Shown: positions 1 through 64,000 of the stretch, piece by piece
How the letters are laid out: each line of letters opens with the position of its first letter
Position numbering within the stretch: position 1 is the stretch's first letter
Source: Candidatus Saccharimonadales bacterium
GTDB lineage: Bacteria; Patescibacteriota; Saccharimonadia; Saccharimonadales; JACQNP01
DNA length: 64,000 bases
Assembly: GCA_038257245.1 (NCBI GenBank)
Contig: JBBSJL010000002.1
Span: 5,588-69,587, forward strand
Direction: 5' to 3'
Position numbers and translations under genes: made by a program
The notes under the pieces: model-generated
Told to the model about the DNA's origin: nothing
Databases searched by the model: none
What the model saw: only the letters and a program-made list of their open reading frames with translations

Positions 1-1251
1 GCCGGCAACAATAACTGATCGTCCAGAATAATCAACACGCTTCCCAAGCAAGTTCTGTCTGAAACGACCTTGTTTACCTTTTAACATGTCACTAAGGCTT
101 TTTAGCCGTCTTCGTTGCCCGGTTGCAGCAACAGCACGACCTGAACGGGCACTATTATTATCAATAAGTGCATCGACGGCTTCCTGGAGCATTCGTTGTT
201 CATTGCGCCTGATCACCTCTGGGGCATTTAGTTCGATCAGTTTCTTAAGTCGGTTATTACGATTGATGACACGTCTATATAGGTCATTTAGGTCACTAGT
301 TGCAAATCGTCCACCAGTTAACTGAACCATCGGCCTTAAGTCTGGAGGAATTACTGGCAATACTGATAGACACATGCTGTTCGGTTTAATCCCTGCTCGT
401 TGCATGCTTTCGAGTAATCTTAGTCTCTTGGTAATCTTCTTTTTTCGTTGACCTTTCACTTCTTCTGACTCTTTAGCTAGATCGCTAATGAGCTGTTCTA
501 GGTCGATAGTATCTAGTAAGTCCTTGATTGAAGATCCGCCCATGCCGACTTCAACTAAACTTCTTAGTTCATCGGGTAAGTTTCGATAGTCTGCCTCAGA
601 GATAAGATTTAGTCTAGCAAGCATTGCAACTTGCGCACTAAATTCTTCGAACTCTTCTGTGATTTCTTCGATTTCTTTGGTTTGCATTTCTGCCAAAGTT
701 TTGACATTTGCATCTTCTTTGTTGGCTTCTCCTTCGTATCGTGATTTTATCGCTTCTTGTGCAGCATTATATTCTGCCTCTTTGTCAGCCAACGTCTTAT
801 CACGTTTATCGGAATCTACCGATTTAATTATATAACTTGCGAAGTACGCAACCCTTTCAAGGTTCTTAACTGTTAAGCCTAGTAGGAGCCCTACTGCTGA
901 GGGTGCACCCCGAAGAAACCAAATATGTGCCACTGGTGATGCGAGGGTAATATGACCCATACGCTCACGACGCACAATTGATTTTGTGACAAGTTCGCCT
1001 TTTTTATCAACTGCTGCTTCGCGTGAACGAACACCTTTGTATTTAGCATCATGGGGGTTAATGTCTTTTACGGGACCAAATATTCTTTCGCAAAATAGCC
1101 CGTCTCTCTCTGGTTTTTGAGTTCGATAGTTGATAGTTTCTGGTTTTGTTACTTCACCATGACTCCAATCAAGAATATCATCGCTGCTGGCAACCGCTAA
1201 CCTCACAGCTTCAAAATCTGCAATATCTGTTCCTTGTGAATACCGTCTCAT
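1..1251 (-). CDS. rpoC: DNA-directed RNA polymerase subunit beta-prime, N-terminal 417 codons (continues beyond window start)
   Basis: Absent from the ORF track because it has no in-window stop. My minus-strand translation from ATG 1251..1249 gives [60 protein letters not shown]...HIWFLRG. At the window edge it reads [20 protein letters not shown]. Both are hallmark beta-prime motifs. The ATG overlaps the rpoB TAA (TAATG), matching the canonical rpoB-rpoC order. Confidence 0.93.
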
Positions 1252-4200
1252 TATGCTGTCTCCTTTTCTTCTTCAATTGCAGATGGAACATCTTTGGTAT
1301 CGCCATCATTATCATCTATGACTGTTACATGCGCAGAAGATTCACTCAGGTCCATTACTTCAAACTCGTCCAATGCTGCGTCTTCCGTAACGTCTACGTC
1401 TGAAGCTAACGGTGCTGGTACATCTATATCTGATAAATGTTCAGATTCATCCTTAATGTTTTCAGCCAATACTTCTTCAGCATCAACTAGTTCGTCATGC
1501 GCCACAAGATCAACTTTCAAACCAAGGCCTTGTAGTTCTTTGACGAGAACGTTAAAGCTTTCAGGTACTTTTGGACCAACAATCTCTGTTTGTTTAATTA
1601 TTGATTCGTAGGCTTTTGATCGTCCGTAAACATCGTCAGACTTAATAGTTAACATTTCCTGAAGCGTATTCGCTGCACCATATGCTTCTAGTGCCCATAC
1701 TTCCATTTCGCCAAATCGTTGGCCACCATTTTGGGCTTTACCACCTAGAGGTTGTTGAGTAACCATAGTGTATGGTCCTGTCGACCTAGCATGTATCTTG
1801 TCAGCAATCATGTGATTTAGCTTAATCATATACATACTACCTACGGTTGTTAACTCATCAAACGCCTCACCTGTACGGCCATCAAATAGCTGCTGTTTAC
1901 CATCAGCTGGTAGCCCTGCTTCCTTTAGAAGTTCTTGGATTTTTTCTGATTGGACACCGTTGAATGACGGACTAGCCACTTTCATGCCCAACGCCTTTGC
2001 AGCCATACCAAGGTGTGTTTCAAACAACTGACCAATATTCATACGGCTAGGTACACCTAGAGGGTTTAGTACTATATCGACTGGCTCACCAGTCGCTGTA
2101 AACGGCATATCTTCAACTGGCAATACTCGAGCGATTACACCTTTGTTACCATGTCGTCCACCAAGTTTATCGCCAACTGATATCTTTCGCATCTGGGCTA
2201 CAAAAACTTGAATTTGCATGATTACACCAGCTTTTAGGTCGTGACCATTTTCTTTTGAGAAAATTTTAACACCAACGACTTTACCGTGTTTACCGTTTGG
2301 CATTCTCTGTGAAGTGTCACGTACTTCTTTAGCTTTTTCGCCAAAGATTGCACGCAATAGCCTCTCTTCACTACTTAGCTCTTGTTCGCCCTTAGGAGTA
2401 ATCTTACCGACTAATATATCGCCAGGATGAACTTCTGCACCAATTCGAACAACTCCTTCGTCATCTAAATGTCTTAGAGCATCTTCAGCAACGTTAGGTA
2501 TATCACGCGTAACAATCTCCGGGCCCAATTTTGTTTCTCTAACTTCGACCATGAAGTCAACAATATGTATAGATGTTAAGGTATCGTCCTCTACTAATTT
2601 TCGCGATACAATTATGGCATCTTCAAAGTTATATCCTGCCCATGGCATAAATGCCACGCTAAGATCACGTCCAAGTGCCAATTCACCGTCAGCGACTGAC
2701 ATTCCTTCGATAATCGGATCTCCAGCCTTAAGTTTGTCACCCGTGCTAACTATGACTTTTTGATTTATAGAACTTCCTTCGTTGCTACGAATAAAGTGTT
2801 GTGGTTTATAGCTCACAAGTCCTGATTTGTACTTAACAACTACTTCATCACCCGTGGCTTTTGTGACTTCACCAGCCTGCTCAGCAACAATAAGCTGACC
2901 ACTATTTTGAGCGACAACTTCTTCTAAACCCGTACCAACAATTGGCGACTGTGGGTTAATTAGCGGTACAGCTTGACGTTGTTGGTTGCTACCCATAAGT
3001 GAACGGTACACGTAGTTCTTTTCAATAAATGGGATTAAACCAGCGCTTGATCCAATAATTTGCTTCTTCGAGGCATCGACATGAGTTACATCGTCAGCGT
3101 CAACTTCTCCAGCTTTCAAGTGACTTCGGGCTGATACACGTTCTTGGATAAAGTTACCGTTTTTGTCATAGGGCTCACTAGCACTAGCAATCACTGCTGA
3201 TTCTTCAGCTGCTGCATCTAGGTATATGACATCGTCAGTTACCACAGCCTTTACTGGCCAAGTTACTTGGGACTTAATTGTGGCAAGTTTTTTTGCGGAC
3301 ACTGCAGAGATTTTATCTCCTGATTTAACAATAACTTTCCCTTTTTCGTCTTCAAGATTTACAGAAGCAATATGACCAATAGCATCTTTAGCGGTTACTG
3401 CATTAATAACCTTTTTGTATGGAGTTTCAATAAACCCGTAATCGTTGATCCTTGCATAGCTAGAAAGATTTAGTACCAAACCGATGTTGGCGCCTTCGGG
3501 TGTTTCAACAGCACAAATTCTTCCATAGTGTGTTGCGTGCGCATCTCTAACTTCAAATCCCGCGCGTTCACGGCTAAGACCACCTGGGCCCATTGAGCTT
3601 AGACGTCTTTTGTGTGCTAGCTCACTTAAAGGATTAATCTGATCCATGAATTGCGAAAGCTGTGAACTAGCAAAGAATTCTCGAACAGCGGCAACAATTG
3701 GTCGTGCGTTAATAAGTTGAGCTGGTGTTACTGTTTCAATTTCACACATACTCATTCTGTCTTTGGTATTTCGTTCCATTCGGAGTAATCCGATTCGGAA
3801 TTGACGCTGCACAAGTTCGCCAACCAACTTAACTCGCCGGTTAGCCAACGAATCAATGTCATCAGCAGGTTCCTGGGTATTATTTAATCGGATAATTTCA
3901 GCAATTATTGCGATTAGATCTTCAAGTCGCATTACGCGGTTTTCGATGGTATTCGGAAGATCGATATCAAGTCGTTTATTCAACTTGTAGCGTCCAACAC
4001 GACTAAAATCAAAGCGTTTGTAGTTATAGAACATATTCTCGATAAGACTTCGAGCGTTTTCGACTGTTGCAAGATCACCAGGTCGTAGACGTCGATAGAC
4101 CTCTATCAATGCTTCATTTGTACCTTTGCTAGGGTCTTTATCTAAAGTTGCTTGAATATAATTAAATGATCCTTGGTCTACGTGTTTGAAGTGGTCCCTC

Positions 4201-4844
4201 ATTTGAGCCTCGCTGACACCAAGTGCTCTTAAGAGTGTTGTTACAGCTATTTTTCGTTTGCGGTCAATCTTTACGAATAACGCGCCGTTAGCAGCTGTTT
4301 CAAACTCTAACCACGCACCGCGTCCAGGAATAACTTTAGCTCCATAAATGCTCTTTGTACCCTGAAGGTCAGATGTAAAGAAAACACCAGCAGATCGTAT
4401 CAGCTGAGACACAACCACACGCTCAGCGCCGTTAATTACAAACGTCCCACGGTTAGTCATCCAGGGATAGTCACCAAGGTAAATTTCTTGGTCTTTAACT
4501 TCGCCAGTTACTTTATTTGTTAGCTCAACAACCGCCTTTAATGGCGCGTCGTAGCTTACATTGTTTTCTCGAGCTTCGTCTTCTGTTATTTTTGGTGCTT
4601 CAAAGTGATAGTCTTTGAATTTTAATGATAATTTTGTTGATGTGTAGTCATCTATCGGACTAATTTCAGCCAATAATTCCCCAAGACCTTCTTCGACAAA
4701 CCATTGAAATGACCTGTTTTGATGATCCACCAAATTTGGCATGTCAATAATTTCATCGTTGTCGGTGAAAAATTGCCTTTTTGATTGTTTTTTTAAAGTA
4801 CTTGCATTTGGACTGCTTTTTGCCATATAAAGCTTAACTCCCAC
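1251..4844 (-). CDS. rpoB: DNA-directed RNA polymerase subunit beta
   Basis: 1197-aa ORF with beta-subunit motifs ([46 protein letters not shown]). The track start is GTG 4844. ATG 4826 (MAKSS...) preceded by GGGAG is the more likely start. Acidic C-terminal tail. Confidence 0.97.
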
Positions 4845-4958
4845 TATAATATTAGCGTTGATGTAATGTTGTTTTATTTCGAACGAAGATCACTACACGA
4901 GATTTTTGGTGCTAGATTTGCGCAATAGCTAGCACTACCCGAACGTACACTACTTCTT

Positions 4959-4987
4959 ATTTTAAGAGTGTGCGGGATTGAATTCAA
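4959..4987 (-). promoter_or_regulatory. Candidate sigma70-type promoter for rpoBC (TTGAAT-17-TAAAAT)
   Basis: Minus strand reads TTGAAT (4987..4982), a 17-nt spacer, then TAAAAT (4964..4959). This would give a leader of roughly 110-130 nt before rpoB. Hexamer match only. Confidence 0.3.
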
Positions 4988-5000
4988 TATGTCAAGTCTT

Positions 5001-5600
5001 TTAGGAATTGACTATAACTTTGTCCACAATGCCGTATTTCTTGGCTTCGTCTGCTGTCATCCAATAGTCACGTTCCATGTCTTCTTGAATTTTCTTAACA
5101 GTTTGACCGGTGTTTTTAGCCATAATCTCATTTAACTGTCGTTTGATTCTAAGTGACTCTTTCAAGTCAATCTCCATATCGGTAACTTTTCCTCTAGTAC
5201 CTGAAGACGGCTGGTGCACCATAACTGTAGAGTTCGGCAGTATAAATCTCTTTCCTTTTTTACCACTACTTAGCAGAAATGCTGCTGCAGAAGCCTGTAC
5301 ACCTATTCCAACTGTTTGAATATCGCTCTTAACAAATTGAATCGTGTCGTAAATAGCAAGCGCATCATAAACTGACCCACCAGGGCTATTTATATATAAA
5401 GAAATGTCTTTTTTGTTATCCTCATTATCCAAGAACAGTAGTTGAGCAACTATCAAATTTGCAGTGTGTTCATTTACATCCGATCCTAAGAATATAATGC
5501 GGTCTTTGAGCAGCCTGGAGTAGATATCAAATGCACGTTCAACACGTCCGTCGGTTTCTATTACTGTTGGTATCAATACAGAGTTAATTGGTTTGTTCAT
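5001..5600 (-). CDS. clpP: ATP-dependent Clp protease proteolytic subunit
   Basis: 199-aa ORF with typical ClpP blocks ([29 protein letters not shown]). Sits in the canonical tig-clpP position. Confidence 0.95.
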
Positions 5601-5607
5601 ACAGCCC

Positions 5608-5635
5608 AGTATATCAATTTATTAGCACTCGTCAA
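5608..5635 (-). promoter_or_regulatory. clpP promoter (TTGACG-16-TGaTATACT), 7 nt before the ATG
   Basis: Minus strand reads TTGACG (5635..5630), a 16-nt spacer, then TGa-TATACT (5616..5608), then gggctgt and ATG at 5600. No Shine-Dalgarno is visible. The promoter is embedded in the CIRCE palindrome. Confidence 0.5.
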
Positions 5636-5648
5636 GTAAGAGTGCTAA
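5622..5648. promoter_or_regulatory. CIRCE inverted repeat (HrcA operator), perfect consensus
   Basis: Sequence is TTAGCACTC-gtcaagtaa-GAGTGCTAA. It matches the CIRCE consensus TTAGCACTC-N9-GAGTGCTAA at all 18 arm positions. Confidence 0.8.
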
Positions 5649-5662
5649 TAATATCTTTCTCG

Positions 5663-6946
5663 CTATTTCGCTGAGAAGCTAACTAATAGAGCCAAGGTTT
5701 TTTCGGTTACCAACCTCGAGGCAATATCATTTTTGCTTTCTGGCTTATCTAGCTCGGCCTGCATGGCCACATCTTTGTATTGTGTCTTGAGTTGCACAAT
5801 TCTATTATCGACCTCTTCCATAGTCAGATCGATTTTTTCAATTTCAGAAATTTCAGAGAGCACTAAACTTGCTTTAACGCGCTCCTCGGCCTGAGTGGCA
5901 ATATCGCCTCTTAGGAATTCTTCTTCAGTTAAGCTTTCACCTTCCAGGTATTCTGGGAATGTCTGGCCACGATACGTTAAGTTCTTCTTAAATTCGTCCA
6001 CCATTCGCTTTATTTGGTCTTCTATGAGAATTTTTGGAATAGCTACTTTAGATTTTTGCGTAATTTTTCTTACGAGTTCTGATTCGTAGTCACGTTGAGT
6101 TTGTTGATCACGCTCAATCTTCAGCTGACGTTTAATATCATCCTTCAGCTGTTTGAGAGATTCGAACGGTCCGGCCTTTTTGGCAAAGTCATCATCAAGT
6201 TTTGGTTCGGTTACTTCTTGAATTTTCGTTACGTTAACTGAGAAAGTTACTTTTTTGTTGGCGAGAGTTTTAACGCCATACTCTTTCGGAAAAGTTAGTG
6301 TAAATGTTGTTTCGTCTCCCGACTTAAGCCCAATGAGATTCTTTTCGAACCCTGGGATAAACGTGTCGCTACCCAAAACTAACGGGTAATCCTTGCCGTC
6401 GGCACCTTTAATCGGCTCATTGTTGTCATTGACGCCTTTAAAATCAATCCAAACTTGATCACCATCTTTGGCTGCTCGTTTAACATCAGACTTTTCTGCC
6501 ATTCGCTTTTGTAAGGAATTAAGTACTTCTTTTACCTCGTCAGTTGAAATCACGACCTCAGATTTGGTTAGTTTGACTTTTTTATAGTCAGGTAGCAATA
6601 TTTTGCCTACAACTGGAACTTTTGCCTCAAATTCCAATGTTTCGAATGGCACAAATTTTGTAATAGAAATCTCGGGGTTATTAACTGGTCGCAACTGTTC
6701 TGAGCGTATAGCTTGAGGATATATTTGATTGATTGCTTCCTCTAGGAACTCTGATTGTAGCGCCGCTTGGTCTATTTGTTTTTCTACTAATGCCTGCGGG
6801 GCTTTGCCTTCACGAAAGCCAGTAACTTTAACATTTTTTGATAGCTTTTTAATTACTGTGTCTTTGATTAGCTCTAATTCCTTAGTGTCGGAGACAACCG
6901 TAATTACAGCATCTGTTTCTTGTGAGATAGTGTGTTTAACTTGCAT
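5663..6946 (-). CDS. tig: Trigger factor
   Basis: ORF 5663..6976. It shows trigger-factor architecture: N-terminal ribosome-binding motif (GFREGKAP), an FKBP-like middle domain and a helical C-terminus. The track start is TTG 6976. ATG 6946 (MQVKHT...) fits the usual N-terminus. Confidence 0.92.
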   Translation of the reverse strand: MQVKHTISQETDAVITVVSDTKELELIKDTVIKKLSKNVKVTGFREGKAPQALVEKQIDQAALQSEFLEEAINQIYPQAIRSEQLRPVNNPEISITKFVPFETLEFEAKVPVVGKILLPDYKKVKLTKSEVVISTDEVKEVLNSLQKRMAEKSDVKRAAKDGDQVWIDFKGVNDNNEPIKGADGKDYPLVLGSDTFIPGFEKNLIGLKSGDETTFTLTFPKEYGVKTLANKKVTFSVNVTKIQEVTEPKLDDDFAKKAGPFESLKQLKDDIKRQLKIERDQQTQRDYESELVRKITQKSKVAIPKILIEDQIKRMVDEFKKNLTYRGQTFPEYLEGESLTEEEFLRGDIATQAEERVKASLVLSEISEIEKIDLTMEEVDNRIVQLKTQYKDVAMQAELDKPESKNDIASRLVTEKTLALLVSFSAK

Positions 6947-6954
6947 AGATAACC

Positions 6955-6963
6955 ACTCTAACA
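6955..6963 (-). promoter_or_regulatory. Extended -10 (TGtTAGAGT), 8 nt upstream of the tig ATG
   Basis: Minus strand reads TGt-TAGAGT-ggttatct-ATG. This is ambiguous, because GAGTGG could instead serve as a weak SD. Confidence 0.3.
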
Positions 6964-6993
6964 GATAAGGCAACAATTTACTAGGCTACATAA

Positions 6994-7446
6994 TCAGAAC
7001 CGCAATATTTGTGATAAAACGATAAACATAGCTGAGAACCAAACTAGCTCTGATGTAGCATTACGCCAGGATTCATGTTCAGCCCACTGAATTTTTGCAT
7101 GAAAGCGCCGAATTGGCCCCATTGGCTTGTTTTTCTTGCCACTTAATTCCGATATCCATCTTGGTAACCACATAAGATCAGGGCTAGCGCAGGCAATACC
7201 ACTCGCTATAATCAGCAACCAATTGGCTGGCTGTAGGGCGGCAACAACTATTAGTAGCGCCATGGCTGCACCCATGTCAGAACTTAGAACATAAAGAAAC
7301 TTGGTGTCAGTGTGTTTTCCTAAGCCATAGTGGGGCAAAGCATCTAAGACAAAATGCGCCATGAGGGCTAGTGGTATTGCGACAATTGGGTTTACCACAG
7401 CAGCCCCCACAACCATGCCAGTAATGACGTGGTTAGTTGCTGTCAT
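6994..7446 (-). CDS. Small polytopic membrane protein, YdjM/DUF457-like putative metal-dependent hydrolase
   Basis: 150 aa with several hydrophobic helices and conserved-looking His/Asp positions (NHVITG, HFVLDALPHYG). Its start directly abuts the hisS stop (7446/7447). The family assignment is tentative. Confidence 0.45.
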   Translation of the reverse strand: MTATNHVITGMVVGAAVVNPIVAIPLALMAHFVLDALPHYGLGKHTDTKFLYVLSSDMGAAMALLIVVAALQPANWLLIIASGIACASPDLMWLPRWISELSGKKNKPMGPIRRFHAKIQWAEHESWRNATSELVWFSAMFIVLSQILRF

Positions 7447-8724
7447 TTATTTACTTAGGGCCTTGATTATTTGCTGAACACTCAATACCTGTGAGGTGCC
7501 TGTCGTTAAATCTTTTAGTCCGTATTTCTTTTGCTCGAGTTCTGAATCACCAATAAAGATCACATATTTTAAGCCTTGTTTATCTGCGTTTTTTATCTGT
7601 TTATCTATCTTTCTGCCAGTTGAATCGACTGAAACATTAACGCCAGAGTCACGTAGTTCTGAAACCACTTCTTGTGCTCTTATGTAATTATCACCAATCA
7701 CACAAACAGCCACATCTGTTTCTGGCGCTATATCTGGCAATAATTTGTTAGTTTCAAGAAAATTTTGTAAAGTAACATCCCCCATGCCGAAGCCAACTGT
7801 TGGGATTGGTTCAACACCGAATAGGCCAACCAAACCGTCGAAGCGTCCGCCTCCAAACATTGACCTGTTATTAGTAGGGCTTGTATCAAAGACCTCGAAA
7901 ACTATATCTGTGTAGTAATCGAAACCCCGCATAAGCGATATGTCAAACACTGCATTATCAATTCCAATTTTTTGCAGTGAATCTAATACATTAACTAGCT
8001 CTTTGACCGAGCTAAGCTCTTTTAGTTCTTCCGGTAACTCGGTAATGTCACTTATTTGCAACAGCTTCGTGATCTGCGGAGCATTAGTGCCAACTAAATC
8101 TTTTAGTTGTTGCTTAAATTTGTCTGCAGGCAATTTATTCATTCGATCAATTAGCTTAACCAGGTCGCGTACGACTCGTTTATCAAGCTTAAAGTAACCA
8201 GAGAGCACGCTGTCGACTAATTTTCGACTGTTTAGCCTGATCTGATACGTGTCGGTCACAGCACCATACTCTTTCAGTATGCTGTCAGCAATTTGGATCA
8301 TTTCAAGCTCTGCCGAGACATTATCAATACCAAATACATCGACATTGAGTTGCCAGTGTTCACGCAACCGACCACGTTGTGGCCGCTCATATCTCCATAA
8401 GTTTGGTATAGAGTACCAGCGGGCTGGGTAGGCCAGCTCTTGGCGCTTGCCAGCCACCATTCTGGATACGGTTGGCGTCATTTCGGGCCTAATAACAACT
8501 TGACGACCACCCCTGTCTTCGAACTGATAGGTCTGTTCGTTTACGATCTCTTCGCCTGATTTAGCCGTATAAAGATCTAGCGGCTCAAGGATTGGGGCAT
8601 CGTACTCTTGGTAACCGTATTTTTCTACTACGCGCCGAAGAACAGCAAACATATATTTCTGAATTCGTTTATCCTCAGGATAAAAATCCCGAGCCCCTTT
8701 GTATGGTTGTGTTGAAAGACTCAT
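7447..8724 (-). CDS. hisS: Histidine--tRNA ligase (full length, with anticodon-binding domain)
   Basis: Class II HisRS motifs are present: motif 2 WRYERPQRGRLREHWQ and motif 3 GGGRFDGL. A C-terminal anticodon-binding-type domain is present (VAVCVIGD...KYVIFIGDSE). GAGG SD lies upstream. Confidence 0.92.
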   Translation of the reverse strand: MSLSTQPYKGARDFYPEDKRIQKYMFAVLRRVVEKYGYQEYDAPILEPLDLYTAKSGEEIVNEQTYQFEDRGGRQVVIRPEMTPTVSRMVAGKRQELAYPARWYSIPNLWRYERPQRGRLREHWQLNVDVFGIDNVSAELEMIQIADSILKEYGAVTDTYQIRLNSRKLVDSVLSGYFKLDKRVVRDLVKLIDRMNKLPADKFKQQLKDLVGTNAPQITKLLQISDITELPEELKELSSVKELVNVLDSLQKIGIDNAVFDISLMRGFDYYTDIVFEVFDTSPTNNRSMFGGGRFDGLVGLFGVEPIPTVGFGMGDVTLQNFLETNKLLPDIAPETDVAVCVIGDNYIRAQEVVSELRDSGVNVSVDSTGRKIDKQIKNADKQGLKYVIFIGDSELEQKKYGLKDLTTGTSQVLSVQQIIKALSK

Positions 8725-8736
8725 AATTTACCTCAA

Positions 8737-10029
8737 TTATACCTTATTTTTTCTTAATCGAATTCGTACTGCTTCGGCGTGTGCCCGCAAACCTTCAGCC
8801 TCTGCTATTGCTGTAATAGTAGGAGCTAATGATTTCAAACCTTTGTATGACAATGACTGGAATGTAACCTTTTTGACAAAGCTATCCAGCGAAACACCAC
8901 CATAACTGCGCGCCCAACCACCCGTAGGAAGTGTGTGATTAGTACCTGAAGCGTAGTCACCTGCACTTTCTGGTGAGTAGTTGCCTAAAAATACTGACCC
9001 AGCATTTGAAATCTCGCTGACCACTTTTTCTGCATCTTTTATGTTTAAAATAAGGTGTTCGGGTGCATACGTGTTTGCAAATTTTATCGCCTCATCGATT
9101 GATCCAAGTTTAACAATATACGAATTCTCAAGGGCAGCTCGTACAATATCCTTCCTGGGCAAGCCTTGAGACTGTAATTTTAATAGTTTCTTCACGGCCG
9201 CGATTAACACATCCTCTGTTGATACAAGGACTGCCTGACTGTCAGGGCCATGTTCTGCCTGGCTTAATATATCTGCTGCAACAAAAGCTGGATTTGCACT
9301 ATTATCTGCGATGACCATCACCTCAGAAGGACCTGCTGGCATATCAATTGCGACACCGTACTCACCCGCAAACTGCTTGGCCGTAGTTACAAACTGGTTG
9401 CCTGGACCAAAGATTTTATCGACCTTTGGCACTGATTCAGTCCCTAACGATAGGGCAGCGATCGCTTGAATGCCGCCGACGTTAACAACGGTAGTGGCTC
9501 CCACCAACAATGCAGCATAACAGATTGCCGGTGCAAGCTTTTCGCCTACACTAGGAGGGGTACACAATACAATTTCTTTGCAACCTGCAAGCTTAGCAGG
9601 AATGCCTAGCATCAGTACCGTTGAAACTAATGGTGCGCTGCCTCCGGGGACATACAGACCCACTCGTTCTACTGGCCTAGACTCCCTCCAGCAAACTACT
9701 CCAGGCATTGTACTGACAGTTTCTTGCAGTATGTCCGTTTTTTGAGCTAAGTGGAATTTCTTGATATTCTCTGCTGCCAGGTTAATGGCTATTCGTAAAG
9801 CCATCGGGGTTTTGTCGGCCCACTTTTTAAGATCTGCGTCTGCCGACACAATACTACTAAGGTCAACTCCATCAAACTTTTTTGTATAGGTTCGCAAACT
9901 CTCATCTCTACGCTTATAAACATCGGCAAATATTTGTCGACATAGCTCTTTAGTTATTGGAACATCGAACGCTGTGCGTTCACAAATTTTCGGCCACAAG
10001 TCTGGTTTAGGATAACTATATGTTTTCAT
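8737..10029 (-). CDS. hisD: Histidinol dehydrogenase
   Basis: 430 aa with HisD blocks (QAEHGPDSQ, GNYSPESAGDYASGTNHTLPT). A strong SD (AGGAGGGGAG) lies inside the hisG 3' end. Confidence 0.92.
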   Translation of the reverse strand: MKTYSYPKPDLWPKICERTAFDVPITKELCRQIFADVYKRRDESLRTYTKKFDGVDLSSIVSADADLKKWADKTPMALRIAINLAAENIKKFHLAQKTDILQETVSTMPGVVCWRESRPVERVGLYVPGGSAPLVSTVLMLGIPAKLAGCKEIVLCTPPSVGEKLAPAICYAALLVGATTVVNVGGIQAIAALSLGTESVPKVDKIFGPGNQFVTTAKQFAGEYGVAIDMPAGPSEVMVIADNSANPAFVAADILSQAEHGPDSQAVLVSTEDVLIAAVKKLLKLQSQGLPRKDIVRAALENSYIVKLGSIDEAIKFANTYAPEHLILNIKDAEKVVSEISNAGSVFLGNYSPESAGDYASGTNHTLPTGGWARSYGGVSLDSFVKKVTFQSLSYKGLKSLAPTITAIAEAEGLRAHAEAVRIRLRKNKV

Positions 10030-10666
10030 TGTCTCCCCTCCTAGCTATTAATATGGGATTGATGCCCATTATCTTCTCGACAATGGCTAAACCATTTATC
10101 TTTAATGTATCGCCTTTGCTGACTATGTCAACAGCTGCATCACACCCAACCAGACCTGGCATAATTTCAATACTCCCTGAATAAACATCCCCGTCAGCAG
10201 CATATATATTTACATCATTTGTTGCTGCATAGTTGTTTACGATATTAGGAAAACTCGTAGCCACTCTTATCAGTTTTCCATTGTAACCTGTTGGTCGTTC
10301 TGGAAAGGCACGTGAGCGTACTAGGTCAGCACGCTCCCTTGGTGCAAGCAGTGCTAAATAACACATAGGTTGGCCTATCCTTAGGTATGCTATGTATTTT
10401 CGATACATATTCTCTTTCTCCAGATACTGGTCGATACCAGTCACCCCAACGTCTCCAAAACCATTACCAACAAGTTTAGGTACATCACTAGCACTCACAC
10501 TAAAGAATCTCCTACCTAGCGATATAGCTGAGTATTCTCTTTCCTTAAATTTCGGAACTTCTATTCCTGTAGTTTCTTCGAATGCAACAACTGCAGATCG
10601 ACAGTCTTTACTTTTTGGTAACAATATTCTTTCTGCCGACTGTGCGGCTTCTATCCAATTATTCAC
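10016..10666 (-). CDS. hisG: ATP phosphoribosyltransferase, short form
   Basis: 216 aa with HisG-like blocks (SDVPKLVGNGFGDVGVTGID, RVATSFPN, GSIEIMPGLVGCDAAVDIVSKGDTLKINGL). GTG start follows AAAGGAG. It overlaps hisD by 14 nt. Its length indicates the short form, which lacks the C-terminal regulatory domain. Confidence 0.85.
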   Translation of the reverse strand: MNNWIEAAQSAERILLPKSKDCRSAVVAFEETTGIEVPKFKEREYSAISLGRRFFSVSASDVPKLVGNGFGDVGVTGIDQYLEKENMYRKYIAYLRIGQPMCYLALLAPRERADLVRSRAFPERPTGYNGKLIRVATSFPNIVNNYAATNDVNIYAADGDVYSGSIEIMPGLVGCDAAVDIVSKGDTLKINGLAIVEKIMGINPILIARRGDNENI

Positions 10667-10697
10667 TATATTTCTCCTTTATTTATTATTTAATACT

Positions 10698-10724
10698 AAA
10701 AAACGCCAGAGTGATCTGGCGTTT
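10698..10724 (-). terminator. Rho-independent terminator in the tRNA-Leu / hisG intergenic region
   Basis: Minus strand reads AAACGCCAGA-tcac-TCTGGCGTTT followed by TTT. This is a 10-bp stem with a 4-nt loop and a run of 6 T. It ends about 30 nt before the hisG GTG. Confidence 0.78.
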
Positions 10725-10746
10725 GAATTTTCATAGAAATTAAAAA

Positions 10747-10803
10747 CTAACCGATCAGCTCCGGCGACATATGTACATGATGTAGATTAGTTAGATAAAG
10801 CAT
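10747..10803 (-). other. Candidate leaderless 18-codon leader ORF MLYLTNLHHVHMSPELIG
   Basis: The ATG (10803..10801) lies 7 nt after a consensus -10. Three of codons 8-11 are His (CAT CAT GTA CAT). TAG stop at 10749..10747, 22 nt before the terminator stem. Speculative. Confidence 0.25.
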
Positions 10804-10810
10804 AATCACT

Positions 10811-10839
10811 ATTATATTCTTCTTACGTTTATTTGTCAA
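10811..10839 (-). promoter_or_regulatory. Consensus sigma70 promoter TTGACA-17-TATAAT
   Basis: Minus strand reads TTGACA (10839..10834), a 17-nt spacer, then TATAAT (10816..10811). All 12 hexamer positions match consensus with optimal spacing. It sits immediately downstream of the tRNA-Leu 3' end. Confidence 0.6.
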
Positions 10840-10848
10840 TACACGATC

Positions 10849-10933
10849 TGGTGGGCGAGAAAGGACTTGAACCTTCACGCCTTGCGGCACATGCTCCTAA
10901 GGCATGCGTGTCTACCAATTCCACCACTCGCCC
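10849..10933 (-). tRNA. tRNA-Leu (anticodon UAG), type II long variable arm, CCA encoded
   Basis: Reverse complement is GGGCGAGTGGTGGAATTGGTAGACACGCATGCCTTAGGAGCATGTGCCGCAAGGCGTGAAGGTTCAAGTCCTTTCTCGCCCACCA. Acceptor stem is GGGCGAG/CTCGCCC. Anticodon stem is CATGC/GCATG with loop CTTAGGA. T-arm is AAGG-TTCAAGT-CCTT. Confidence 0.93.
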
Positions 10934-10958
10934 GTAGATGAGTATGACAAGAGAAATT

Positions 10959-11492
10959 TTAACTGATTCGGCGATAAAATGCTAGCTCAGAATCGCCATA
11001 ATTTTTTCGTGATAACTCCAGGAACTGTTCAGCATCAATCGGATACCTATAAGTTGGTGGCAAAGATGCAACAAGTATCCCTTTAACTTTTATATGTCTA
11101 ATTAGTTTGTCCAAAACACCCGGGTGGACATCGTTGTACGGAGGATCGAGAATTACGACATCGAATGTCATGTCTTTATGCCGGTCTGACCATCCCCCGG
11201 CATTGGCCTTAATCACTGTTGCGCAGTTTGTTAGATCGAGCTTTTCGACATTAACTACAATAGTTTGATAAGCTTTGTTATCTGTATCAATTATCGTTGA
11301 GCTGGCACCACGGCTACAGGCCTCAATACCGATAGCGCCGCTACCTCCAAATGCATCTAGTACTTTTAATCCATTTATGTCGCCTAGAGACGAAAATAAC
11401 GCCCCACGTATTTTTTCTGACATGGGATGAGTACGATGCCCATTGGGTGAAGTTAATGTTCGCCCGCCCAATTTTCCTGAGATTACTCTCAC
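10959..11492 (-). CDS. rsmD: 16S rRNA (guanine966-N2)-methyltransferase
   Basis: 177 aa with the RsmD pattern: RVISGKLGGRTL, RPMSEKIRGALFS-like block, LDAFGGSGAIGIEACSRGA, DPPY. Confidence 0.88.
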   Translation of the reverse strand: MRVISGKLGGRTLTSPNGHRTHPMSEKIRGALFSSLGDINGLKVLDAFGGSGAIGIEACSRGASSTIIDTDNKAYQTIVVNVEKLDLTNCATVIKANAGGWSDRHKDMTFDVVILDPPYNDVHPGVLDKLIRHIKVKGILVASLPPTYRYPIDAEQFLELSRKNYGDSELAFYRRIS

Positions 11493-12310
11493 AGTTTTTC
11501 CTGAAGACCAGCTTCAACCATAGCAAGATACCAAGTAAGCGTAACTGTTTGAACAATTATTGGTCCTAGCTTGTGACGTACCTGCCATGTCATTTTTGGT
11601 GTCCAGCCCTTTTTAGCATAATTATTATACATATCCAGTACGGCTATCTCTCGTGCAGCTCTTACAAATAGTTCTGAGACCCCAATTTCCTGGGCATTTA
11701 TAATCATTTTTTTCTTAGGCACGGCTTCATTAAAAGTAAGCGGTTTAATGATGGCTGCTACGCCAAATTCAAAAAATCCATGCGTGCTTAGTAGACCTCT
11801 AGGCCCCCACATTTTCCAATTGTTTTTTATCATGTCCCTTTTGGTATCGCCAGGCATGACAAGTTTTGTTTTCATACTGTCTCTGGTGCTTAGAGGTTCT
11901 CCGCCTCTAATATCAGTCAATTTTTCTTCATATGGGTAATGGTGAGCTGGGGTAAGACCGTCAACAATTGCGTGTGCTAACCATGCTGCCTCGAAACTAC
12001 TCCGTTCATTATTTTTGGCCTTTAAATGGGCAATAAGATGTTCGTAGTGCTGGTCTATTAACATGACTATTTCTAAGTCGTCGTCGTCAAACGGGTTGAA
12101 ATAATGCCAAGGTTCATCTTTGGCAGGACTCTTTCTTTTAATACCGTCTGGGCCATTTTTACCTTCAAAAACTAATATTGATCGGATCTTCGGGAAACTA
12201 TCTTTACTGCTGGTAATTTTAGATAAATGTCGCCTAGAAACACTGTCTAGTTTTTGATGAGCACCAACAATACGCCCAGAATATTTAGTTAATGTTGTTC
12301 CTGAATACAC
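11489..12310 (-). CDS. Zinc-dependent phospholipase C / S1-P1 nuclease superfamily-like protein
   Basis: 273 aa. It contains H-x3-D-x5-H (HAIVDGLTPAH), which matches the zinc-ligand motif of Bacillus cereus PLC (HYLGDVNQPMH). An upstream WHYFNPFD resembles PLC SHFYDPD. It overlaps rsmD by 4 nt. Confidence 0.5.
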   Translation of the reverse strand: MYSGTTLTKYSGRIVGAHQKLDSVSRRHLSKITSSKDSFPKIRSILVFEGKNGPDGIKRKSPAKDEPWHYFNPFDDDDLEIVMLIDQHYEHLIAHLKAKNNERSSFEAAWLAHAIVDGLTPAHHYPYEEKLTDIRGGEPLSTRDSMKTKLVMPGDTKRDMIKNNWKMWGPRGLLSTHGFFEFGVAAIIKPLTFNEAVPKKKMIINAQEIGVSELFVRAAREIAVLDMYNNYAKKGWTPKMTWQVRHKLGPIIVQTVTLTWYLAMVEAGLQEKL

Positions 12311-12330
12311 TTTTTGGTTAATTCCCCTGG

Positions 12331-14367
12331 TTAATTTAGATTTGTTACTTTTCTGAGATTACTGACATTACGTTGCAGCTCTGGGTATTTTACCAACTTT
12401 TCCTTCTTTTCAATAAATTGTTGGGCTGCGTTCTTGGCAGCTTCAATCATTTTAACATCCGAAAGATTGGCTATTCTTAGATCTATGACGCCATGTTGAG
12501 CCGTACCGTAAATTGCTCCAGGACCACGAATTTCTAAGTCGAGTTCGGCTAAATCAAAACCACTATGATTTTCCACTAGAGCACGTAGCCGCCTTGAAGG
12601 TTGATTACTGTCACTTAACACTAGATAACAATAACCCTTATGGGCGCCTCTACCAACTCTCCCACGCAGTTGGTGTATCTGAGCCAAACCGAATCTTTCT
12701 GGGCTGAGTACTACTATTACTGTTGCGTTGGGTATATCTATACCGACCTCTATGACCGTAGTCGTAATAAGAACTTGCGTTTTTCCTTTGGAAAAGTCAT
12801 TCATTACCTTTTCTTTTTGATCAGATTTGAGTTTTCCGTGGAGTAAACCAACTTTGTATTTTACAAGTTTACCTACTCTTAGTGTTTCGTACGTGGCGAT
12901 GACGGAATCGTAGGATTCAGAATTATTCTCATCTATCATTGGGCAAACAATAAAGACTTGTCTGCCTTCCTCAATTTGCTTAGATAACGAATCATACATT
13001 TTATCCGTAGAATTTGGAGAAACAAGTTCCGTTTTTACTACTTGCTTACCTCGGGGTAGATCAGACATGACACTTATATCCATCTCGCCGTAAATTACTA
13101 ATGCAAGGCTTCTAGGAATAGGCGTCGCCGTCATTGATAATACATGTGGCATCGTACCCGCCTTTGATACTATTTTTTTTCTTTGATCAACACCGAACCT
13201 ATGCTGTTCATCAATTACTACAAGTGCAAGATTGTTCATACTTACGCTCTCCTGAATTAGGGCGCTTGTTCCAATAATTAGACCAGTTCTACCGTCTGAC
13301 AACGTGCTTAGTGCATTTTGTTTTTGTTGTTGGGTCATACTCCCCAGTAGTAAACCAACTTTGTCACTCATGTTCATCGGGCTCAATAATGTTGTCATTG
13401 TCTCTGCATGCTGCCGAGCTAGTATTTCAGTCGGTGCCATAATTGCAACTTGAAATCCGACGTTCATCACCATTAGCGCAGCCATGCATGCTACTACAGT
13501 TTTCCCTGAGCCAACATCTCCTTCAACTAGCCTGTTCATTGGCTGAGTGTTCTGAAGGTCATTGTAAATTTGCCAAACAACCTTGCGTTGTGAATTGGTA
13601 AGTTTAAATGGTAGTGAAGCAACGAAATTTTGGGCCTTAACTTCGTCAAACTCTATAGAAACCGAATTATGACTGGCATTCTCATATTTGTTGAGGAGCG
13701 AAGCAAGCGATATCTGGAATACTTCTTCAAATCCTAACCTGGATTTGGCTAGTTCAATGTCGTCGTTTTCATCCGGAAAATGTAATTTTTCTAAAGCACG
13801 AGAATGTGAGACAAGGTTCTGTTCTTTGACTACCCATTCAGGTAACGTTTCGTCAAGTTTTGCGATATTAGGCAACAAGTTTGCGATAATTTTTCTTAGT
13901 TGAGTTGATTTTAGACCTTTAGTTGCTCTATAGGTAGGTACTATCCTAGCACTATGAATAGGAAAATCACTTACTAGCTCTACTGATGGGTTGGTAATGC
14001 TCAAACGTTGGCTTCTGAGCTGAAACTCACCTCTTACAAAATATTCCTTTTTATTATCTATACTATCTGCCCTATAAGGCTGGTTGAACCAAATCAATCT
14101 GACACTACCTGTTTCATCACTAGCAACAGCCTCTGTTATATTCAACCCTCGCCGTGCATATCTGCTTTTGGCGTGTTTAATTACGACCTTAACTGTAACC
14201 ATGCCGGGGTGAAGTTGAGATATTCTCGTGACATTTGTAAAGTCATCGTACTTCCGGGGATAATGGTCGATTAAGTCTCCTACTGTTCTGATGCCCAGCT
14301 TTGCAAGTTTGCTTGCTACAACATCACCAACACCGTTAATAACAGTTACCTGATCGTCTAGATTCAT
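12331..14367 (-). CDS. recG: ATP-dependent DNA helicase RecG
   Basis: 678 aa with an N-terminal wedge/OB region and SF2 helicase motifs (GDVGSGKT, DEQHRFG, TATPIPR, QLRGRVGRG). Confidence 0.95.
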   Translation of the reverse strand: MNLDDQVTVINGVGDVVASKLAKLGIRTVGDLIDHYPRKYDDFTNVTRISQLHPGMVTVKVVIKHAKSRYARRGLNITEAVASDETGSVRLIWFNQPYRADSIDNKKEYFVRGEFQLRSQRLSITNPSVELVSDFPIHSARIVPTYRATKGLKSTQLRKIIANLLPNIAKLDETLPEWVVKEQNLVSHSRALEKLHFPDENDDIELAKSRLGFEEVFQISLASLLNKYENASHNSVSIEFDEVKAQNFVASLPFKLTNSQRKVVWQIYNDLQNTQPMNRLVEGDVGSGKTVVACMAALMVMNVGFQVAIMAPTEILARQHAETMTTLLSPMNMSDKVGLLLGSMTQQQKQNALSTLSDGRTGLIIGTSALIQESVSMNNLALVVIDEQHRFGVDQRKKIVSKAGTMPHVLSMTATPIPRSLALVIYGEMDISVMSDLPRGKQVVKTELVSPNSTDKMYDSLSKQIEEGRQVFIVCPMIDENNSESYDSVIATYETLRVGKLVKYKVGLLHGKLKSDQKEKVMNDFSKGKTQVLITTTVIEVGIDIPNATVIVVLSPERFGLAQIHQLRGRVGRGAHKGYCYLVLSDSNQPSRRLRALVENHSGFDLAELDLEIRGPGAIYGTAQHGVIDLRIANLSDVKMIEAAKNAAQQFIEKKEKLVKYPELQRNVSNLRKVTNLN

Positions 14368-14385
14368 ACTGATTACTATTATAGT

Positions 14386-15153
14386 CTACGCTGCTTTTTT
14401 GATAAGAAAGAATACACTGGGGCCAAAATATGTTTTGGCCAATGGTGCTTGCAGAAGTCTTTCGACGCTAAGCATTACCGACTCTGGCATAACCTTCTTG
14501 AGACCTGGGCTTCTTAAGTTAGACACTGATAAAACTTTATCAACCTTGAGACCAGCGTGAGATAACTGTTTTATAACGGTTTTGGGATTATGGTTAACGA
14601 ACGGTATCTCTTTATTTCGTTTGTTTTTCTCAGATCTAATATCAATTGGTTCTTCAGGAAGTCTTTTACCTTTTACAAAATGTTTCAGTCGGTTTCTGGC
14701 GTGAGCATAATTGGCAACCTCTAAGATTAGTAAGCCATCGTCAGATAACACGCGTGCTAGTTCTTTGAACTCACTAGATGGGTCGGGTAAATGATGCATG
14801 ACTCTTATCATGGTAATCAAGTCTAGCTCACCGTTGTCAAAATCTAATGCGTCAGCTTGTGTCAGCTTCTGATCGACGTCTGGATAGTCTTTTAAGAAAT
14901 CTTTTGCAATATCAAGTTGTTGTTTAGAGGGTTCTGCTAGGGTAACTTGGTCTGCATACTCTTTTAACAATACGCATAACCGTCCGTATCCCCCGCCAAT
15001 GTCTGCTGCATGTTCAAAGTGCTTACCTTTTAACAAACGAGCTATAGCAATTTCTTCTGAGGCATGTTCATACTCACGACCATCCCAATATTTGAGATAA
15101 TTATGCTTAGGATCGTTGTATTGGTCGGCTTTCTTTGTTGAATTTTTCGTCAT
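14386..15153 (-). CDS. Class I SAM-dependent methyltransferase
   Basis: 255 aa with motif I (DIGGGYGRL) and a post-I acidic residue, in a methyltransferase type 11-like layout. Confidence 0.78.
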   Translation of the reverse strand: MTKNSTKKADQYNDPKHNYLKYWDGREYEHASEEIAIARLLKGKHFEHAADIGGGYGRLCVLLKEYADQVTLAEPSKQQLDIAKDFLKDYPDVDQKLTQADALDFDNGELDLITMIRVMHHLPDPSSEFKELARVLSDDGLLILEVANYAHARNRLKHFVKGKRLPEEPIDIRSEKNKRNKEIPFVNHNPKTVIKQLSHAGLKVDKVLSVSNLRSPGLKKVMPESVMLSVERLLQAPLAKTYFGPSVFFLIKKAA

Positions 15154-15176
15154 AACCGATGCAGTATAGCAGTATG

Positions 15177-16412
15177 CTATTTCTTAACCAAGGCAAAACT
15201 ATTCTTGCCTCGTTTAATCAAATTATAGCCGTCACGAAACTCTGGTATCTGTCCATCTTCAATCTTCTGGCCATTGACACTCAACGCGCCACTGTTAACA
15301 AAATTACGAGCTTCTGAATTACTACTAGCAAGTTCAGCTGATACAAAAATTGGATAAATATCAGGTTGAAAATCTACTACTTTGAGTTCTGAACTCAGAA
15401 TAGCCATATCTTTATCATCAAGTTCTAAGAAATCCCCCCCGCTAAACAGTACTTGGCTAACTTTCTCGGCAGATTTAGCACGCTCAGCTCCGTGCACAAT
15501 AGTTGTGACCTCACGAGCTAAAGCTTTCTGCGCAAGTCGACTTGATTTATCACTATTGAATTCACTAATAATTTTTTCTACTTCGATTTTTTCCAGCGAA
15601 GTGTACGTCTTGATATACTCCTCACAACCATGGTCATCCAAATTTAACCAAAACTGATAGAATTCAAACACGCTGGTTAACTTATCGTCCAGCCAAATTG
15701 CACCACCCTCTGACTTGCCAAACTTAACACCTGTCGATTTATTAATAACTAGTGGTGTGGTCCAAACATGCGCTTCTTTGCCAGTCTTACGTCGTATCAA
15801 ATCAACGCCTGTAATACTATTTCCCCACTGGTCAGCACCACTTAGTTGTAAGGTAACGTCATAATTATTGAACAAATGCAGAAAATCATAACCCTGAATC
15901 AGAGAGTAACTGAACTCAGCATAGCTTATACCGGCACCTTCTTCGCCTAATCTTGACTGAACAAAATCTCTAGCCAACATTTGTCGCATTGGAACATGCT
16001 TGCCAACATCTCTAAGAAATTCTAGGTAGCCAATTTCTTTAAACCAGTCGAAATTATCTACAACTTCGAAATCTACACCAGCAAATATTTGCTTGTACTG
16101 AGCGACTATAGCTTTTTTGTTGTATTCGACTTCTGTCTCTGTCTTCAAGTCTCTTTCCTGGGCCTTGCCATCAGGATCACCAATCAAGCCTGTAGCACCG
16201 CCTACAAGTAAAACCGGTGTGTAGCCATGATGAATGAAAACTTTAGCCATCATAGCAGCTGCGAGATTTCCTATAGTCATCGAAGGAGCACTTGGGTCTA
16301 CACCCCAGTAGAATTTCATCTTATTGCCATCTAGATCTTTAATATCTTTTAGCGTAGTTTGGCTAACAAAGCCACGCCAAGATAAGTCTTCTGATAATGT
16401 CATTTTGCTCAT
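15177..16412 (-). CDS. tyrS: Tyrosine--tRNA ligase
   Basis: ORF 15177..16460. Class I synthetase with a KFGKS (KMSKS-type) loop and a C-terminal S4-like domain. The likely real start is ATG 16412 (MSKMTLSED) or 16403. The upstream 16 codons look like read-in. Confidence 0.92.
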   Translation of the reverse strand: MSKMTLSEDLSWRGFVSQTTLKDIKDLDGNKMKFYWGVDPSAPSMTIGNLAAAMMAKVFIHHGYTPVLLVGGATGLIGDPDGKAQERDLKTETEVEYNKKAIVAQYKQIFAGVDFEVVDNFDWFKEIGYLEFLRDVGKHVPMRQMLARDFVQSRLGEEGAGISYAEFSYSLIQGYDFLHLFNNYDVTLQLSGADQWGNSITGVDLIRRKTGKEAHVWTTPLVINKSTGVKFGKSEGGAIWLDDKLTSVFEFYQFWLNLDDHGCEEYIKTYTSLEKIEVEKIISEFNSDKSSRLAQKALAREVTTIVHGAERAKSAEKVSQVLFSGGDFLELDDKDMAILSSELKVVDFQPDIYPIFVSAELASSNSEARNFVNSGALSVNGQKIEDGQIPEFRDGYNLIKRGKNSFALVKK

Positions 16413-16533
16413 ATGCTTAACAGTATATAACACTTGATATATTGTGATCACATTTTTCATTGCTTAAGCGGGTTATTTGCTATAATATTAACCAGCACCT
16501 CGTATATATGAATTTGGGAGATAATTTAGTTTT

Positions 16534-19500
16534 ATGGGAAAAAAGCCAAAAGGTCGTAAAACGACCAATAAATCTAGGCAATTAGGGCGTAAAAAGAAGA
16601 ATACCTTTACTACTAAAAGTGGTCAGACTATAAAGTTAAATCGTTCTATTAGTGACAAGCTAAAGGCCAGAAAAGATTCAAGAGCAGTTAAAAAAGCTAA
16701 GAGATTGTCTGGTATGCCTAAGTCTAGAGTAAAACGCTTCTTTTTTCGTTTACAGCCAAAACGTCTAGCCAAATATTGGTTTAGTCGTGAAGGTGCCATT
16801 ATGGCTCTGAAAATTCTTGGTATAAGTATTATAGTTGGTTTTTTGCTACTTGTTGGATTATTCGCCTACTACCGTAAAGACCTACCGAACTTAAAAGATA
16901 TATCTGGAAACAATCTCGGGGGAAGTAATCGATATTATGACCGATCAGGTGAAGTTCTTCTCTGGGAAGACTTCGACGCCGTCAAGAGAATCCCAGTAAA
17001 AGATGATGCCATTTCGCAATATATTAAAGATGCTACCGTAGCTGTTGAAGATAAAGACTTCTTTAAACACGGTGGGTTCGACGTGCGGGGTATTACTAGG
17101 GCAGCCATAAAGAATGTCACAGGTTCTGGTGATAGTCGCCAAGGTGGCTCGACAATAACCCAACAATTAGTAAGGTTGACTCAGAAGGGTGTCGGTAGCG
17201 AACAGACGTATCAGAGAAAACTCAAAGAAATTATCTTATCTATCGAGTTAGAGCGAAGTTATAATAAAGGCGAGATACTGAGTGGATACCTGAACACAGC
17301 GCCCTACGGTAATGTTCAGTATGGTGTGGAGTCTTCTACACGAGATTACTTCCAAAAGTCTGCCAAGGATTTAACCCTTGATGAGGCAGCCTTCTTGGCA
17401 GCAATACCTAAATCACCTTCGATACTCTCTCCATACGGACCCAGATACAATCCTGAGGCACTTGTTGGGAGACAGCATTATATTCTTGATTTAATGCAGG
17501 AGCAAGGCATGATAACAGAAGAGCAGCGTGATGGAGCGAAGAAAGTTGATACACTTGTAAAAGTTAAAGAAGTTAAGCCAAAATATCAGGGTATAAAAGC
17601 CCCTTACTTTGTACTATTAGCAAAACAGCAATTAGAAGAAAAATATTCGACAGAGACCGTTCTTCGGGGTGGCTGGAAGATCACCACGACTCTAGATCTT
17701 AAGTTGCAAGAACTGGCTGAACGCAAAGTCAGTGAAGGCTATGGTAATGTAACACGCGCTGGATTTGATAATGTCGGCTTTGTTGCTGAAGATGTTACAA
17801 ATGGTCAAATGGTTGCCGTGGTAGGAGGTATAGATTTCTTCAATAAAGAATTTGGTGAGAATAACTACGCTCACTGGAGACTGCCTCCGGGTTCAAGTTT
17901 TAAACCTTACGACTATTTATCTGTTTTGGAAAACACTGATAACTTTGGCGCCGGGTCTGTTCTGTATGATACACAGGGCCAACTAGAAGGATATCCTTGC
18001 ACTAACAAAGCACAGCCTAAACAAGGAGGAAACTGCCTCTGGGACTATGACTTTAGGTTTCCTGGCCCACTTACGTTGCGCTATGCACTTGGTGGCTCGA
18101 GAAATGTCCCTGCAGTTAAATCTATGTTGATAGCAGGAATCGATAAAACTATTGAAACCGCCGAAAAACTTGGATTACCTAGTGGGTATAGTTGCTATGC
18201 TCCTGACGTAGAAGATGTACAATTTGCTAAAGAAAGTGAAGAAGCTCAGTGTTATTCTAGCTCAGCTATTGGTGATGGAGCCTATCTAATGCTCGATGAA
18301 CACGTACATGCTTATTCAACTATCTCTAGGAATGGCAATAAGTTGCCCCAGACCTATATTCTAAAAATCGAGGATGGCGGCAATAAAATAGTCGACGAGT
18401 GGAAGCCAGACAAAGGTGAACAGGTTGTACGACCTGATTCAGCATATATTGTTGCTGACATGATGGCTGATCCAAATGCCAGTTACTTTACTAACAAACC
18501 ACACCGTAATAATGGTTGGGAATATAGTCTAAAAACCGGTACTACTAATGACTCAAAAGATGGTTGGTTAATGGGATTCTCTACTAAGTACTCGGCTGGA
18601 GTTTGGGTAGGGCACCACACTAGACGCGTTGCGACCAGATCATTCATGGAAACAATGACACAGCCAATATGGCAAGGCTGGATGAATGAGGCGCACGACG
18701 GTATAGAGCCCGTCAAACGGGAAAGACCAAGCGGTGTTCAGGAATTACCTGCCTATGTTGTCAGACAACATGTCGGGCTTGGATCAAGAGAGCCTAGCCC
18801 TGCTACCGACCTGTACCCGTCGTGGTATCAACAAAATAAAAAGAAAGCCGGCGAGAAGAAAACAATAGACATAATCTCTAACAAGTTAGCTACAGATTGT
18901 ACTCCATCAAGAGCACGTAAAGAAACTATAGAAAATGCAAGTAGCTTCTCAAGTGATCCTTATGTGAACGGGGGTAGTGGTGCGAATGCCAATACTTCCG
19001 AAAAAGATGATATTCATAAATGTGATGATGCCAAACCCGCAATTACAATAACAAGTACATCGTCACCGTGTACTACATCGTGTACGATATACGCTATAGT
19101 TGCTCAAGGTACGCACTCGCTCACTGGTGGTGGCGAACATGGGGGTGGTGTCATTAATGTAGTTATAGATGGACAGGTCGTTCAGTCATTCCCTGCTAAT
19201 CAAACTACGCTAACATTTAGCTTTAATGGTACGGGAAAGAAGAGTGTTAAGGTTGAACTGGTTGATAGTGTACTTTACGAATCTAGTGATACCACGACCA
19301 TTAATTTCTCTAAAGCGGTGACCCCACCTCCGTCGAGCTCACCACCTACCCTAGATAACTCAGGAGGAGCAATTACTAGTCCACACCCTGTTTTAATTAC
19401 TTGGTCAGACGGGACTGGGCCGTTCACAGTAACTGTTGATGGCTCTGCATATCCAGGTTGTGATGGTATTTCAGTCCGTGAATGTAATATCATACTTAAT

Positions 19501-19584
19501 GATGGGGGCGGAACTGTAACAGAAAGAACAGTTACAGTTACAGACTCAAACAGCGACTCTAGTAGTATTATATTTACTTTCTAG
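16534..19584 (+). CDS. Class A penicillin-binding protein (transglycosylase/transpeptidase) with N- and C-terminal extensions
   Basis: GT51 motifs (EDKDFFKHGGFD, RQGGSTITQQL) and transpeptidase motifs (SSFKP, SRN, KTGTT). About 90 aa of basic cytoplasmic tail precede the single TM helix. About 270 aa of beta-rich extension follow the transpeptidase domain. Confidence 0.92.
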   Translation: MGKKPKGRKTTNKSRQLGRKKKNTFTTKSGQTIKLNRSISDKLKARKDSRAVKKAKRLSGMPKSRVKRFFFRLQPKRLAKYWFSREGAIMALKILGISIIVGFLLLVGLFAYYRKDLPNLKDISGNNLGGSNRYYDRSGEVLLWEDFDAVKRIPVKDDAISQYIKDATVAVEDKDFFKHGGFDVRGITRAAIKNVTGSGDSRQGGSTITQQLVRLTQKGVGSEQTYQRKLKEIILSIELERSYNKGEILSGYLNTAPYGNVQYGVESSTRDYFQKSAKDLTLDEAAFLAAIPKSPSILSPYGPRYNPEALVGRQHYILDLMQEQGMITEEQRDGAKKVDTLVKVKEVKPKYQGIKAPYFVLLAKQQLEEKYSTETVLRGGWKITTTLDLKLQELAERKVSEGYGNVTRAGFDNVGFVAEDVTNGQMVAVVGGIDFFNKEFGENNYAHWRLPPGSSFKPYDYLSVLENTDNFGAGSVLYDTQGQLEGYPCTNKAQPKQGGNCLWDYDFRFPGPLTLRYALGGSRNVPAVKSMLIAGIDKTIETAEKLGLPSGYSCYAPDVEDVQFAKESEEAQCYSSSAIGDGAYLMLDEHVHAYSTISRNGNKLPQTYILKIEDGGNKIVDEWKPDKGEQVVRPDSAYIVADMMADPNASYFTNKPHRNNGWEYSLKTGTTNDSKDGWLMGFSTKYSAGVWVGHHTRRVATRSFMETMTQPIWQGWMNEAHDGIEPVKRERPSGVQELPAYVVRQHVGLGSREPSPATDLYPSWYQQNKKKAGEKKTIDIISNKLATDCTPSRARKETIENASSFSSDPYVNGGSGANANTSEKDDIHKCDDAKPAITITSTSSPCTTSCTIYAIVAQGTHSLTGGGEHGGGVINVVIDGQVVQSFPANQTTLTFSFNGTGKKSVKVELVDSVLYESSDTTTINFSKAVTPPPSSSPPTLDNSGGAITSPHPVLITWSDGTGPFTVTVDGSAYPGCDGISVRECNIILNDGGGTVTERTVTVTDSNSDSSSIIFTF

Positions 19585-20266
19585 TCTGAGCCGTGGTTGC
19601 GAAGATCATTTTGCCTGCGACTGATTGATGAATTTTTGTTACCTCAGCATCAACCAACTTACCTTTGTGCTTTGCAGCTCCGTCAATTACTACCATTGTG
19701 CCATCTTCAAGATAACCTACTCCTTGTTTTGGGTTGCTGCCCTTTTGCATAATCATGACTTTGATCTGCTCCCCTGGCAAAGCAACAGGCCGTAATTGTT
19801 GAGCAAGTTCATTCACGTTTAGCACCCTCACACCTTCGATTTCTGCAAGTTTTGCAAGATTGAAGTCCGTTGTGTAAAGCTCTGCACCAATATTTTTTGT
19901 CAGTTTTAAAAGTTTGTCATCGGTTTTAACTTCATCTTTAACGATGTCTCTCTCGATGGTTACGTTAGAATACTTATTGGATTGAAGTTCCTTGACCACA
20001 TCCAGCCCAAACCTAGCCCGTTCGCGCTTATGCGAATCTTTGCCATCTGCCAATAGCTGGAGTTCGCTTAGTATAATTGCCGGTACAATCAAGTTTTCTG
20101 GTACAAACCCAGATCTAGCCAGTTCAACAATCCTGCCATCAATAAGTGCACAAGAATCTAAGACTACTCGACGACTTTTCTTTTGCTTAGTTTTAGGCGG
20201 TTTGTAATTGTAGACAAGGATGGCGAGTATAGCTACTAGAAGTGCTGTCTGAATATAACTTATCAT
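19574..20266 (-). CDS. PIN/TRAM domain membrane-anchored protein (YacL-like)
   Basis: 230 aa with an N-terminal TM helix, a PIN-like core (LDSCALIDGRI) and a C-terminal TRAM-like beta domain. It sits downstream of radA as in Bacillus. ATGA overlap with the radA stop. Confidence 0.8.
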   Translation of the reverse strand: MISYIQTALLVAILAILVYNYKPPKTKQKKSRRVVLDSCALIDGRIVELARSGFVPENLIVPAIILSELQLLADGKDSHKRERARFGLDVVKELQSNKYSNVTIERDIVKDEVKTDDKLLKLTKNIGAELYTTDFNLAKLAEIEGVRVLNVNELAQQLRPVALPGEQIKVMIMQKGSNPKQGVGYLEDGTMVVIDGAAKHKGKLVDAEVTKIHQSVAGKMIFATTAQTRK

Positions 20267-21609
20267 CAGTTTTTTTCGAGCAGAGTATTAAGGGCTGTTT
20301 TAATATCAGTAATGCCGGCATAATTATTCAGCTTTTTGCTTACTTTGGGACCAACACCGCCTTCGAAACCTAGCTTTGTGGCTTCCTCTACTCGCTTCTC
20401 GATATACGGTACGTGGCGGATTTCACCTGACAATCCAACCTCTCCAAAGACAACGACATTCTTTTTTAGTAGTAGCCCTTTTGTAGCTGAAGCTAGTGCC
20501 ATACACACGGCCAGATCACTTGCAGGTTCAGTTAATTTAATCCCACCTACAATATTTACATATATATCTTGATCGGATAAATCAAGCTTTGTACGGCGCT
20601 CAAGCATCGCGACGAGTAAGTTAAGGCGGTTAATGTCCATCCCACTCGCAGCGCGTTTTGGATAGCCGTAACTAGTACGATTAACCAAGGCTTGGACTTC
20701 AACCAGCAATGGTCTGGTACCTTCCAATGTAGCCAATACAATCGACCCATCAGTAACTTGGCGCTCAGCTAACAATGCAGCCGATGGATTGCTGACAACC
20801 GTCATACCCCTCTCTGTCATCTCATATATTGCTGTTTCTGAAGTAGAACCGTATCTATTCTTTATTGTCCGTAATATTTTAAACCCGCCATAACGATCTC
20901 CTTCCAATTGAAGTACTACGTCGACAACGTGTTCTAGAACCTTTGGCCCTGCTATAGAGCCTTCTTTTGTGACATGACCAACCAGCAACACGGCTGTGTC
21001 AGATTGTTTCGCAGCAGCAGTTAAAAGTTGCGTGCTATTTGTAATCTGACTGACAGTGCCGGCAGCAGAACTAATAGCTTGGCAAGTCATAGTCTGAATA
21101 GAATCAACAATTACGAGTTGATACTTACCGCTTGCAATACTTGCCGCCACGTCGTCGCTACTACTACTAGTCGCAAGTTGCAATGTTGAGCTATCAACCC
21201 CCAACCTGGTAGCTCTCAAACCAATTTGATGCGAAGACTCTTCTCCACTTACATATAAAACTGTTTGATTTTTAGCGATGTCGTTCGCAATCTGCAGCAG
21301 TATTGTGCTTTTACCTATTCCAGGCTGACCTGCCATTAGATTAACACTTCCCCTAACAATTCCGCCGCCCAGCAAAGTATCGAATTCTTGCATAGAACTA
21401 GTCAATCGCTTGTGGTCGTTGGTCAATGATTTTTTTACACTACTTGTTGTGAGTGACTGGCCTTTGGTGATCATTTGCCCAACTGAGGACTGAATAATCT
21501 CTTCTGACATAGTATTCCACTCACCGCACCCATAACACTTACCACTCCAAGTTTGTGAAGTTAGACCACAGCTAGAACAAGTAAACTGCACCACATCTTT
21601 TTTTGCCAT
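20266..21609 (-). CDS. radA: DNA repair protein RadA/Sms
   Basis: Contains a zinc ribbon (CSSCG...CYGCGEWNT), Walker A (GQPGIGKST), KNRYG and a Lon-like C-terminal domain. Confidence 0.95.
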   Translation of the reverse strand: MAKKDVVQFTCSSCGLTSQTWSGKCYGCGEWNTMSEEIIQSSVGQMITKGQSLTTSSVKKSLTNDHKRLTSSMQEFDTLLGGGIVRGSVNLMAGQPGIGKSTILLQIANDIAKNQTVLYVSGEESSHQIGLRATRLGVDSSTLQLATSSSSDDVAASIASGKYQLVIVDSIQTMTCQAISSAAGTVSQITNSTQLLTAAAKQSDTAVLLVGHVTKEGSIAGPKVLEHVVDVVLQLEGDRYGGFKILRTIKNRYGSTSETAIYEMTERGMTVVSNPSAALLAERQVTDGSIVLATLEGTRPLLVEVQALVNRTSYGYPKRAASGMDINRLNLLVAMLERRTKLDLSDQDIYVNIVGGIKLTEPASDLAVCMALASATKGLLLKKNVVVFGEVGLSGEIRHVPYIEKRVEEATKLGFEGGVGPKVSKKLNNYAGITDIKTALNTLLEKN

Positions 21610-21626
21610 AATATTAGTGTACCAAA

Positions 21627-22598
21627 CTACTCCGTATTTATTGTCTTTGGTCGACTATCAATAGCATTTATTAGTTCATTTTCTTGTGTGACGATTTTAT
21701 TATACTCAGCTAGAATATTATTGTATTGATCGATCATAGACGATACGACCTGGACCTCTGCGTTATATGCGTTCACCCGATTGTTGTAACTAACAACTTG
21801 GATATTAAATGAGGTCGGATTAGCATTATGCCTACGGCTCTCCAGATCTTTAAACTCAACAGACAATGCCAAAGCTTCAGTTTCTAGCTGTTTGTTCTTG
21901 CTATCAATCTGGATCTTCAGTTTCTCAAGTTGTTGCTTATTTTGCTCGGCTTTGGATTCTAGCTCACTGAATGCTTTTTCATACTGCTGAGAAAGTTTTA
22001 CAACTATTGACCTGTCTTTAAAATATCGGCTGTAATATTCTTCGAGTTCAGGTGATATATCCGCAACTTCTGTGGCTATGATTGAATGTAACTCGTTAGG
22101 AACCACCGAAGGGTCCTTATCATGATATGATTTGACCGTAGCGATAATTCGATCGTCTTTTACATTGCGTAACTCTTGTGCCGTAAGTTTATCAATTCTT
22201 TCTCTATCCTTACTGGATAGTCGTTCGTATGCAGCGTGAAGCATTTCGTGTGCCGCTGTTACTTCCTCTACGCCATTTAGCCGTTCATCCTTGACGTCAT
22301 ATAGATATATACCCGCAGGTGATATAAAACATCCTAAAACTATACTTTGTTCGCTATCACTGCAACTTTGATTAAACTCAGCCCTACCCTGCAAGGTCGG
22401 CCAGTTAACATAGAACAATTGTTTGCCGTCGTCAGTCATTGTAGTGGCCGTAGCTAGCTGAGCTATTTCGGACGAAGGGATATAATCTCTGAGTCTAATC
22501 CAATCAAAAATCGTTTGTTTTTGCCAGAATCCAAATGCAATAACAATTAGTAAACTGAATAATACCGTGATTGATGCTGTCTGTTTTTTAGGTTTCAC
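21627..22598 (-). CDS. Membrane-anchored protein with HExxH motif and C-terminal coiled coil (putative zinc metallopeptidase-like)
   Basis: 323 aa with an N-terminal TM helix, AAHEMLHAAY (HExxH), then a long heptad-like K/E/Q-rich segment. I do not recognise the family. Confidence 0.4.
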   Translation of the reverse strand: MKPKKQTASITVLFSLLIVIAFGFWQKQTIFDWIRLRDYIPSSEIAQLATATTMTDDGKQLFYVNWPTLQGRAEFNQSCSDSEQSIVLGCFISPAGIYLYDVKDERLNGVEEVTAAHEMLHAAYERLSSKDRERIDKLTAQELRNVKDDRIIATVKSYHDKDPSVVPNELHSIIATEVADISPELEEYYSRYFKDRSIVVKLSQQYEKAFSELESKAEQNKQQLEKLKIQIDSKNKQLETEALALSVEFKDLESRRHNANPTSFNIQVVSYNNRVNAYNAEVQVVSSMIDQYNNILAEYNKIVTQENELINAIDSRPKTINTE

Positions 22599-22616
22599 TC
22601 TAAAGATAGTTTACCA

Positions 22617-25088
22617 CTACTCAGCTGCAAGGTCGTAAACTAGTTCCTTGTTTCGTACGCCAATCTTTAGAATAGTACCTTTTTGGTAATTATCTTCTAG
22701 AATTTTCAGTGATATATGGTCCTCGATCGTATCTTGTATTAGTCGACGAAGTGGGCGTGCGCCATTAAGTGGGTCGTAGCCATGCTCTAGCAAGTACTGT
22801 TTGGCCGGTGAAGTTACTTTTATACCTATGCCGTGTTTCACTAGTCTCGTTTTCAGTTCGTCAATTTGTAAATCCATAATCTGCATTACATTCTTTTTGG
22901 TCAATGCACGAAATACCACTGTCTTATCAAGACGATTAAGCAGCTCGGGTCTTAGCATCTTTTTTAGTTCTTCTTGTACTTTTTCCTGATTGCTAGCATG
23001 CACAGAATCTAGGTTACTTTCATCGCGTTTAGTAGCCACGTGGAACCCCAGTTGCGCTTCTTTTTGTAACTTTTCAGCTCCGAGATTACTGGTCATTATT
23101 ATAATTGTGTTGGTAAAATCAATTTTTCGGCCTTTTGCATCTGTGAGTACGCCATCCTCTAGTATCTGTAATAACATGTTGAATATTTCTGGGTGAGCCT
23201 TTTCTATTTCGTCAAACAGAACAAGGCTGTATGGCTGGCGCCTGATCTTATCAGTTAACTGACCGCCCTCGTCGTAACCAACGTAACCGGCTGGGGCACC
23301 GACTAATCTAGATGCGGTATGTCGTTCGCTAAATTCACTCATATCAATTTTTACTAACGAATCCTCGTTACCGAAAAATTCTCTAGATAAGACACGAGCT
23401 AATTCGGTCTTGCCAACTCCTGTTGGGCCCAAAAATATAAATGAGCCTATTGGACGCTTGCTGCTACCCACTCCTGCGCGGCTTCGACGGATAGCCTTTG
23501 AAACAGCGGATACCGCTTCATCCTGACCAATAACATGTTTGCTGATAATTTTCTCTAGATTTAGTAGATATTTAGCTTCTGATTTGATGACCTTGGTTAC
23601 TGGGACACCTGTGATCCTTGCAACAACTTCTGCAACATCATCATTGGTCATTATTAGGCTTCTAGCTGTTTTACCATTTTTTTCTAACTCGGCTAGACGT
23701 TTATTTATTTGGCTTGCTCGTTGCTTGTATTCAGCAGCCTTTTCATAGTCTTCGTTGTCAACCGCATCTTCTATGCGATTATTGACTAGTTTTAGTTCTT
23801 TCTGGAGTTTACGGATCTCTGGTGGAGTTTTTCCTTTATCAATCCTTATATGTGCGGCAGTTTCGTCAAGAAGATCAATTGCCTTGTCAGGCATAAACCT
23901 ATCGTTAATATACCTTTTGGAAAGAGTGACGGTATCTTCTAGAACTTCGTCACTAATAGTCACTCCATGAAATTCTTCGTAATGTTTTCGTAGGCCTTTC
24001 AAAATTGCCAGTGTCTCCGGCAGGGTTGCTTCAGGTACTTGTATAGGCTGAAAACGTCTTTCGAGTGCTGCGTCTTTCTCGATGTGTTTCGTGTATTCTG
24101 TAGTTGTAGTAGCCCCTATGAGCTGGATCTTACCTCTAGCCAGGGCAGGTTTAAGGATATTGCCTGCATCCATCGCTCCTTCTGCAGCACCTGCACCCAC
24201 AATTAAATGTAATTCATCTATAAATACAATACATTTCTTATCATTTTCGAGTTCGGACATTACCTTTTTAAGGCGTTCTTCGAATTCACCGCGATACTTA
24301 GTGCCAGCAATCATCCCAGCAAGATCAAGCATAATTATTCGTTTATCTAACAAACTGTCAGGGACATCTTCGGTAATAATTCTTTGGGCCAATCCCTCGA
24401 CAATTGCTGTCTTTCCAACCCCAGGTTCACCAATAAGAACTGGGTTGTTTTTAGTACGCCTATTCAAAATAGTTACGACTCGTCTTATTTGAGCTTCTCG
24501 GCCAACTACGGGATCAAGTTTTTTAGCTCGAGCCTCAGCGGTTAAGTCTGTGCCAAAAAAGTCTAGAGCAGTTTTCCGTTGTTTTTTTGTTCGTTTGTGC
24601 GATCCAGTGCTGTTGTTATTGTATTGTTGCCTATTTAGGAACTGTTCCAGCTCTGTGATTAAACGATCGACATTGATGTTCATATCTTTGAGTAATGTAG
24701 TTGCACGGGCATTTTTTTGTGTCAAAATACTGTACAAAATATGTTCGGTCCCACAAAATTCTTGGCTGAATTCCTGGGCAAATTCAAAAGCCATTCGAAG
24801 TGTTAGCTTAGCTGTTTCGCTTAGCCCCTTACCTCCGTAATTTATAACGAGTGTCTTCGGTGTTAGATTTAAAGCTAATCTAGCTCGATCTAGAGTAACA
24901 CCTGCTTCTTCCAGCACTTTAGAACCAATACTACTATCTTGTGCAAGGACCCCGAGCAATAAATGTTCAGTACCAATATATGCACTACCAAAGCTTCTTG
25001 CTATAGCATCCGCATGCTTGATACTTGCCTGAGCATTGTCCGTCAGGTTGTTTAAAAAATCATTAAAGTCTGGCGAGTTAGGCATCAT
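22617..25088 (-). CDS. clpC: ATP-dependent Clp protease ATP-binding subunit ClpC
   Basis: 823 aa with a double Clp_N repeat, two AAA+ modules ([16 protein letters not shown]), a UVR-like linker and sensor motifs. Confidence 0.93.
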
Positions 25089-25134
25089 ATTTACTAAACC
25101 CCTTTATCTGCGTGTTTTTGCTTCGCATACTCAC

Positions 25135-25164
25135 ATAATACACAAACTAGCACTCGCGAGTCAA
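25135..25164 (-). promoter_or_regulatory. clpC operon promoter (TTGACT-18-TATTAT)
   Basis: Minus strand reads TTGACT (25164..25159, inside the CIRCE loop), an 18-nt spacer, then TATTAT (25140..25135). A leader of about 45 nt with AAGGGG SD follows. Confidence 0.45.
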
Positions 25165-25173
25165 GAGTGCTAG
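25147..25173. promoter_or_regulatory. CIRCE inverted repeat (HrcA operator), near-consensus
   Basis: Sequence is CTAGCACTC-gcgagtcaa-GAGTGCTAG. It matches the consensus at 16 of 18 arm positions and differs only at the two outermost bases, which stay complementary to each other. Confidence 0.72.
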
Positions 25174-25196
25174 TTTTTCATATACCTAGTTTGTTT

Positions 25197-26369
25197 TTAC
25201 TTATCGGTACCGTGTTCTTCGATTGCTTCGAGCAGACTAGATTCCAGCTGTTCTTTCTTTTTAAGTTTTGGTGGCGCTACCTGTTTTGCTTCTGGTTTAG
25301 CCTCTGTTTCTTCGACCTCTTTTGGTTTTTCATCTTCAGAGACAATATCAATATCATAGCCGGTTAGTTTGCTAGCTAAACGTACATTCTGACCACTCTT
25401 ACCAATGGCAATACTTAGTTGATCGTTTGGTACTGAGACTCTAGCTTTTTTATTCTTCTCGTCTAGAGTAACTTTATCTACCTTGGTTGGACTAAGTGCA
25501 TTTACAATATATTCTTTGGTGTCTTCACTAAAAACAACAATATCAATTTTTTCTTGCTCACCAATTTCGCTCATAACCGCATTGACACGTGTTCCATGGC
25601 CGCCAACAAAAGTTCCGACTGGGTCCACGCCAGGTACACTACTGCTAACTGCTATTTTAGTACGAACACCACCTTCGCGGGAAATCCCTTTGATCTCTAC
25701 GGCGCCACTTTCCATCTCTGGGACTTCTGATCTAAATAACCATTCAACAAATACTGTACTACCACGAGAAACAACAAGTTGTGGACCACGAAAACCACGC
25801 TCCACGTCTTTTAGGAATACTTTTAGTCTCTGCCCCGGGTAATAGCGTTCTCCTTGAATCTGCTCACTCATCGGCATAATACCCTGTGCCTTGCCAAGAT
25901 CAACTCTGACTATTCGACCTTCCACCCGCGCAACAATTGCGTTAATGACTGTCCCGATTTTATCTTCGTATTCATTCATCACTATCTCGCGTTCAGCTTC
26001 ACGTAATCTTTGCAAAATTACCTGCTTAGCAGTTTGAGCGGCAACACGCCCAAATGTGTCGATCTTTTGGTGGATTTCCATCATGTCACCAATGGCTGCA
26101 TTCTTCTTCATAACTCCTGCATCTTTTAAGCTTATCTCATATTTATCGTCACCAACTAGTTCTACAACCTCTTTGGTTATATATGCATCAACTTCACCAT
26201 TATTAAGGTTCATACTCACTCTAACTTCTTGTTCACGATCACCGTAGTCCCGACGATAGGCAGCTGCTAATGCTTGTTCTACCACCTCTTGCACAACATC
26301 TTCTGGCAAGTTTTTCTCCTCGGCAATAGTTTTTAAGGCCATTGCCAACTGTTTTATATCTAGATCCAT
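25197..26369 (-). CDS. nusA: Transcription termination/antitermination factor NusA
   Basis: ORF 25197..26453. N-terminal domain, S1 and two KH domains (AIGKSGQNVRLASKLTGYDIDI), plus an acidic/lysine-rich tail. Real start is ATG 26369 (MDLDIKQ...), 7 nt after AAGGAG. Confidence 0.93.
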   Translation of the reverse strand: MDLDIKQLAMALKTIAEEKNLPEDVVQEVVEQALAAAYRRDYGDREQEVRVSMNLNNGEVDAYITKEVVELVGDDKYEISLKDAGVMKKNAAIGDMMEIHQKIDTFGRVAAQTAKQVILQRLREAEREIVMNEYEDKIGTVINAIVARVEGRIVRVDLGKAQGIMPMSEQIQGERYYPGQRLKVFLKDVERGFRGPQLVVSRGSTVFVEWLFRSEVPEMESGAVEIKGISREGGVRTKIAVSSSVPGVDPVGTFVGGHGTRVNAVMSEIGEQEKIDIVVFSEDTKEYIVNALSPTKVDKVTLDEKNKKARVSVPNDQLSIAIGKSGQNVRLASKLTGYDIDIVSEDEKPKEVEETEAKPEAKQVAPPKLKKKEQLESSLLEAIEEHGTDK

Positions 26370-26393
26370 TGTTTTTCTCCTTCTTGGTCTCTT

Positions 26394-26422
26394 AAATGAA
26401 AAGAACCGACCACTTTGGCCGG
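26394..26422 (-). terminator. Terminator-like hairpin plus U-rich tract inside the nusA 5' leader
   Basis: Minus strand reads CCGGCC-aaagt-GGTCGG, a 6-bp stem with one G-U pair. It is followed by TTCTTTTCATTT and lies between the predicted nusA promoter and the SD. Confidence 0.4.
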
Positions 26423-26437
26423 CTTGGAACACTAGTA

Positions 26438-26467
26438 ATTGTACTAAATACAAAGATGGAAAGTCAA
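26438..26467 (-). promoter_or_regulatory. nusA promoter (TTGACT-18-TACAAT)
   Basis: Minus strand reads TTGACT (26467..26462), an 18-nt spacer, then TACAAT (26443..26438). Confidence 0.45.
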
Positions 26468-26473
26468 GTGGAG

Positions 26474-26482
26474 TGTTACAAT
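26474..26482 (+). promoter_or_regulatory. Extended -10 (TGtTACAAT), 7 nt before the pepN ATG
   Basis: Sequence is agTGtTACAAT-aatcagc-ATG(26490). No SD lies within 5-12 nt of the start. Confidence 0.45.
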
Positions 26483-26489
26483 AATCAGC

Positions 26490-29045
26490 ATGAGTAAAAA
26501 TGTGAAACGAATATTTAATGATTTTAAGCCAGAAAATTATGTCTTAGATCTTCGTCCAAATAAGGACAAAATGACCTTCGAAGGAACAGTTGTAATTACT
26601 GGAAAAAAAACTGGACGACCATCAAAGCGTCTGACGCTACACCAAAAAGGCCTCGTTATTACTGACTGCACTGTTCAGAAAAACGATAGAACAGGTGTAG
26701 TAAACATTGAGATAGAGCGCACTAACAATCACAATAACTACGACGAGCTGCGGATTCATACTAAATCATTAGTTTACCCTGGGCAGTACACTATTACACT
26801 CAATTTTAAAGGGAAAATTTCACCACAAATGAATGGTATGTACCCCTGTAACTTTGAAGATAATGAACATAAAAAAATGCTTATTGCCACGCAGTTCGAA
26901 AGCCACCATGCCCGAGAGGTATTTCCGTGTGTTGATGAACCAGAGGCCAAGGCCACTTTCGATCTAACCCTAACCACACCAAATAATGAAACAGTTATTG
27001 CAAACACACCGATCAAATCTCAAAAGCCAAACAAAGATCTAACTACAACGGTGTTTGAAACCACACCTATAATGTCCACCTACTTGTTGGCATTTGTTTA
27101 CGGTGATATGGGTTATAAAGAAGCCAAAACCAAGGCTGGAGTAACCGTAAGAACATATGCAACTCCAGCAAATGTAAAGTACACTGATTTCGCTCTAGAT
27201 GTAGCCGTTAAATGCTTAGATTTTTATAACGATTACTTCGGGATTCCGTATCCTCTTGAAAAATGTGACATGATAGCACTGCCCGACTTTGCCAGTGGAG
27301 CAATGGAAAACTGGAGCTGTATTACTTACCGTGAACAGTGCATGTTAGTAGACCCAAAGAACACTTCGCTACCCACTAAACAGTATGTAGCCATGGTCGT
27401 AGCGCACGAATTAGCTCATCAGTGGTTTGGTAACCTAGTTACTATGCGTTGGTGGACAGATTTGTGGCTTAACGAAGGGTTTGCCAGCTGGATAGAGTAC
27501 ATGGCAGTTGATCACATATTCCCTGAATGGCAAATGTGGACTCAATTTTCTGTTGACGAACAACACCGTGCGTTTAAGCTTGATGCTTTGGAACATACTC
27601 ATCCGATTGAGGTGCCAATAAAACACCCCGATGAAATACGTAGCATATTTGACACTATTAGCTACAGCAAGGGTGCGAGTGTGATTCACATGCTGCACGC
27701 ATATCTTGGGGCTAATAGTTTCCGAAAAGGGCTACAGCACTATCTTAAAAAACACTCCTATGCCAACACTGACACTGTGGACCTGTGGCAATCATTAGAA
27801 GATGTTTCCAAAGTACCTGTTCGACAATTCATGCATGCCTGGACCAGCCAGAGTGGTTACCCTGTAGTGTCAATCAACACTGAAGGCAAAACGACTGAAG
27901 TTTCACAACGACGTTTTTATATTAATCCGGAGCATCCTTCTGGCAGTAAAACTCTGTGGCCAATATCACTTCAGGCCAACAAATCATTTCCAGAAGTATT
28001 GAACAAAGGGTCTTTACAAATCAATGTCAAAGATGGCGACGGCATCAAGCTCAATCAAAATCAAACTGGGTTTTTTAGGGTAGATTACGATACAGAACAG
28101 TTACGAAGTTTGGGACAACAAGTTATGCTGGGTAAGCTTACACCTCTGGATAGACTCGGTATACTAAGTGACGTTTTTGAATGTGCAAAGGCCGGACATA
28201 CATCTACTATCAATGCTCTATCTTTTTTGGAAAGCTTCGCGAACGAAGACAATAATGCGGTGTGGGACGTCATAGCAGCCAGCCTTGGGTCGACAAGGAA
28301 CACAATGAACGATGAACAGCTTCGCGATAACATGAAACCATTCATTATCAAACTTACATCAATACAATATAAAAGACTAGGTTGGAAGCCAAAAAAGAAT
28401 GAAAACTATTTTGATTCTTTACTAAGGTCAACAATTATTGGTCTAAACTGTAGCGCAGACGAAAATACCGCAGTAAAATCAGCGCTACTTATGTTCGACA
28501 AAGCAAAAACTACTGAAGATATCCAAGCAGACTTGCGTAGCACGGTGTTTAATACGACTGTTCGTGTTCGTAATAATCCAGATACATTTAACAAATTACT
28601 AGAAATGTACGATAGCTGTAACTTGAGCGAAGAAAAAACGACTATTGCCTCCGCGTTAACTGGATTTAAGGACAAAAAACTATACTCAAAAGCATTAGCT
28701 ATGATTAAAACTGATGTGGTACGACATCAAGACATTAGCTATTGGATAATCTATAGTTTTTCTAATAGATTTGCACGCGAAGATACCTGGAAGTGGCTAA
28801 AGCTTAACTGGAAGTGGCTAGATAAATCTATTGGTAATGACCTAAGTTTCCATAGGTTTCCTTTATATGCAGCAAGTGCCTTTAGTGACCGGAAGTTTAT
28901 ACCAGAATATACGAAGTTTTTTGACTTACATAGAGATAGTTCACTGGAGCGTTCAATAGATCAGGGGCTAGAAACTTTGCAATGGCAATCAACTTGGCGA
29001 CAACATGACCTAGAAAGTATTAAAAGTTACTTTAGCTCAAAGTAA
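26490..29045 (+). CDS. pepN: M1-family aminopeptidase N
   Basis: 851 aa with the GAMEN exopeptidase motif, the HELAHQWFGN...WLNEGFA zinc site and an ERAP1-like C-terminal helical domain. Confidence 0.92.
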   Translation: MSKNVKRIFNDFKPENYVLDLRPNKDKMTFEGTVVITGKKTGRPSKRLTLHQKGLVITDCTVQKNDRTGVVNIEIERTNNHNNYDELRIHTKSLVYPGQYTITLNFKGKISPQMNGMYPCNFEDNEHKKMLIATQFESHHAREVFPCVDEPEAKATFDLTLTTPNNETVIANTPIKSQKPNKDLTTTVFETTPIMSTYLLAFVYGDMGYKEAKTKAGVTVRTYATPANVKYTDFALDVAVKCLDFYNDYFGIPYPLEKCDMIALPDFASGAMENWSCITYREQCMLVDPKNTSLPTKQYVAMVVAHELAHQWFGNLVTMRWWTDLWLNEGFASWIEYMAVDHIFPEWQMWTQFSVDEQHRAFKLDALEHTHPIEVPIKHPDEIRSIFDTISYSKGASVIHMLHAYLGANSFRKGLQHYLKKHSYANTDTVDLWQSLEDVSKVPVRQFMHAWTSQSGYPVVSINTEGKTTEVSQRRFYINPEHPSGSKTLWPISLQANKSFPEVLNKGSLQINVKDGDGIKLNQNQTGFFRVDYDTEQLRSLGQQVMLGKLTPLDRLGILSDVFECAKAGHTSTINALSFLESFANEDNNAVWDVIAASLGSTRNTMNDEQLRDNMKPFIIKLTSIQYKRLGWKPKKNENYFDSLLRSTIIGLNCSADENTAVKSALLMFDKAKTTEDIQADLRSTVFNTTVRVRNNPDTFNKLLEMYDSCNLSEEKTTIASALTGFKDKKLYSKALAMIKTDVVRHQDISYWIIYSFSNRFAREDTWKWLKLNWKWLDKSIGNDLSFHRFPLYAASAFSDRKFIPEYTKFFDLHRDSSLERSIDQGLETLQWQSTWRQHDLESIKSYFSSK

Positions 29046-29075
29046 ACACTAGCAATTTTTTTGTCATAGGTTAAG

Positions 29076-29084
29076 TGTTATAGT
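29076..29084 (+). promoter_or_regulatory. Extended -10 (TGtTATAGT), 7 nt before the ATG at 29092
   Basis: Sequence is agTGtTATAGT-ctttctg-ATG. No SD is visible. Confidence 0.4.
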
Positions 29085-29091
29085 CTTTCTG

Positions 29092-29934
29092 ATGATTAGA
29101 CCAGAAGTATCCGTGGAAAGCTACGCAGCTATAGATGAACTGTACGGATTTTATGACGAACACATCCAGAGTCAAGTTTTTGCAAGAACAGCACATTTTT
29201 TACTTAGTAAAATATACAAACCGACCACATCTTTTGCACTGGGTGCGGAGGATGCAATTCGTCAAGATATAGACGATGGCCGGAAATTGGCAATCGACCC
29301 CAATCACCTAACGGGTGACGACCAATACGTTGTTGTCGCTGTAGCTGAAAAAGAACAGGTTTTTCACCCATTAAGAGGAAATACAATTATTCCGACTGAG
29401 CCGTCTTTATCGTCTGCGTCATTAAAGCGAGGTGGCCAACTCTTAAGATGGGCCTGCGATGGCTTGGGCTCAATTCCTATTACGCGCAACGAAGACTATT
29501 TCGAGAGACAAGGAGTTGAGCTCACTCCTGAAAGAAAAGAACTAGTACGATATGGAGCGCAACGCGCCAGTCAAACTTGGGAATATAAAATTACTGAGCA
29601 ACCAAATCACATTGCGTTTTTCCCGGAGAGTAATCGAAACCGAACTGATCATACTAAGGTTCAACCACATAAAACGGGGGTTATAAGGAGTTTACTGCAA
29701 GCATCGAATCAAGTTGGGATATCGATGGTCCCTTGGGGGATGTATTTTGGTGGCGAACCTACTGATTATAATAAGCTTGACGTACCAGACAAATATACTC
29801 CACATGTTCATGTGGGTATGCCAATTCAACTTGAACAATTTTCGTCACCAGATGAAGTAGTATCCGTACTTCGACCAGCTATGCAAGCCTGTGTTGATGT
29901 GGCAGTGAGAGCATGTCAAATTAGAGCAGCTTAA
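29092..29934 (+). CDS. LPLAT/PlsC-like acyltransferase (apparently soluble)
   Basis: 280 aa with four AGPAT-type blocks in order: NHLTGDD (HX4D), GSIPITR, FPESNRNR and ISMVPWG. No obvious TM helix. Confidence 0.55.
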   Translation: MIRPEVSVESYAAIDELYGFYDEHIQSQVFARTAHFLLSKIYKPTTSFALGAEDAIRQDIDDGRKLAIDPNHLTGDDQYVVVAVAEKEQVFHPLRGNTIIPTEPSLSSASLKRGGQLLRWACDGLGSIPITRNEDYFERQGVELTPERKELVRYGAQRASQTWEYKITEQPNHIAFFPESNRNRTDHTKVQPHKTGVIRSLLQASNQVGISMVPWGMYFGGEPTDYNKLDVPDKYTPHVHVGMPIQLEQFSSPDEVVSVLRPAMQACVDVAVRACQIRAA

Positions 29935-29959
29935 CGCAGCAGATAAAGGTATACCGATA

Positions 29960-31093
29960 ATGGACGGCGTAGAATACTTTAAACATTTTGAGACACCCGA
30001 ATCTAGATTTTCAGAACGCGATAATCCAAACCTAGTAGAAATAAGTAGCGATTTGGCATACAAACTGAGAGCTCTATATTTCGTAGGCGATGTAGCCCTA
30101 TTAGGATCACAAGAAACCCAACTAGCAAACCATGCAACACAAACAGTTTCCTCTCATAGACAACTACGAAACTTGATGGGGGCGATTGATTTAACCTATA
30201 AGCCCAACGACGATATGGCGGATCTTTCTGATAGTGGAGAACAAGACGTCGTACGTATGATTAAAAGCGAACGCGACACATTGAGTGGTAGATTTGCTGT
30301 GCATAACGACCTTTTACTTAGTCGGGTTATTTCAAAAATACATAACGCTGGTCCAACACCAAATAAAAACTCAACGCCACAAACAATAGTAAAAAACGAA
30401 TTGCGAAGCCAAAACAAAGAACTAGCTAAGCTATTATGGGGATGGCAATCAACTGTAAGGGCTAATTACGATTCCAATGACAGCGGAACATACAAAGACT
30501 TTTCGCTTGAAATAGACAGAAGTCATGGTTTTCACGTTCCAGAATGGGTATTAGAAGCTAAAGACCCGGATGGGCCTGCTCAGATATTATGTTCTATAAT
30601 CAACGAACTCGAAACATTACTTGTTCTCAATGAGTGGGTTGTTGCCAAAGGATTACCTTACCTGCCAATAATTGCACCGATACACTATGAAGCAAGCATA
30701 ACTGAGTCCGCAAAGAACCCCCATGCGGACATTTTATTATGTTGTCTGGAACCCGGTGTTAACGATGTTGTGCCAATTCAGGTGAAAAAACGGGTCGTTG
30801 AAATGACAAGAGAAAGATATATAGATGGCATGGTGTTCATCACCCCCCAAGATTTTGGTCAAACCAATGTCTCTCATCTACCTATTAGAGAAAAAGGTGT
30901 CGTGCGAACAGGCAATAGAGTTACCTATACTTATGGTGAAATACTATCGGATTTTGTCACAGCCAATTCTATGAGAAAGGGCTATAAACCGACTAAACAA
31001 CAGAAGAAGCGACAGTCAGACAGGATTGACCTAGCACTTGCAGGAATTGATAGAATAATGACCCGAGAAGGTCTATTTACTTCTCCCAGTTGA
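29960..31093 (+). CDS. Hypothetical protein with a C-terminal PD-(D/E)xK nuclease-like signature
   Basis: 377 aa. The N-terminal ~200 aa are unrecognisable. The C-terminal part carries helix INELETLLVLNEW, strand PHADILLCCL (D257) and strand VVPIQVKK (Q274-x-K276), in the order and spacing of the restriction-endonuclease fold. It lies 25 nt after the acyltransferase gene. Confidence 0.35.
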   Translation: MDGVEYFKHFETPESRFSERDNPNLVEISSDLAYKLRALYFVGDVALLGSQETQLANHATQTVSSHRQLRNLMGAIDLTYKPNDDMADLSDSGEQDVVRMIKSERDTLSGRFAVHNDLLLSRVISKIHNAGPTPNKNSTPQTIVKNELRSQNKELAKLLWGWQSTVRANYDSNDSGTYKDFSLEIDRSHGFHVPEWVLEAKDPDGPAQILCSIINELETLLVLNEWVVAKGLPYLPIIAPIHYEASITESAKNPHADILLCCLEPGVNDVVPIQVKKRVVEMTRERYIDGMVFITPQDFGQTNVSHLPIREKGVVRTGNRVTYTYGEILSDFVTANSMRKGYKPTKQQKKRQSDRIDLALAGIDRIMTREGLFTSPS

Positions 31094-32060
31094 ATTCTGA
31101 ATGCCCAAAATGTCCATAGCGTGCAGTTGTCTCATAATGGGGGGTCTTGAGCTTCAGCCAGCCTACAATGCCGTTTGGTGATAGGTCATAGCCCTCTACA
31201 TTGTGTTGTTTACCATCTACAATAACGGTTGCTTCCAGTGGCTGATTATATCCGATAGCATAAGCCAGGTAGCAGAATACCTCTTTAGCTGAATTCTTTT
31301 TTAAATAGTCTATAGCAATTTTGCGGGCTGCGTAGGCAGCAGAACGATCAACCTTGCTTGGGTCTTTGCCGCTAAAACAACCACCACCTATAGGTATACG
31401 CGGTCCGTAGTTATCAACTACAAGTTTACGTCCAGTCAGGCCAGTATCTGCGTCAAAACCACCTTGGTCCCAATCACCTGCTGGATTGACGTGGAGCTTT
31501 ACGTTTTTGCTGACAACGGCAAGTTTCTGACTACGCAGCCACTCTTGGACTTCTTTCTTTAACTCAGCCGACTTAGCATGTTGAAAGCTTGCAACCACTG
31601 ATTCGATCTGTTCACCACGAAGTGTAACCTGTGTCTTCCCATCGTGTGGCCAAATATCAAATACGTGCTGATTTAGCTGTCTTGATAATACTGTCTCAAG
31701 GGGCAATAGTTCTTCGGTCTCATTGCATGCATATCCAACCATAATACCCTGGTCGCCAGCGCCACCAGAATCAACACCTCCTGCAATCTCTGGGCTCTGT
31801 TGCACTATTCTTACCTCAACTTCAACATCTCCAGCTAAACGGTGAACGATTCGTTCCACGTCCACTTCTGCTTTACTTGTGACTTCACCAACGACAAATA
31901 CCTTGCCATGTCCTCCTACTGTTTCTACAGCTACTCTGGAATCCGCATCTTTTGTTAAATACGCATCCAAAATTGCATCTGATATTTGATCACAAATCTT
32001 ATCTGGGTGTTTAGGTGAAACACTCTCTGCTGTTTTATAGTTTGTTGCTTTTACGGACAT
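31077..32060 (-). CDS. metK: S-adenosylmethionine synthetase (compact, ~327 aa)
   Basis: MetK blocks are present: SPKHPDKICDQISDAILDA, GAGDQGIMVGYA, GLTGRKLVVDNYG and GGGCFSGKDPSKVDRSAAYAARKIA. Real start is ATG 32060 (MSVKAT), directly after the riboswitch terminator and AAGGAG. The track ORF reads 27 nt into the leader. Confidence 0.93.
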   Translation of the reverse strand: MSVKATNYKTAESVSPKHPDKICDQISDAILDAYLTKDADSRVAVETVGGHGKVFVVGEVTSKAEVDVERIVHRLAGDVEVEVRIVQQSPEIAGGVDSGGAGDQGIMVGYACNETEELLPLETVLSRQLNQHVFDIWPHDGKTQVTLRGEQIESVVASFQHAKSAELKKEVQEWLRSQKLAVVSKNVKLHVNPAGDWDQGGFDADTGLTGRKLVVDNYGPRIPIGGGCFSGKDPSKVDRSAAYAARKIAIDYLKKNSAKEVFCYLAYAIGYNQPLEATVIVDGKQHNVEGYDLSPNGIVGWLKLKTPHYETTARYGHFGHSEFNWEK

Positions 32061-32215
32061 AAAAAAACTCCTTTCTATCGAGCCCACGACTAGGTCAGAA
32101 AAGGAGTGTCATCTCATCATCTTTCCCGTAATGGGCTGAACTTAGCACCTTACTAATCGATAGTAGGTTGCCGGTGGGTCAATGGGTCAGATCCCTCTCC
32201 ACGCTCTTGATAGTG
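32061..32215 (-). promoter_or_regulatory. SAM-I (S-box) riboswitch with terminator / SD-sequestering expression platform
   Basis: Minus strand 32215..32113 reads cacTATCAAGAGcgtGGAGaGGGAtctGaCCCattGAcCCaccGGCAACCtactatcgattagtaaGGTGCTAAgttCagCccattacggGAAAGATGAtGAG, matching the S-box core. It is followed by ACTCCTTT...AAAGGAGT plus TTTTTTT (32108..32061). The 3' arm of that hairpin contains the metK SD. Confidence 0.88.
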
Positions 32216-32314
32216 ATTTAATTGTTAACCATCTAATCTTACATGTCCCTCTAAATAATGCAACTATTTTGTGCTACTTCAATGCCCTGTCGATACAGAA
32301 AAAAGCATAAACCG

Positions 32315-32659
32315 CTAAATGTCTAAAACAAATTCAGTGACAGTATAATCGTCTCCTGTTACTTCGATTACAGCTAGTTGATACTGATCTTGCCAACTGT
32401 TGTTGCGGACCCATAATTCAGCAGCGAATTGCATTTGTTTTAGCTTCTTGGGTGTTATGTAATCTAATCCATGCCCTTGATCGGCAGTTTTTCGGTATTT
32501 TACTTCGACGAGGTAAGCCACATTATTGTTTTGGGCCACTATGTCAATTTCGCAGAGTTTAGTTTTCCAATTAACATCTAGAATCTTGAAACCTTGGGCC
32601 TTAAGGTAGTTTGTAGCTACTTCTTCGGCATCATGACCATGAGTATAGTTAGTTGACAT
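32315..32659 (-). CDS. yraN: YraN family (UPF0102) endonuclease-like protein
   Basis: 114 aa with GHDAEEVATNYL...CEIDIVAQ...YLVEVKYR, the PD-(D/E)xK core typical of YraN. It follows rnhB, a conserved pairing. Confidence 0.8.
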   Translation of the reverse strand: MSTNYTHGHDAEEVATNYLKAQGFKILDVNWKTKLCEIDIVAQNNNVAYLVEVKYRKTADQGHGLDYITPKKLKQMQFAAELWVRNNSWQDQYQLAVIEVTGDDYTVTEFVLDI

Positions 32660-33224
32660 TTATAATCCTCATGATCGGCGCATAGCTTTTTCTATGAATA
32701 GTAGTTATGCCATATTTTCTCAAGGCATCGCTATGAAGCTTAGTACCATAGCCAACGTGTGATTCAAATCCATAGTTAGGATGGGTTTTAACCATTTCAG
32801 CCATATAGTTATCCCTAGCAACCTTTGCAACAATACTAGCAGCACTGACGATAGTGTACTTGCTATCAGCCCGTACGACCGTCTTAACATTAACGTATTC
32901 TTCGTTACAGTAGTTAGTACTGCCGTCCATGATGATAGGTTCTGTTGCTCCAGCTTCTAGCATTAACAAAGCCCTACTAACACCCAGCTTCATAGCCATA
33001 GCCAAGCCAAGACGATCAATATCTTCTGGGCTAACCCAACCTTCACCAATGTCACATGTTGCTTTTATGTCTATATTCAAGGACTCTCTTCTTGCTTTAG
33101 ATAGTACTTTAGAATCTCTTAGCCCGTCGGGTAATTCATTTGCTTGGCGTGCTGCAACCACTAGTAAGGGTCCCGCCCATGCACCCCTACCAACCTCGTC
33201 TATACCAATTGCTTTTTCGTCCAT
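32649..33224 (-). CDS. rnhB: Ribonuclease HII
   Basis: 191 aa with GIDEVGRGAWAGPL and DSKVLS motifs. AGGAG SD upstream. Confidence 0.93.
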   Translation of the reverse strand: MDEKAIGIDEVGRGAWAGPLLVVAARQANELPDGLRDSKVLSKARRESLNIDIKATCDIGEGWVSPEDIDRLGLAMAMKLGVSRALLMLEAGATEPIIMDGSTNYCNEEYVNVKTVVRADSKYTIVSAASIVAKVARDNYMAEMVKTHPNYGFESHVGYGTKLHSDALRKYGITTIHRKSYAPIMRIINVN

Positions 33225-33253
33225 ACTTTTACTCCTATATTTGTAATAATAAC

Positions 33254-33278
33254 AAAAAAACCGCCTGAATGGCGGCTG
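33254..33278 (-). terminator. Rho-independent terminator after rplS
   Basis: Minus strand reads CCGCC-attca-GGCGG followed by TTTTTTT. The stem is short and GC-only with a 7-U tail. Confidence 0.6.
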
Positions 33279-33300
33279 GTAATATTCAGTTTTAGGTTAT

Positions 33301-33834
33301 CTAGCTATCTTTACTAGTTGCTTCTTCGTGTTGGGCGAGTGCTGCAGCAACTTTTGCTTCTTCTTGTGCACCTTCTTTGGCTTTTTTGGCTTCTTCTTCT
33401 TGGTGAGCCTTTTTGGCTTCTTCGTGGAGCTTTGCTTCCTCTTCTTCAGCTTTTTCGTCATGAATAGCATTTACGCCCTCACGGTCAAAATCAACATTAC
33501 TTAGTCGAGCTGACTTACCGGTTCGTTCTCGCATATAGGTTAAATAGTTTCGGCGGACTTTGCTACGCTTAGTAATTTCAATCTTCACGATTAGTGGGCT
33601 GTGCAGTAAAAAACTTTTCTCTACGCCTACTCCACTAGATATCCTACGCACCAGTACTCTTGCTGTGTGACTGTTTTTTCTATCTACACGGATAACCAAG
33701 CCTTGAAAAATCTGAACACGTTCTTTGCTGCCTTCTTTGATTTTCTGGTGTACTTTTACAGTATCGCCCGGCATAACATCAACAACTTGTACCTTCTTAA
33801 ACTTTTCCTCAACTTTTTGAATAACTGATTGCAT
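33301..33834 (-). CDS. rplS: 50S ribosomal protein L19 with K/E/A-rich C-terminal extension
   Basis: L19 core is present (GDTVKVHQKIKEGSKERVQIFQGLVI). About 60 extra C-terminal residues are rich in E, K and A. Likely start is ATG 33834; the track start is TTG 33840. Confidence 0.92.
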   Translation of the reverse strand: MQSVIQKVEEKFKKVQVVDVMPGDTVKVHQKIKEGSKERVQIFQGLVIRVDRKNSHTARVLVRRISSGVGVEKSFLLHSPLIVKIEITKRSKVRRNYLTYMRERTGKSARLSNVDFDREGVNAIHDEKAEEEEAKLHEEAKKAHQEEEAKKAKEGAQEEAKVAAALAQHEEATSKDS

Positions 33835-33843
33835 AACCAAATA

Positions 33844-33872
33844 ATCCTACACTAAATCTGTAACTATTGCAA
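33844..33872 (-). promoter_or_regulatory. Candidate rplS promoter (TTGCAA-17-TAGGAT), 9 nt before the ATG
   Basis: Minus strand reads TTGCAA (33872..33867), a 17-nt spacer, TAGGAT (33849..33844), then tatttggtt and ATG. Confidence 0.35.
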
Positions 33873-33885
33873 CATCTTTCAGTGA

Positions 33886-34104
33886 TTATTTTACATCTGG
33901 GAGCGAGCGAAGATGTCGTCGTGATTCTTCTACTGGTAGATCTTCAGCACCGCAAAGCCCGGCCAGTCCCAATTCTCTAGCACGTCTTACTGCTTCTTCT
34001 TCGAAATTTTCTCCGCATCGTTCAATATCAACCTGGGCTGCCTGCTCAGCTTCTCGATCACTTCTATATTGAATCAATTTATCTATAAGTTCGTGTGGTT
34101 CCAT
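33886..34104 (-). CDS. Small acidic hypothetical protein (72 aa)
   Basis: ORF only, with no recognisable motif. It lies upstream of and co-oriented with rplS. Confidence 0.4.
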   Translation of the reverse strand: MEPHELIDKLIQYRSDREAEQAAQVDIERCGENFEEEAVRRARELGLAGLCGAEDLPVEESRRHLRSLPDVK

Positions 34105-34150
34105 ATGCAGTATTATTATTTTTTGACAACAGAAAATAATTATACATGAG

Positions 34151-34159
34151 TGGTATGAT
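34151..34159 (+). promoter_or_regulatory. Extended -10 (TGgTATGAT), 6 nt before the malic enzyme ATG
   Basis: Sequence is gTGgTATGAT-tagtct-ATG(34166). No SD is visible. Confidence 0.4.
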
Positions 34160-34165
34160 TAGTCT

Positions 34166-35302
34166 ATGACTAATTTTGGAGATGAAGCTTTAAGAAAACA
34201 CAAAGAACTAAAAGGTAAAATTTCTATTTCACTAAAAGATCCGTTAGACACACAGGATAAATTGAGTATCTACTACACTCCAGGCGTTGCTAAGGTATCA
34301 AGTTATGTTGCTAAAAATCCATCTGAGACACGCGACTATACGTGGCTAAACAATACCGTGGCAGTTATTAGCGATGGGTCCGCCGTACTCGGGCTAGGGA
34401 ATATTGGGCCCTATGGAGCATTGCCAGTCATGGAAGGAAAAGCCATGTTATTCAAACATTTTGCCAATATCGATGCAGTACCGATCATTCTTGATGTTCA
34501 CACTGCTGACGAAATAGTAAATACTGTGGCAGCCATAGCACCGAGTTTTGGTGGCATTAATCTAGAAGATATTGCCGCACCACTTTGTTTTGAAATCGAA
34601 AACAGATTAAAAGCAAAGCTCGATATCCCTGTCTTTCATGACGATCAACACGGTACCGCTATTGTTGTTCTAGCTGGGCTTATCAATTCTATGAAAATTA
34701 CTGGGAAGACTCTTTCAGATACTAAAGTCGTGGTTGTTGGTGCTGGAGCAGCGGGAACGGCCATTATTAAACTCTTACACGTATACGCTCAGCCTAACAT
34801 TCTTGCCATAGATAGTAAGGGCATTGTTAGTGGGTCGCGAGATGACCTTAACGATGAAAAGCAAAAGCTGCTCGAGTTTACCAATCCAAACAATGTTTCA
34901 GGTTCGCTTAGTGATGCGCTAATAGGCGCAGATATATTCATTGGCGTATCTAAAGGTGGCTTACTGACAACAGACATGATAAAAACAATGGCTACAAATC
35001 CTATAATCTTTGCGATGGCCAATCCTGATCCGGAAATATTACCAGATGATGCTAAACATGCAGGGGTGGCAATAATAGCAACCGGCAGAAGTGATTTTCC
35101 AAATCAAGTCAATAATGCGTTGGCCTTCCCAGGAATTTTCCGTGGTGCTTTAGATAACAAAGTTACTGCAATCACAGATCAACACAAGATAGCCTCAGCC
35201 GAGGTAATAGCCAACCTTGTAGAAAACCCAACCCCAGATACAATCATACCTTCTGTTTTAGATGATAGATTAGTCCCCGAGATAGCTAAAGTTATTATCT
35301 AG
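34166..35302 (+). CDS. NAD(P)-dependent malic enzyme (short, ~380-aa type)
   Basis: Motifs YTPGVA, SDGSAVLGLGNIG, FHDDQHGTAIV and GAGAAG are present. There is no PTA-like C-terminal domain. Confidence 0.9.
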   Translation: MTNFGDEALRKHKELKGKISISLKDPLDTQDKLSIYYTPGVAKVSSYVAKNPSETRDYTWLNNTVAVISDGSAVLGLGNIGPYGALPVMEGKAMLFKHFANIDAVPIILDVHTADEIVNTVAAIAPSFGGINLEDIAAPLCFEIENRLKAKLDIPVFHDDQHGTAIVVLAGLINSMKITGKTLSDTKVVVVGAGAAGTAIIKLLHVYAQPNILAIDSKGIVSGSRDDLNDEKQKLLEFTNPNNVSGSLSDALIGADIFIGVSKGGLLTTDMIKTMATNPIIFAMANPDPEILPDDAKHAGVAIIATGRSDFPNQVNNALAFPGIFRGALDNKVTAITDQHKIASAEVIANLVENPTPDTIIPSVLDDRLVPEIAKVII

Positions 35303-36912
35303 CCTACAACCCTGTATACTTCTTCCAAAGTAGTCAGGCCAGCACATACCTTCAGAATTCCATCTTGTAGCATAGTGCTCATCCCGCTCTTTACAGCAGC
35401 GGCTTCTATTTGTTGAGCAGACAGCGTCTTTTGTCCAGATTCTAGCAATTCCCTAATTGGTCCTGTCATTATAAACTGTTCTCTTAGTGGAACCTGTCCA
35501 ATGTAGCCAAATGGGTTTTCTGCTGAGCTACCGGATTTGTACAAAGTTATGTTATCGATATCTGGACGCTCAACACCCTCTGGCAAAGTATTTATAACTT
35601 CCCACAACTTTGCTTTGATTGCATCATCTGGTTGATAAGGTTGTTTCGTGGTCTCATCTAATAGCCGTACTAATCTCTGTGCCATTACCAACCTAATAGC
35701 TGACACAAACAATGGGTTTTCACCAACGACGTCCATAATTCTTGTTAGCGCAGCCGATGCAGACGATGCATGGAAAGTTGATAGAACCAAATGCCCGGTC
35801 AATGAAGCTTGTAGTGCAGTTTTTGCGGTGTCCATGTCACGAATCTCACCAACCATAACAATATCTGGGTCTAAACGAAGAATTGCCCTAAGTTTATTTG
35901 CAAACGAGCTACCGTCAGAAGCCCCTTGACCTGTAACTGGTATCTGAGTAATCCCCGGAAACTGATATTCAACTGGGTCTTCGACTGTAATAATCTTACG
36001 CTCTTCAGTATTTAATGTGTTGAGCATAGAGTACAATGTCGTCGTTTTTCCTGAGCCTGTAGGGCCAACGACCATGACTAGTCCACTCGGTTTCTCGATG
36101 ATATCGTCTACAATCTCACGTTCGTGCTCGGATAGCTTCAGTCTGTCTAGGTTATACATCGACGCGTCCATATTGAACAATCTCATAACAACATCCATGC
36201 CATTTACAGTCGGAACTGATTCTAGACGCAAGTTTATGTCCACTTCGTTCCCGTCTTCCATTTGAATATGCTGTGATATATGTCCTTGTTGAGCATCAGG
36301 TGATGAGGTTGATATATTACCTGCACTAGCTACAGCCGATATCAGTATTCTGTACTTGTCGATACTCAATCGAGCTATTGGGTGAAGAACTCCGTCAATT
36401 CTAAATCTTATCCGAACGTGGTCGCGCTGAGTTTCGACATGAATGTCAGATGAATTTAATTTATGGGCTTGCTGGACTAGATATGCCAGCATATCACCTG
36501 CTTTGACTTGTTCTAGTACTGACGAAACGTTCTGAATGTTATCGTCATTATTAGATTTGTTAACTGATATGTCGTGGTAGACAACTTTTTTGGGAGGATC
36601 GTATAAATGTATATACTCTCGGTAGCCATTATCTGAAATCAATGCAAAATTGACCTTTTGGTCTAGGAATTTATTACGTAAGTTGGTCATTGTTTGCTGA
36701 GATGTCGTATTGGTAACTCCAAAAACTATACTGTGCTCGGTAGACTTAACTGGTATGACACGTGAGCTCTTGATATCAGCTACTGGCATTAGATCTTTAT
36801 ACAGTTCACGTTGCTCTGGAGGCGTAACGCTAGTATCGTGGTAATCTAGACTGAGAATCCGGGCTCGTCGCTCAGTATTCATTTCTTCTTCTTTACGTGC
36901 GTCTTGACTCAT
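35299..36912 (-). CDS. pilB: GspE/PilB-family type II/IV secretion (type IV pilus assembly) ATPase
   Basis: 537 aa with Walker A (GPTGSGKTTT), Asp box, Walker B (DPDIVMVGEIRD) and His box (GHLVLSTFH). Confidence 0.87.
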   Translation of the reverse strand: MSQDARKEEEMNTERRARILSLDYHDTSVTPPEQRELYKDLMPVADIKSSRVIPVKSTEHSIVFGVTNTTSQQTMTNLRNKFLDQKVNFALISDNGYREYIHLYDPPKKVVYHDISVNKSNNDDNIQNVSSVLEQVKAGDMLAYLVQQAHKLNSSDIHVETQRDHVRIRFRIDGVLHPIARLSIDKYRILISAVASAGNISTSSPDAQQGHISQHIQMEDGNEVDINLRLESVPTVNGMDVVMRLFNMDASMYNLDRLKLSEHEREIVDDIIEKPSGLVMVVGPTGSGKTTTLYSMLNTLNTEERKIITVEDPVEYQFPGITQIPVTGQGASDGSSFANKLRAILRLDPDIVMVGEIRDMDTAKTALQASLTGHLVLSTFHASSASAALTRIMDVVGENPLFVSAIRLVMAQRLVRLLDETTKQPYQPDDAIKAKLWEVINTLPEGVERPDIDNITLYKSGSSAENPFGYIGQVPLREQFIMTGPIRELLESGQKTLSAQQIEAAAVKSGMSTMLQDGILKVCAGLTTLEEVYRVVG

Positions 36913-36954
36913 ACCTGTATATTAAAGCATAAGCATCCTTCGTATTAAAGGGGG

Positions 36955-36963
36955 TGCTACACT
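36955..36963 (+). promoter_or_regulatory. Extended -10 (TGcTACACT), 6 nt before the ATG at 36970
   Basis: Sequence is ggTGcTACACT-ataaat-ATG. Confidence 0.35.
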
Positions 36964-36969
36964 ATAAAT

Positions 36970-37473
36970 ATGTCACCAGAGATAATAATCATTGCTCACA
37001 ATGTAAGAAGTTGCCATAACATAGGTTCAGTATTAAGGACTGCTGATGGAATTGGTGTAGTTAAAGTGATCATTTCTGGCTTTAGCCCCTATCCTGAGCA
37101 ACAAAGTGACCAACGATTGCCTCATCTTGCCCAAAAAATAAGTAAACAAATTACCAAGACTGCACTCGGGGCAGAAAAGTCAGTGCCGTGGGTTCACCAT
37201 GACGACAATATTGACGTAATAATTGCTAATCTAAAAAGTGATGGATACCAAATAGCGGCTTTGGAGCAGTCTTCTTCATCAATTGAAATTAATAATTACA
37301 TGCCTTCAGATAAAATAGCAATTCTGATCGGAAACGAAATTGACGGTATAGATAAAAGCATCCTGGCTTTATGTGATGTAGTAATAGAAATACCTATGTT
37401 CGGGGGGAAAGAATCCTATAACGTCGTTCAAGCTACAGCCATGCTACTATACCGTTTACGTTTTTTGCCATAA
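36970..37473 (+). CDS. SpoU/TrmH-family RNA 2'-O-methyltransferase
   Basis: 167 aa with SPOUT motifs (HNIGSVLRTADGIGV, GNEIDGI, IPMFGGKESYNVVQA). Confidence 0.85.
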   Translation: MSPEIIIIAHNVRSCHNIGSVLRTADGIGVVKVIISGFSPYPEQQSDQRLPHLAQKISKQITKTALGAEKSVPWVHHDDNIDVIIANLKSDGYQIAALEQSSSSIEINNYMPSDKIAILIGNEIDGIDKSILALCDVVIEIPMFGGKESYNVVQATAMLLYRLRFLP

Positions 37474-37499
37474 CTAGCATTTCCTAGTAAAATAATAGT

Positions 37500-38513
37500 G
37501 TGAAAAAGCCCACCAAAACAAACAGCCATAACCATAGAAAACGTTTTGGTCATCATCACAAACGTTCAAAGTCTTTTCATGATACTTACTTGCCCTATTT
37601 ACCCATGACAATTATCTTATTTGTAAGTGTTTTCGTTAGTGGCTATAACCCCCGAGCGGGCACACTTGCTTACGCAACAGAAATGAGTCACCATGGGTTA
37701 CTTGCATCTACAAACACTCAAAGATTAAGTTATGGTAAAACAACACTGGCGATCAATGACCAATTAAACCAAGCAGCCCAGACCAAAGCAAACGACATGG
37801 TAGCTCGTAATTACTGGTCTCATGACACGCCAGATGGTCAAGAGCCTTGGGTGTTTATTAATGGGGCTGGCTATAGCTACACAAAAGCAGGTGAAAACTT
37901 AGCATACGGATTCTCTAGCAGCGACACAACCGTCAATGGATGGATGAATAGCCCGACCCACAAAGATAATCTACTGGATAGTGACTTTGTTGAAGTTGGC
38001 TTTGGATTTGCTAATGGAAGTAACTTTAATAATGCCGGTGAAGAAACTGTGGTAGTAGCGATGTACGGAGAACCTTATGTTTTAGCCTCTACGGGTCAGT
38101 CTCCGCCGCCGCCAGCGGAGACTACATCCACTTCGGCTCCGAGTGAAATACCAGCAGAATCAACCTCCGAAAAAGAGGGCTCGCCAGTCGCACAATCCAC
38201 TGCCAACCCGGATAATAATAACCAGATGTCGAGTGGTCAGATAAAACAGCCAGAAGTAGTTGTTGCATCAGCCATATCAGTTAGTAGAATTGAAACATTG
38301 TTCACAAATACCCCCCCATGGGTCGTAAGTTCAATAACTTTTGTGATTGGGTTTTTATTAGCAGTACTGCTTGCCAGACATGGGTTGCGATTTAGAAAAC
38401 TACTACGCGATAGCCAGAATTTCATAACACATCATCCCGTAATTGATTCTACGGTCTTAGCTCTTATAGTTTTGGGCGTTACACTTGTTAGAAATGTAGG
38501 AAATATACTCTAA
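37500..38513 (+). CDS. CAP/SCP (YkwD-like) domain protein with N- and C-terminal TM helices
   Basis: 337 aa with a GTG start and a His/Lys-rich N-terminus. CAP motifs are present (NYWSHDTPDG, GENLAYGF, GWMNSPTHKDNLL). A P/S/T-rich linker and a C-terminal hydrophobic helix follow. Confidence 0.75.
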   Translation: MKKPTKTNSHNHRKRFGHHHKRSKSFHDTYLPYLPMTIILFVSVFVSGYNPRAGTLAYATEMSHHGLLASTNTQRLSYGKTTLAINDQLNQAAQTKANDMVARNYWSHDTPDGQEPWVFINGAGYSYTKAGENLAYGFSSSDTTVNGWMNSPTHKDNLLDSDFVEVGFGFANGSNFNNAGEETVVVAMYGEPYVLASTGQSPPPPAETTSTSAPSEIPAESTSEKEGSPVAQSTANPDNNNQMSSGQIKQPEVVVASAISVSRIETLFTNTPPWVVSSITFVIGFLLAVLLARHGLRFRKLLRDSQNFITHHPVIDSTVLALIVLGVTLVRNVGNIL

Positions 38514-41500
38514 CTAATAGTAGCGTTTTCTTCTCCGACAACTTCTTTGATTTTAGCTATAACTGATTCATTATTACTAACAGTGGAAGGTAGTTTAATT
38601 GCCTGTTTGTTAGTTCCCAAACCTATGACAAGTACTACTTCGATATCGTCTCCATCGGATTTATCCGATTTATCTAATACTGTTTTTATGTCTTTGAGAA
38701 GCTTCTGATCTTTAGTGTCTTTAAGGCGAATATATATTCTTTGTTTTTTGGGCAATTCTTTTGTTTCTACATTTTTTGTTTGAGCAGATTTTATTGATTT
38801 TTTTAGACTCTTTGTTTTTTTGCCAGTTTCAATATAACCACTCGCCTGATCTGGTGTTATTTCACGAGCTTCATTGACTAAAATTTTATAGTCGTCCGTT
38901 GCATCCCCCTCCTTTGTTTTAGCATTCACTTTTCCTTTAACTAAAACTACTCTGTCTTGTTCCCATATACCCAATGTTTCCTGGTAAACACCCGGGAATA
39001 ATATAAGCTCAGTTGAACCGAAATTATCTTCGATTTTTACAAAAGCCATTTTTTGGCCATTTTTTGTAGTTATCTCTTTGGACTCAGTTATTATTCCTCC
39101 AGCGTTGACTGTTAAATTATCGTGTTCTCTGGATATACCGTTAAGTGGGGTAGTCTTTTCGCCAAGTATTGCTTCAAAGCTTTCTAAAGGATGTTTACTT
39201 ATATAAATGCCGAGTAACTCTCGTTCCCAGACCAATTGGTCACGAACGCTAATTTCCTCAGAAGGATTTATCAGATTTGACGAAACAAACACTGGCTCAC
39301 TAGTCTGATTGCCGAACAAGTCAATTTGGCCACTAGACTTTTGTTTATGCTCTTTGCTTGCAAAAGCTATTAACGTGTCCAGATTATGTAACAGTAAAGT
39401 CCTCTCGTTAAACTTATCAAACGCCCCAGACTTAATTAAACTTTCTTGTACTTTTCTATTTATTATCCTCGGATTTATACGTTTGAAAAAATCATCAATA
39501 TCGGTAAATTCACCCTCCTCGCGTATCGCCAATATCTCTTCGACTGCGCCGATTCCTACGTTCTTGACTGCCGATAGACCAAATCGAATCTGGTTCATTT
39601 TAGGGACTACTGCAAATTCAACATATGATTCATTTATATCTGGCGGCAGTACTTTAATGCCCATGTTTTTACATTCAGTAACCTCAATTGCCAATCTATC
39701 CGAGTCATCATAATCACTAGTCATTAGAGCCGCCATGAAAGCGTTCGGATAATGTGCCTTAAGATATGCGGTCTGGTAAGCAATAAGCCCGTAGCATGCA
39801 GCGTGTGACTTATTAAAGGCATAGTCTGCGAACCCTTCGAGATCTTTCCAGAATTTTTCGACAATCGATATTTCGACCCCTTTTGTAACCGCCCCCTCAA
39901 TAACTTTATCTTTCAATTTAGCCATCATGTCACGTTTCTTTTTACCGACAGCCTTTCGTAAGGTGTCTGACTCACCGCCAGTAAATCCACACATATCCCG
40001 AACTATCTGCATGAATTGTTCTTGGTAGACCATTACTCCGTAAGTGTCTTTAAGGGCGGGCTTCATCAGTTCATGATCGTATATAACCCGTTCTTTACCA
40101 TTCTTCCTAGCAATAAACTTGTTCGTCAAACCAGCCGTCAGGGGCCCCGGACGATACAACGCTCCCATTGCTATAATGTCCTCAAATACTGTCGGTTTTA
40201 GCTCTTTGAGATATCTTTTCATTCCGGCTGATTCCAATTGAAAAACACCTGTAGTTTCGCCTTTTTGTAGTAATTCAAATGTTAATTTGTCATCTAGTGG
40301 TATATTATTGATATCAACGTTCTTTTTATGAACCTTCTTTATGATTCTAAGTGTATTTTTGATAATCGTAAGGTTGGACAAACCCAAGAAATCCATTTTT
40401 AATAGACCGAGGTCTTCGATTGGACCCATGGGATATTGTGTTGTAACTACCCCTTTTTGGGCCATTTCCAGTGGGGTAAACTTCACTATTTCATCAGGTG
40501 CAATTACTACACCTGCAGCATGGACGCCATGGCTTCTTATCGTTCCTTCGAGTTGCACAGCCAAATCAAAGACTTCCCTTGACTGTTCATTATTTTCATA
40601 CTCATCTTTTAGGTCTTTATCATTAATTAACGAGTTTTCTAAAGGTATATGTCTGCCTTGAATGGGCGGAGGAATCATTTTCGCAAGCCTATCAGCATCG
40701 CTATACGGTACTTGTAGAACCCTTGCAACGTCACGAACTGCATTCCTGGCTGCCATCCTACCAAAAGTAACTATATTTGCCACTCTGTCTTCCCCGTACT
40801 TCTCGACACAATACTGGATCACCTCATCACGACGTGTATCTTGTATATCTATATCAATATCAGGCATTGATATACGATCAGGATTCAAAAATCTCTCAAA
40901 TAAAAGATCGTACTCTAGTGGATCTAACTCTGTGATCTTTAACGCATATGAAATTATTGAACCAGCAGCCGAGCCCCTCCCGGGTCCAAAAACAATTCCC
41001 TGGTCTTTGCCCCAATTAATGAAATCAGCAATTATTAAAAAGTAGCCATTGAAACCCATCTGATTTATTACACCTAGTTCGTACTCAATTCTACTCAAAA
41101 CGGGCTTACCCAACATTTTTTTAGCTTGAGCGATTGTTAGCTCTGCAAGATCCGTTTTGGTTTTTGAGTATCTAGCGACTAACCCTTGGTAAACCTGTTC
41201 CTCTAGATAAGACTTTTCCGTATACCCTTTTGGTACCTCAAACTTTGGAATGAGAATTTTCCCAAGTTCAATACTAATATCACATCTGTCAGCAATTTTC
41301 TTGGTATTCGATATAATATCGGGGTGATCTTTGCCCCACCTATCAATTAATTCTGTTGGATCAGTTACATGCAGCTCAAACTTTTTAAGACTCATCCTTT
41401 TTTCATCACTAAGAAACGACCCAGTCTGAACACATAATAATATCTCGTGGGCAGCTTGGTCTTTCTGTTCTAAATAATGCGCATCACAAGTTAAAACGCA

Positions 41501-42133
41501 TTTTATCCCCAGTTCTTCTGCCAGTTTGAATGTTTCGTCAGTGACCTTCACTTGTTCATCCCATGAACTTGGGTGGTTTGGATGGCCATGGTCTTGTACT
41601 TCTAAGTAATACCGATCACCAAAAACCGATTTGTACCATTTAGCAGTTTGTTTGGCCTGATCATACTGGTCATTTCTAAGAGCACTTCCTATCTCACCGC
41701 CAATACAGCCGCTAAGAATAATCAGACCTTCATTGTACTTTTCTAATAAATGGTGGTCAACTCTGGGTTTGTAATAAAATCCCTTAAGATTAGCGTCCGT
41801 GCTTAGCTTCATAAGATTTCCATAACCGACATTGTTCATAGCAATTATTATTAGGTGGTTATATACCTTATCTTTGCCCGGGTCTCTAGCTGTCATGGAT
41901 CTAGGTGCAACGTAAGCTTCCATACCAATTATTGGTTTGATGTTTTTGGATTTTGCTTCTTTGTAAAAGTCTAATACACCAGACAAAGTACCGTGATCCG
42001 TCATAGCCACAGCTGACATGCCTTTTTCTGCAACGTAGTTCATTAACGCTGGAACTTTAGTTAAGCCATCAAGCAAACTGTATTGAGTGTGATTATGTAG
42101 ATGAACATAATCACCGGGTTCAAGTTTTGACAT
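38510..42133 (-). CDS. dnaE: DNA polymerase III alpha subunit
   Basis: 1207 aa with a PHP domain (HLHNHTQYSLLDG), palm motif (GPGRGSAAGS) and an OB fold, plus a lysine-rich C-terminal extension. Confidence 0.96.
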   Translation of the reverse strand: MSKLEPGDYVHLHNHTQYSLLDGLTKVPALMNYVAEKGMSAVAMTDHGTLSGVLDFYKEAKSKNIKPIIGMEAYVAPRSMTARDPGKDKVYNHLIIIAMNNVGYGNLMKLSTDANLKGFYYKPRVDHHLLEKYNEGLIILSGCIGGEIGSALRNDQYDQAKQTAKWYKSVFGDRYYLEVQDHGHPNHPSSWDEQVKVTDETFKLAEELGIKCVLTCDAHYLEQKDQAAHEILLCVQTGSFLSDEKRMSLKKFELHVTDPTELIDRWGKDHPDIISNTKKIADRCDISIELGKILIPKFEVPKGYTEKSYLEEQVYQGLVARYSKTKTDLAELTIAQAKKMLGKPVLSRIEYELGVINQMGFNGYFLIIADFINWGKDQGIVFGPGRGSAAGSIISYALKITELDPLEYDLLFERFLNPDRISMPDIDIDIQDTRRDEVIQYCVEKYGEDRVANIVTFGRMAARNAVRDVARVLQVPYSDADRLAKMIPPPIQGRHIPLENSLINDKDLKDEYENNEQSREVFDLAVQLEGTIRSHGVHAAGVVIAPDEIVKFTPLEMAQKGVVTTQYPMGPIEDLGLLKMDFLGLSNLTIIKNTLRIIKKVHKKNVDINNIPLDDKLTFELLQKGETTGVFQLESAGMKRYLKELKPTVFEDIIAMGALYRPGPLTAGLTNKFIARKNGKERVIYDHELMKPALKDTYGVMVYQEQFMQIVRDMCGFTGGESDTLRKAVGKKKRDMMAKLKDKVIEGAVTKGVEISIVEKFWKDLEGFADYAFNKSHAACYGLIAYQTAYLKAHYPNAFMAALMTSDYDDSDRLAIEVTECKNMGIKVLPPDINESYVEFAVVPKMNQIRFGLSAVKNVGIGAVEEILAIREEGEFTDIDDFFKRINPRIINRKVQESLIKSGAFDKFNERTLLLHNLDTLIAFASKEHKQKSSGQIDLFGNQTSEPVFVSSNLINPSEEISVRDQLVWERELLGIYISKHPLESFEAILGEKTTPLNGISREHDNLTVNAGGIITESKEITTKNGQKMAFVKIEDNFGSTELILFPGVYQETLGIWEQDRVVLVKGKVNAKTKEGDATDDYKILVNEAREITPDQASGYIETGKKTKSLKKSIKSAQTKNVETKELPKKQRIYIRLKDTKDQKLLKDIKTVLDKSDKSDGDDIEVVLVIGLGTNKQAIKLPSTVSNNESVIAKIKEVVGEENATIS

Positions 42134-42227
42134 AATTAAACAAACCTCACACCCTATATTTTAATGGATATTAGTAAAATTCGAACCTTAATTATTACAA
42201 CGGCAAATAGTTAGTTTTAGATTAATA

Positions 42228-42638
42228 TTATGCAGATGGTTTTTTTGCGTATTTTTTTAGATTTTCAATTGCTTTATTGAGTTCTGTAACTGCTTTGTTC
42301 AGGTCTTTATCGTCTGCTTCACCTTCATGTAGCGCACTTAGAACCGCTTTAGCCTTGTCTTTAGCATTCTGAGCAGTAGATACAGCGGCTTTAAGCTCAG
42401 AACTAGCCTTCTCACCCAAAGATTTCAGAGTAGCCTCGCCACCTGCAATAAGCTTTGATGCCTCATCATGAAGGGTTTTGAGTCTATCTTCTAATTCTTT
42501 TTTATTTTTCACTGCAACTACTTTGATGTCTTCGCGAGTTTCTTTGCCGCTTTTGGGTGCCGTTAATATGCCAGTCACGTATCCTATCCCTGCAGCTATT
42601 GTGGTAAAAATCGCCAGGTTTTTAGTCTTTTTTAGCAT
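42228..42638 (-). CDS. YtxH-like stress protein (N-terminal TM, helical)
   Basis: 136 aa. A TM helix followed by GILTAPKSGKETREDIK is typical of the YtxH family. Confidence 0.6.
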   Translation of the reverse strand: MLKKTKNLAIFTTIAAGIGYVTGILTAPKSGKETREDIKVVAVKNKKELEDRLKTLHDEASKLIAGGEATLKSLGEKASSELKAAVSTAQNAKDKAKAVLSALHEGEADDKDLNKAVTELNKAIENLKKYAKKPSA

Positions 42639-42885
42639 TACTATCCTTTCGATTAGAGTTTAAGAACTTGTTAAATATTTCTACAACTGACGAGACAAAT
42701 CGAAGCCCAGATATAGATTTAACTGAATCTTCAATAACGTCGCCAACTTCTTCGGCTTTACTAGACAAGCGCTTAATGCTTTTTAACACTTGGATTAATA
42801 TTGACAAGCAAATAATGCCGAGAACTAAGAATACTGCTAGTGCGCCTGATAGAATAATAACTAAAATTTCTGCTGCTTCGTTCAT
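42622..42885 (-). CDS. Small membrane protein (DUF948-like)
   Basis: 87 aa with an N-terminal TM helix and a helical tail. It overlaps the YtxH-like gene by 17 nt. Confidence 0.4.
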   Translation of the reverse strand: MNEAAEILVIILSGALAVFLVLGIICLSILIQVLKSIKRLSSKAEEVGDVIEDSVKSISGLRFVSSVVEIFNKFLNSNRKDSNAKKD

Positions 42886-42915
42886 TCTATTCTATTATAC
42901 AGTAATTATCCTTAT

Positions 42916-43806
42916 TTAGAATTTACTTCGTAAATGTTCCAAGAATTCTTCTCTGATATCTTCTCTTTCTAGAGCAAAGTCTACTACTGTTTTTAGGTAT
43001 TCTAGTTTATTTCCGGTGTCATAATATTTGCTTTCGTTCAAAAGGCATGCGTATAAATCTTGTCCGTCTTGGATCATAGGTTCCAAAACATAAGTTGTTA
43101 GATAAAATTCTTGATTATCCGCTAAATTATGTTTGGCTTTTTCAATATATTTAAAGACTTCCGGCGTAAGTAAATAGCCACCCACACTACCGAAATTGGA
43201 TGGTGCATTGTCTTTTCCTGGTTTTTCTACCAAGCCTTCCATTTTCATGATGCCAGTCTCTATTTCTTGGCCATGTATTACCCCATATCTATCGTAATCC
43301 TCGTCTCGGCTCAATGGTATACATGGCAGAATCGACCCTCCAAGCTGATTAAATAAATCGATCATCTGTTTAAATCTGTTAGGGCTAGCCGTAATAATGT
43401 CATCGGCAAAAGTATAGATAAATGGCTCGTCCCCAATCAAGTGAGCTGCATTCATGATAGGTGTTGTGCTACCATAAGGCCCTTTTTGTCTAATATAGGC
43501 GAAGTTAGCTAGGTCTGAGATATGTTTTGTGTCTTCCAGTAATTGTTCTTTGTTCCCTTGCTTTAAATTCAGCCGCAGTTCGGCACTCATGTGGTCAAAA
43601 TGATCTTCTATCGATCGTTTATGGTAACCAGTAACGATTACGATGTCCTCTATGCCAGCGTCTACCAGTTCTTCGACTATGTATTGAATTATTGGTTTGT
43701 CTACTAATGGAAGCATTTCTTTGGGCATAGCCTTGGTCTGCGGCAAAAAACGTGTTCCAAACCCTGCAGCAGCAATGACGGCTTTTCTTATTGGTTTTTG
43801 GTTCAT
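42916..43806 (-). CDS. galU: UTP--glucose-1-phosphate uridylyltransferase
   Basis: ORF 42916..43833 with AAGFGTRFLPQTKAMPKEMLP and VEKP motifs. Start ATG 43806 (MNQKPIRKAV) fits the family N-terminus. Confidence 0.9.
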   Translation of the reverse strand: MNQKPIRKAVIAAAGFGTRFLPQTKAMPKEMLPLVDKPIIQYIVEELVDAGIEDIVIVTGYHKRSIEDHFDHMSAELRLNLKQGNKEQLLEDTKHISDLANFAYIRQKGPYGSTTPIMNAAHLIGDEPFIYTFADDIITASPNRFKQMIDLFNQLGGSILPCIPLSRDEDYDRYGVIHGQEIETGIMKMEGLVEKPGKDNAPSNFGSVGGYLLTPEVFKYIEKAKHNLADNQEFYLTTYVLEPMIQDGQDLYACLLNESKYYDTGNKLEYLKTVVDFALEREDIREEFLEHLRSKF

Positions 43807-43813
43807 CACAAAG

Positions 43814-43822
43814 ATTGTACCA
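43814..43822 (-). promoter_or_regulatory. Extended -10 (TGgTACAAT), 7 nt before the galU ATG
   Basis: Minus strand reads aTGgTACAAT-ctttgtg-ATG(43806). Confidence 0.4.
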
Positions 43823-43874
43823 TACCTGCTCATGCTTGCTGTTAATCGTGTGTAGAGTACAATTATTGTCTAGT

Positions 43875-44639
43875 ATGGAAAACATGCCCTACACTGAACC
43901 ACCATTTGAAAACGATATTCAAGCAGCTTTGTCATTGGTTGCAGAAATAGCCAAGCCTTTTATGGAGCCACCACTTTCATATCATAAATGGGAACACATC
44001 GAATACAGTTTTAACTATGCTATGAAAAAGTGCGATGAATATGAAAAGGCAGATAAGCCCGTTGATAGGCTAATGGTGGGGTGCGCGATACTTCTTCATG
44101 ACGCTAAAATTAGTCACGAATTGCCGCCCGAGTTTAACACCGCAGAAGATTATTCAGCACACATTGCAAAGCAAGAATTAACGAGATTTGGCTTTAGTGA
44201 TGCATTTTTGGAAGGAGTTGAAAACTGCATTAAGGCTACGAATTATGACGCGACTCCAGAAACAGACGAAGAAAAGTTAACTTGCATGGCAGATATTGCT
44301 AATATTTTTGATAAATACGAAGTTTTTGTATGGAATGCTTTCGCACTTATGAAAGAGCTGATGGAAACAACCAATAAAGTAGGTACTCTTAGGGAATTCC
44401 GAGGCCTATCCAGGGACGTAGTAAGCAGCTACCTCTTTAAAGATCTGGTAATTGTGCCAAGTATTGATAGAGACATTACTGGTATGCCGATATATGAAGC
44501 CTCTGGTATGAAAAATCTAAATCGCTTCATGCGGGCTAGTAGCATACAGATAAAAGCTACACTATTAAGTATCGGGGGAACGGCAGCAAATGGTTTTCTT
44601 GAATTAGTACCTGAACCGGTAAAACGCGCAAAACTCTAG
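43875..44639 (+). CDS. HD-domain-like hypothetical phosphohydrolase
   Basis: ORF 43791..44639. An H...HD pattern (KWEH...ILLHDAK) is present. Start ATG 43875 (MENMPY) avoids overlap with galU and follows TTGCTG-16-TACAAT. Confidence 0.45.
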   Translation: MENMPYTEPPFENDIQAALSLVAEIAKPFMEPPLSYHKWEHIEYSFNYAMKKCDEYEKADKPVDRLMVGCAILLHDAKISHELPPEFNTAEDYSAHIAKQELTRFGFSDAFLEGVENCIKATNYDATPETDEEKLTCMADIANIFDKYEVFVWNAFALMKELMETTNKVGTLREFRGLSRDVVSSYLFKDLVIVPSIDRDITGMPIYEASGMKNLNRFMRASSIQIKATLLSIGGTAANGFLELVPEPVKRAKL

Positions 44640-46087
44640 TTTATAATATGTTTCTTGATCATTTCTTGTGCGATAGCTGGGTTTGCCTTACCATGGGAGG
44701 CTTTCATAATTTGACCAACCAAAAAACCTATTGCCTTCATTTCGCCATTTTTTACATCCTGAGCTGCCTCGGGATTATCTTTGATTACTTGTTCTACAAT
44801 TTTTTCTAATTCTGACGAGTCTGAAATCTGCAGAACATTCTTATCTTGAGCAATTTTGTCTGGTTTACCGCCAATTTTTACTAATTCATTTAGGATAATC
44901 TTAGCGCCTGTGGAACTAACTATATTTTCAGCTGCCATTTCGGCTAGCTCAATAAATGAGTCAATTTCTAATTTTGCTTTGTCCCATGTTAATTCATCAT
45001 TAGCAACCAATGCTTGCACGTCTACTGTTAACCATCCAGCAATACGTTTAGCATTTTCAACGGTTGTTTTATCTATAAGTTCAAACATAAATTTGCCGGC
45101 TATAATTTCGTCTACCAAAGTGTCTCTGGCAGAATCATCGATGCCTAACTTGGCTAATTTATCTCTTAGAATACTCGGCATTATTGGCATTGCTTTTTCT
45201 ACAGAGCTAATATATTTATCGTCTAAAAGTATCGGTGGTATGTCTGGATCAGGGAAATATCTATAATCATGAGCGTCTTCTTTGCTTCTTTGGCTTATTG
45301 TTTTTTGCTTTGCGTCGTCCCAACCGCGGGTTTCTTGCACAATTTCTTGACCTTTTTCTAATAACTCGACCTGTCGTTTAACTTCATAATCAACGGCTTT
45401 TTCTACACTACGGAAACTATTTATGTTCTTTATTTCGGCTCGGGTTCCTAGTTTATCGGTCTTACTGACGGAGATATTTACATCGAATCGCATATTTCCG
45501 TAATAAAGGTTAGCTTCACTAACATCTGCATAGCGCATCAAAACATGGAGTTCTTTTGCAAAAGCCTTAGCTTCTTCGGCAGAATGCATTTCTGGCTCAC
45601 TAACAATCTCAAGTAGAGGGGTGCCTGCTCGGTTGAGATCTACTAGACTGTAGTTTTTTCCTACGGGGTGAGTACTTTTACCTGCATCCTCTTCTAGATG
45701 AGCCCGGGTTAGATTAATCTTACTTTCTTTACCACCTACGTTTACCAATACAAATCCACCCAGAATAATTGGTTCATCAAACTGTGATATCTGATAACCT
45801 TTTGGTAAATCAGGATAGAAATAGTGCTTTCGGTCAAATTTACTGAATTTTTGGGGTGTGGTATTTAATGCAAAAGCTGCTTTGGATGCTAAATGAACTG
45901 CTTCTTCATTCAAAACAGGCAAAGCACCAGGCATCCCTAAACATATGTGACTTATGAGTGTATTAGGCTCGGCCTCTTTAGCATCGTTTTCTACTGCGGC
46001 AAATAGCTTCGTTTTAGTCTTCAACTGGACGTGACACTCTATACCGATAGTTGGTGTGTACTTATTAATAACGTCCTTACTGATCAT
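44636..46087 (-). CDS. gatB: Asp/Glu-tRNA(Asn/Gln) amidotransferase subunit B
   Basis: 483 aa with GatB blocks (GIECHVQL, GMPGALPVLN, DLNRAGTPLLEIV) and a YqeY-like tail. Confidence 0.95.
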   Translation of the reverse strand: MISKDVINKYTPTIGIECHVQLKTKTKLFAAVENDAKEAEPNTLISHICLGMPGALPVLNEEAVHLASKAAFALNTTPQKFSKFDRKHYFYPDLPKGYQISQFDEPIILGGFVLVNVGGKESKINLTRAHLEEDAGKSTHPVGKNYSLVDLNRAGTPLLEIVSEPEMHSAEEAKAFAKELHVLMRYADVSEANLYYGNMRFDVNISVSKTDKLGTRAEIKNINSFRSVEKAVDYEVKRQVELLEKGQEIVQETRGWDDAKQKTISQRSKEDAHDYRYFPDPDIPPILLDDKYISSVEKAMPIMPSILRDKLAKLGIDDSARDTLVDEIIAGKFMFELIDKTTVENAKRIAGWLTVDVQALVANDELTWDKAKLEIDSFIELAEMAAENIVSSTGAKIILNELVKIGGKPDKIAQDKNVLQISDSSELEKIVEQVIKDNPEAAQDVKNGEMKAIGFLVGQIMKASHGKANPAIAQEMIKKHIIN

Positions 46088-46497
46088 TGTTGTAAAGCCC
46101 CAATATCTCGCAAGGCTTGTCTATAGGCCATTAAAGCGTCTTTAATATCTTCTTCCTTAATACGCTTTACCTCCCCAGCCATGACTTTTTTGTAAAGATT
46201 ATGTGCGAACCAGACACCGTCATTGTCACTAAAAACTTTCTGGGCAGAAACCATCATCTCGCCCATGGTTTTACCTTTGTACTTTCTTTTTTTAAGCGCT
46301 TTTTCTAAAAGCTTTTCTGCTTCACTCAGGGCCTCGGGCCATTTGGATTTATCCTTACAGTAGGACTGTAGTTTTTTCCACTTGTCAGTATACTTGTCTA
46401 CTTTGAGTTTTTTTGGAATTTTTTTGTTTGCCACATAAAGCAAAATCAAAAATCCTACTGCTGCAACAACTACTATTATCAATAATTCTACTGTCAT
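46084..46497 (-). CDS. Hypothetical single-pass membrane protein embedded in the gatCAB operon
   Basis: 137 aa with an N-terminal TM helix and a lysine-rich helical domain. It has 4-nt overlaps with both gatA (46494..46497) and gatB (46084..46087). Confidence 0.5.
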   Translation of the reverse strand: MTVELLIIVVVAAVGFLILLYVANKKIPKKLKVDKYTDKWKKLQSYCKDKSKWPEALSEAEKLLEKALKKRKYKGKTMGEMMVSAQKVFSDNDGVWFAHNLYKKVMAGEVKRIKEEDIKDALMAYRQALRDIGALQQ

Positions 46498-47918
46498 CTT
46501 ATTGTTTCCATAACCCCTTCTGAAAATCCTAATAATTTATTGTCGTGCTTCTGCTGTGCCACTATTTGCATGCCTACTGGCAGACTGTCAACCATGGCAA
46601 TTGGGATGCTAATAGCCGGTGTACCAACTAGACTTGGCCCTACTGTCAATACATCTGCCAGATACATCTCAAGTGGGTCTTCGGCTTTATGCCCAATATT
46701 GAATGCAGTGGTTGGCGCGGTCGGTCCGACTAGAAAATCAACATTTTCAAACGCCTGATTGAACTCTTCTATTAATTTTGTCCTGACCTGTTGGGCTTTA
46801 TGGTAATAGTCATCGTAGTAGCCACTGCTCAGCACATACGTGCCCATCATTATTCTACGCTTTGCTTCTTTGCCAAAACCTTCACTTCGCGACCAGTTAT
46901 AGCTATCTTCAAGTGTTTTGGCATCTGCTTTTGAGTAGCCATACCTTTGACCATCGTATCGACTAAGGTTACTACTTACCTCTGCTGGCATAACTATGTA
47001 GTAACAAGCCAACGCCAGTGGCAATGAAGGTAGGCTGACTTCTACCACTTCAACCCCGCTTTCCTTCAGCTTTTCTACAGTGTTTAGAACAGCGCGTTTA
47101 ACGTCCAAGTCAATACCGTCCCCTAAGTATTCCTTAACCAATCCGACTTTCTTGCCCTTAACAGTTTTGTCTAGATCAGCGTAGCTCGTTTTATCTCGCT
47201 CAATTGTCGTACCATCCAAGGGGTCTCTGCCTGCCATACAATCCAGAACTAATGCTGCATCTTGTACGGTCATTGTAATTGGGCCAATTGTGTCTGTACT
47301 ACTAGCCATGGCAACAACCCCAGACCTCGAAACAACACCATATGTTGGTTTATAGCCGACAACCCCTGTAAAAGATGCAGGCTGTCTTATTGAGCCTCCA
47401 GTGTCAGTCCCTAACGCGAACGGTACCATTTCTAACATTACTGCCGTAGCAGATCCGCCTGATGAGCCACCAGGAACTTTTGTTATATCGTGTGGGTTTT
47501 TGGTGACCATGTAGTCACTATTTTCCGTACTGGATCCATGGGCAAAAGCATCTAGATTTGCTTTGGCAACACATATGGCGCCTTCAGACTCTAGTTTATC
47601 GATTACTGTTGACTGATAAGGTGTATTAAACCCTTTCAATATATTACTTGCAGCTGTGGTCTCAGACCCAAATGTAAGAAAATTGTCTTTGGCGATAAAC
47701 GGTATACCAGCTAATCGGCCGACTTTTTCGCCTGTTTTTACTTTACTATCAATTTCTTTTGCTCTTTTCTGTGCTCTTTCTGGAATTGTGGCAATAATTG
47801 CATCAAATTCTTTATGCTTTTCGATCAGTTTCAGTGATTTTTCTACCAAATCAGCAGATTTGACCCTGCCTGACTGAACTTCTTTAGCAATAGTAGCAAG
47901 ATCTTTCCACTCTGACAT
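46494..47918 (-). CDS. gatA: Glutamyl-tRNA(Gln) amidotransferase subunit A
   Basis: 474 aa with the amidase signature (GGSSGGSA, GTDTGGSIRQPA). Confidence 0.95.
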   Translation of the reverse strand: MSEWKDLATIAKEVQSGRVKSADLVEKSLKLIEKHKEFDAIIATIPERAQKRAKEIDSKVKTGEKVGRLAGIPFIAKDNFLTFGSETTAASNILKGFNTPYQSTVIDKLESEGAICVAKANLDAFAHGSSTENSDYMVTKNPHDITKVPGGSSGGSATAVMLEMVPFALGTDTGGSIRQPASFTGVVGYKPTYGVVSRSGVVAMASSTDTIGPITMTVQDAALVLDCMAGRDPLDGTTIERDKTSYADLDKTVKGKKVGLVKEYLGDGIDLDVKRAVLNTVEKLKESGVEVVEVSLPSLPLALACYYIVMPAEVSSNLSRYDGQRYGYSKADAKTLEDSYNWSRSEGFGKEAKRRIMMGTYVLSSGYYDDYYHKAQQVRTKLIEEFNQAFENVDFLVGPTAPTTAFNIGHKAEDPLEMYLADVLTVGPSLVGTPAISIPIAMVDSLPVGMQIVAQQKHDNKLLGFSEGVMETIR

Positions 47919-47920
47919 AA

Positions 47921-48211
47921 CTAGAGCATTCTCCTGACTTTGATTTGGCCAGATTCAGTCTGCGGTACGTTTTTTAGTAGTTCTGTTTGCGTTTGCCTAT
48001 AATCGACAACCTTGTCAGCGCGGGTAGCATTAGTAAGCCCTGTGACCTGATAAGTTGGCTTTAGCTTACCTAAATCCACGTCATGCAACTGTTCAACATA
48101 GCCTAGTATGGTGCTTATTTCATTTTGAAAACCAACAATTTCGTCTTCACTAAGGTGAAGTCGAGCCAAACGAGCCAAATTTAATACTTCTTCGCGTGTT
48201 AGTTTCGCCAT
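47921..48211 (-). CDS. gatC: Asp/Glu-tRNA amidotransferase subunit C
   Basis: 96 aa with a typical GatC N-terminus (VLNLARLARLHLSEDE). It lies directly upstream of gatA. Confidence 0.9.
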   Translation of the reverse strand: MAKLTREEVLNLARLARLHLSEDEIVGFQNEISTILGYVEQLHDVDLGKLKPTYQVTGLTNATRADKVVDYRQTQTELLKNVPQTESGQIKVRRML

Positions 48212-48260
48212 TTACAAACAATTATACACTGCAAGCTGTTCCGGCAAAAATTTGGTGGTT

Positions 48261-48289
48261 TTGACAAAAAGATATATTATAAGTATAAG
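48261..48289 (+). promoter_or_regulatory. Candidate promoter TTGACA-17-TATAAG
   Basis: Consensus -35 (48261..48266), a 17-nt spacer, then TATAAG (48284..48289). It lies 21 nt upstream of the ATG at 48311, with AGGAAA between. Confidence 0.45.
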
Positions 48290-48310
48290 CACTGTAATAG
48301 GAAACAAAAA

Positions 48311-49294
48311 ATGACTATATCGGAAGCTATAAGGGGAATCGAATCGATGATGCCTGGACAACAACACAGGCACCTAGAGCTTGTACCCGATATAACACCC
48401 ACTGACGAAGTGGGTGTTTTTATGTCTACCGAAAAAATACGTAGCGCCGCTTTTATAGCAAAAACCTGCGTTCCTTATACTCTAGAGATTCCAGATCAAG
48501 TGCTAGACCCAACCCCATTAGTTATTATTAATGGTTACGCTGGTAAAAAATTTGGCTACGACAGATTACGATCTCAAGTAGCCCGGCTTGGTAAACCGGC
48601 TATTTCTCTCAATCCTCCCCGGTCACAGGGATTAGTTGCAAGTCTTGACCCTAACGGGTTTATTCATCCTGAAGAACTGCAGAGTCAGGCTGTTTGGGGC
48701 GTAATGCGTGATGTACAAAAACAGCATGATCACGATAAGCGAATTGATATTGCAGAGTTTGACTTAGCTGGCCACTCCATGGGGGGGTTTGTCGCTACAG
48801 CACTTGCAAGACACAAACCCGAATCTGTTAAATCAATAACCTACGTGGAGTCTGTCGGTTTGGAAGATCATAGCCTAGCAGAGTTTAGGCCTCGTGCTGT
48901 ATTGTTCTTTTTGAATGAACTAATTCCCGCCCTTGTGAACAATGATATCCAGATTGACAAGGGAAAGTTACACGCAATCAAGTCAGAGCTACATTATATC
49001 TTTCACAACCCCCTTCGCACCATAGCTGAGGGTGTGGCTGTGGCTAATTGCAATATAAGAGAGGATGTTAGGTACCTTAAGCAAACCCACGGCATCGGTA
49101 CTGCACTCGTGTTAGGGAGCAACGATGAGCTAATTCCTCCTGATGAAACTATTCGATTATCCTCCCATTTATTCGATTATCAGCATATAATTGAGGGTGG
49201 TCATCTGTTGCCAATAACGCAACCAGAGATAGTCGCCGCATCAATTTTTGAGTTGATAGATCGCATGAACAATGCCCGCGAAATTGCCTCTTAA
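48311..49294 (+). CDS. Alpha/beta-fold hydrolase
   Basis: 327 aa with the nucleophile elbow GHSMGG and a C-terminal His region (GGHLLP). Confidence 0.75.
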   Translation: MTISEAIRGIESMMPGQQHRHLELVPDITPTDEVGVFMSTEKIRSAAFIAKTCVPYTLEIPDQVLDPTPLVIINGYAGKKFGYDRLRSQVARLGKPAISLNPPRSQGLVASLDPNGFIHPEELQSQAVWGVMRDVQKQHDHDKRIDIAEFDLAGHSMGGFVATALARHKPESVKSITYVESVGLEDHSLAEFRPRAVLFFLNELIPALVNNDIQIDKGKLHAIKSELHYIFHNPLRTIAEGVAVANCNIREDVRYLKQTHGIGTALVLGSNDELIPPDETIRLSSHLFDYQHIIEGGHLLPITQPEIVAASIFELIDRMNNAREIAS

Positions 49295-49369
49295 GACTTG
49301 TCGATAAAACTCTTTCGTGCCAACTAAAGTTCAATAACCTTAATTGATTATTCCAGAGATATTATTTCT

Positions 49370-51334
49370 CTAGATTTTAGATTTTATGTCGACAATTATG
49401 TCACGCAGTTCGGCGGCTTTTTCAAATTCCAGGTTTGCCGAAGCTAATTCCATTTGTGCCGATAAATCCTTGATCAGATGTTTGTATTCGTCTTTGGGTA
49501 TTTTCTTGAGATCTAGTTTGGCGCGTTTAGCTTCTTCTGGTAGATCTGGACGCATGCCCTTTTCTACGGCTTTGGCTATTCCTGTTGGTGTTATATTGTT
49601 ATCTTTGTTGTATTTTTCCTGAACAACTCTGCGACGATCAGTTTCATCAATTGTACGTTGCATACTACCAGTAATTCTGCCAGCATACATAACTACTCTT
49701 CCTTCTTCATGGCGAGCAGCCCGTCCAACCGTTTGTATCAATGCTTGTACGCTGCGTAAAAAACCTTCTTTATCGGCATCAAGTATCGCTACTAAACTAA
49801 CTTCAGGTAAATCAAGACCTTCCCTCAACAGATTAATTCCTACTACTACATCGTAAACACCCAAGCGTAAGTCTCTTAATATATCCGTCCTGTCTAGCGT
49901 ATCTACATCACTGTGCAAGTACGTAACCTTAATTCCGATGTCTTTAAGGTAATCCGTAAGGTCTTCAGACATGCGTTTGGTTAGAGTAGTTACCAACACC
50001 CTTTGGCGTTTTGCTACTGTTGAGCGAATTTCCGCAATCAAGTCATCGATCTGACCCTCAATAGGACGTACCTCGATAACTGGATCAAGCAAACCGGTAG
50101 GACGAATAACTTGCTGAGAGGGCGCAGAGCTACGCGATAACTCATATTCGGCTGGGGTAGCACTGACATAGATTGTTTGATTGATATGTTTCTCAAACTC
50201 GGTAAATGTCAGTGGCCGGTTGTCTAAAGCACTTGGCAAACGAAACCCGTGTTCTACAAGAACTTCCTTCCTAGCTCTATCTCCGTTATACATACCTCGA
50301 ATTTGCGGCATTGTCATGTGTGATTCATCAACAAACATCAAATAATCATCCGGAAAGTAGTCAAGCAAAGTTGCTGGCTGTTCGCCGGGTTCACGGTTGG
50401 TCAGATAGCGACTGTAGTTTTCGATACCCTTAACAAAACCCGTTTCTTCTAACATTTCTAAATCAAATCTGGTCCGTTGTTGTAATCTTTGGGCTTCTAA
50501 TAGCTTGTCTGTTTTCTTGTAGAATTTTAGTCTTTGGTCTAGCTCAGATTCTATCTGCCCTAATGCGGATTTTAGTTTATCAGCAGGTGTTACGTAGTGG
50601 CTGCTTGGGTAAACCTTTAAACTATCTAATTTTTTGAGAATTTCACCAGTCAAAGGATCTAACTGCGTAATACGCTCTATTTCGTCACCAAACAATTCAA
50701 TTCTATAAGCTAATTCCTCTCCTGCTGGGAAAACATCAATAACATCTCCACGTACTCGAAAAACGCCTCGGTGAAAATCCACATCGTTGCGCTGATATTG
50801 GATGTCGGTCAATTGCCGAAGAAGCTTATCTCTAACCCGCCGCTCACCGGTTCTGACCTTAACAGCCATGTTGTCATAGTCCTCGACTGAACCTATGCCA
50901 TATATACAGCTCACGCTAGCCACGATTATTACATCGCGCCTAGACAGTAGAGAATCCGTGGCGGCATGTCGCATACGATCTATCTCTTCATTGATTTGGC
51001 TATCCTTCTCTATATACGTATCACTTCGTGGAATATAGGCCTCTGGCTGATAATAATCGAAATAGCTGACAAAATAATGTACAGCATTGTCTGGAAAAAA
51101 CCGTTTAAACTCGCTATACAGCTGGGCTGCAAGTGTTTTGTTATGGCTAATTATCAGTGTGGGTTTTTGAGTTTGCTGGATAACGTTGGCCATAGTGAAG
51201 GTTTTACCTGAACCTGTAACACCTAGTAGTGTCTGCTCGTGTTGACCAGACTTAACATTTTCTACTAGATCTTGGATAGCCGAAGGCTGATCTCCGGTTG
51301 GCTTAAAACTACTCGTTAGCTTGAACTTGGTCAT
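49370..51334 (-). CDS. uvrB: Excinuclease ABC subunit B
   Basis: 654 aa with [14 protein letters not shown], helicase motifs and a C-terminal UVR domain. Confidence 0.96.
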
Positions 51335-51353
51335 CCTCTAATTGTAGCAAGTT

Positions 51354-51992
51354 TTAACCTTTTCGATCTTTTGACTTTCGAATCGGACGTCCATATTCAT
51401 CACAATCATCGTTCAAATACCAACAAGCCGCTAAAATACTCGTATCAATATCCGAGAATTCCTCTTCTAATCTTTTGACTACCTTAGCGACCAGTTTTTC
51501 AGGATTGTCATCATAAATAACATTCTTTTTATTTACAGCCTCTAGATTTTTCATCAAATATTCTATCATGTCAGCCGTCCCACCACTACCCGTCAAAATC
51601 CCACAAATGGTGTTGCTTTCCAGTGCAGTAGTAAATTCATGCAAACTGCCCATTCGGCCACCAACCGTAATCACAGCATCACTAGACAGGACAAGATAGG
51701 CATCTCTACCAACGTAATTTAAACCAGTATAATTAACAAAATCAAATATACCGATTGGCAGTCTGTACTTATATACATGTTCTTTTAGTGTAGAGGCAGG
51801 TGAAAAACCAATACTAAGACCACCCTCTAGCTTTGCTGCTCTGGCAGCATAATAAGGCAGCCCAACTGTAGCGCCTGTGGTAATAATATGACCTGATTTT
51901 GCTATTGCTGCACCAATTCTTTCAGCCAACTCCTTGTCTGCTTCAACAGTTTTACCAGCAGCTGCACCAGACACACAAATTGAATAATTCAT
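51354..51992 (-). CDS. LOG/TIGR00725-like (SLOG superfamily) Rossmann-fold protein
   Basis: 212 aa. A glycine-rich N-terminal loop (CVSGAAAG) and GGRMGSLHEF resemble the LOG PGGxGTxxE motif. It lies 19 nt upstream of uvrB on the same strand. Confidence 0.6.
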   Translation of the reverse strand: MNYSICVSGAAAGKTVEADKELAERIGAAIAKSGHIITTGATVGLPYYAARAAKLEGGLSIGFSPASTLKEHVYKYRLPIGIFDFVNYTGLNYVGRDAYLVLSSDAVITVGGRMGSLHEFTTALESNTICGILTGSGGTADMIEYLMKNLEAVNKKNVIYDDNPEKLVAKVVKRLEEEFSDIDTSILAACWYLNDDCDEYGRPIRKSKDRKG

Positions 51993-52039
51993 ACTCTTTA
52001 TTTATTTCCTCTTATGTTTATAGTATACACGATCACCAT

Positions 52040-53284
52040 CTACAGCATAATAGGTTCACTCGACTGATGTTCAATCTGTAAATTAACTTGCGATCTTAGG
52101 CCTGAATATCTTAGATACCTCATGAATAATTCGTTCCACAAACTGTCTTTCATATGTCCATTAAAATGATCGCCGTAAGGTGTTTTATTGATATAATTTG
52201 CAGCCATGTCCATTAGATTAAAGCTAATTTGTCTACCGTCCTCTAGAACGCCAACGTAGTCCATATCGTGCCAAAAATGTAGTGCTGGCTCAATTTTGAA
52301 TAATATCTCCTCGGCCTTACGCCAGAACAAATCTTCTGGTTGTAAATGCGGTTCGAAAAATTCAGGATGGTCAGTATTATGTGATCCATAATACTGGTGT
52401 AGAACTCGCCAATGTACATGTTGGCCAGCCATTTGAACATGACGCGCCGGGTCATCAATAATAGTTCTTACAAGAGTGTGGCCAAAGCCAGCCCTGACCT
52501 GATGATGCTTAAAGTAGGTACTGTAAGTTCTAATTTCATTTAAGTAATAAAGAATTCTAGGTATAAGTGCGATGGATATCCCCGTAAGGTCATTAACTGG
52601 TAGTGGCAATATTGCAACTACCCCCATTTCCTTGAGGTGAGTAATGTTTTGGTTATGGCTCCTAGCATAAGTAAGTGACTTTCCACCCCACTTTTTACCA
52701 TCTAATAACAGTAAGTTAGCTTGCCTATTCTCAAAATCTGATGGCTCTAGCCTTATATATTTTTCTATGAATGCCCTTTGCCATTTACCAGTTTCTAAAA
52801 TACGAATTCCTACCATAATTTCATCTATTGATTCACGCTTCAACATTGAATCAATAGATCTGTATCCTAACTGTTTCATAACATTTTTGGGGGGTGTAGC
52901 TTTCAGGAGAGATTTGGCAACGCTGTGTTTAAGTCCCCAGACAGTTTTAGGGATATTTATTGTATCGATCAATTTCTTAATGCGTGGCAGTAAATCTGCT
53001 ACGTCACTAGGATTACTCCCACCCATTCTCTTAACTAAAAATCTGTCGTGAAGCCCTATTAACCCTAGAAGAGCACTATAGAGTTCTTCACCTGTCGTAT
53101 CGTCTGGATCAAGCCCCAAAGCTCGCATACGAGTGTATACTTTTGAGCTTACTTCCGTAGCAAGGCGTATATCAACACTAGGATTGCCACTCGCTGATTC
53201 AAGCTGTTGAACCATGAGAGCAAAAAGTTGATCCGAAACCCCCACCAGTTGGGACAACGATTTAGACATAATTACCTTAAGCAT
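52040..53284 (-). CDS. Hypothetical protein (414 aa), no recognisable family
   Basis: A long intact ORF with a His-rich central region (HVHWRVLHQYYGSHNTDHPEFFEPH). The start is ATG 53284 or ATG 53269. Confidence 0.5.
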   Translation of the reverse strand: MLKVIMSKSLSQLVGVSDQLFALMVQQLESASGNPSVDIRLATEVSSKVYTRMRALGLDPDDTTGEELYSALLGLIGLHDRFLVKRMGGSNPSDVADLLPRIKKLIDTINIPKTVWGLKHSVAKSLLKATPPKNVMKQLGYRSIDSMLKRESIDEIMVGIRILETGKWQRAFIEKYIRLEPSDFENRQANLLLLDGKKWGGKSLTYARSHNQNITHLKEMGVVAILPLPVNDLTGISIALIPRILYYLNEIRTYSTYFKHHQVRAGFGHTLVRTIIDDPARHVQMAGQHVHWRVLHQYYGSHNTDHPEFFEPHLQPEDLFWRKAEEILFKIEPALHFWHDMDYVGVLEDGRQISFNLMDMAANYINKTPYGDHFNGHMKDSLWNELFMRYLRYSGLRSQVNLQIEHQSSEPIML

Positions 53285-53317
53285 ACCACTCTAATGACAT
53301 AAGGGTAAAGCTTATGC

Positions 53318-53346
53318 TTGCTAAATTACTGAGATAGTTTTACATT
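53318..53346 (+). promoter_or_regulatory. Candidate promoter TTGCTA-17-TACATT, 8 nt before the ATG at 53355
   Basis: Hexamers lie at 53318..53323 and 53341..53346. The start codon follows after tagtcaat, with no SD. Confidence 0.35.
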
Positions 53347-53354
53347 TAGTCAAT

Positions 53355-54086
53355 ATGTCAGAAGCAGTAACAGGTAGTGAATTAGTTTTAGTAACTCCAG
53401 GCAAAGAGTATCTTGACCAACTCATGGGCCAAAGACTAAGAGATAGGGCAGATAGAAAAACAGCTTTTCGGAGCAATTTTTCTCCAATTTTAGGTATGAG
53501 CGTGGCTATGGATAACGGCGAGCACCCGCTTCATGCAATTACAAATACTGGGGTTACAGCTTATATGGAATGGACAGATTTTACTGATGGACATGATGCG
53601 AGAGTTGGAGCAGAGCTGCTAGGAGAAGAACCTACTGTTGAAGGCGGTGAAGCTGATCAAAAAGCAGATAAGAGAAAATTTTACTCTCAAATCACTGGAC
53701 TAGCCATGCGTTATTTAATCCAGGATAGAAATTTAAAACAGGGTTTATTAATTGCCGGTAATGGGGTAGTGCAAGGATTTAGAGATATTGAAATGCAAAA
53801 AGCAAGAGATGCTGCAATCGAAGAAGGTATTCCTGCAAATGCACGAAATATTGGCAAATATAAGACAGTGACGAATGGACTTGCCCTTGGTTTGCACACG
53901 CTTGCACCTGCGTTACCTGAAAAGATCCAACCATTAGCAAAAAAAACTGGCAATATACTGCTCGGTGCTGGATCAGCCCTAAGTTTAGCTGGCCTTATCG
54001 ATATGAAACTACATATTTCAAAATCTAAGGGTACCGAAGCTGCAGAAGTAAATAACTGCCCCGACTTCTTTGAACAAATATCTTAG
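53355..54086 (+). CDS. Hypothetical protein (243 aa) with C-terminal Gly/Ala-rich hydrophobic segments
   Basis: Intact ORF with no recognisable catalytic motif. The C-terminal TNGLALGLHTLAPAL and GNILLGAGSALSLAGLI segments look membrane-interacting. Confidence 0.45.
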   Translation: MSEAVTGSELVLVTPGKEYLDQLMGQRLRDRADRKTAFRSNFSPILGMSVAMDNGEHPLHAITNTGVTAYMEWTDFTDGHDARVGAELLGEEPTVEGGEADQKADKRKFYSQITGLAMRYLIQDRNLKQGLLIAGNGVVQGFRDIEMQKARDAAIEEGIPANARNIGKYKTVTNGLALGLHTLAPALPEKIQPLAKKTGNILLGAGSALSLAGLIDMKLHISKSKGTEAAEVNNCPDFFEQIS

Positions 54087-55087
54087 AAAGTTTCTGGTTT
54101 GTACCATTCGGGTGAATTCTTGAGAAGCTCTTCTAGCTCAGATTCTTTCAGTAGCCCTGCTTGGGCACCAGCTTTTTGAACAACGTTCATAGAATTGATA
54201 GGTGCCCACTGAAGTGCCCCTTCGATTGTATTGCCTTTTATGAGTGCTGCAACGAAAGTGCTTGCAAAAGCATCTCCAGCCCCTGTTCGTTCGTAAGGAG
54301 GGGCAGGGTCAGGATACGGTGGCATTTTGTACCTGTTTTGACCGTCGCTAGCATATGCACCAGCTGGACCATCTGTTATACAAACTATCTTTGCGCCAGC
54401 CTGATGTAGTCGATCAAATAATTCATTAATATTATCGTAGTCACCATCGGTAATCATCACGGCTTCTTCTCTATTAAGTACCAAAACTTCGGTTCTCTGA
54501 TAGAGTTTTAGCAATCTATCAATACCCGCCTCTAGCTGAAAAGTACCGGGCTGGAGGGCAAGTTTAACTTCCGGATTATCGTCTAGCCATTCAATAACGT
54601 GATCGTGGTAAGAATCTAGAGAATTCTTACTTATTGAGCTAAAGTAAACCCACTCTGGGACATCTGCCGCCCTAAAGCGAGGCCAATGATAGTCATATTC
54701 CTCATGCTTTATAAGTATGGTACGTTCTTCTTTGTACCAAAGTACATAGTGATAATTGCTGATTTTTTTGGGGTTTACGTGTACAAACCGAGTATCTACA
54801 CCCTTGTTGTTTAGAGAGTTGATGATGTCTCTACCGAATTGGTCACTTCCGACGTTAGATATTAGCCCGCTCTCTATGCCCAATTTTTCAAAGCTTACAG
54901 CAGCGTTGGCTGCATTTCCAACACCCTCAATCACTTCTGCATTGTCAAACGGCACCTTAGAACCAAAAGGCATAGCTAACCATTTGCCGTCTTCGTTTTC
55001 ATAAGTATGCGCTCTATCATCTAATAATTTAATGAATGCATCGGTTACAACATCTCCGATACAGAATACTTGCATTTTGTTACTCAT
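54083..55087 (-). CDS. PfkB-family carbohydrate/sugar-phosphate kinase
   Basis: 334 aa with an N-terminal GVGNAANAAV (di-Gly region) and C-terminal TGAGDAFASTF (PfkB signature 2). Confidence 0.85.
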   Translation of the reverse strand: MSNKMQVFCIGDVVTDAFIKLLDDRAHTYENEDGKWLAMPFGSKVPFDNAEVIEGVGNAANAAVSFEKLGIESGLISNVGSDQFGRDIINSLNNKGVDTRFVHVNPKKISNYHYVLWYKEERTILIKHEEYDYHWPRFRAADVPEWVYFSSISKNSLDSYHDHVIEWLDDNPEVKLALQPGTFQLEAGIDRLLKLYQRTEVLVLNREEAVMITDGDYDNINELFDRLHQAGAKIVCITDGPAGAYASDGQNRYKMPPYPDPAPPYERTGAGDAFASTFVAALIKGNTIEGALQWAPINSMNVVQKAGAQAGLLKESELEELLKNSPEWYKPETF

Positions 55088-55157
55088 CCCACCACTCTTT
55101 CTTTATCATGCTTATGCTTTGTACCATTGTGTCATAATCATAAAAACTTTTCAAAGA

Positions 55158-56069
55158 TTATACTTGGGCCTTACCCGTAGCATTAAACAGATCGATTCTT
55201 TCTTCTACGACGAGTTGGACCGCATTAATTACTTCGCCCATTAATTTAACTACCGCATATTCATCTGGTTCATCTCGTAAAACTTTTTCCAGTGTCTGTC
55301 TGTAAGCCACCCTCATATCGCTGTTTATATTTATCTTACTTACTCCATTTTTGACTGCAGACTGGAAATAATGACCTGGCGTTCCACTTCCACCGTGAAG
55401 TGATATATTACAATTCGTAGCAGCCCTTAGCTGTTTTAATAACTCAATGTTCAACTTCTTTGGTACAGGGTATTTACCATGTAAATTACCGATAGCTGCG
55501 GCGTAGGTATCTATACCGGTAGCTTCAACAAATAACCGCATATCCTCTGGCGTACTAAACGTCTTTTTTATTTCTTCGTAATCAATTTTTTCCTTGTGCA
55601 GGTTAGATGATCCACCAAAATAATGTGGCTCACTCTCTACTATTGCCCCTGTTAACCTAGCATATTCAACAACCTGGCGTGTTTCAGCAATAATTTCTTC
55701 CTGTGTAGCCTCCCTGCGTGCTTGGCTAATATCAATATGAATAAATTCGTAACCAGCCTCTATCCCGGCGATTGCTCCTGCTACAGTTGGACAGTGATCA
55801 AGATTTATGTACATCTCTATACCTAGCTCTTCTTTGTAGTTATCAACCATGTCACGAACATTCTCGAGCCCTAGAGCATCGACTTCACCTTGACTTACTT
55901 CCACCATTAACGGAGCTTGTTTAGCCGCAGCGGCCCTGGCAATCGCGATTAGCGTATCTTGATTGTCTATATTGAATGCACCCAGAGCATAGTGACCTTC
56001 ACGTGAACGTCGCATTGAGTCTCGTGCATCCTGACAATTTTTACGCATTTGTTCTAACGATAAAGCCAT
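55158..56069 (-). CDS. fba: Class II fructose-bisphosphate aldolase
   Basis: 303 aa with NLDHC, SLHGGSG and KININSD motifs. Confidence 0.9.
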   Translation of the reverse strand: MALSLEQMRKNCQDARDSMRRSREGHYALGAFNIDNQDTLIAIARAAAAKQAPLMVEVSQGEVDALGLENVRDMVDNYKEELGIEMYINLDHCPTVAGAIAGIEAGYEFIHIDISQARREATQEEIIAETRQVVEYARLTGAIVESEPHYFGGSSNLHKEKIDYEEIKKTFSTPEDMRLFVEATGIDTYAAAIGNLHGKYPVPKKLNIELLKQLRAATNCNISLHGGSGTPGHYFQSAVKNGVSKININSDMRVAYRQTLEKVLRDEPDEYAVVKLMGEVINAVQLVVEERIDLFNATGKAQV

Positions 56070-56085
56070 ATTTCACCTATACTTT

Positions 56086-57060
56086 CTAATTTGACACCAT
56101 ATCATGTGCCGTTAATATTATATTCTTGGACGTCAAACCAAAATGTTCCAGTAGCTCATCTGGATTACCTGACTCGCCAAATCGATCTTTGATGCCAATT
56201 CGTTTAATAGGAACCGGGAACTCTTCGCCAAGCAATTCTGATATTGCCCCGCCAAGCCCCCCATTAATCTGAGCTTCTTCGATTGTTATAACCATTTTAG
56301 TTTTTTTTACGCTCTGCAATATTGTAACGGCATCCAGTGGTTTTATTGTTGGGCAATGTATTACTTCTGCATCGATTCCATCTTTAAACAATTTTTCAGC
56401 TGCTACCATAGCGTGATACGTCATAGTGCCAGTTGAAATTAGTGTTATGTCGTCACCTTTTGTATAAACATATGCTTGTCCTATTTCAAATGGGGTTTTT
56501 TGTGTAGTAAGAATCGGGGTTGCCTCTCTTGCAAGCCTAATATAGTTTGGGCGAGAATCATTTGACATTGCGATCGTCATTTTGTGTGCTTCTATACTGT
56601 CCCCAGGTGCCATAACTACCATATTAGGCAAGGATCTCATCAGGGCAATATCTTCGAGCATCTGATGGGTGGCACCATCCTTGCCTGTATAAAGGCCTGC
56701 GTGGGCACCAACAATTTTTACTGGTCTGTCATTAAGGCAAATCGTTGTTCTAATTTGCTCCCAGTTACGCCCTGGACTAAATGCAGCATAGCTACTGACG
56801 AATGGTATTTTACCCATTGCCGCCAAGCCAGAACCAACGGTAACCAAATTCTGTTCCGCAACACCAACTTCTATAAATCGTTCAGGAAACTCACTAGCAA
56901 AGTGGCTAATTTGAGTCGAATCTGTCAAATCTGCACAAGCTGCCACTACTTGGTCGTTCAATCTTCCTGCTTCTAATAGTCCGGTTCCAAAACCTTTTCT
57001 ATTAGGCTCTTTGGCAATATCCTTAGCCATAATATTATCAATCAGATGCAGATTACTCAT
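56086..57060 (-). CDS. Transketolase, C-terminal (pyrimidine-binding) subunit
   Basis: ORF 56086..57099 with a VGVAEQNLVTVGSGLA motif. The start ATG 57060 (MSNLHL) overlaps the upstream subunit's stop by 8 nt (ATGAGTAA). Confidence 0.9.
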   Translation of the reverse strand: MSNLHLIDNIMAKDIAKEPNRKGFGTGLLEAGRLNDQVVAACADLTDSTQISHFASEFPERFIEVGVAEQNLVTVGSGLAAMGKIPFVSSYAAFSPGRNWEQIRTTICLNDRPVKIVGAHAGLYTGKDGATHQMLEDIALMRSLPNMVVMAPGDSIEAHKMTIAMSNDSRPNYIRLAREATPILTTQKTPFEIGQAYVYTKGDDITLISTGTMTYHAMVAAEKLFKDGIDAEVIHCPTIKPLDAVTILQSVKKTKMVITIEEAQINGGLGGAISELLGEEFPVPIKRIGIKDRFGESGNPDELLEHFGLTSKNIILTAHDMVSN

Positions 57061-57916
57061 GTTCACTCCTAATTTTACCGCGAAGTGTACGCAGCTCATG
57101 TAGTGCTACTTTTGCCTGTTCTTTATCTGGCTGGGCACCGTGCCATTTGAAATCATACTCCATAAAATCAACACCCCTGCCTGGTACAGTATGAGCAATA
57201 ATCACCGTCGGCTTTTCAATGATTGCCCTTGCCATTGCACAGGCATCGATTATTGCCTCAATGTTATTGCCGTCAATTTCAATAACATGCCAGCCAAAGG
57301 CATGCCATTTGGCGCTCAGGTCTTCTAGAGGCATCACTGATTCGGTTGGACCATCTATTTGTATGTTATTTCTATCGATTATTCCTATTATATTGCTAAG
57401 CTTATACTTGCTGGCTAGCATCGCTGCTTCCCAAATATTGCCTTCATTAAGTTCGCCATCACCCATTACCGTATATATCCAACGATGATTATCTTTATTA
57501 ATATTCATCGCTAGCGCCATGCCGCATGCCTGGCTTAAACCACACCCCAAGGGGCCACTCGTGTTTTCCAGTCCTGGCAACTTTGTGCGTTCTGGGTGAC
57601 CCTGCAAACGCGAACCAAATTGTCTTAGAGTAAGTAATTCTTTTTTATCAAAATACCCGGAATGAGCCATTGCGGCATATTGAATGGGTACACAATGCCC
57701 GTTGCTCAGTAACAAAATATCTCGTTGGTCCCAATCAGGTTTTTTCGGATCATGCTTTAATACATCGAAATATAATGCCGTAAAAATATCCGTTAAACCC
57801 AACGGGCCTGCACTATGACCGCTACCGGCATGCTCTAGCATTTTAATAATATCTTGACGTATGTCGTTAGCTTTTAATTCAAGCTCTTTATTGGAGAGTG
57901 ATTTATTGTCTACCAT
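57053..57916 (-). CDS. Transketolase, N-terminal (TPP-binding) subunit
   Basis: 287 aa with GSGHSAGPLG and GDGELNEGNIWEA motifs. Confidence 0.9.
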   Translation of the reverse strand: MVDNKSLSNKELELKANDIRQDIIKMLEHAGSGHSAGPLGLTDIFTALYFDVLKHDPKKPDWDQRDILLLSNGHCVPIQYAAMAHSGYFDKKELLTLRQFGSRLQGHPERTKLPGLENTSGPLGCGLSQACGMALAMNINKDNHRWIYTVMGDGELNEGNIWEAAMLASKYKLSNIIGIIDRNNIQIDGPTESVMPLEDLSAKWHAFGWHVIEIDGNNIEAIIDACAMARAIIEKPTVIIAHTVPGRGVDFMEYDFKWHGAQPDKEQAKVALHELRTLRGKIRSEHE

Positions 57917-57927
57917 ATCGCTTATGA

Positions 57928-58554
57928 TTATAGCTGATCTACTATTTTTTGATAAGACCGTTCTGGATTATCTGACTTCTGGATATAGCCGCCAACATTT
58001 AAAACTTCCACGCCAGCTTGTAATAATTTCTGGGCATTCTGATCATCAATGCCGCCGTCCCAGCCTATCTCTACGTCGTGATATTCAGATCTAATCTGAG
58101 CAACTTTTGCTAGATTCTTTACATCAAATACCCCGCCCTGATGACCAAGATTACCACTAAATACCAGTACGTGATCGAAACTGTGCATTATTTTATAAAT
58201 GTTCTCGACCGGTGTTTCTTGTAATATTGATAGTCCAGCTTTTATATCTGCTTTATGTAGCTCTGCAACGAAATGCATATGGTGAACATCGACCTCAGCC
58301 TGAATAATCACCATGTGTGGTTTTAGTCTGACTAACTGGTCAAGATAATCCATTGGTTTTTGATACATTAGATGAATATCAACCACAGAAACATGTGGGA
58401 GCCAAATCTCACTTAAAGCTGGTGACTTGGTTGGAGCAAAAATGCCATCCATTAGATCTATATGTATGCGGCCTGAGAGCTTACTAGCTATATCTAGTTG
58501 TCTGCGATATTCGCGTAAATCGAAGGTTGTAACTGTAGGACAAACAATCGCCAT
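57928..58554 (-). CDS. rpe: Ribulose-phosphate 3-epimerase-like protein (divergent)
   Basis: 208 aa with HIDLMDGIFAP, IGWDGGI and the pattern of a TIM-barrel phosphate binder. It sits in a pentose-phosphate context. Confidence 0.7.
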   Translation of the reverse strand: MAIVCPTVTTFDLREYRRQLDIASKLSGRIHIDLMDGIFAPTKSPALSEIWLPHVSVVDIHLMYQKPMDYLDQLVRLKPHMVIIQAEVDVHHMHFVAELHKADIKAGLSILQETPVENIYKIMHSFDHVLVFSGNLGHQGGVFDVKNLAKVAQIRSEYHDVEIGWDGGIDDQNAQKLLQAGVEVLNVGGYIQKSDNPERSYQKIVDQL

Positions 58555-58998
58555 CTATAGCTCATCGAGTTCTTTTATTCTTCGCTTAAATCTGGGGGCA
58601 CCAGCAAAGGCTGTATTAAGCCAAGTTTCTACAACGATCTTTATCTCATCCTTGTCCAGAAAACTAGCTGGTAAGCAAAGTACGTTGCTGTCGTCATCAT
58701 TCCTGGCCGAGCGCACAGACTCCCTGTTATAGCCTAGGCATGCTCTTATACCCTTGAATCTATTGGCGGCCATACACATCCCCTGTCCACTACCACAAAT
58801 TAGAATACCCCTAGGATCTGAACTGTTACTTGATAGCATGTCAGTTACGACTTGCTTTGCAAACACCGGAAAATCATCATTCGGGTCTAGGGTATCATTA
58901 CCGTCTTCATGCACTTCGTATCCTGCTCTCTTAAGATAATCCATAAGATTTCTCTTAATTCGTAGCCCATTGTGATCGGCACCAACAAAAATTTTCAT
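58555..58998 (-). CDS. rpiB: Ribose-5-phosphate isomerase B
   Basis: 147 aa with MKIFVGADHNG and ICGSGQGMCMAANR. Confidence 0.92.
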   Translation of the reverse strand: MKIFVGADHNGLRIKRNLMDYLKRAGYEVHEDGNDTLDPNDDFPVFAKQVVTDMLSSNSSDPRGILICGSGQGMCMAANRFKGIRACLGYNRESVRSARNDDDSNVLCLPASFLDKDEIKIVVETWLNTAFAGAPRFKRRIKELDEL

Positions 58999-59004
58999 AA
59001 CTAT

Positions 59005-60021
59005 TTACGCTGCGTGGAGTAATCGCCCAACATCCGCAACAACCTCAACTAAACGGTTGCTATATCCCCACTCGTTATCGTACCAGGCAACCACTTTCAA
59101 CGTTCTGTTACCAACAACATTCGTCAAATTCAAGTCTACAATTGCGGAATGGCTATTTCCAATGAAATCACTCGAAACCAACTCCTCTTCAGTAACATCC
59201 AATATACCTTGATAGTAAGGCTCTTTAGCCGCTGCTTTGAAAGCATCATTAACGGTGTCAATCGTGACATCCTTTTTAGTGTTAATAACAAAGTCACTTA
59301 ACGATACTACACTGGTAGGTACTCGTACGCTCATACCGCCAAATATTCCTTTAATTGCAGGGAAAGCCTCTCCGGCAGAAATTGATGCACCAGTAGTAGT
59401 TGGTACAATATTTTCGGCAGCGTTACGTGATTCACGTAAATTCTTGGATGGCCCATCCTGTAACGACTGGCTAGCAGTATAGCTATGTATTGTGGTCATC
59501 ATGGCGTTTTCTATACCAAAATTACTTTCAATAATTGCCACTACAGGCGTAATGCAGTTGGTTGTACAGCTTGCGTTACTAATAATATCGTTAGCTGCAT
59601 CTAGAGCATCTTCATTTACGCCTAGCACTACCGTGGTTGCTCCTTCGCCCTTGGCTGGCGCTGAAATTACAACTTTTTTGGCACCAGCGTCAACGTGCGC
59701 TTTGGCCTTAGCTGGGTCAACGAAAAGGCCTGTTGACTCAATTACAACATCTATTTTTAACGACTTCCATGGTAATTTTGACGGATCACGCTCGGCAAGC
59801 ACCTTAATAGCTTTACCTTCTACAGTAATGTTCTCATCATCGTGTTCGACTTCTTTAGCATATGCTCCGTAATTACTGTCATGTTTAAGTAAATGCGCCA
59901 ATGTTTTCGTGTCTGTTAGGTCATTAATAGCTACGATTTCTATGTCACTTCTGTCGAATGCAACTTTAAAGGCGTTCCTACCTATTCTTCCAAACCCATT
60001 AATCGCAATTCGTGTTTTCAT
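59005..60021 (-). CDS. gap: Glyceraldehyde-3-phosphate dehydrogenase
   Basis: 338 aa with INGFGRIGRN, SNASCTTNC and WYDNEWGYS. Confidence 0.96.
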   Translation of the reverse strand: MKTRIAINGFGRIGRNAFKVAFDRSDIEIVAINDLTDTKTLAHLLKHDSNYGAYAKEVEHDDENITVEGKAIKVLAERDPSKLPWKSLKIDVVIESTGLFVDPAKAKAHVDAGAKKVVISAPAKGEGATTVVLGVNEDALDAANDIISNASCTTNCITPVVAIIESNFGIENAMMTTIHSYTASQSLQDGPSKNLRESRNAAENIVPTTTGASISAGEAFPAIKGIFGGMSVRVPTSVVSLSDFVINTKKDVTIDTVNDAFKAAAKEPYYQGILDVTEEELVSSDFIGNSHSAIVDLNLTNVVGNRTLKVVAWYDNEWGYSNRLVEVVADVGRLLHAA

Positions 60022-60062
60022 TACCCCACCTATCTTTTAACTGATTAAATCCTATGCTGTGT

Positions 60063-60091
60063 AGTATATAAGCATAAGTATTTCATAGCAA
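60063..60091 (-). promoter_or_regulatory. Candidate promoter of the gap-rpiB-rpe-tkt-fba block (TTGCTA-17-TATACT)
   Basis: Minus strand reads TTGCTA (60091..60086), a 17-nt spacer, then TATACT (60068..60063). A leader of about 40 nt with AGGTGGGG SD follows. Confidence 0.4.
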
Positions 60092-60094
60092 GAG

Positions 60095-60625
60095 TTACTG
60101 ATTTTTCCAACGCTCGATACATTCCTTTATAATTTCTTTTGCTTCCGCTACATCACCAAAACCCAATACTTTTGTTGAACCTGGTTTTTTTAGATCTTTG
60201 TAATGGTTAAAGTGATGTTCAATCTGAGCCTTCCAGGTTGAAGAAATATCATCAATGTCCTTTATATCACTCCCCCAGTGCCTATCATCGTCAGCAACAC
60301 AGATCACTTTATGATCCATATCTCCGCCGTCTTCAAACTTCATAATACCCACTATTCTGGCATTGATTTTTACACCAGTTGGTACAGGTTCATCTATCAC
60401 AAGAAGAACGTCGAGCTCGTCACCGTCATCGTCAAGAGTTTGCGGAATAAATCCATAGTTACACGGTTTTGCAAAAATCCAAGGCTCAACACGATCAAGT
60501 TCAAATATAGCTTGTTTTCTATTCCACTCAATCTTGAGTTTTGATCCTTTTGGGATTTCATTTATTACATTAATCACACCACCGTCAACATCGCCTGCAT
60601 CAAATATTTTGTTAAAATCTGCCAT
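60095..60625 (-). CDS. ppa: Inorganic pyrophosphatase (family I)
   Basis: 176 aa with DGDELDVLLV and DHKVICV motifs. AAGGAG SD upstream. Confidence 0.93.
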   Translation of the reverse strand: MADFNKIFDAGDVDGGVINVINEIPKGSKLKIEWNRKQAIFELDRVEPWIFAKPCNYGFIPQTLDDDGDELDVLLVIDEPVPTGVKINARIVGIMKFEDGGDMDHKVICVADDDRHWGSDIKDIDDISSTWKAQIEHHFNHYKDLKKPGSTKVLGFGDVAEAKEIIKECIERWKNQ

Positions 60626-60668
60626 TATTTCTCCTTTACATCATAAACTATTGTACACTAGTAATAAC

Positions 60669-61358
60669 ATGAAAGTAATGGGACACCGGGGAGCGGCAGG
60701 GCTTGCTCTGGAGAATACGCTTGACGGCTTTAAACTAGCTAAAATACTAGGCGTAGATTCTATCGAGCTTGATATTCATATTACAAAAGATAACCATCTA
60801 GTTGTCGTACATGACAGTAATCTGAGTCGTGTAAGTAACAACAGTCGTATCGTTAGACAATCAACGCTGAAAGAGATCCAATCTATCACACTGTTTGACG
60901 AAATATCATATGTCCCAACGCTAGAGGAAGTGCTTGTGGTTACCAAAAAAATTCCACTGTTTATAGAGATCAAAGCTGAGGGCTGCATTGATGAGCTAAT
61001 CAAGATAATCGGTAAGCACAAAATGAGAGACTTAACTATAGTTTCATTTAAGCATAATGAACTACAGAAACTGAGATCACTGAAACCAGATTTAATGTTA
61101 TACGCCAACGAACGTACAAAACCATTCGAAATTATTCAGTTTGCTAGAAGCCTGAAACTAAACGGAATAGGACTCAATTATTGGCTGCTCAATCCTTTGA
61201 CATACTGGATGGCAAAACGGAGTAAATTAGATATTTTTGTTTACACTGTTAATAGTAAGTTCATTGGGAATATTATTAGATTGTTATACCCGAAGGTAAT
61301 GATCTGCTCAGACTACCCCGAGCGCTTCCTTAAGCATCACAGTTTGCTAGATAAGTAG
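60669..61358 (+). CDS. Glycerophosphodiester phosphodiesterase
   Basis: ORF 60534..61358. The GDPD N-terminus MKVMGHRGAAGLALENT...ELDIHITKDNHLVVVHD begins at ATG 60669. The earlier codons overlap ppa on the opposite strand. Confidence 0.85.
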   Translation: MKVMGHRGAAGLALENTLDGFKLAKILGVDSIELDIHITKDNHLVVVHDSNLSRVSNNSRIVRQSTLKEIQSITLFDEISYVPTLEEVLVVTKKIPLFIEIKAEGCIDELIKIIGKHKMRDLTIVSFKHNELQKLRSLKPDLMLYANERTKPFEIIQFARSLKLNGIGLNYWLLNPLTYWMAKRSKLDIFVYTVNSKFIGNIIRLLYPKVMICSDYPERFLKHHSLLDK

Positions 61359-61363
61359 GAATA

Positions 61364-62071
61364 ATGAACGCCACTTTCATAAAAAAGGTAAACCTTACAT
61401 CCAATATCTGGAGCTTTTACTTTAAGCCATATAAACCTATGGATTATACTGCTGGGCAGTTCGTCGAGATTACCCTAGATTTGCCACAATCTAGCGGCGG
61501 CAAGCCCAAGCGCTGGTTTACTATTTCATCACCCCCGACACAAACTAACAATTTTACTATCACTACTCGTCTATATCCTAGTAATCCAAGCGACTTCAAA
61601 CAAGCTTTATCGAATTTAAAACCAGGTAGTACAGTAAATATCAGTGATGCCATGGGTGACTTTGTGCTACCAAAAGATGAGACTATACCCCTCGTGTTTA
61701 TCGCGAGAGGTATAGGTATTACACCGTTTGTAAGTATGATTGAGTGGCTTGAACAAACAGGCAATTCACGCAAAATCACACTCATATACAGCGTAAGAAC
61801 TAACCAAGACGTGGCATTTAAAGACTCGTTGTCTCTTTTAGGTAATGACTTAGTTATCGCTGTCGATCACCTCGCAAAACAAGGCCATATTTCAAACGAG
61901 TTAGATTATAAAGCCTTGCCTGCAATTTCTAAAAACCGAGAAAGCAGAACATACATATCTGGGCCTGAGAAATTTGTAGAAAACTTAAGAAACGAATTCA
62001 TGAGAAATAACTACAGCGAAAACAATGTTTTGGGTGATTATTTCCCTGGTTACGAAAACCAAGTTAACTAA
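61364..62071 (+). CDS. FNR-like FAD/NAD(P)-binding oxidoreductase
   Basis: 235 aa with GQFVEI, RWFTISS (RxYS-type FAD motif) and ARGIGITPFVS (NAD-binding glycine motif). Confidence 0.7.
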   Translation: MNATFIKKVNLTSNIWSFYFKPYKPMDYTAGQFVEITLDLPQSSGGKPKRWFTISSPPTQTNNFTITTRLYPSNPSDFKQALSNLKPGSTVNISDAMGDFVLPKDETIPLVFIARGIGITPFVSMIEWLEQTGNSRKITLIYSVRTNQDVAFKDSLSLLGNDLVIAVDHLAKQGHISNELDYKALPAISKNRESRTYISGPEKFVENLRNEFMRNNYSENNVLGDYFPGYENQVN

Positions 62072-62577
62072 AGTTGTTGAGTTGGGGGAATTTCAAAGTT
62101 GCTAATTTTTTTAGTTATATCTAAGTAGGTCACTATTTCACTATCAGTAAGATCAAACAGCCAGTATCTCATGGCGTGCTGAATTGCCTGGTCACCATCA
62201 TAAACCAACTTGATTCCTCTCCTAGAGCAACTAAGATACTTAACGCGCCTGTCTTTTAACGATACTTTCTGGCGAACCAAATTACGTTTTATCAAACTTT
62301 TTATTAACACGGCTGTCTGGGGCATGTTCATATCAAACATCTCTGCCAAACTCGACACCGTTACCTCGGACTGTTCATTGTCCACAATACTCTTCATTAC
62401 TATCCATTCTTGAAAAGTTATTTCTAAGCCTTCCAATGCTCTAGCAATAATAATTTTTAATGCATTGTTGGTCCGACTGTGCAAAATATACCAGTTGACC
62501 ATATTAAAAATTCGCTCGGCTTCAAGACCTGTTTCTGAAGTGTCGCCTCTAAACCTAATAGGAACCTTTAGAGCCAC
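62068..62577 (-). CDS. MarR-family transcriptional regulator
   Basis: 169 aa with a winged-HTH core (VSSLAEMFDMNMPQTAVLIKSLIKRNLVRQKVSLKDRRVKYL). The GTG start overlaps the trxB TAG by 1 nt. Confidence 0.75.
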   Translation of the reverse strand: MALKVPIRFRGDTSETGLEAERIFNMVNWYILHSRTNNALKIIIARALEGLEITFQEWIVMKSIVDNEQSEVTVSSLAEMFDMNMPQTAVLIKSLIKRNLVRQKVSLKDRRVKYLSCSRRGIKLVYDGDQAIQHAMRYWLFDLTDSEIVTYLDITKKISNFEIPPTQQL

Positions 62578-63515
62578 TACTTTTCTCCGGGTTTCTTCTC
62601 TAAGTATTCACGAATTCGAAGAGCAGCGGTAGCCCCCTCTCCTGAGGCACTTGCAATCTGCATTGTCGCTCCAGACCTAACATCGCCAGCACAAAATACG
62701 CCCTCCATATTTGTTTGCAAATTTCGGTCAGTCTTTATTAGCCCAATTTGGTCTAGTTCTATATTAGAGTTCTCCAAAAACTGCGTGTTGGGAAGTAGTC
62801 CAATAAATACAAATACTCCGTCAGTTGGAAATTCTGTCTTTTTTCCGTCTTTGGTTGCAAGAACCTTAGTAATTTTACTATCCTCTGCGATGATTTCATC
62901 AGTTGCCGTGTTTAGATGAACGGTTATTTTATCATTCTTCTCTAATTCTTGTACCAGAATACCCGACGCCTTTAAATTACTCCTAACTAACAAGTCGATC
63001 TTACTCGCAAACTTAGTTAAAAATAAGGATTCTTGAACTGCAGAATTACCACCACCCACTACTACCAAGTGTTTGTCACGGTAAAATGCTCCATCGCAAG
63101 TTGCGCAATAATGAACGCCACGTGCATAATACTCAGCTTCACCAGGAACACCCAACTTTTTATAATCGCTACCTGTGGCGATCAAAACTGCTTTAGCATA
63201 AATGTCTCCGTCAGTTGTTTCCAGCTTTCTAAGACCATCCTCGTCTCCAATTTTCGTAACTGCACCGAGTCTGATATCTGCGCCAAATCTAACGGCTTGC
63301 TTTTCCAACCCATCGGCCAACTCCAACCCTGCAATACCGTCTGGAAACCCTGGATAATTGTCCACCCAGTCAGTTGTCGCTGCAAGGCCACCTATAACTC
63401 CCTTTTCAAACAAGACCGTATCTATATCTTCACGCGTTGTGTAGATAGCTGCTGATAATGCTGCTGGACCAGCTCCTATCATTACTACATCATGAATTTC
63501 TTTATCAGCCACCAT
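62577..63515 (-). CDS. trxB: Thioredoxin-disulfide reductase
   Basis: 312 aa with GAGPAALSAAIY, the redox centre CATCDG and GGGNSAVQE. Confidence 0.93.
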   Translation of the reverse strand: MVADKEIHDVVMIGAGPAALSAAIYTTREDIDTVLFEKGVIGGLAATTDWVDNYPGFPDGIAGLELADGLEKQAVRFGADIRLGAVTKIGDEDGLRKLETTDGDIYAKAVLIATGSDYKKLGVPGEAEYYARGVHYCATCDGAFYRDKHLVVVGGGNSAVQESLFLTKFASKIDLLVRSNLKASGILVQELEKNDKITVHLNTATDEIIAEDSKITKVLATKDGKKTEFPTDGVFVFIGLLPNTQFLENSNIELDQIGLIKTDRNLQTNMEGVFCAGDVRSGATMQIASASGEGATAALRIREYLEKKPGEK

Positions 63516-63969
63516 TTACCTCCCTAAGAGCTGTCTTACAATAGTATATTACATGTTCTGGTGCTCTATCCCCAAGCTCGTCCAGTTCATCAATAGTAAA
63601 CCATTTCATTTCTTCATGCTCATCTGACAATACATAATCAGCTGATTTAGCCAGGCAAAAATAGGTTAGTCCAATGTGTCTATGCGGTGCATTCGCATCA
63701 TGTATATCAATAAATCTAGGACGCCATAGTATCTCCGAGTTCGATGACTTTAGGTCTGGTTTTTCGCTTAGAACGTCCACCTCCAAGCCACATTCCTCTT
63801 TAATCTCACGTAGCAAGGCTTGGTCGGGATTTTCATTTAATTCTATATGGCCGCCTAGACAGAGCCATTTTTTGTACCTTGGGTGTAACACCAATAGAAC
63901 CTTGTCCTTATCGGGGTGAATCATTACTGGCGCAACAGTAAAGTCTATAAGCTCGTGAATGTGCCCCAT
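63505..63969 (-). CDS. NUDIX hydrolase
   Basis: 154 aa with the Nudix box GGHIELNENPDQALLREIKEECGL. It overlaps trxB by 11 nt. Confidence 0.85.
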   Translation of the reverse strand: MGHIHELIDFTVAPVMIHPDKDKVLLVLHPRYKKWLCLGGHIELNENPDQALLREIKEECGLEVDVLSEKPDLKSSNSEILWRPRFIDIHDANAPHRHIGLTYFCLAKSADYVLSDEHEEMKWFTIDELDELGDRAPEHVIYYCKTALREVNGG

Positions 63970-64000
63970 TACTAATTAACCGCTGGTGCCAATTTTGCGA

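Follow-up and report, generated by a model that had tools for sequence, protein, structure and literature searches.

The palindrome immediately upstream of clpP very probably serves a repressor of the HrcA family as a genuine CIRCE operator and is merged with a σ70-type clpP promoter, so that the bound repressor would act by occluding the -35 box. In Saccharibacteria the clpP and clpC promoters thereby appear to contain a switch that is normally limited to chaperone genes. The features on which this interpretation builds are listed below for the window, i.e. the whole stretch of 64,000 nucleotides that was analyzed.

5622..5648, no strand assigned: predicted CIRCE operator, TTAGCACTC-N9-GAGTGCTAA, no mismatches
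5635..5630, minus strand: -35 hexamer TTGACG, made up of the last 5 spacer nt of the CIRCE and the G that opens the right arm
5616..5608, minus strand: extended -10 element TGaTATACT (TG at 5616..5615, TATACT at 5613..5608), 16 nt past the -35 hexamer
5600..5598, minus strand: clpP start codon ATG, where a leaderless mRNA is predicted to begin
5001..5600, minus strand: clpP, ATP-dependent Clp protease proteolytic subunit, 199 aa (NCBIfam PRK00277, 297.7 bits)
5663..6976, minus strand: tig, trigger factor (TIGR00115, 354.6 bits), with its stop codon 14 nt before the CIRCE
between hisS and tig, minus strand: ORF of 150 aa without a family match
7447..8724, minus strand: hisS, upstream of tig
1251..4844, minus strand: rpoB, after clpP

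On the plus strand, positions 5622..5648 read TTAGCACTCGTCAAGTAAGAGTGCTAA. This is a 9-bp inverted repeat with a gap of exactly 9 nt (TTAGCACTC-GTCAAGTAA-GAGTGCTAA), the arms of which match the CIRCE consensus at 18 of 18 positions; the spacer reads TTACTTGAC on the clpP strand. Two CIRCE matches with up to three mismatches were found in the 64-kb window, compared with a mean of 0.03 in shuffled sequence of 64 kb, and none of 100 shuffles reached two. In a promoter scan of region 5300..7300 the clpP promoter was the top σ70-like site (10 of 12 matches plus the upstream TG). The -10 hexamer TATACT is separated from the clpP ATG by the 7 nt GGGCTGT (5607..5601, minus strand), in which only a GGG is present 5–7 nt upstream of the ATG and no Shine-Dalgarno (SD) sequence. 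The predicted transcription start coincides with or adjoins this ATG, which was taken as the true N-terminus of ClpP because the NCBIfam profile aligns from residue 5 at profile position 4 (residues 5–198 versus positions 4–197). An earlier, sequence-only reading of this DNA had described a perfect CIRCE, TTGACG followed after 16 nt by TGaTATACT and after a further 7 nt by the clpP ATG without SD, and a hairpin 14 nt past the tig stop; each of these statements was reproduced, with the tig ORF ending at 5663. The genes flanking the operator are all encoded on the minus strand in the order hisS, 150-aa ORF, tig, palindrome, clpP and rpoB. Another leaderless-type promoter at 10801..10839 is followed only by an ORF of 18 codons and is probably a chance match.

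For comparison, a ClpP protein scan restricted to one genome per species yielded 80 loci (81 including the window). Nearly all of them carry the label Candidatus Saccharibacteria, Saccharimonadales or Saccharimonas, and their ClpP proteins share 74–90% identity with that of the window, which is therefore assigned to a genome of the TM7 (Saccharimonadales) lineage. A CIRCE with at most three mismatches is located immediately 5' of clpP in all 80 related species; the site, which in the window overlaps the -35 box and the promoter spacer, has thus been kept in the 5' region of this proteostasis gene. Conservation of the palindrome in the clpP upstream regions of relatives was one of the checks that had been proposed with the sequence-only reading.

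The promoter elements are conserved along with the operator. TTGAC is present within the CIRCE spacer in 79 of the 81 loci and occurs there in two registers: at spacer positions 1–5 (register 0; 47 loci) or at positions 5–9, with the right-arm G next to it (register 4; 32 loci). One locus shows an intermediate register. In both registers TTGAC is followed by a TAnnnT box at a distance of 17 nt (45 loci), 18 nt (31 loci) or 16 nt (4 loci). The 16–18-nt spacing is found in 78 of 80 loci (77 relatives and the window). The most common -10 hexamer is TATACT. Hence, the -10 box shifts by four bases along with the TTGAC register, as predicted for a real -35/-10 pair. The start codon lies 5–10 nt past the -10 box in 56 of the 81 loci, most frequently at 7 nt (31 loci), and an SD-like 4-mer is found in the gap of only two of these 56. 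In nineteen loci the leader measures 14 nt or more and contains an SD-like motif, in many cases AGGAG, AAGGAG or GGAGG. A split of this kind, into short gaps without SD and long leaders with SD, is to be expected if the transcription start is real. There is thus strong comparative evidence for a predicted transcription start about 7 nt past the -10 box and for a clpP mRNA that would be leaderless in most of the lineage, including the window. The position of TTGAC in the spacer, the joint movement of the -10 box and the start about 7 nt further on also support the earlier proposal that the operator would occlude the -35 box and the promoter spacer.

The second CIRCE of the window is associated with clpC:

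25147..25173, no strand assigned: second CIRCE, two mismatches, CTAGCACTC-N9-GAGTGCTAG, between nusA and clpC
25135..25164, minus strand: clpC promoter, with -35 hexamer TTGACT (25164..25159) in the CIRCE spacer and, after 18 nt, -10 hexamer TATTAT (25140..25135)
22617..25088, minus strand: clpC, AAA+ unfoldase of the ClpP partner type, 823 aa, end-to-end ClpC match

On the clpC strand the spacer of this site reads TTGACTCGC, with TTGACT at its beginning, and the clpC leader extends over about 45 nt past the -10 box and carries the SD sequence AAAGGGG. The encoded protein matches ClpC of S. aureus and B. subtilis as well as ClpC1 of M. tuberculosis over the full length; its Pfam domains are Clp_N, AAA, UVR, AAA_2 and ClpB_D2-small, with a short middle domain of the UVR type. 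Downstream of clpC are an unknown ORF of 323 aa and radA. The order nusA-CIRCE-clpC was found again in three Saccharibacteria-like metagenomic loci (L154, L138, L184), and in two others (L198, L153) nusA is located just 5' of a CIRCE that precedes a gene unconfirmed as clpC. A 16-codon ORF whose start lies 6 nt past the -10 box of clpC lacks conservation among relatives and was regarded as a coincidence. Control of clpP and clpC by CtsR was also considered and rejected: no CtsR box (RGTCAAANANRGTCAAA, tandem heptad, up to three mismatches) was detected in 5600–5700 or 25090–25200, and the number of matches across the window corresponds to chance level. Among 20 small or mid-sized ORFs of the window that were screened, none encodes a recognizable transcription factor or σ factor.

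The same arrangement was then sought in metagenomes with the pattern TTAGCACTC-TTGAC-N4-GAGTGCTAA. The 120 loci obtained were grouped by clustering of the first downstream ORFs, and a correctly spaced TAnnnT box was scored as follows:

HrcA-like protein downstream: 39 loci, TAnnnT in 34 of 37
DnaK downstream: 24 loci, TAnnnT in 24 of 24
ClpB/C downstream: 11 loci, TAnnnT in 10 of 11
ClpP downstream: 8 loci, TAnnnT in 8 of 8
GroES downstream: 5 loci, TAnnnT in 1 of 5
FmdB-like zinc ribbon protein downstream: 4 loci, TAnnnT in 0 of 4
Hsp20 downstream: 3 loci, TAnnnT in 2 of 3
DnaJ or GroEL downstream: 1 locus each, TAnnnT not scored

Of the 24 dnaK loci, 23 have a second CIRCE just past the -10 box. 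The four zinc ribbon loci have a high GC content and provide a useful internal contrast.

HrcA-like proteins of the lineage comprise 217–252 aa (about 235 aa), and most of the ORFs from the metagenome scan 217–245 aa; they retain the Pfam domains HrcA C-terminal and HrcA winged helix-turn-helix (wHTH). A profile built from 27 such short ORFs retrieved at least 8000 relatives, and the best 120 of these have a length of 231–252 aa. Among the best 120, two (P0046 and P0069) are labelled Candidatus Saccharimonadales bacterium by NCBI and two (P0062 and P0119) Candidatus Saccharibacteria bacterium; others are labelled Patescibacteria group. In five loci (L201 to L205) the gene is preceded by a CIRCE and linked to the chaperone genes in operons of the type CIRCE-hrcA-grpE-(x)-dnaK-(x)-dnaJ. 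One of them, on an 809-kb contig of GCA_035247965.1 (L201), displays the same cassette of the leaderless type, namely CTAGCACTC-ttgactgat-GAGTGCTAG, TATCAT, 7 nt and the hrcA ATG, and its dnaK has a CIRCE of its own. None of the approximately 40 window ORFs annotated with NCBIfam or Pfam is hrcA, dnaK or groEL, and a tblastn search with 30 short HrcA proteins as queries detected no hrcA in either the 64-kb window or the clpP flanks. The metagenomic hrcA loci have no genes in common with the window or the clpP flanks; their link to Saccharibacteria is drawn from the NCBI organism labels of the protein matches. No single contig with both hrcA and CIRCE-clpP was found among the HrcA and ClpP matches. 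Co-occurrence of hrcA and CIRCE-clpP therefore applies to the same order, not to the same genome.

Canonical HrcA (about 340 aa), as in T. maritima (PDB 1STZ), consists of a wHTH domain, a GAF-like domain and an inserted dimerizing domain. The short-HrcA profile aligns with residues 14–140 and 229–327 of 1STZ and skips about 88 central residues, which we take to be the inserted dimerizing domain, so the short proteins do not show the canonical three-domain architecture. An AlphaFold (AF2) model of P0046 (pLDDT 69, moderate) contains a wHTH domain followed by one alpha/beta domain. In fold comparison it comes closest to 1STZ (E = 7e-9), and IclR-type regulators (wHTH and GAF-like domain) rank next. 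Because it lacks about 88 central residues, the HrcA of this lineage may deviate from the textbook model in its dimerization and its dependence on GroEL.

These data are consistent with the following model for clpP. Since the -35 box lies within the 9-nt spacer of the operator, an HrcA dimer bound to the arms would cover the -35 box together with the first half of the promoter spacer, thereby keeping RNA polymerase off the promoter. When unfolded proteins build up, e.g. upon heat exposure, HrcA would lose its activity and the clpP promoter would fire. In other bacteria, HrcA is inactivated under stress because GroEL is titrated away. Transcription would then begin at or next to the clpP ATG and give rise to a leaderless mRNA. 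As clpC carries the same operator-promoter cassette, we propose that ClpCP as a complete protease shares its regulation with hrcA-grpE-dnaK-dnaJ. That Clp proteolysis belongs to the HrcA regulon had been suggested from the clpP site; this is now also backed by the 80 related species with CIRCE-clpP, the clpC site, the hrcA-grpE-dnaK-dnaJ operons with the same operator and the lack of a CtsR box. The operator layout is common to all 80 species, and therefore one small repressor probably governs both folding and degradation. In co-culture transcriptomes of TM7x, a Clp ATPase (annotated clpB, TM7x_03020) and clpP (TM7x_02110) are up-regulated together in stable symbiosis, and most chaperones show higher expression at initial encounter. 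These expression data fit co-regulation of the clp genes and are an indirect, ambiguous hint; because chaperones were reported as higher in another phase than the clp genes, a simple single-regulon pattern is not evident.

Three other explanations were weighed against promoter occlusion by HrcA. According to one of them the palindrome functions as an RNA or DNA structure, i.e. as an element for mRNA stability or as the tig terminator that the sequence-only reading had also envisaged. The palindrome lies close to the tig stop, its transcript is predicted to fold into a stable stem of 12 bp (z-score -4.7), and a T-rich tail follows in 21 of the 81 loci. However, a terminator scan of 5300..7300 revealed no terminator-like site: the GC-rich stem plus U-run with which an intrinsic terminator would end the upstream gene is not found, and in the window the tail reads TAAATTGA, without a U-run. 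An Rfam search of the tig-clpP intergenic region did not reveal a known RNA family. Over all 81 sites, the arms hardly vary at positions 2 and 4–9, and the flanks carry almost no information. Variation at pair 3/25 consists of 20 A.C and nine G.T combinations with not a single G-C, and at pair 1/27 of nine C.A combinations, so that changes break pairing and are not compensated. This argues that the site was selected as a sequence for recognition by a protein, not as a hairpin. Although about 77 of 80 loci preserve the order tig-clpP-rpoB, the CIRCE lies anywhere between -4 and about 1200 nt from the tig stop, and the site stays fixed to clpP; in one locus (L025) rpoB is inverted upstream, yet the CIRCE cassette is still found just before clpP. 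In addition, this sequence recurs in front of clpC, hrcA and dnaK, where the contexts are unrelated. Conservation of the arms as sequence, together with a position that tracks clpP and not tig, thus identifies a protein operator, and a purely structural role is extremely unlikely; the suggestion of a tig terminator was dropped.

A protein operator could still work in another way. If clpP had no promoter of its own and were read from the hisS-orf-tig operon, CIRCE-bound HrcA would merely stop read-through, as described for lon of Mycoplasma pneumoniae. Consistent with this, hisS, the 150-aa ORF and tig follow each other closely on one strand without a terminator past tig, and M. pneumoniae lon is expressed from the tig promoter, from which a CIRCE separates it (PMC7737663). 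It is nevertheless a very unlikely explanation, given that TTGAC and TAnnnT are kept 16–18 nt apart in nearly all loci and shift jointly between the registers, that the cassette was retained in L025 despite the inverted rpoB upstream, and that the AUG without SD shortly past the -10 box in 56 of the 81 loci would be poorly translated as an internal start on a read-through mRNA. As there is no terminator after tig, tig-clpP read-through transcripts probably exist; productive expression should depend mainly on the operator-controlled promoter because the clpP AUG is internal on such transcripts and lacks an SD. Bound HrcA could block this read-through in addition to occluding the promoter. Finally, a regulator other than HrcA might bind the palindrome, or the short HrcA-like protein might have a different role, for instance as an activator or in response to a signal other than unfolding. 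The missing 88 or so residues and the TM7x data, in which clp genes and chaperones do not obviously change together, speak for this possibility, which is very unlikely in view of the following: the arms represent the exact universal CIRCE consensus; the short protein retains both HrcA Pfam domains and has T. maritima HrcA as its best structural match; its gene is preceded by the same cassette, as expected for autoregulation, within the hrcA-grpE-dnaK-dnaJ operon; and an operator over the -35 box suits repression, not activation.

The closest textbook counterpart of repression by HrcA at the clpP promoter is the HrcA/CIRCE system of dnaK and groE in B. subtilis, which has the same operator TTAGCACTC-N9-GAGTGCTAA and the same autoregulated hrcA-grpE-dnaK-dnaJ operon. 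In B. subtilis, CIRCE is located downstream of the transcription start, whereas the operator of Saccharibacteria covers the -35 box inside its 9-nt spacer. The targets in Saccharibacteria also include clpP and clpC, the clpP mRNA is predicted to be leaderless, and the repressor has about 235 aa instead of about 340 aa. The CtsR regulon of Firmicutes (ctsR-mcsA-mcsB-clpC, clpP, clpE) likewise places clpP and clpC (with radA after clpC) under one heat-responsive repressor, but operator and repressor family differ from those in the window, where nusA and not ctsR-mcsAB is located upstream of clpC. Membership of clpP in the HrcA regulon is shared with Streptococcus salivarius, in which the gene is reportedly under dual control by CtsR and HrcA; in the window, clpP lacks a CtsR box, and CIRCE is the sole recognizable operator and is kept in 80 species. 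Control of S. salivarius clpP by CtsR and HrcA is named in a title cited in PMC3842655. In M. pneumoniae, tig and lon are separated by a CIRCE, and Lon, ClpB, PepA and Pip are under the control of HrcA; ClpP is not listed in the protease repertoire given there (PMC7737663). The regulon of M. pneumoniae and M. genitalium (tig-CIRCE-lon, clpB, pepA, pip) thus resembles that of Saccharibacteria in that HrcA presides over ATP-dependent proteases and chaperones in a reduced genome, and in the position of CIRCE between tig and a protease gene. It differs in that the protease is Lon, reportedly expressed from the tig promoter, while clpP of Saccharibacteria appears to have its own promoter merged with the operator. 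In δ-proteobacteria, CIRCE is limited to groESL, hrcA-dnaK and rpoH, and clpP has σ32-type promoters (PMC545781). The S. salivarius and Mycoplasma precedents had been absent from the sequence-only reading. The CIRCE itself is canonical, and HrcA control of proteases has precedents, which limits the surprise. What differs here is that CIRCE alone is recognizable as an operator at clpP and clpC and is kept in all 80 species, with the predicted -35 box in the spacer in two interchangeable registers. To this are added the mostly leaderless transcripts, as predicted, and a putative truncated cognate HrcA.

Almost nothing is known, to our knowledge, about regulation in Patescibacteria, and a full-text literature search did not find HrcA/CIRCE discussed for Saccharibacteria, TM7, Patescibacteria or Candidate Phyla Radiation (CPR). 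The present data outline a concrete, conserved and testable regulon for these ultra-small epibionts, in which one short repressor would couple chaperones and ClpCP: a clean, phylum-scale regulon in bacteria for which gene regulation is still virtually unexplored. The cassette represents a clean natural fusion of operator and promoter, with the -35 box in the spacer in either register, before predicted leaderless mRNAs, and it could be used as a regulated promoter in Saccharibacteria. A broader proposal, which we put forward tentatively and would not yet call probable, is that in Saccharibacteria, and probably in much of Patescibacteria (CPR), a minimal two-domain HrcA without the inserted dimerizing domain acts as single master regulator of DnaK/GrpE/DnaJ, Hsp20 and complete ClpCP via this compact cassette, often with leaderless transcripts. 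If true, this would be the first reconstructed transcription-factor regulon of the lineage, and the cassette a ready-made stress-inducible promoter module for it. The short HrcA raises the question of how dimerization and GroEL sensing are accomplished without the inserted domain. Protease genes also came under HrcA in the Mollicutes, again in a reduced genome, and this parallel suggests a general route to consolidated stress regulation as genomes shrink.

A second CIRCE precedes the gene of a ClpC-type unfoldase in the window, where three features are close together:

25147..25173: CIRCE with two mismatches, between nusA and the unfoldase gene
22617..25088, minus strand: clpC, encoding the ClpC-type unfoldase
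25078..25128, minus strand: 16-codon ORF overlapping the clpC start

The spacer of this CIRCE holds TTGACT, which is followed 18 nt on by TATTAT, and the clpC leader bears an SD. The same order, nusA-CIRCE-clpC, was found in L154, L138 and L184, three metagenomic loci from the scan for CIRCE with TTGAC in the spacer. The ATG of the 16-codon ORF is located 6 nt past the clpC -10 box; as the ORF showed no conservation in any of these three loci, it is probably coincidental.

The order tig-clpP-rpoB (window 1251..6976) was kept in about 77 of the 80 clpP loci of related Saccharibacteria species (L001 to L080), the gene after clpP being rpoB and not clpX. No clpX was present among the annotated ORFs of the window, and the sole Clp unfoldase seen there is ClpC.

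Tandem CIRCE were found at the dnaK promoters of 23 of 24 dnaK loci (including L081, L095, L096, L098, L109, L115, L142 and L149). In the first element the -35 box lies inside the spacer, while the second is placed directly past the -10 box and overlies the predicted transcription start. A CIRCE at dnaK is also present in L201, a Saccharimonadales contig (GCA_035247965.1) with the genes hrcA-grpE-dnaK-dnaJ:

L201:7232-7258: CIRCE at dnaK

The CIRCE-with-TTGAC cassette was additionally seen at genes for the small heat-shock protein Hsp20 (L107, L157 and L172), with a -10 box in two of the three. Four high-GC metagenomic contigs (L084, L087, L113 and L140) carry a perfect CIRCE with spacer TTGAC upstream of small FmdB-like zinc-ribbon genes. 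No -10 box at the correct spacing was detected at these four loci. The zinc-ribbon genes may be a distinct target of HrcA, one belonging to another phylum.

The HrcA proteins of Saccharibacteria/Patescibacteria are short, with 217 to 252 amino acids (P0046 of L201, encoded at L201:6001-6708; L202 to L205, further contigs with hrcA-grpE-dnaK-dnaJ; as well as 39 loci in the series L081 to L200). They align only with residues 14-140 and 229-327 of Thermotoga maritima HrcA, and therefore approximately 88 central residues are missing. In the AF2 model (pLDDT 69) the short protein is predicted to consist of a wHTH and one alpha/beta domain, and the model resembles both the T. maritima HrcA structure (PDB 1STZ) and IclR-type regulators.

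Elsewhere in the window, the following features were recorded:

6994..7446, minus strand: ORF of 150 aa between hisS and tig, without Pfam or NCBIfam match
21627..22598, minus strand: ORF of 323 aa between clpC and radA, without Pfam or NCBIfam match
52040..53284, minus strand: ORF of 414 aa adjoining uvrB, without Pfam or NCBIfam match
10801..10839, minus strand: consensus TTGACA, 17 nt, TATAAT, 7 nt, ATG, near hisG
56086..57916, minus strand: two adjoining ORFs, apparently a split transketolase
35299..36912: GspE/PilB-type pilus ATPase

The ATG past the promoter-like site at 10801..10839 opens an ORF of 18 codons only; the site is probably either a hisG promoter with a leader or a chance occurrence. 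The ORF pair looks like a split transketolase: ORF 56086..57099, the C-terminal half and the sole one annotated, has its match to the transketolase profile in the C-terminal part of that profile. The genes rpiB, rpe and gapA are located nearby.

In 56 of the 81 Saccharibacteria loci (window 5598..5635 and L001 to L080) the clpP start codon is positioned 5 to 10 nt past the -10 box, and hrcA is likewise leaderless in layout (L201:5955-6003). Because SD-like motifs are present in those sister loci whose leaders are longer, leaderless and SD-type initiation, both as predicted from sequence, coexist within the lineage.

Follow-up and report, generated by a model that had tools for sequence, protein, structure and literature searches.

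A short predicted transcription unit separates tRNA-Leu from the hisG-hisD-hisS genes of this Saccharibacteria genome. It is composed of a consensus promoter, an 18-codon open reading frame with His codons, and an intrinsic terminator, and it raises the question of how RNA polymerase reaches genes that include the essential hisS. We propose that this element is most probably a leaderless, ribosome-mediated His leader-peptide attenuator through which the level of charged tRNA-His governs hisG-hisD-hisS. Translation of the ORF, ribosome stalling, the transcription start site and the response to histidine are inferred here from sequence comparison and RNA folding. Patescibacteria have tiny genomes, and to our knowledge very few regulatory elements have been described in them. 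In the part of the literature covered, we found neither a report of an attenuator or cis-regulatory RNA in Patescibacteria nor a prior description of this His leader element, and the leader family of these ultrasmall Saccharibacteria is apparently undescribed so far. It would provide a widespread, concrete case of amino-acid-responsive control of the essential hisS in epibionts, and it would point to a possible route to attenuation without a Shine-Dalgarno (SD) sequence.

Arrangement of the locus and start of the leader ORF

The leader and its neighbouring genes are listed in Table 1, with positions referring to the window, i.e., the whole stretch of 64,000 nucleotides that was analysed. The promoter, the leader ORF, a second ORF extending through the terminator (ATG 10734, 12 codons, MKIQTPDHSGVF), the terminator itself, and the SD sequence and GTG codon of hisG were all found where the original prediction had placed them. 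The distance from the end of the U-tract to hisG, given there as about 30 nt, is 31 nt for the GTG codon; the figure does not hold for the SD sequence, which is 17 nt away. The position of the GTG matches the N-terminus of HisG from a syntenic contig of a relative (L001). As had been stated before, the 31-nt gap that separates hisG from the terminator contains no promoter-like site, and the leader promoter is the sole 12/12 match within 9000-13000. A promoter-like site with a 10/12 match is located inside hisG at 10131-10104, and TATAAT occurs 11 nt upstream of the hisS ATG.

Table 1. Features of the leader and of the genes next to it, with their positions in the window
Feature	Position	Strand	Description
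tRNA-Leu	10849-10933	(-)	3' end 9 nt before TTGACA of the leader promoter
Sigma-70 type promoter	TTGACA 10839-10834; TATAAT 10816-10811	(-)	17-nt spacer; 12/12 match
Leader-peptide ORF	10747-10803	(-)	MLYLTNLHHVHMSPELIG; 18 codons plus TAG; no SD; ATG 10803-10801, 7 nt 3' of the -10 hexamer; TAG 10749-10747
P1, 5' strand	10785-10794	(-)	CUAACU.AUC; pairs with GAU.CGGUUAG 10757-10747
His codons	10771-10782	(-)	CAT CAT GTA CAT; codons 8 (10782-10780), 9 (10779-10777) and 11 (10773-10771)
Antiterminator, 5' strand	10744-10766	(-)	CGCCGGAG(C)UGAUCGGU(UA)GUUU; from the MFE fold
Intrinsic terminator	10698-10724	(-)	10-bp stem AAACGCCAGA/UCUGGCGUUU, loop UCAC, U6; DNA AAACGCCAGA-tcac-TCTGGCGTTT 10724-10701; six-T run 10703-10698
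hisG SD and start codon	10664-10680	(-)	AAAGGAG 10680-10674; GTG 10666
hisG	10016-10666	(-)	Pfam; short-form HisG, 216 aa
hisD	8737-10029	(-)	Pfam
hisS	7447-8724	(-)	Pfam; full HisRS including the anticodon-binding domain
hisG-hisD-hisS operon	7447-10666	(-)	Candidate target of the leader

On its 5' side, the leader is preceded by recG, an unknown gene, rsmD and tRNA-Leu, with no terminator between tRNA-Leu and the leader in the window, while hisS is followed by a gene for an unknown 150-aa protein, tig and clpP. The leader was found in a single copy, with no additional copies in the window. When positions 9500-12000 were compared with Rfam (cmscan, E up to 10), the tRNA was the sole match; the leader had none, and this includes the His_leader (RF00514) and T-box models. 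Sub-threshold matches to HPnc0260 and NrrF were rejected because they reflect terminator or AT-rich similarity only.

Start geometry was assessed in the 77 mini-ORF relatives whose -10 hexamer matches at least 5/6. The ATG is located 6-7 nt from the hexamer in 50 of them and 8-12 nt in another 23, the ORF is 17-19 codons long in 72, an extended TGn -10 occurs in 46, and an SD-like motif ahead of the leader ORF occurs in none. Because an SD sequence is missing and the ATG directly follows the -10 hexamer, at the predicted transcription start, the leader mRNA is predicted to be leaderless. The same -10-to-ATG geometry is shared by 9/51 long ORFs in the window, e.g., clpP (2.7% for all ATGs), which makes leaderless initiation plausible in the host organism and suggests that leaderless translation is common in Saccharibacteria.

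Conservation of the leader in relatives

The whole leader arrangement was found again in more than 100 other genomes, and the resulting family comprises over 100 leaders, almost all of them from Saccharibacteria (Patescibacteria). At the protein level, the window HisG has only three database relatives, and a scan of genome contigs with this protein returned none. The six-sequence HisG alignment was too divergent for use as a search query. The relatives of the window HisD are named Patescibacteria, Saccharimonadales or Saccharibacteria. The leader is kept upstream of hisG although the HisG of these relatives is merely 29-53% identical. On the syntenic contig L001 (HisG 53% identical), it precedes hisG with an 18-codon ORF, MVYTANQHHVHMLPEMIG, and its terminator carries an A-U to G-C compensatory change. 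In L004, identified by tblastn (HisG 29% identical), the leader ORF is MFVITNQLHVHIPPLYVG, and the antiterminator pairing is GUCGG:CCGAC in place of GAUCGG:CC(A)GAUC.

The original prediction had allowed that the hairpin might serve solely as the terminator of the tRNA-Leu/rsmD operon. This is contradicted by L001, in which the leader stays with hisG and the tRNA-Leu is located 1.7 kb away, separated by two genes and provided with its own terminator. By this comparison, the position of tRNA-Leu next to the leader is incidental, and the window hairpin may also end tRNA-Leu transcripts as a side effect.

A first DNA pattern, built from five leaders with H-x-H forced, was searched against GTDB species genomes and matched at least 119 places, the majority titled Saccharibacteria, Saccharimonadales or Patescibacteria; among the matches listed, the family genomes are MAGs only. 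About 40 of the at least 119 matches came from unrelated taxa and were discarded as chance; they include identical matches in Streptococcus, Gemella and Lachnoanaerobaculum contigs, and in most of them no in-frame ORF of the family type starts with ATG. A second pattern, in which the antiterminator strand and the terminator were specified and the His codons were not, was searched against metagenomes and returned 44 contigs with 43 unique leaders. Since H-x-H had been forced in the first pattern, only this second set is unbiased for His. All 43 of its leaders carry two to four in-frame His codons (H-H-x-H), and their last 14 codons hold on average 2.84 His codons in frame versus 0.19 and 0.07 in the other frames.

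The consensus of this His-blind set is (T)NQ-H-H-x-H-[ILMT]-x-P-E-x-x-G-stop, in which the conservation of TNQ and of PE..G-stop is not independent evidence for translation because it is mostly explained by RNA pairing. The His motif lies 10 codons from the stop in 108/115 leaders. CAT and CAC are mixed at the first two His positions; the third His codon, which is among the best conserved, is CAT in 38/38 leaders, which hints at an extra constraint at the RNA level that the attenuation model does not need. The original prediction had made its case hinge on the conservation of the mini-ORF, His codons and hairpin across relatives, and all three are conserved. Its proposal that a ribosome stalled on the second ORF masks the terminator did not survive the comparison: a frame of this type is present in only 8/115 leaders and absent from L001, and relatives do not conserve the His codon of the terminator loop. 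This CAC is part of a stretch that shows covariation with UGAUC further upstream.

On the 3' side of the leader and on the same strand, hisS occurs within 5 kb in 64 of the 68 mini-ORF loci for which sufficient sequence is available, and in 16 it directly adjoins the leader; the hisG-hisD-hisS order after the leader is shared by L001, L004 and L005. The genes between the leader and hisS are histidine-related wherever they are recognisable. They encode HisG-PRA-PH fusions, HisG plus HisD, a HisF-HisH fusion, peptidases of the M20 and S66 types, a HAD hydrolase and a number of families without a Pfam match, and the leader marks uncharacterised downstream genes of relatives as probably histidine-related.

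Alternative helices and the proposed attenuation

No convincing antiterminator had been seen in the original prediction. RNAfold of 10805-10690 returned one as the minimum free energy (MFE) structure (-25.8 kcal/mol, z = -2.9): it is a bipartite 20-bp helix in which 10766-10744 pairs with AAACGCC(A)GAUCACUCUGGCG, i.e., with both terminator halves. Its 5' strand shares sequence with the final six sense codons and the stop codon of the leader ORF. When the terminator is enforced, the fold has -22.9 kcal/mol and the hairpin P1 (CUAACU:GGUUAG) appears, followed by a conserved UUU. P1 folds with -8.4 kcal/mol (z = 0.6), is paired in 63% of alignment cells, and changed from -6.8 kcal/mol with the cognate partner to -5.6 kcal/mol with swapped partners. 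P1, weakly supported by these values, is a candidate pause or anti-antiterminator hairpin.

Structure statistics were obtained from an alignment of 73 leader sequences with 500 shuffles per helix. The terminator is paired in 87.6% of cells, with compensatory changes at three pairs, and the antiterminator in 83.8%. For either helix, none of the 500 shuffles matched the percentage paired, the covariation score or the count of cells with changes on both sides, and in slid registers pairing falls to 30-52%. Columns 30, 98 and 112 covary in a three-way manner (GC 47, AU 17-18); the antiterminator pairs 30:112 and 31:111 are unbroken, and their types follow those of the terminator pairs 98:112 and 99:111. 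RNAalifold, unprompted, chose the outer helix of the antiterminator for its consensus structure. When antiterminator partners were swapped among leaders, the mean energy changed from -25.3 (cognate) to -18.2 kcal/mol (permutation p<2e-4), and from -25.2 to -20.0 kcal/mol in the mini-ORF class alone; the terminator hairpins have a mean of -14.9 kcal/mol. Judged by this covariation, the terminator and antiterminator are a real, conserved cis-regulatory switch.

A ~105-nt unit between two strong signals, a promoter and a terminator, with a leader fold z-score of -2.9, might also be a mainly stand-alone trans-acting sRNA whose ORF and His codons are incidental, as the original prediction had suggested in the alternative. 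Terminated attenuator RNAs are reported to act in trans elsewhere, e.g., rnTrpL in Sinorhizobium (PMC6614838). A stand-alone sRNA is nevertheless highly improbable here, as the unit is invariably located shortly before hisS or his genes in the same orientation, His codons occur in frame throughout the His-blind set and hardly at all in the other frames, and the ORF length and His-to-stop spacing are fixed. The conserved structure, moreover, is that of a switch, with two mutually exclusive helices, and not one fold, and there is no Rfam match. The sRNA alternative received no specific support; the terminated leader RNA may have a secondary role in trans.

In the proposed ribosome-mediated attenuation, transcription would begin at, or within one nucleotide of, the ATG at 10803, and a ribosome would load on the 5'-terminal AUG without an SD sequence. 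When histidine is plentiful, the ribosome would reach the UAG codon and cover 10766-10744, the upstream antiterminator strand, so that the terminator (10724-10698) would fold and RNA polymerase would stop. When His-tRNA-His is scarce, the ribosome would stall at His codons 8, 9 and 11 and block the 5' strand of P1 (CUAACU), keeping 10766-10744 free to pair with both terminator halves in the bipartite 20-bp antiterminator. Polymerase would then continue into hisG-hisD-hisS, providing more histidine supply and HisRS. The element was rightly read in outline by the original prediction as a His-codon leader attenuator of hisG-hisD-hisS, with a conserved ORF, His codons, a terminator and, in addition, a covarying antiterminator.

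Ribosome positions were modelled by removing the covered RNA, with the leading edge set at +13 nt relative to the A site. When the A site holds codon 8 or 9, the antiterminator is still the MFE structure of the remaining RNA (-24.4 and -23.0 kcal/mol, respectively), and once the ribosome has reached the stop codon, the terminator alone remains. Such behaviour follows the logic of classical attenuation. At the third His (codon 11), the conservative +13 nt footprint covers the outer antiterminator strand, a point that speaks against the proposal, and according to the model stalling at this codon would work only where pairing starts ~8-9 nt from the A site.

The switch could be real and yet be set by other means than stalling, such as a histidine- or tRNA-binding RNA (a riboswitch or T-box-like RNA), an RNA-binding protein resembling HutP or TRAP, or a nascent peptide that senses free histidine. 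That leaderless translation of the ORF is a prediction, that there are just three His codons, and that the CAU-CAU-NNN-CAU-AU block is highly conserved, with the third His codon invariably CAU, would fit such a reading. We consider it improbable, since the first two His codons vary between CAT and CAC and the codon between is free, which indicates conservation at the codon level, and since the ORF length is fixed and an ATG is retained at the predicted transcription start. At E up to 10, neither T-box nor riboswitch models gave a match, and the ~35 nt that alone lie 5' of the antiterminator strand are too short for a T-box. The residues that follow the His codons also differ between mini-ORFs (PE..G) and the hisR-type ORFs described below (PARA[EVD]) with the pairing retained, which argues against a sequence-specific arrest peptide. 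Ribosome stalling on the leader ORF is the reading retained here.

Known attenuators and the link to HisR

Coupling of a synthetase gene to the charging of its cognate tRNA, as proposed here, is found in the pheST attenuator of E. coli and in the T-box leaders of Gram-positive hisS genes, both of which tie synthetase gene expression to tRNA charging via transcription attenuation. The pheST leader (pheM) has an SD sequence and Phe codons. T-box RNAs sense uncharged tRNA directly, with a leader of ~200 nt or more and no ORF. A T-box upstream of hisS has been described (PMC2965389). Unlike a T-box, the Saccharibacteria leader is ~105 nt long and matches no T-box model; unlike pheM, it is without an SD sequence and has His codons.

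The enterobacterial his leader hisL (RF00514) resembles the present element in having a short His-rich ORF upstream of hisG, a terminator and an antiterminator whose 5' strand is covered by the ribosome at the leader stop, and tRNA-His charging as the sensed signal, which is here proposed. No sequence or structure match exists between the two. Unlike hisL, the Saccharibacteria leader is without an SD sequence and predicted leaderless, its antiterminator is bipartite and pairs with both terminator halves, its operon contains hisS, and its host phylum is Saccharibacteria. hisL has seven His codons in a row, whereas the leader described here has three that are non-contiguous (H-H-x-H), a point that speaks against an attenuator.

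Attenuators with a His leader peptide are known from Proteobacteria, and for a few Firmicutes they have been predicted (PMC9413887, PMC2965389). Candidates have been proposed for the hisS paralogue/hisZ of the Bacillus cereus group (PMC2965389) and for the his operons of the B. cereus group, Peptostreptococcaceae and Erysipelotrichales (PMC9413887). As here, they combine 3-5 His codons with terminator/antiterminator hairpins outside Proteobacteria, and one class lies upstream of a hisS paralogue; they belong to other lineages. Neither study mentions Saccharibacteria or Patescibacteria, nor do they describe the leaderless geometry or a link to the HisR tail (PMC2965389, PMC9413887). Another related example is that of the leaderless polycysteine short-ORF attenuators of mycobacteria, in which the ORF is reportedly located at the 5' end of the transcript, as is predicted here, and the codons of one amino acid tie the expression of the downstream operon to its supply (bioRxiv 10.1101/834739). 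Those elements concern Cys in Actinobacteria, the Saccharibacteria leader His. The latter possesses an intrinsic terminator and an antiterminator of the canonical kind.

HisR is a histidine repressor of the TrpR family (YerC/YecD, PF01371) whose described occurrence covers Firmicutes and a small number of further phyla, but not Patescibacteria (PMC9413887). In four relatives (L002, L003, L005 and L006) and 14 more loci, a HisR-like gene of this family occupies the place of the mini-ORF, and it is found directly upstream of hisG in related genomes. The Saccharibacteria protein is 108-110 aa long, whereas described HisR proteins have fewer than 100 aa (PMC9413887), and it ends in ...HH-x-H-I-[PS]-P-A-R-A-[EVD]-stop. 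Among the last 16 residues of the best 120 HisR-like homologues, H-x-H is present in 115 and HH-x-H in 105. In alignments with solved HisR homologues (PDB 3G1C, 3FRW), only residues 11-98 of the 110-aa protein are covered, and the His tail therefore lies beyond the shared fold. In these genomes, the codons of the tail sit within the same terminator/antiterminator switch. The [SP]-P-A codons of hisR carry an upstream copy (CGCCAGC) of the terminator stem, and the mini-ORF of the window is homologous to about the last 12-17 codons of Saccharibacteria hisR.

All 17 hisR-type promoters have the form TTGACA-N17-TAAAGT with an ATG 6-7 nt further on, and all 17 genes are predicted to be leaderless. 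A palindrome, CTTTACTTTGGTAAAG (CTTTAC-N4-GTAAAG), spans the -10 hexamer in 17/17 of these relatives, from which autoregulation of the hisR genes of related Saccharibacteria through an operator over their own -10 hexamer is predicted. The window differs from described HisR systems: tblastn found no hisR gene in it, no HisR operator was found beyond chance in the window, and none was found at the leader promoter. HisR control of the window operon was rejected because both gene and operator are missing.

The homology to hisR, which extends over its last ~17 codons, could also mean that the mini-ORF is a dead relic of a deleted hisR, the hairpin merely a hisR or rsmD-tRNA-Leu terminator, and hisG-hisD-hisS driven by another promoter, for which the promoter-like site inside hisG and the TATAAT before hisS might be candidates. 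The lack of a terminator between tRNA-Leu and the leader in the window would agree with this. A relic would decay, yet more than 100 independent lineages retain the 17-19-codon ORF, the His codons, the promoter-placed ATG and the covarying alternative helices. In L001 and most relatives, moreover, the leader goes with hisG or hisS and not with tRNA-Leu, and the terminator-hisG gap is free of promoter-like sites. We regard a dead relic as extremely improbable; purifying selection on the leader ORF and its helices is evident from these comparisons.

A functional leader that shares its 3' module with hisR suggests, more tentatively, that in Saccharibacteria the His attenuator and the HisR repressor could well be one evolutionary and functional module, a proposal about which we remain divided. 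If true, translation of hisR would itself act as the "leader peptide" of the attenuator, and the gene would sense free histidine via its protein and tRNA-His charging via stalling at its last codons. The 18-codon ORF of the window would then be either a remnant of hisR after genome reduction took the repressor body or a precursor of hisR. A common 3' module of a repressor gene and a leader peptide would represent an unusual evolutionary route. Intermediate forms exist in L121 and L142, where a hisR-type ORF ends in a mini-ORF-like tail, PERVG or PERLG, and one MAG has both forms (L007 and L071).

Table. Features of the window and of related loci (positions in nt; window positions unless stated otherwise)
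Feature	Locus	Position	Strand	Remark
hisG-hisD-hisS operon	window	7447-10666	-	his biosynthesis genes beside hisS: hisG and hisD only
tRNA-Leu/leader promoter junction	window	10840-10849	-	
Third His codon of mini-ORF	window	10771-10773		CAT
TATAAT before hisS	window	8725-8750	-	candidate internal promoter
ORFs with leaderless geometry	window	5600 (clpP), 16534, 26490, 29092, 34166, 43806, 51334, others		
HisR-like (YerC/YecD) gene	L005	1899-2320		Saccharibacteria; locus coordinates
HisR-like (YerC/YecD) gene	L006	1930-2350		Saccharibacteria; locus coordinates
ORFs 3' of terminator	L014	30-2827		distance from terminator
ORFs 3' of terminator	L096	14-2789		distance from terminator
Leader outside Patescibacteria bins	L063			Bacillota MAG
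Leader outside Patescibacteria bins	L067			Limnocylindrales MAG
Leader outside Patescibacteria bins	L082			Pseudonocardiaceae MAG

HisR-like genes and leaderless geometry

In hisR-type leaders, a gene encoding a HisR-like (YerC/YecD) protein takes the place of the mini-ORF, and its 3' end forms the HH-x-H tail inside the terminator/antiterminator switch, upstream of hisG. At the 17 Saccharibacteria loci examined, the promoters of these genes read TTGACA-N17-TAAAGT and are followed after 6-7 nt by the ATG, while the palindrome CTTTACTTTGGTAAAG spans the -10 hexamer. From this promoter-ATG distance, the genes are predicted to be leaderless. Both the free mini-ORF and the hisR-type form are present in MAG JTS-RE36 (L007 and L071); thus, the two can coexist in one genome, provided that the binning is correct. 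The 64-kb window itself was found to contain no hisR.

In 9 of the 51 long window ORFs, a -10 hexamer, often TGn-extended, ends 6-9 nt before the ATG, a spacing too short for any Shine-Dalgarno sequence, which suggests that leaderless mRNAs are widespread in this genome.

The leader and its operon

The third His codon of the mini-ORF is CAT in all 38 leaders recovered by a search in which His codons were not specified, whereas CAT and CAC are both used at the first two His positions. This invariance points to an extra constraint on CAUAU, beyond those that the attenuation model calls for.

The gap between tRNA-Leu and the leader promoter contains no terminator, and rsmD-tRNA-Leu read-through would therefore run into the leader and probably halt at its terminator. 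A tRNA 3' end likewise lies immediately 5' of the leader in two relatives (L078 and L094).

The products of hisG and hisD catalyse the first and last steps of the histidine pathway, and the window HisG is of the short form (216 aa). Within the 64-kb window, no other his biosynthesis genes were found; further ones may be located in other parts of the genome. A TATAAT, with GAGG in between, stands 11 nt before the hisS ATG and could provide basal hisS expression independent of the attenuator.

Family members in other bins and uncharacterised genes

The three contigs assigned to non-Patescibacteria MAGs are probably mis-binned; in the Limnocylindrales bin, the downstream HisS is Saccharibacteria-like (56% identity).

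Uncharacterised genes recur downstream of the His leader (L014, L096, L028, and L041) and are candidates for histidine-related functions. One recurrent trio encodes proteins of approximately 430, 270, and 226 aa without a Pfam match, and in a second recurrent arrangement an unknown protein of 260-285 aa is followed by an S66 LD-carboxypeptidase.

Follow-up and report, generated by a model that had tools for sequence, protein, structure and literature searches.

The 27-bp palindrome at 25147..25173 (minus strand) of the window, by which we mean the whole 64-kb stretch of DNA that was analysed, belongs to the CIRCE family by its sequence, spacing, position and conservation. It is very probably an HrcA operator, and from its location HrcA is predicted to repress the clpC operon by occluding the promoter. 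The host is a Saccharibacterium (TM7, Patescibacteria), and its closest relatives by protein similarity are Candidatus Saccharibacteria. Given the distribution of the motif described below, it is very likely that HrcA also controls Clp protease genes in Saccharibacteria. The Clp proteolytic machine of this lineage would thus be co-regulated with chaperones by HrcA, and not by CtsR.

A CIRCE element upstream of clpC

Read directly on the plus strand, positions 25147-25173 are CTAGCACTC GCGAGTCAA GAGTGCTAG, a perfect 9-bp inverted repeat. The spacer between the arms, GCGAGTCAA, is exactly 9 nt long, and the same spacing is found at all orthologous sites. Compared with the CIRCE consensus TTAGCACTC-N9-GAGTGCTAA, as quoted in PMC3842655, the element is identical at 16 of 18 positions, which make up the whole 16-position core. 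The sole deviation is the outermost pair, which is C...G instead of the consensus T...A and retains complementarity. The earlier note had read these positions as CIRCE in all but an outermost, still complementary pair, and that reading is borne out.

A search of the 64 kb for the core TAGCACTC-N9-GAGTGCTA, allowing up to three mismatches, returned two sites, 5623-5647 and 25148-25172. Both are perfect, and both are directly upstream of Clp genes. Shuffled sequence is expected to yield 0.18 sites at this threshold, and by our own arithmetic about 1.5e-5 perfect 16-base matches are expected in 64 kb, figures that uphold the earlier argument that the same operator at two Clp loci is not due to chance. 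A generic dispersed repeat was also considered and is ruled out because the window carries only two copies. An Rfam scan of the window found a SAM riboswitch and one tRNA only, with no match at the CIRCE element. The SAM riboswitch (RF00162, 68 bits, 32114-32216, minus strand) is directly upstream of metK (31077-32087, minus strand).

The element lies between nusA (25197-26453, minus strand) and clpC. With the end of the nusA stop codon at 25197, the gap to the repeat is 23 nt (about 25 nt had been proposed), and 58 nt separate the end of the element from the clpC ATG. On the minus strand the repeat is followed by the tail TTTGTGTATT, as the same proposal had described. A run of A before the palindrome (25174-25178) and a run of T after it (25142-25146) lengthen the stem and lend it the look of a bidirectional terminator on both strands. 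The plus-strand tail at 25174-25178 is TTTTTCAT, and no gene reads into the palindrome from that side.

Genes downstream of the element

Four genes on the minus strand constitute the operon clpC-(HExxH)-radA-yacL, as had been suggested from the sequence. The first (22617-25088) encodes an 823-amino-acid ClpC-type AAA+ unfoldase with Clp_N repeats, a middle domain that is short and UVR-like, and the LGF loop used for docking to ClpP. The middle domain and the loop indicate that this ATPase fits a ClpP-docking ClpC, and not ClpB. Database protein P0121 is 100% identical to it, and P0123 is named as a Candidatus Saccharibacteria ClpC-type ATPase. The third gene is radA (sms; 20266-21609; TIGR00416, 504 bits), and the last (19574-20266) encodes a PIN/TRAM protein resembling YacL.

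The second gene (21627-22598) encodes a protein of 323 amino acids that has an N-terminal membrane helix, a long coiled coil and the motif HEMLH, which is the HExxH of the operon's description. No Pfam or NCBIfam model matches this protein. It is nevertheless kept between clpC and radA in six other loci, with 31-45% identity in four of them (L001, L002, L005 and L113) and as 323-aa genes in the remaining two (L206 and L207). As a member of the operon, it would be controlled by the CIRCE element.

A promoter embedded in the predicted operator

A scan for sigma-70-like promoters placed a -35 hexamer, TTGACT, at the start of the CIRCE loop (25159..25164, minus strand). The corresponding -10 hexamer, TATTAT (25135..25140, minus strand), was identified from the scan and from relatives; it follows the -35 by 18 nt, is 6 nt past the right arm and sits about 45 nt before clpC. 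This pair is the sole sigma-70-like match in 24800-25500, agreeing at 10 of 12 positions, although it is a match to a consensus and shuffles of the same 700 bp average 1.4 such matches. No other promoter-like site occurs there upstream of clpC, and CIRCE overlaps this one at its -35 box and its spacer. Everything the earlier note had stated about the sequence here (the two hexamers, their 18-nt spacing on the minus strand and the overlap with the operator) is correct.

The arrangement recurs in relatives, whose aligned sites carry TTGAnn at the start of the loop and a TAnnnT hexamer 5-6 nt past the right arm. In L002, in L206 and at the clpP site of the window, the -35 has a shifted place in the loop; the -10 is shifted by an equal amount there, and the spacer remains 16-18 nt long. 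The 18-nt spacer of the window's clpC promoter is one base longer than that of most relatives. Across the aligned clpC and clpP sites the arms are conserved, and the loops are variable except for the embedded TTGAnn. Because arms, embedded TTGAnn and -10 spacing are kept together, operator and promoter are, as judged from these alignments, one conserved unit.

Similar features appear in a larger sample. A metagenome scan with TTAGCACTCTTG-N6-GAGTGCTAA yielded 120 loci containing 116 unique CIRCE sites. TTGAC occurs at the start of the loop in 46 of these 116 sites, against 7 expected, and TAnnnT is found at a spacing of 16-18 nt in 54 of them, against 11 in a shifted control.

In L003, L005, L006, L154 and L200 (clpC), and at clpP of the window, an ATG occurs only 6-8 nt after the -10, and for this reason the corresponding clpP or clpC mRNAs are probably leaderless. 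By contrast, clpC of the window has a leader ~40 nt long, in which the Shine-Dalgarno sequence AAAGGGG is found ~10 nt upstream of the start.

These positions suggest how repression might work. The clpC-(HExxH)-radA-yacL operon has a predicted promoter of sigma-70 type, and an HrcA dimer would bind the two CIRCE half-sites within it. The -35 would then be in the 9-nt loop between the half-sites, the right half-site would fill most of the spacer, and the -10 would start 6 nt later. Because the -35 lies in the loop and the right half-site fills the spacer, bound HrcA would cover both the -35 box and the spacer, and so deny RNA polymerase access to the promoter. HrcA activity in the canonical circuit depends on GroEL/ES, and unfolded proteins titrate the chaperonin, whereupon HrcA releases its operator and the operon is expressed. 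By the same logic, clpC would be induced by heat or protein misfolding.

Conservation at clpC loci

The clpC loci used for comparison were collected by similarity of the ClpC protein, and not by the motif, so the set is not biased by the motif. CIRCE is present 17-105 nt upstream of clpC in all seven distinct Saccharibacteria loci (L001, L002, L003, L005, L006, L206 and L207/L208), whose ClpC proteins are 48-85% identical to that of the window. The site is perfect in all of these except L002, including L206, which resides on a 942-kb contig and has the 85% identical ClpC. In L002 there is a symmetric double change, TTGGCACTC-N9-GAGTGCCAA.

Among 77 clpC loci with enough upstream DNA, a CIRCE element with at most three mismatches was found in exactly five, all from Saccharibacteria. 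None was found at this threshold upstream of clpC in the 72 loci from Firmicutes, Actinobacteria, Cyanobacteria, Chloroflexi and other groups. Two Clostridia loci carry CIRCE elsewhere, before groES-groEL and htpG, as in the ordinary regulon. The earlier identification of a genuine CIRCE/HrcA operator at the clpC promoter is thus supported by its retention at clpC in every Saccharibacterium examined and its absence from clpC of other phyla, as well as by occurrences of the motif at clpP and hrcA-grpE-dnaK in relatives.

The surrounding gene order is also shared. L113 is syntenic with the window (pepN-nusA-CIRCE-clpC-hyp-radA-yacL), and the cultured Southlakia epibionticum has the orders nusA-clpC-hyp-radA and tig-...-clpP-...-rpoB (PMC10633639; gene tables). 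Two loci have additional genes. In the Nanosyncoccus locus L005, clpP (8016-8567; 63% identical to that of the window) resides within the clpC operon, in the order clpC-hyp-clpP-radA, and there a single CIRCE element would control both Clp partners. In L206, the closest relative, an extra 117-aa gene (9566-9919) that has no Pfam match is located between nusA and the CIRCE-clpC promoter.

A sister element at clpP and motifs at other stress genes

The other CIRCE element at a Clp locus of the window is a perfect copy, TTAGCACTC-TTACTTGAC-GAGTGCTAA (5622..5648, minus strand). It is found between tig (5663-6976) and clpP (5001-5600), and rpoB (1251-4844) follows; all three genes are on the minus strand. 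The predicted clpP promoter has its -35, TTGACG, at 5635-5630 and its -10, TATACT, at 5613-5608, and the clpP ATG is at 5600, 7 nt past the -10. The synteny tig-CIRCE-clpP-rpoB extends to L187 and L151, where ClpP is 77% and 73% identical, respectively, and the clpP site is conserved. This sister site would subject clpP to the same control as clpC.

In the metagenomic loci the first gene downstream of CIRCE is often one related to protein quality control: hrcA in 30 loci, dnaK in 9, groES in 8, clpC in 7, dnaJ in 6, htpG in 4, and clpP and hsp20 in 2 each. Perfect elements are found upstream of hrcA in L163 and L183. In L209-L214, which are gmk-hrcA-grpE-dnaK loci of Saccharibacteria type, hrcA is preceded by a CIRCE-like site with 2-3 mismatches, whose loop also includes the -35. 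A pilot motif scan of viral contigs gave five matches, all unrelated.

Some genes are preceded by tandem CIRCE or CIRCE-like sites, namely dnaK in L088, L127, L128, L134 and L165, and hrcA in L209-L214. In these pairs the -35 is enclosed by the first site, and the second is placed downstream of the -10, before the start codon. In four further loci (L097, L102, L162 and L192) the gene after CIRCE encodes a protein of ~100 amino acids, and three of these four loci have 62-69% G+C. The one member that was scanned, from L097, matches the zinc-ribbon family PF09723 and is an unusual candidate for the HrcA regulon.

HrcA in Saccharibacteria and the search for a CtsR system

HrcA is present in this lineage. 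In S. epibionticum, the product of SEML1_0720 matches PF01628 and PF03444, and the gene adjoins grpE-dnaK, with hrcA preceding. The 239-aa HrcA of L163 has many close homologues at NCBI that are named as Candidatus Saccharibacteria. Within the 64-kb window hrcA was not found, either by Pfam scans of ~50 ORFs or by searches of all six frames with tblastn and an HrcA profile. By analogy with its relatives, we infer that this genome also encodes the repressor. ClpC P0160 and HrcA P0098, which are both on megabase contigs, come from different samples, and the one genome with both hrcA and the clpC operon order is that of S. epibionticum, as read from its gene tables.

The Saccharibacteria repressor has about 235 amino acids, and some 100 residues from the centre of canonical HrcA are missing from it. 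The winged-helix domain can be aligned with that of Thermotoga maritima HrcA (1STZ; E = 4e-16). Given the missing central residues, the short protein may differ from the canonical one in how it dimerises and in its need for GroEL. HrcA proteins encoded downstream of CIRCE in loci L091-L197 (alignment A1) fall into a short class of 217-245 amino acids and a long class of 343-370. In this metagenomic sample, TTGAC(A/T) within the CIRCE loop together with a -10 at 16-18 nt is found at 13 of 13 complete short hrcA genes, versus none of nine long ones.

Regulation by CtsR, as in class III, was evaluated and rejected. The CtsR box, a tandem heptad RGTCAAANANRGTCAAA, does not occur at the clp promoters; its single match in the window, at 47859, has 2 mismatches, is far from the clp genes and is at chance level. 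No ctsR, mcsA or mcsB was detected among the window ORFs scanned for domains, in agreement with what the earlier note had said of the window, and the annotation tables of S. epibionticum contain no string for CtsR or McsB. The note's proposal that HrcA has replaced CtsR at this operon is therefore supported at the level of the lineage only, by the short HrcA, by the S. epibionticum tables without CtsR or McsB and by the clp promoters of the window, which have no CtsR box.

For Saccharibacteria, and probably for other Patescibacteria with a short HrcA, we lean slightly towards a broader model. Truncated HrcA would be the single proteostasis repressor, with the class I (chaperone) and class III (Clp protease) heat-shock regulons merged, the -35 enclosed in the CIRCE loop, and many targets (hrcA, clpC and clpP) apparently leaderless.

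Alternative roles for the palindrome

The hairpin might mainly, or additionally, be an intrinsic terminator of nusA, in which a 9-bp G+C-containing stem followed by UUUGUGUAUU halts nusA transcripts ahead of clpC. The earlier note had suggested such a role, and several features are suggestive of it. An 81-nt RNA stretch folds at -22.1 kcal/mol (z-score -3.8), the flanking A and U runs lengthen the stem, the repeat begins 23 nt past the nusA stop, and U occupies 5 of the first 8 bases of the tail. In L006 and L002 the element also follows shortly after the end of a nusA-like gene. However, a terminator scan of 24800-25500 was empty: the 9-nt loop exceeds the 3-8 limit of the scan, and the U-tract is interrupted (tail UUUGUGUA). 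The T-rich tail is, moreover, already accounted for as the promoter spacer and -10.

Across loci, the element tracks clpC and not nusA. In L206 the 117-aa gene intervenes, and in L207 the element is ~150 nt after nusA. The sequence that immediately precedes the element in L003 and L005 is unlike a nusA end, and tblastn with the NusA of the window found no match in either locus. An identical motif is also used at clpP and hrcA, where a terminator is not needed. We therefore regard a principal or added role as the nusA terminator as unlikely; the case for it is weak, and the role is not conserved. Read-through from nusA may to a small extent be terminated, or held up by a roadblock, at the element, but this is not the reason for the element's conservation.

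It is also conceivable that the element is no DNA operator but acts in RNA, as a stem-loop that destabilises a transcript reading through from nusA into clpC. CIRCE has been reported to affect the stability of groE mRNA in Bacillus, the hairpin described here is stable, and any transcript reading through from nusA would include it. Yet the element is upstream of the predicted clpC transcription start, and would therefore be absent from promoter-proximal clpC mRNA. Since the genes of L003, L005, L006 and the window's clpP appear to be leaderless, the element could not lie within their mRNAs at all. Its conserved co-placement with the -35 and -10 hexamers likewise favours action on DNA, and we consider an RNA-level function very improbable.

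We find it scarcely credible that the palindrome serves another regulator as its operator, or that it is a structural element or generic repeat whose likeness to CIRCE is coincidental. The window did yield no hrcA, and the HrcA of this lineage is unusually short. Yet a 16/16 core match turns up twice in 64 kb, where about 1e-5 would be expected, these two copies are too few for a dispersed repeat, the motif precedes hrcA, grpE-dnaK, groES, dnaJ and htpG (the canonical HrcA regulon) in related and metagenomic loci, and the DNA-binding domain of HrcA is well conserved in Saccharibacteria.

Comparison with known regulatory systems

To our knowledge, very little has been published on how Patescibacteria (the candidate phyla radiation) regulate their genes. 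Our full-text literature searches found no work on an HrcA regulon in Saccharibacteria or Patescibacteria, where co-mentions with HrcA were unrelated microbiome studies, and none pairing HrcA with "candidate phyla radiation". Control of Clp genes by HrcA in Saccharibacteria would extend a known system in a way that is predictable but had not been described, and would involve no new mechanism. The CIRCE-embedded promoter paired with a short HrcA may amount to a variant of it. The clpC site and its clpP sister define a concrete regulon, in which one repressor, HrcA, would coordinate chaperones and ClpCP in an ultrasmall epibiont without CtsR. Genetic tools are now available in Saccharibacteria (PMC10633639), and the predicted promoters could serve such tools as stress-responsive parts.

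A close parallel is the class I system of Bacillus subtilis and many other bacteria, in which CIRCE and HrcA regulate groESL and hrcA-grpE-dnaK-dnaJ. The two have the inverted repeat TTAGCACTC-N9-GAGTGCTAA in common, an HrcA-family repressor is likewise found in the Saccharibacteria lineage, CIRCE is upstream of hrcA (predicted autoregulation), and the targets are protein quality-control genes. The targets here, however, are the clpC operon and, through the sister site, clpP, which in Bacillus belong to class III and are controlled by CtsR. The Saccharibacteria operator encloses the -35 hexamer, whereas in the classic Bacillus layout CIRCE is located between promoter and start codon. The repressor differs as well, being about 235 amino acids long with ~100 central residues missing.

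With the ctsR-mcsA-mcsB-clpC-radA-disA operon of B. subtilis, the clpC operon of the window has in common the order clpC-radA-...-yacL and the function of a stress-inducible protease. In contrast, no ctsR, mcsA or mcsB was found here and there is no heptad CtsR operator; CIRCE stands in their place.

Streptococcus salivarius provides a case in which clpP itself is involved. Chastanet and Msadek reportedly described in 2003 that S. salivarius clpP is under both CtsR and HrcA, the latter via CIRCE at clpP. The gene is cited as a dually regulated stress gene in the title of a reference in PMC3842655. There CtsR acts on the same promoter, whereas the clp promoters of the window have no CtsR box, and no ctsR was found in the scanned window ORFs or in the annotation of the cultured relative.

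The mycoplasmas, which are also genome-reduced, offer a parallel, for there HrcA acts on a Clp ATPase as well as on an ATP-dependent protease. A tig-CIRCE-lon layout places lon of Mycoplasma pneumoniae under HrcA, which also controls clpB in this species, and the HrcA regulon of M. pneumoniae and M. genitalium takes in dnaK and groESL along with lon, clpB, pepA and pip (PMC7737663). The tig-CIRCE-lon layout resembles tig-CIRCE-clpP in the window. The genes differ, being lon and clpB in the one case and clpC and clpP in the other, as does the phylum, and the Saccharibacteria case is a prediction from sequence. Saccharibacteria would be a second case, after Mollicutes, of a reduced genome folding two stress regulons into one.
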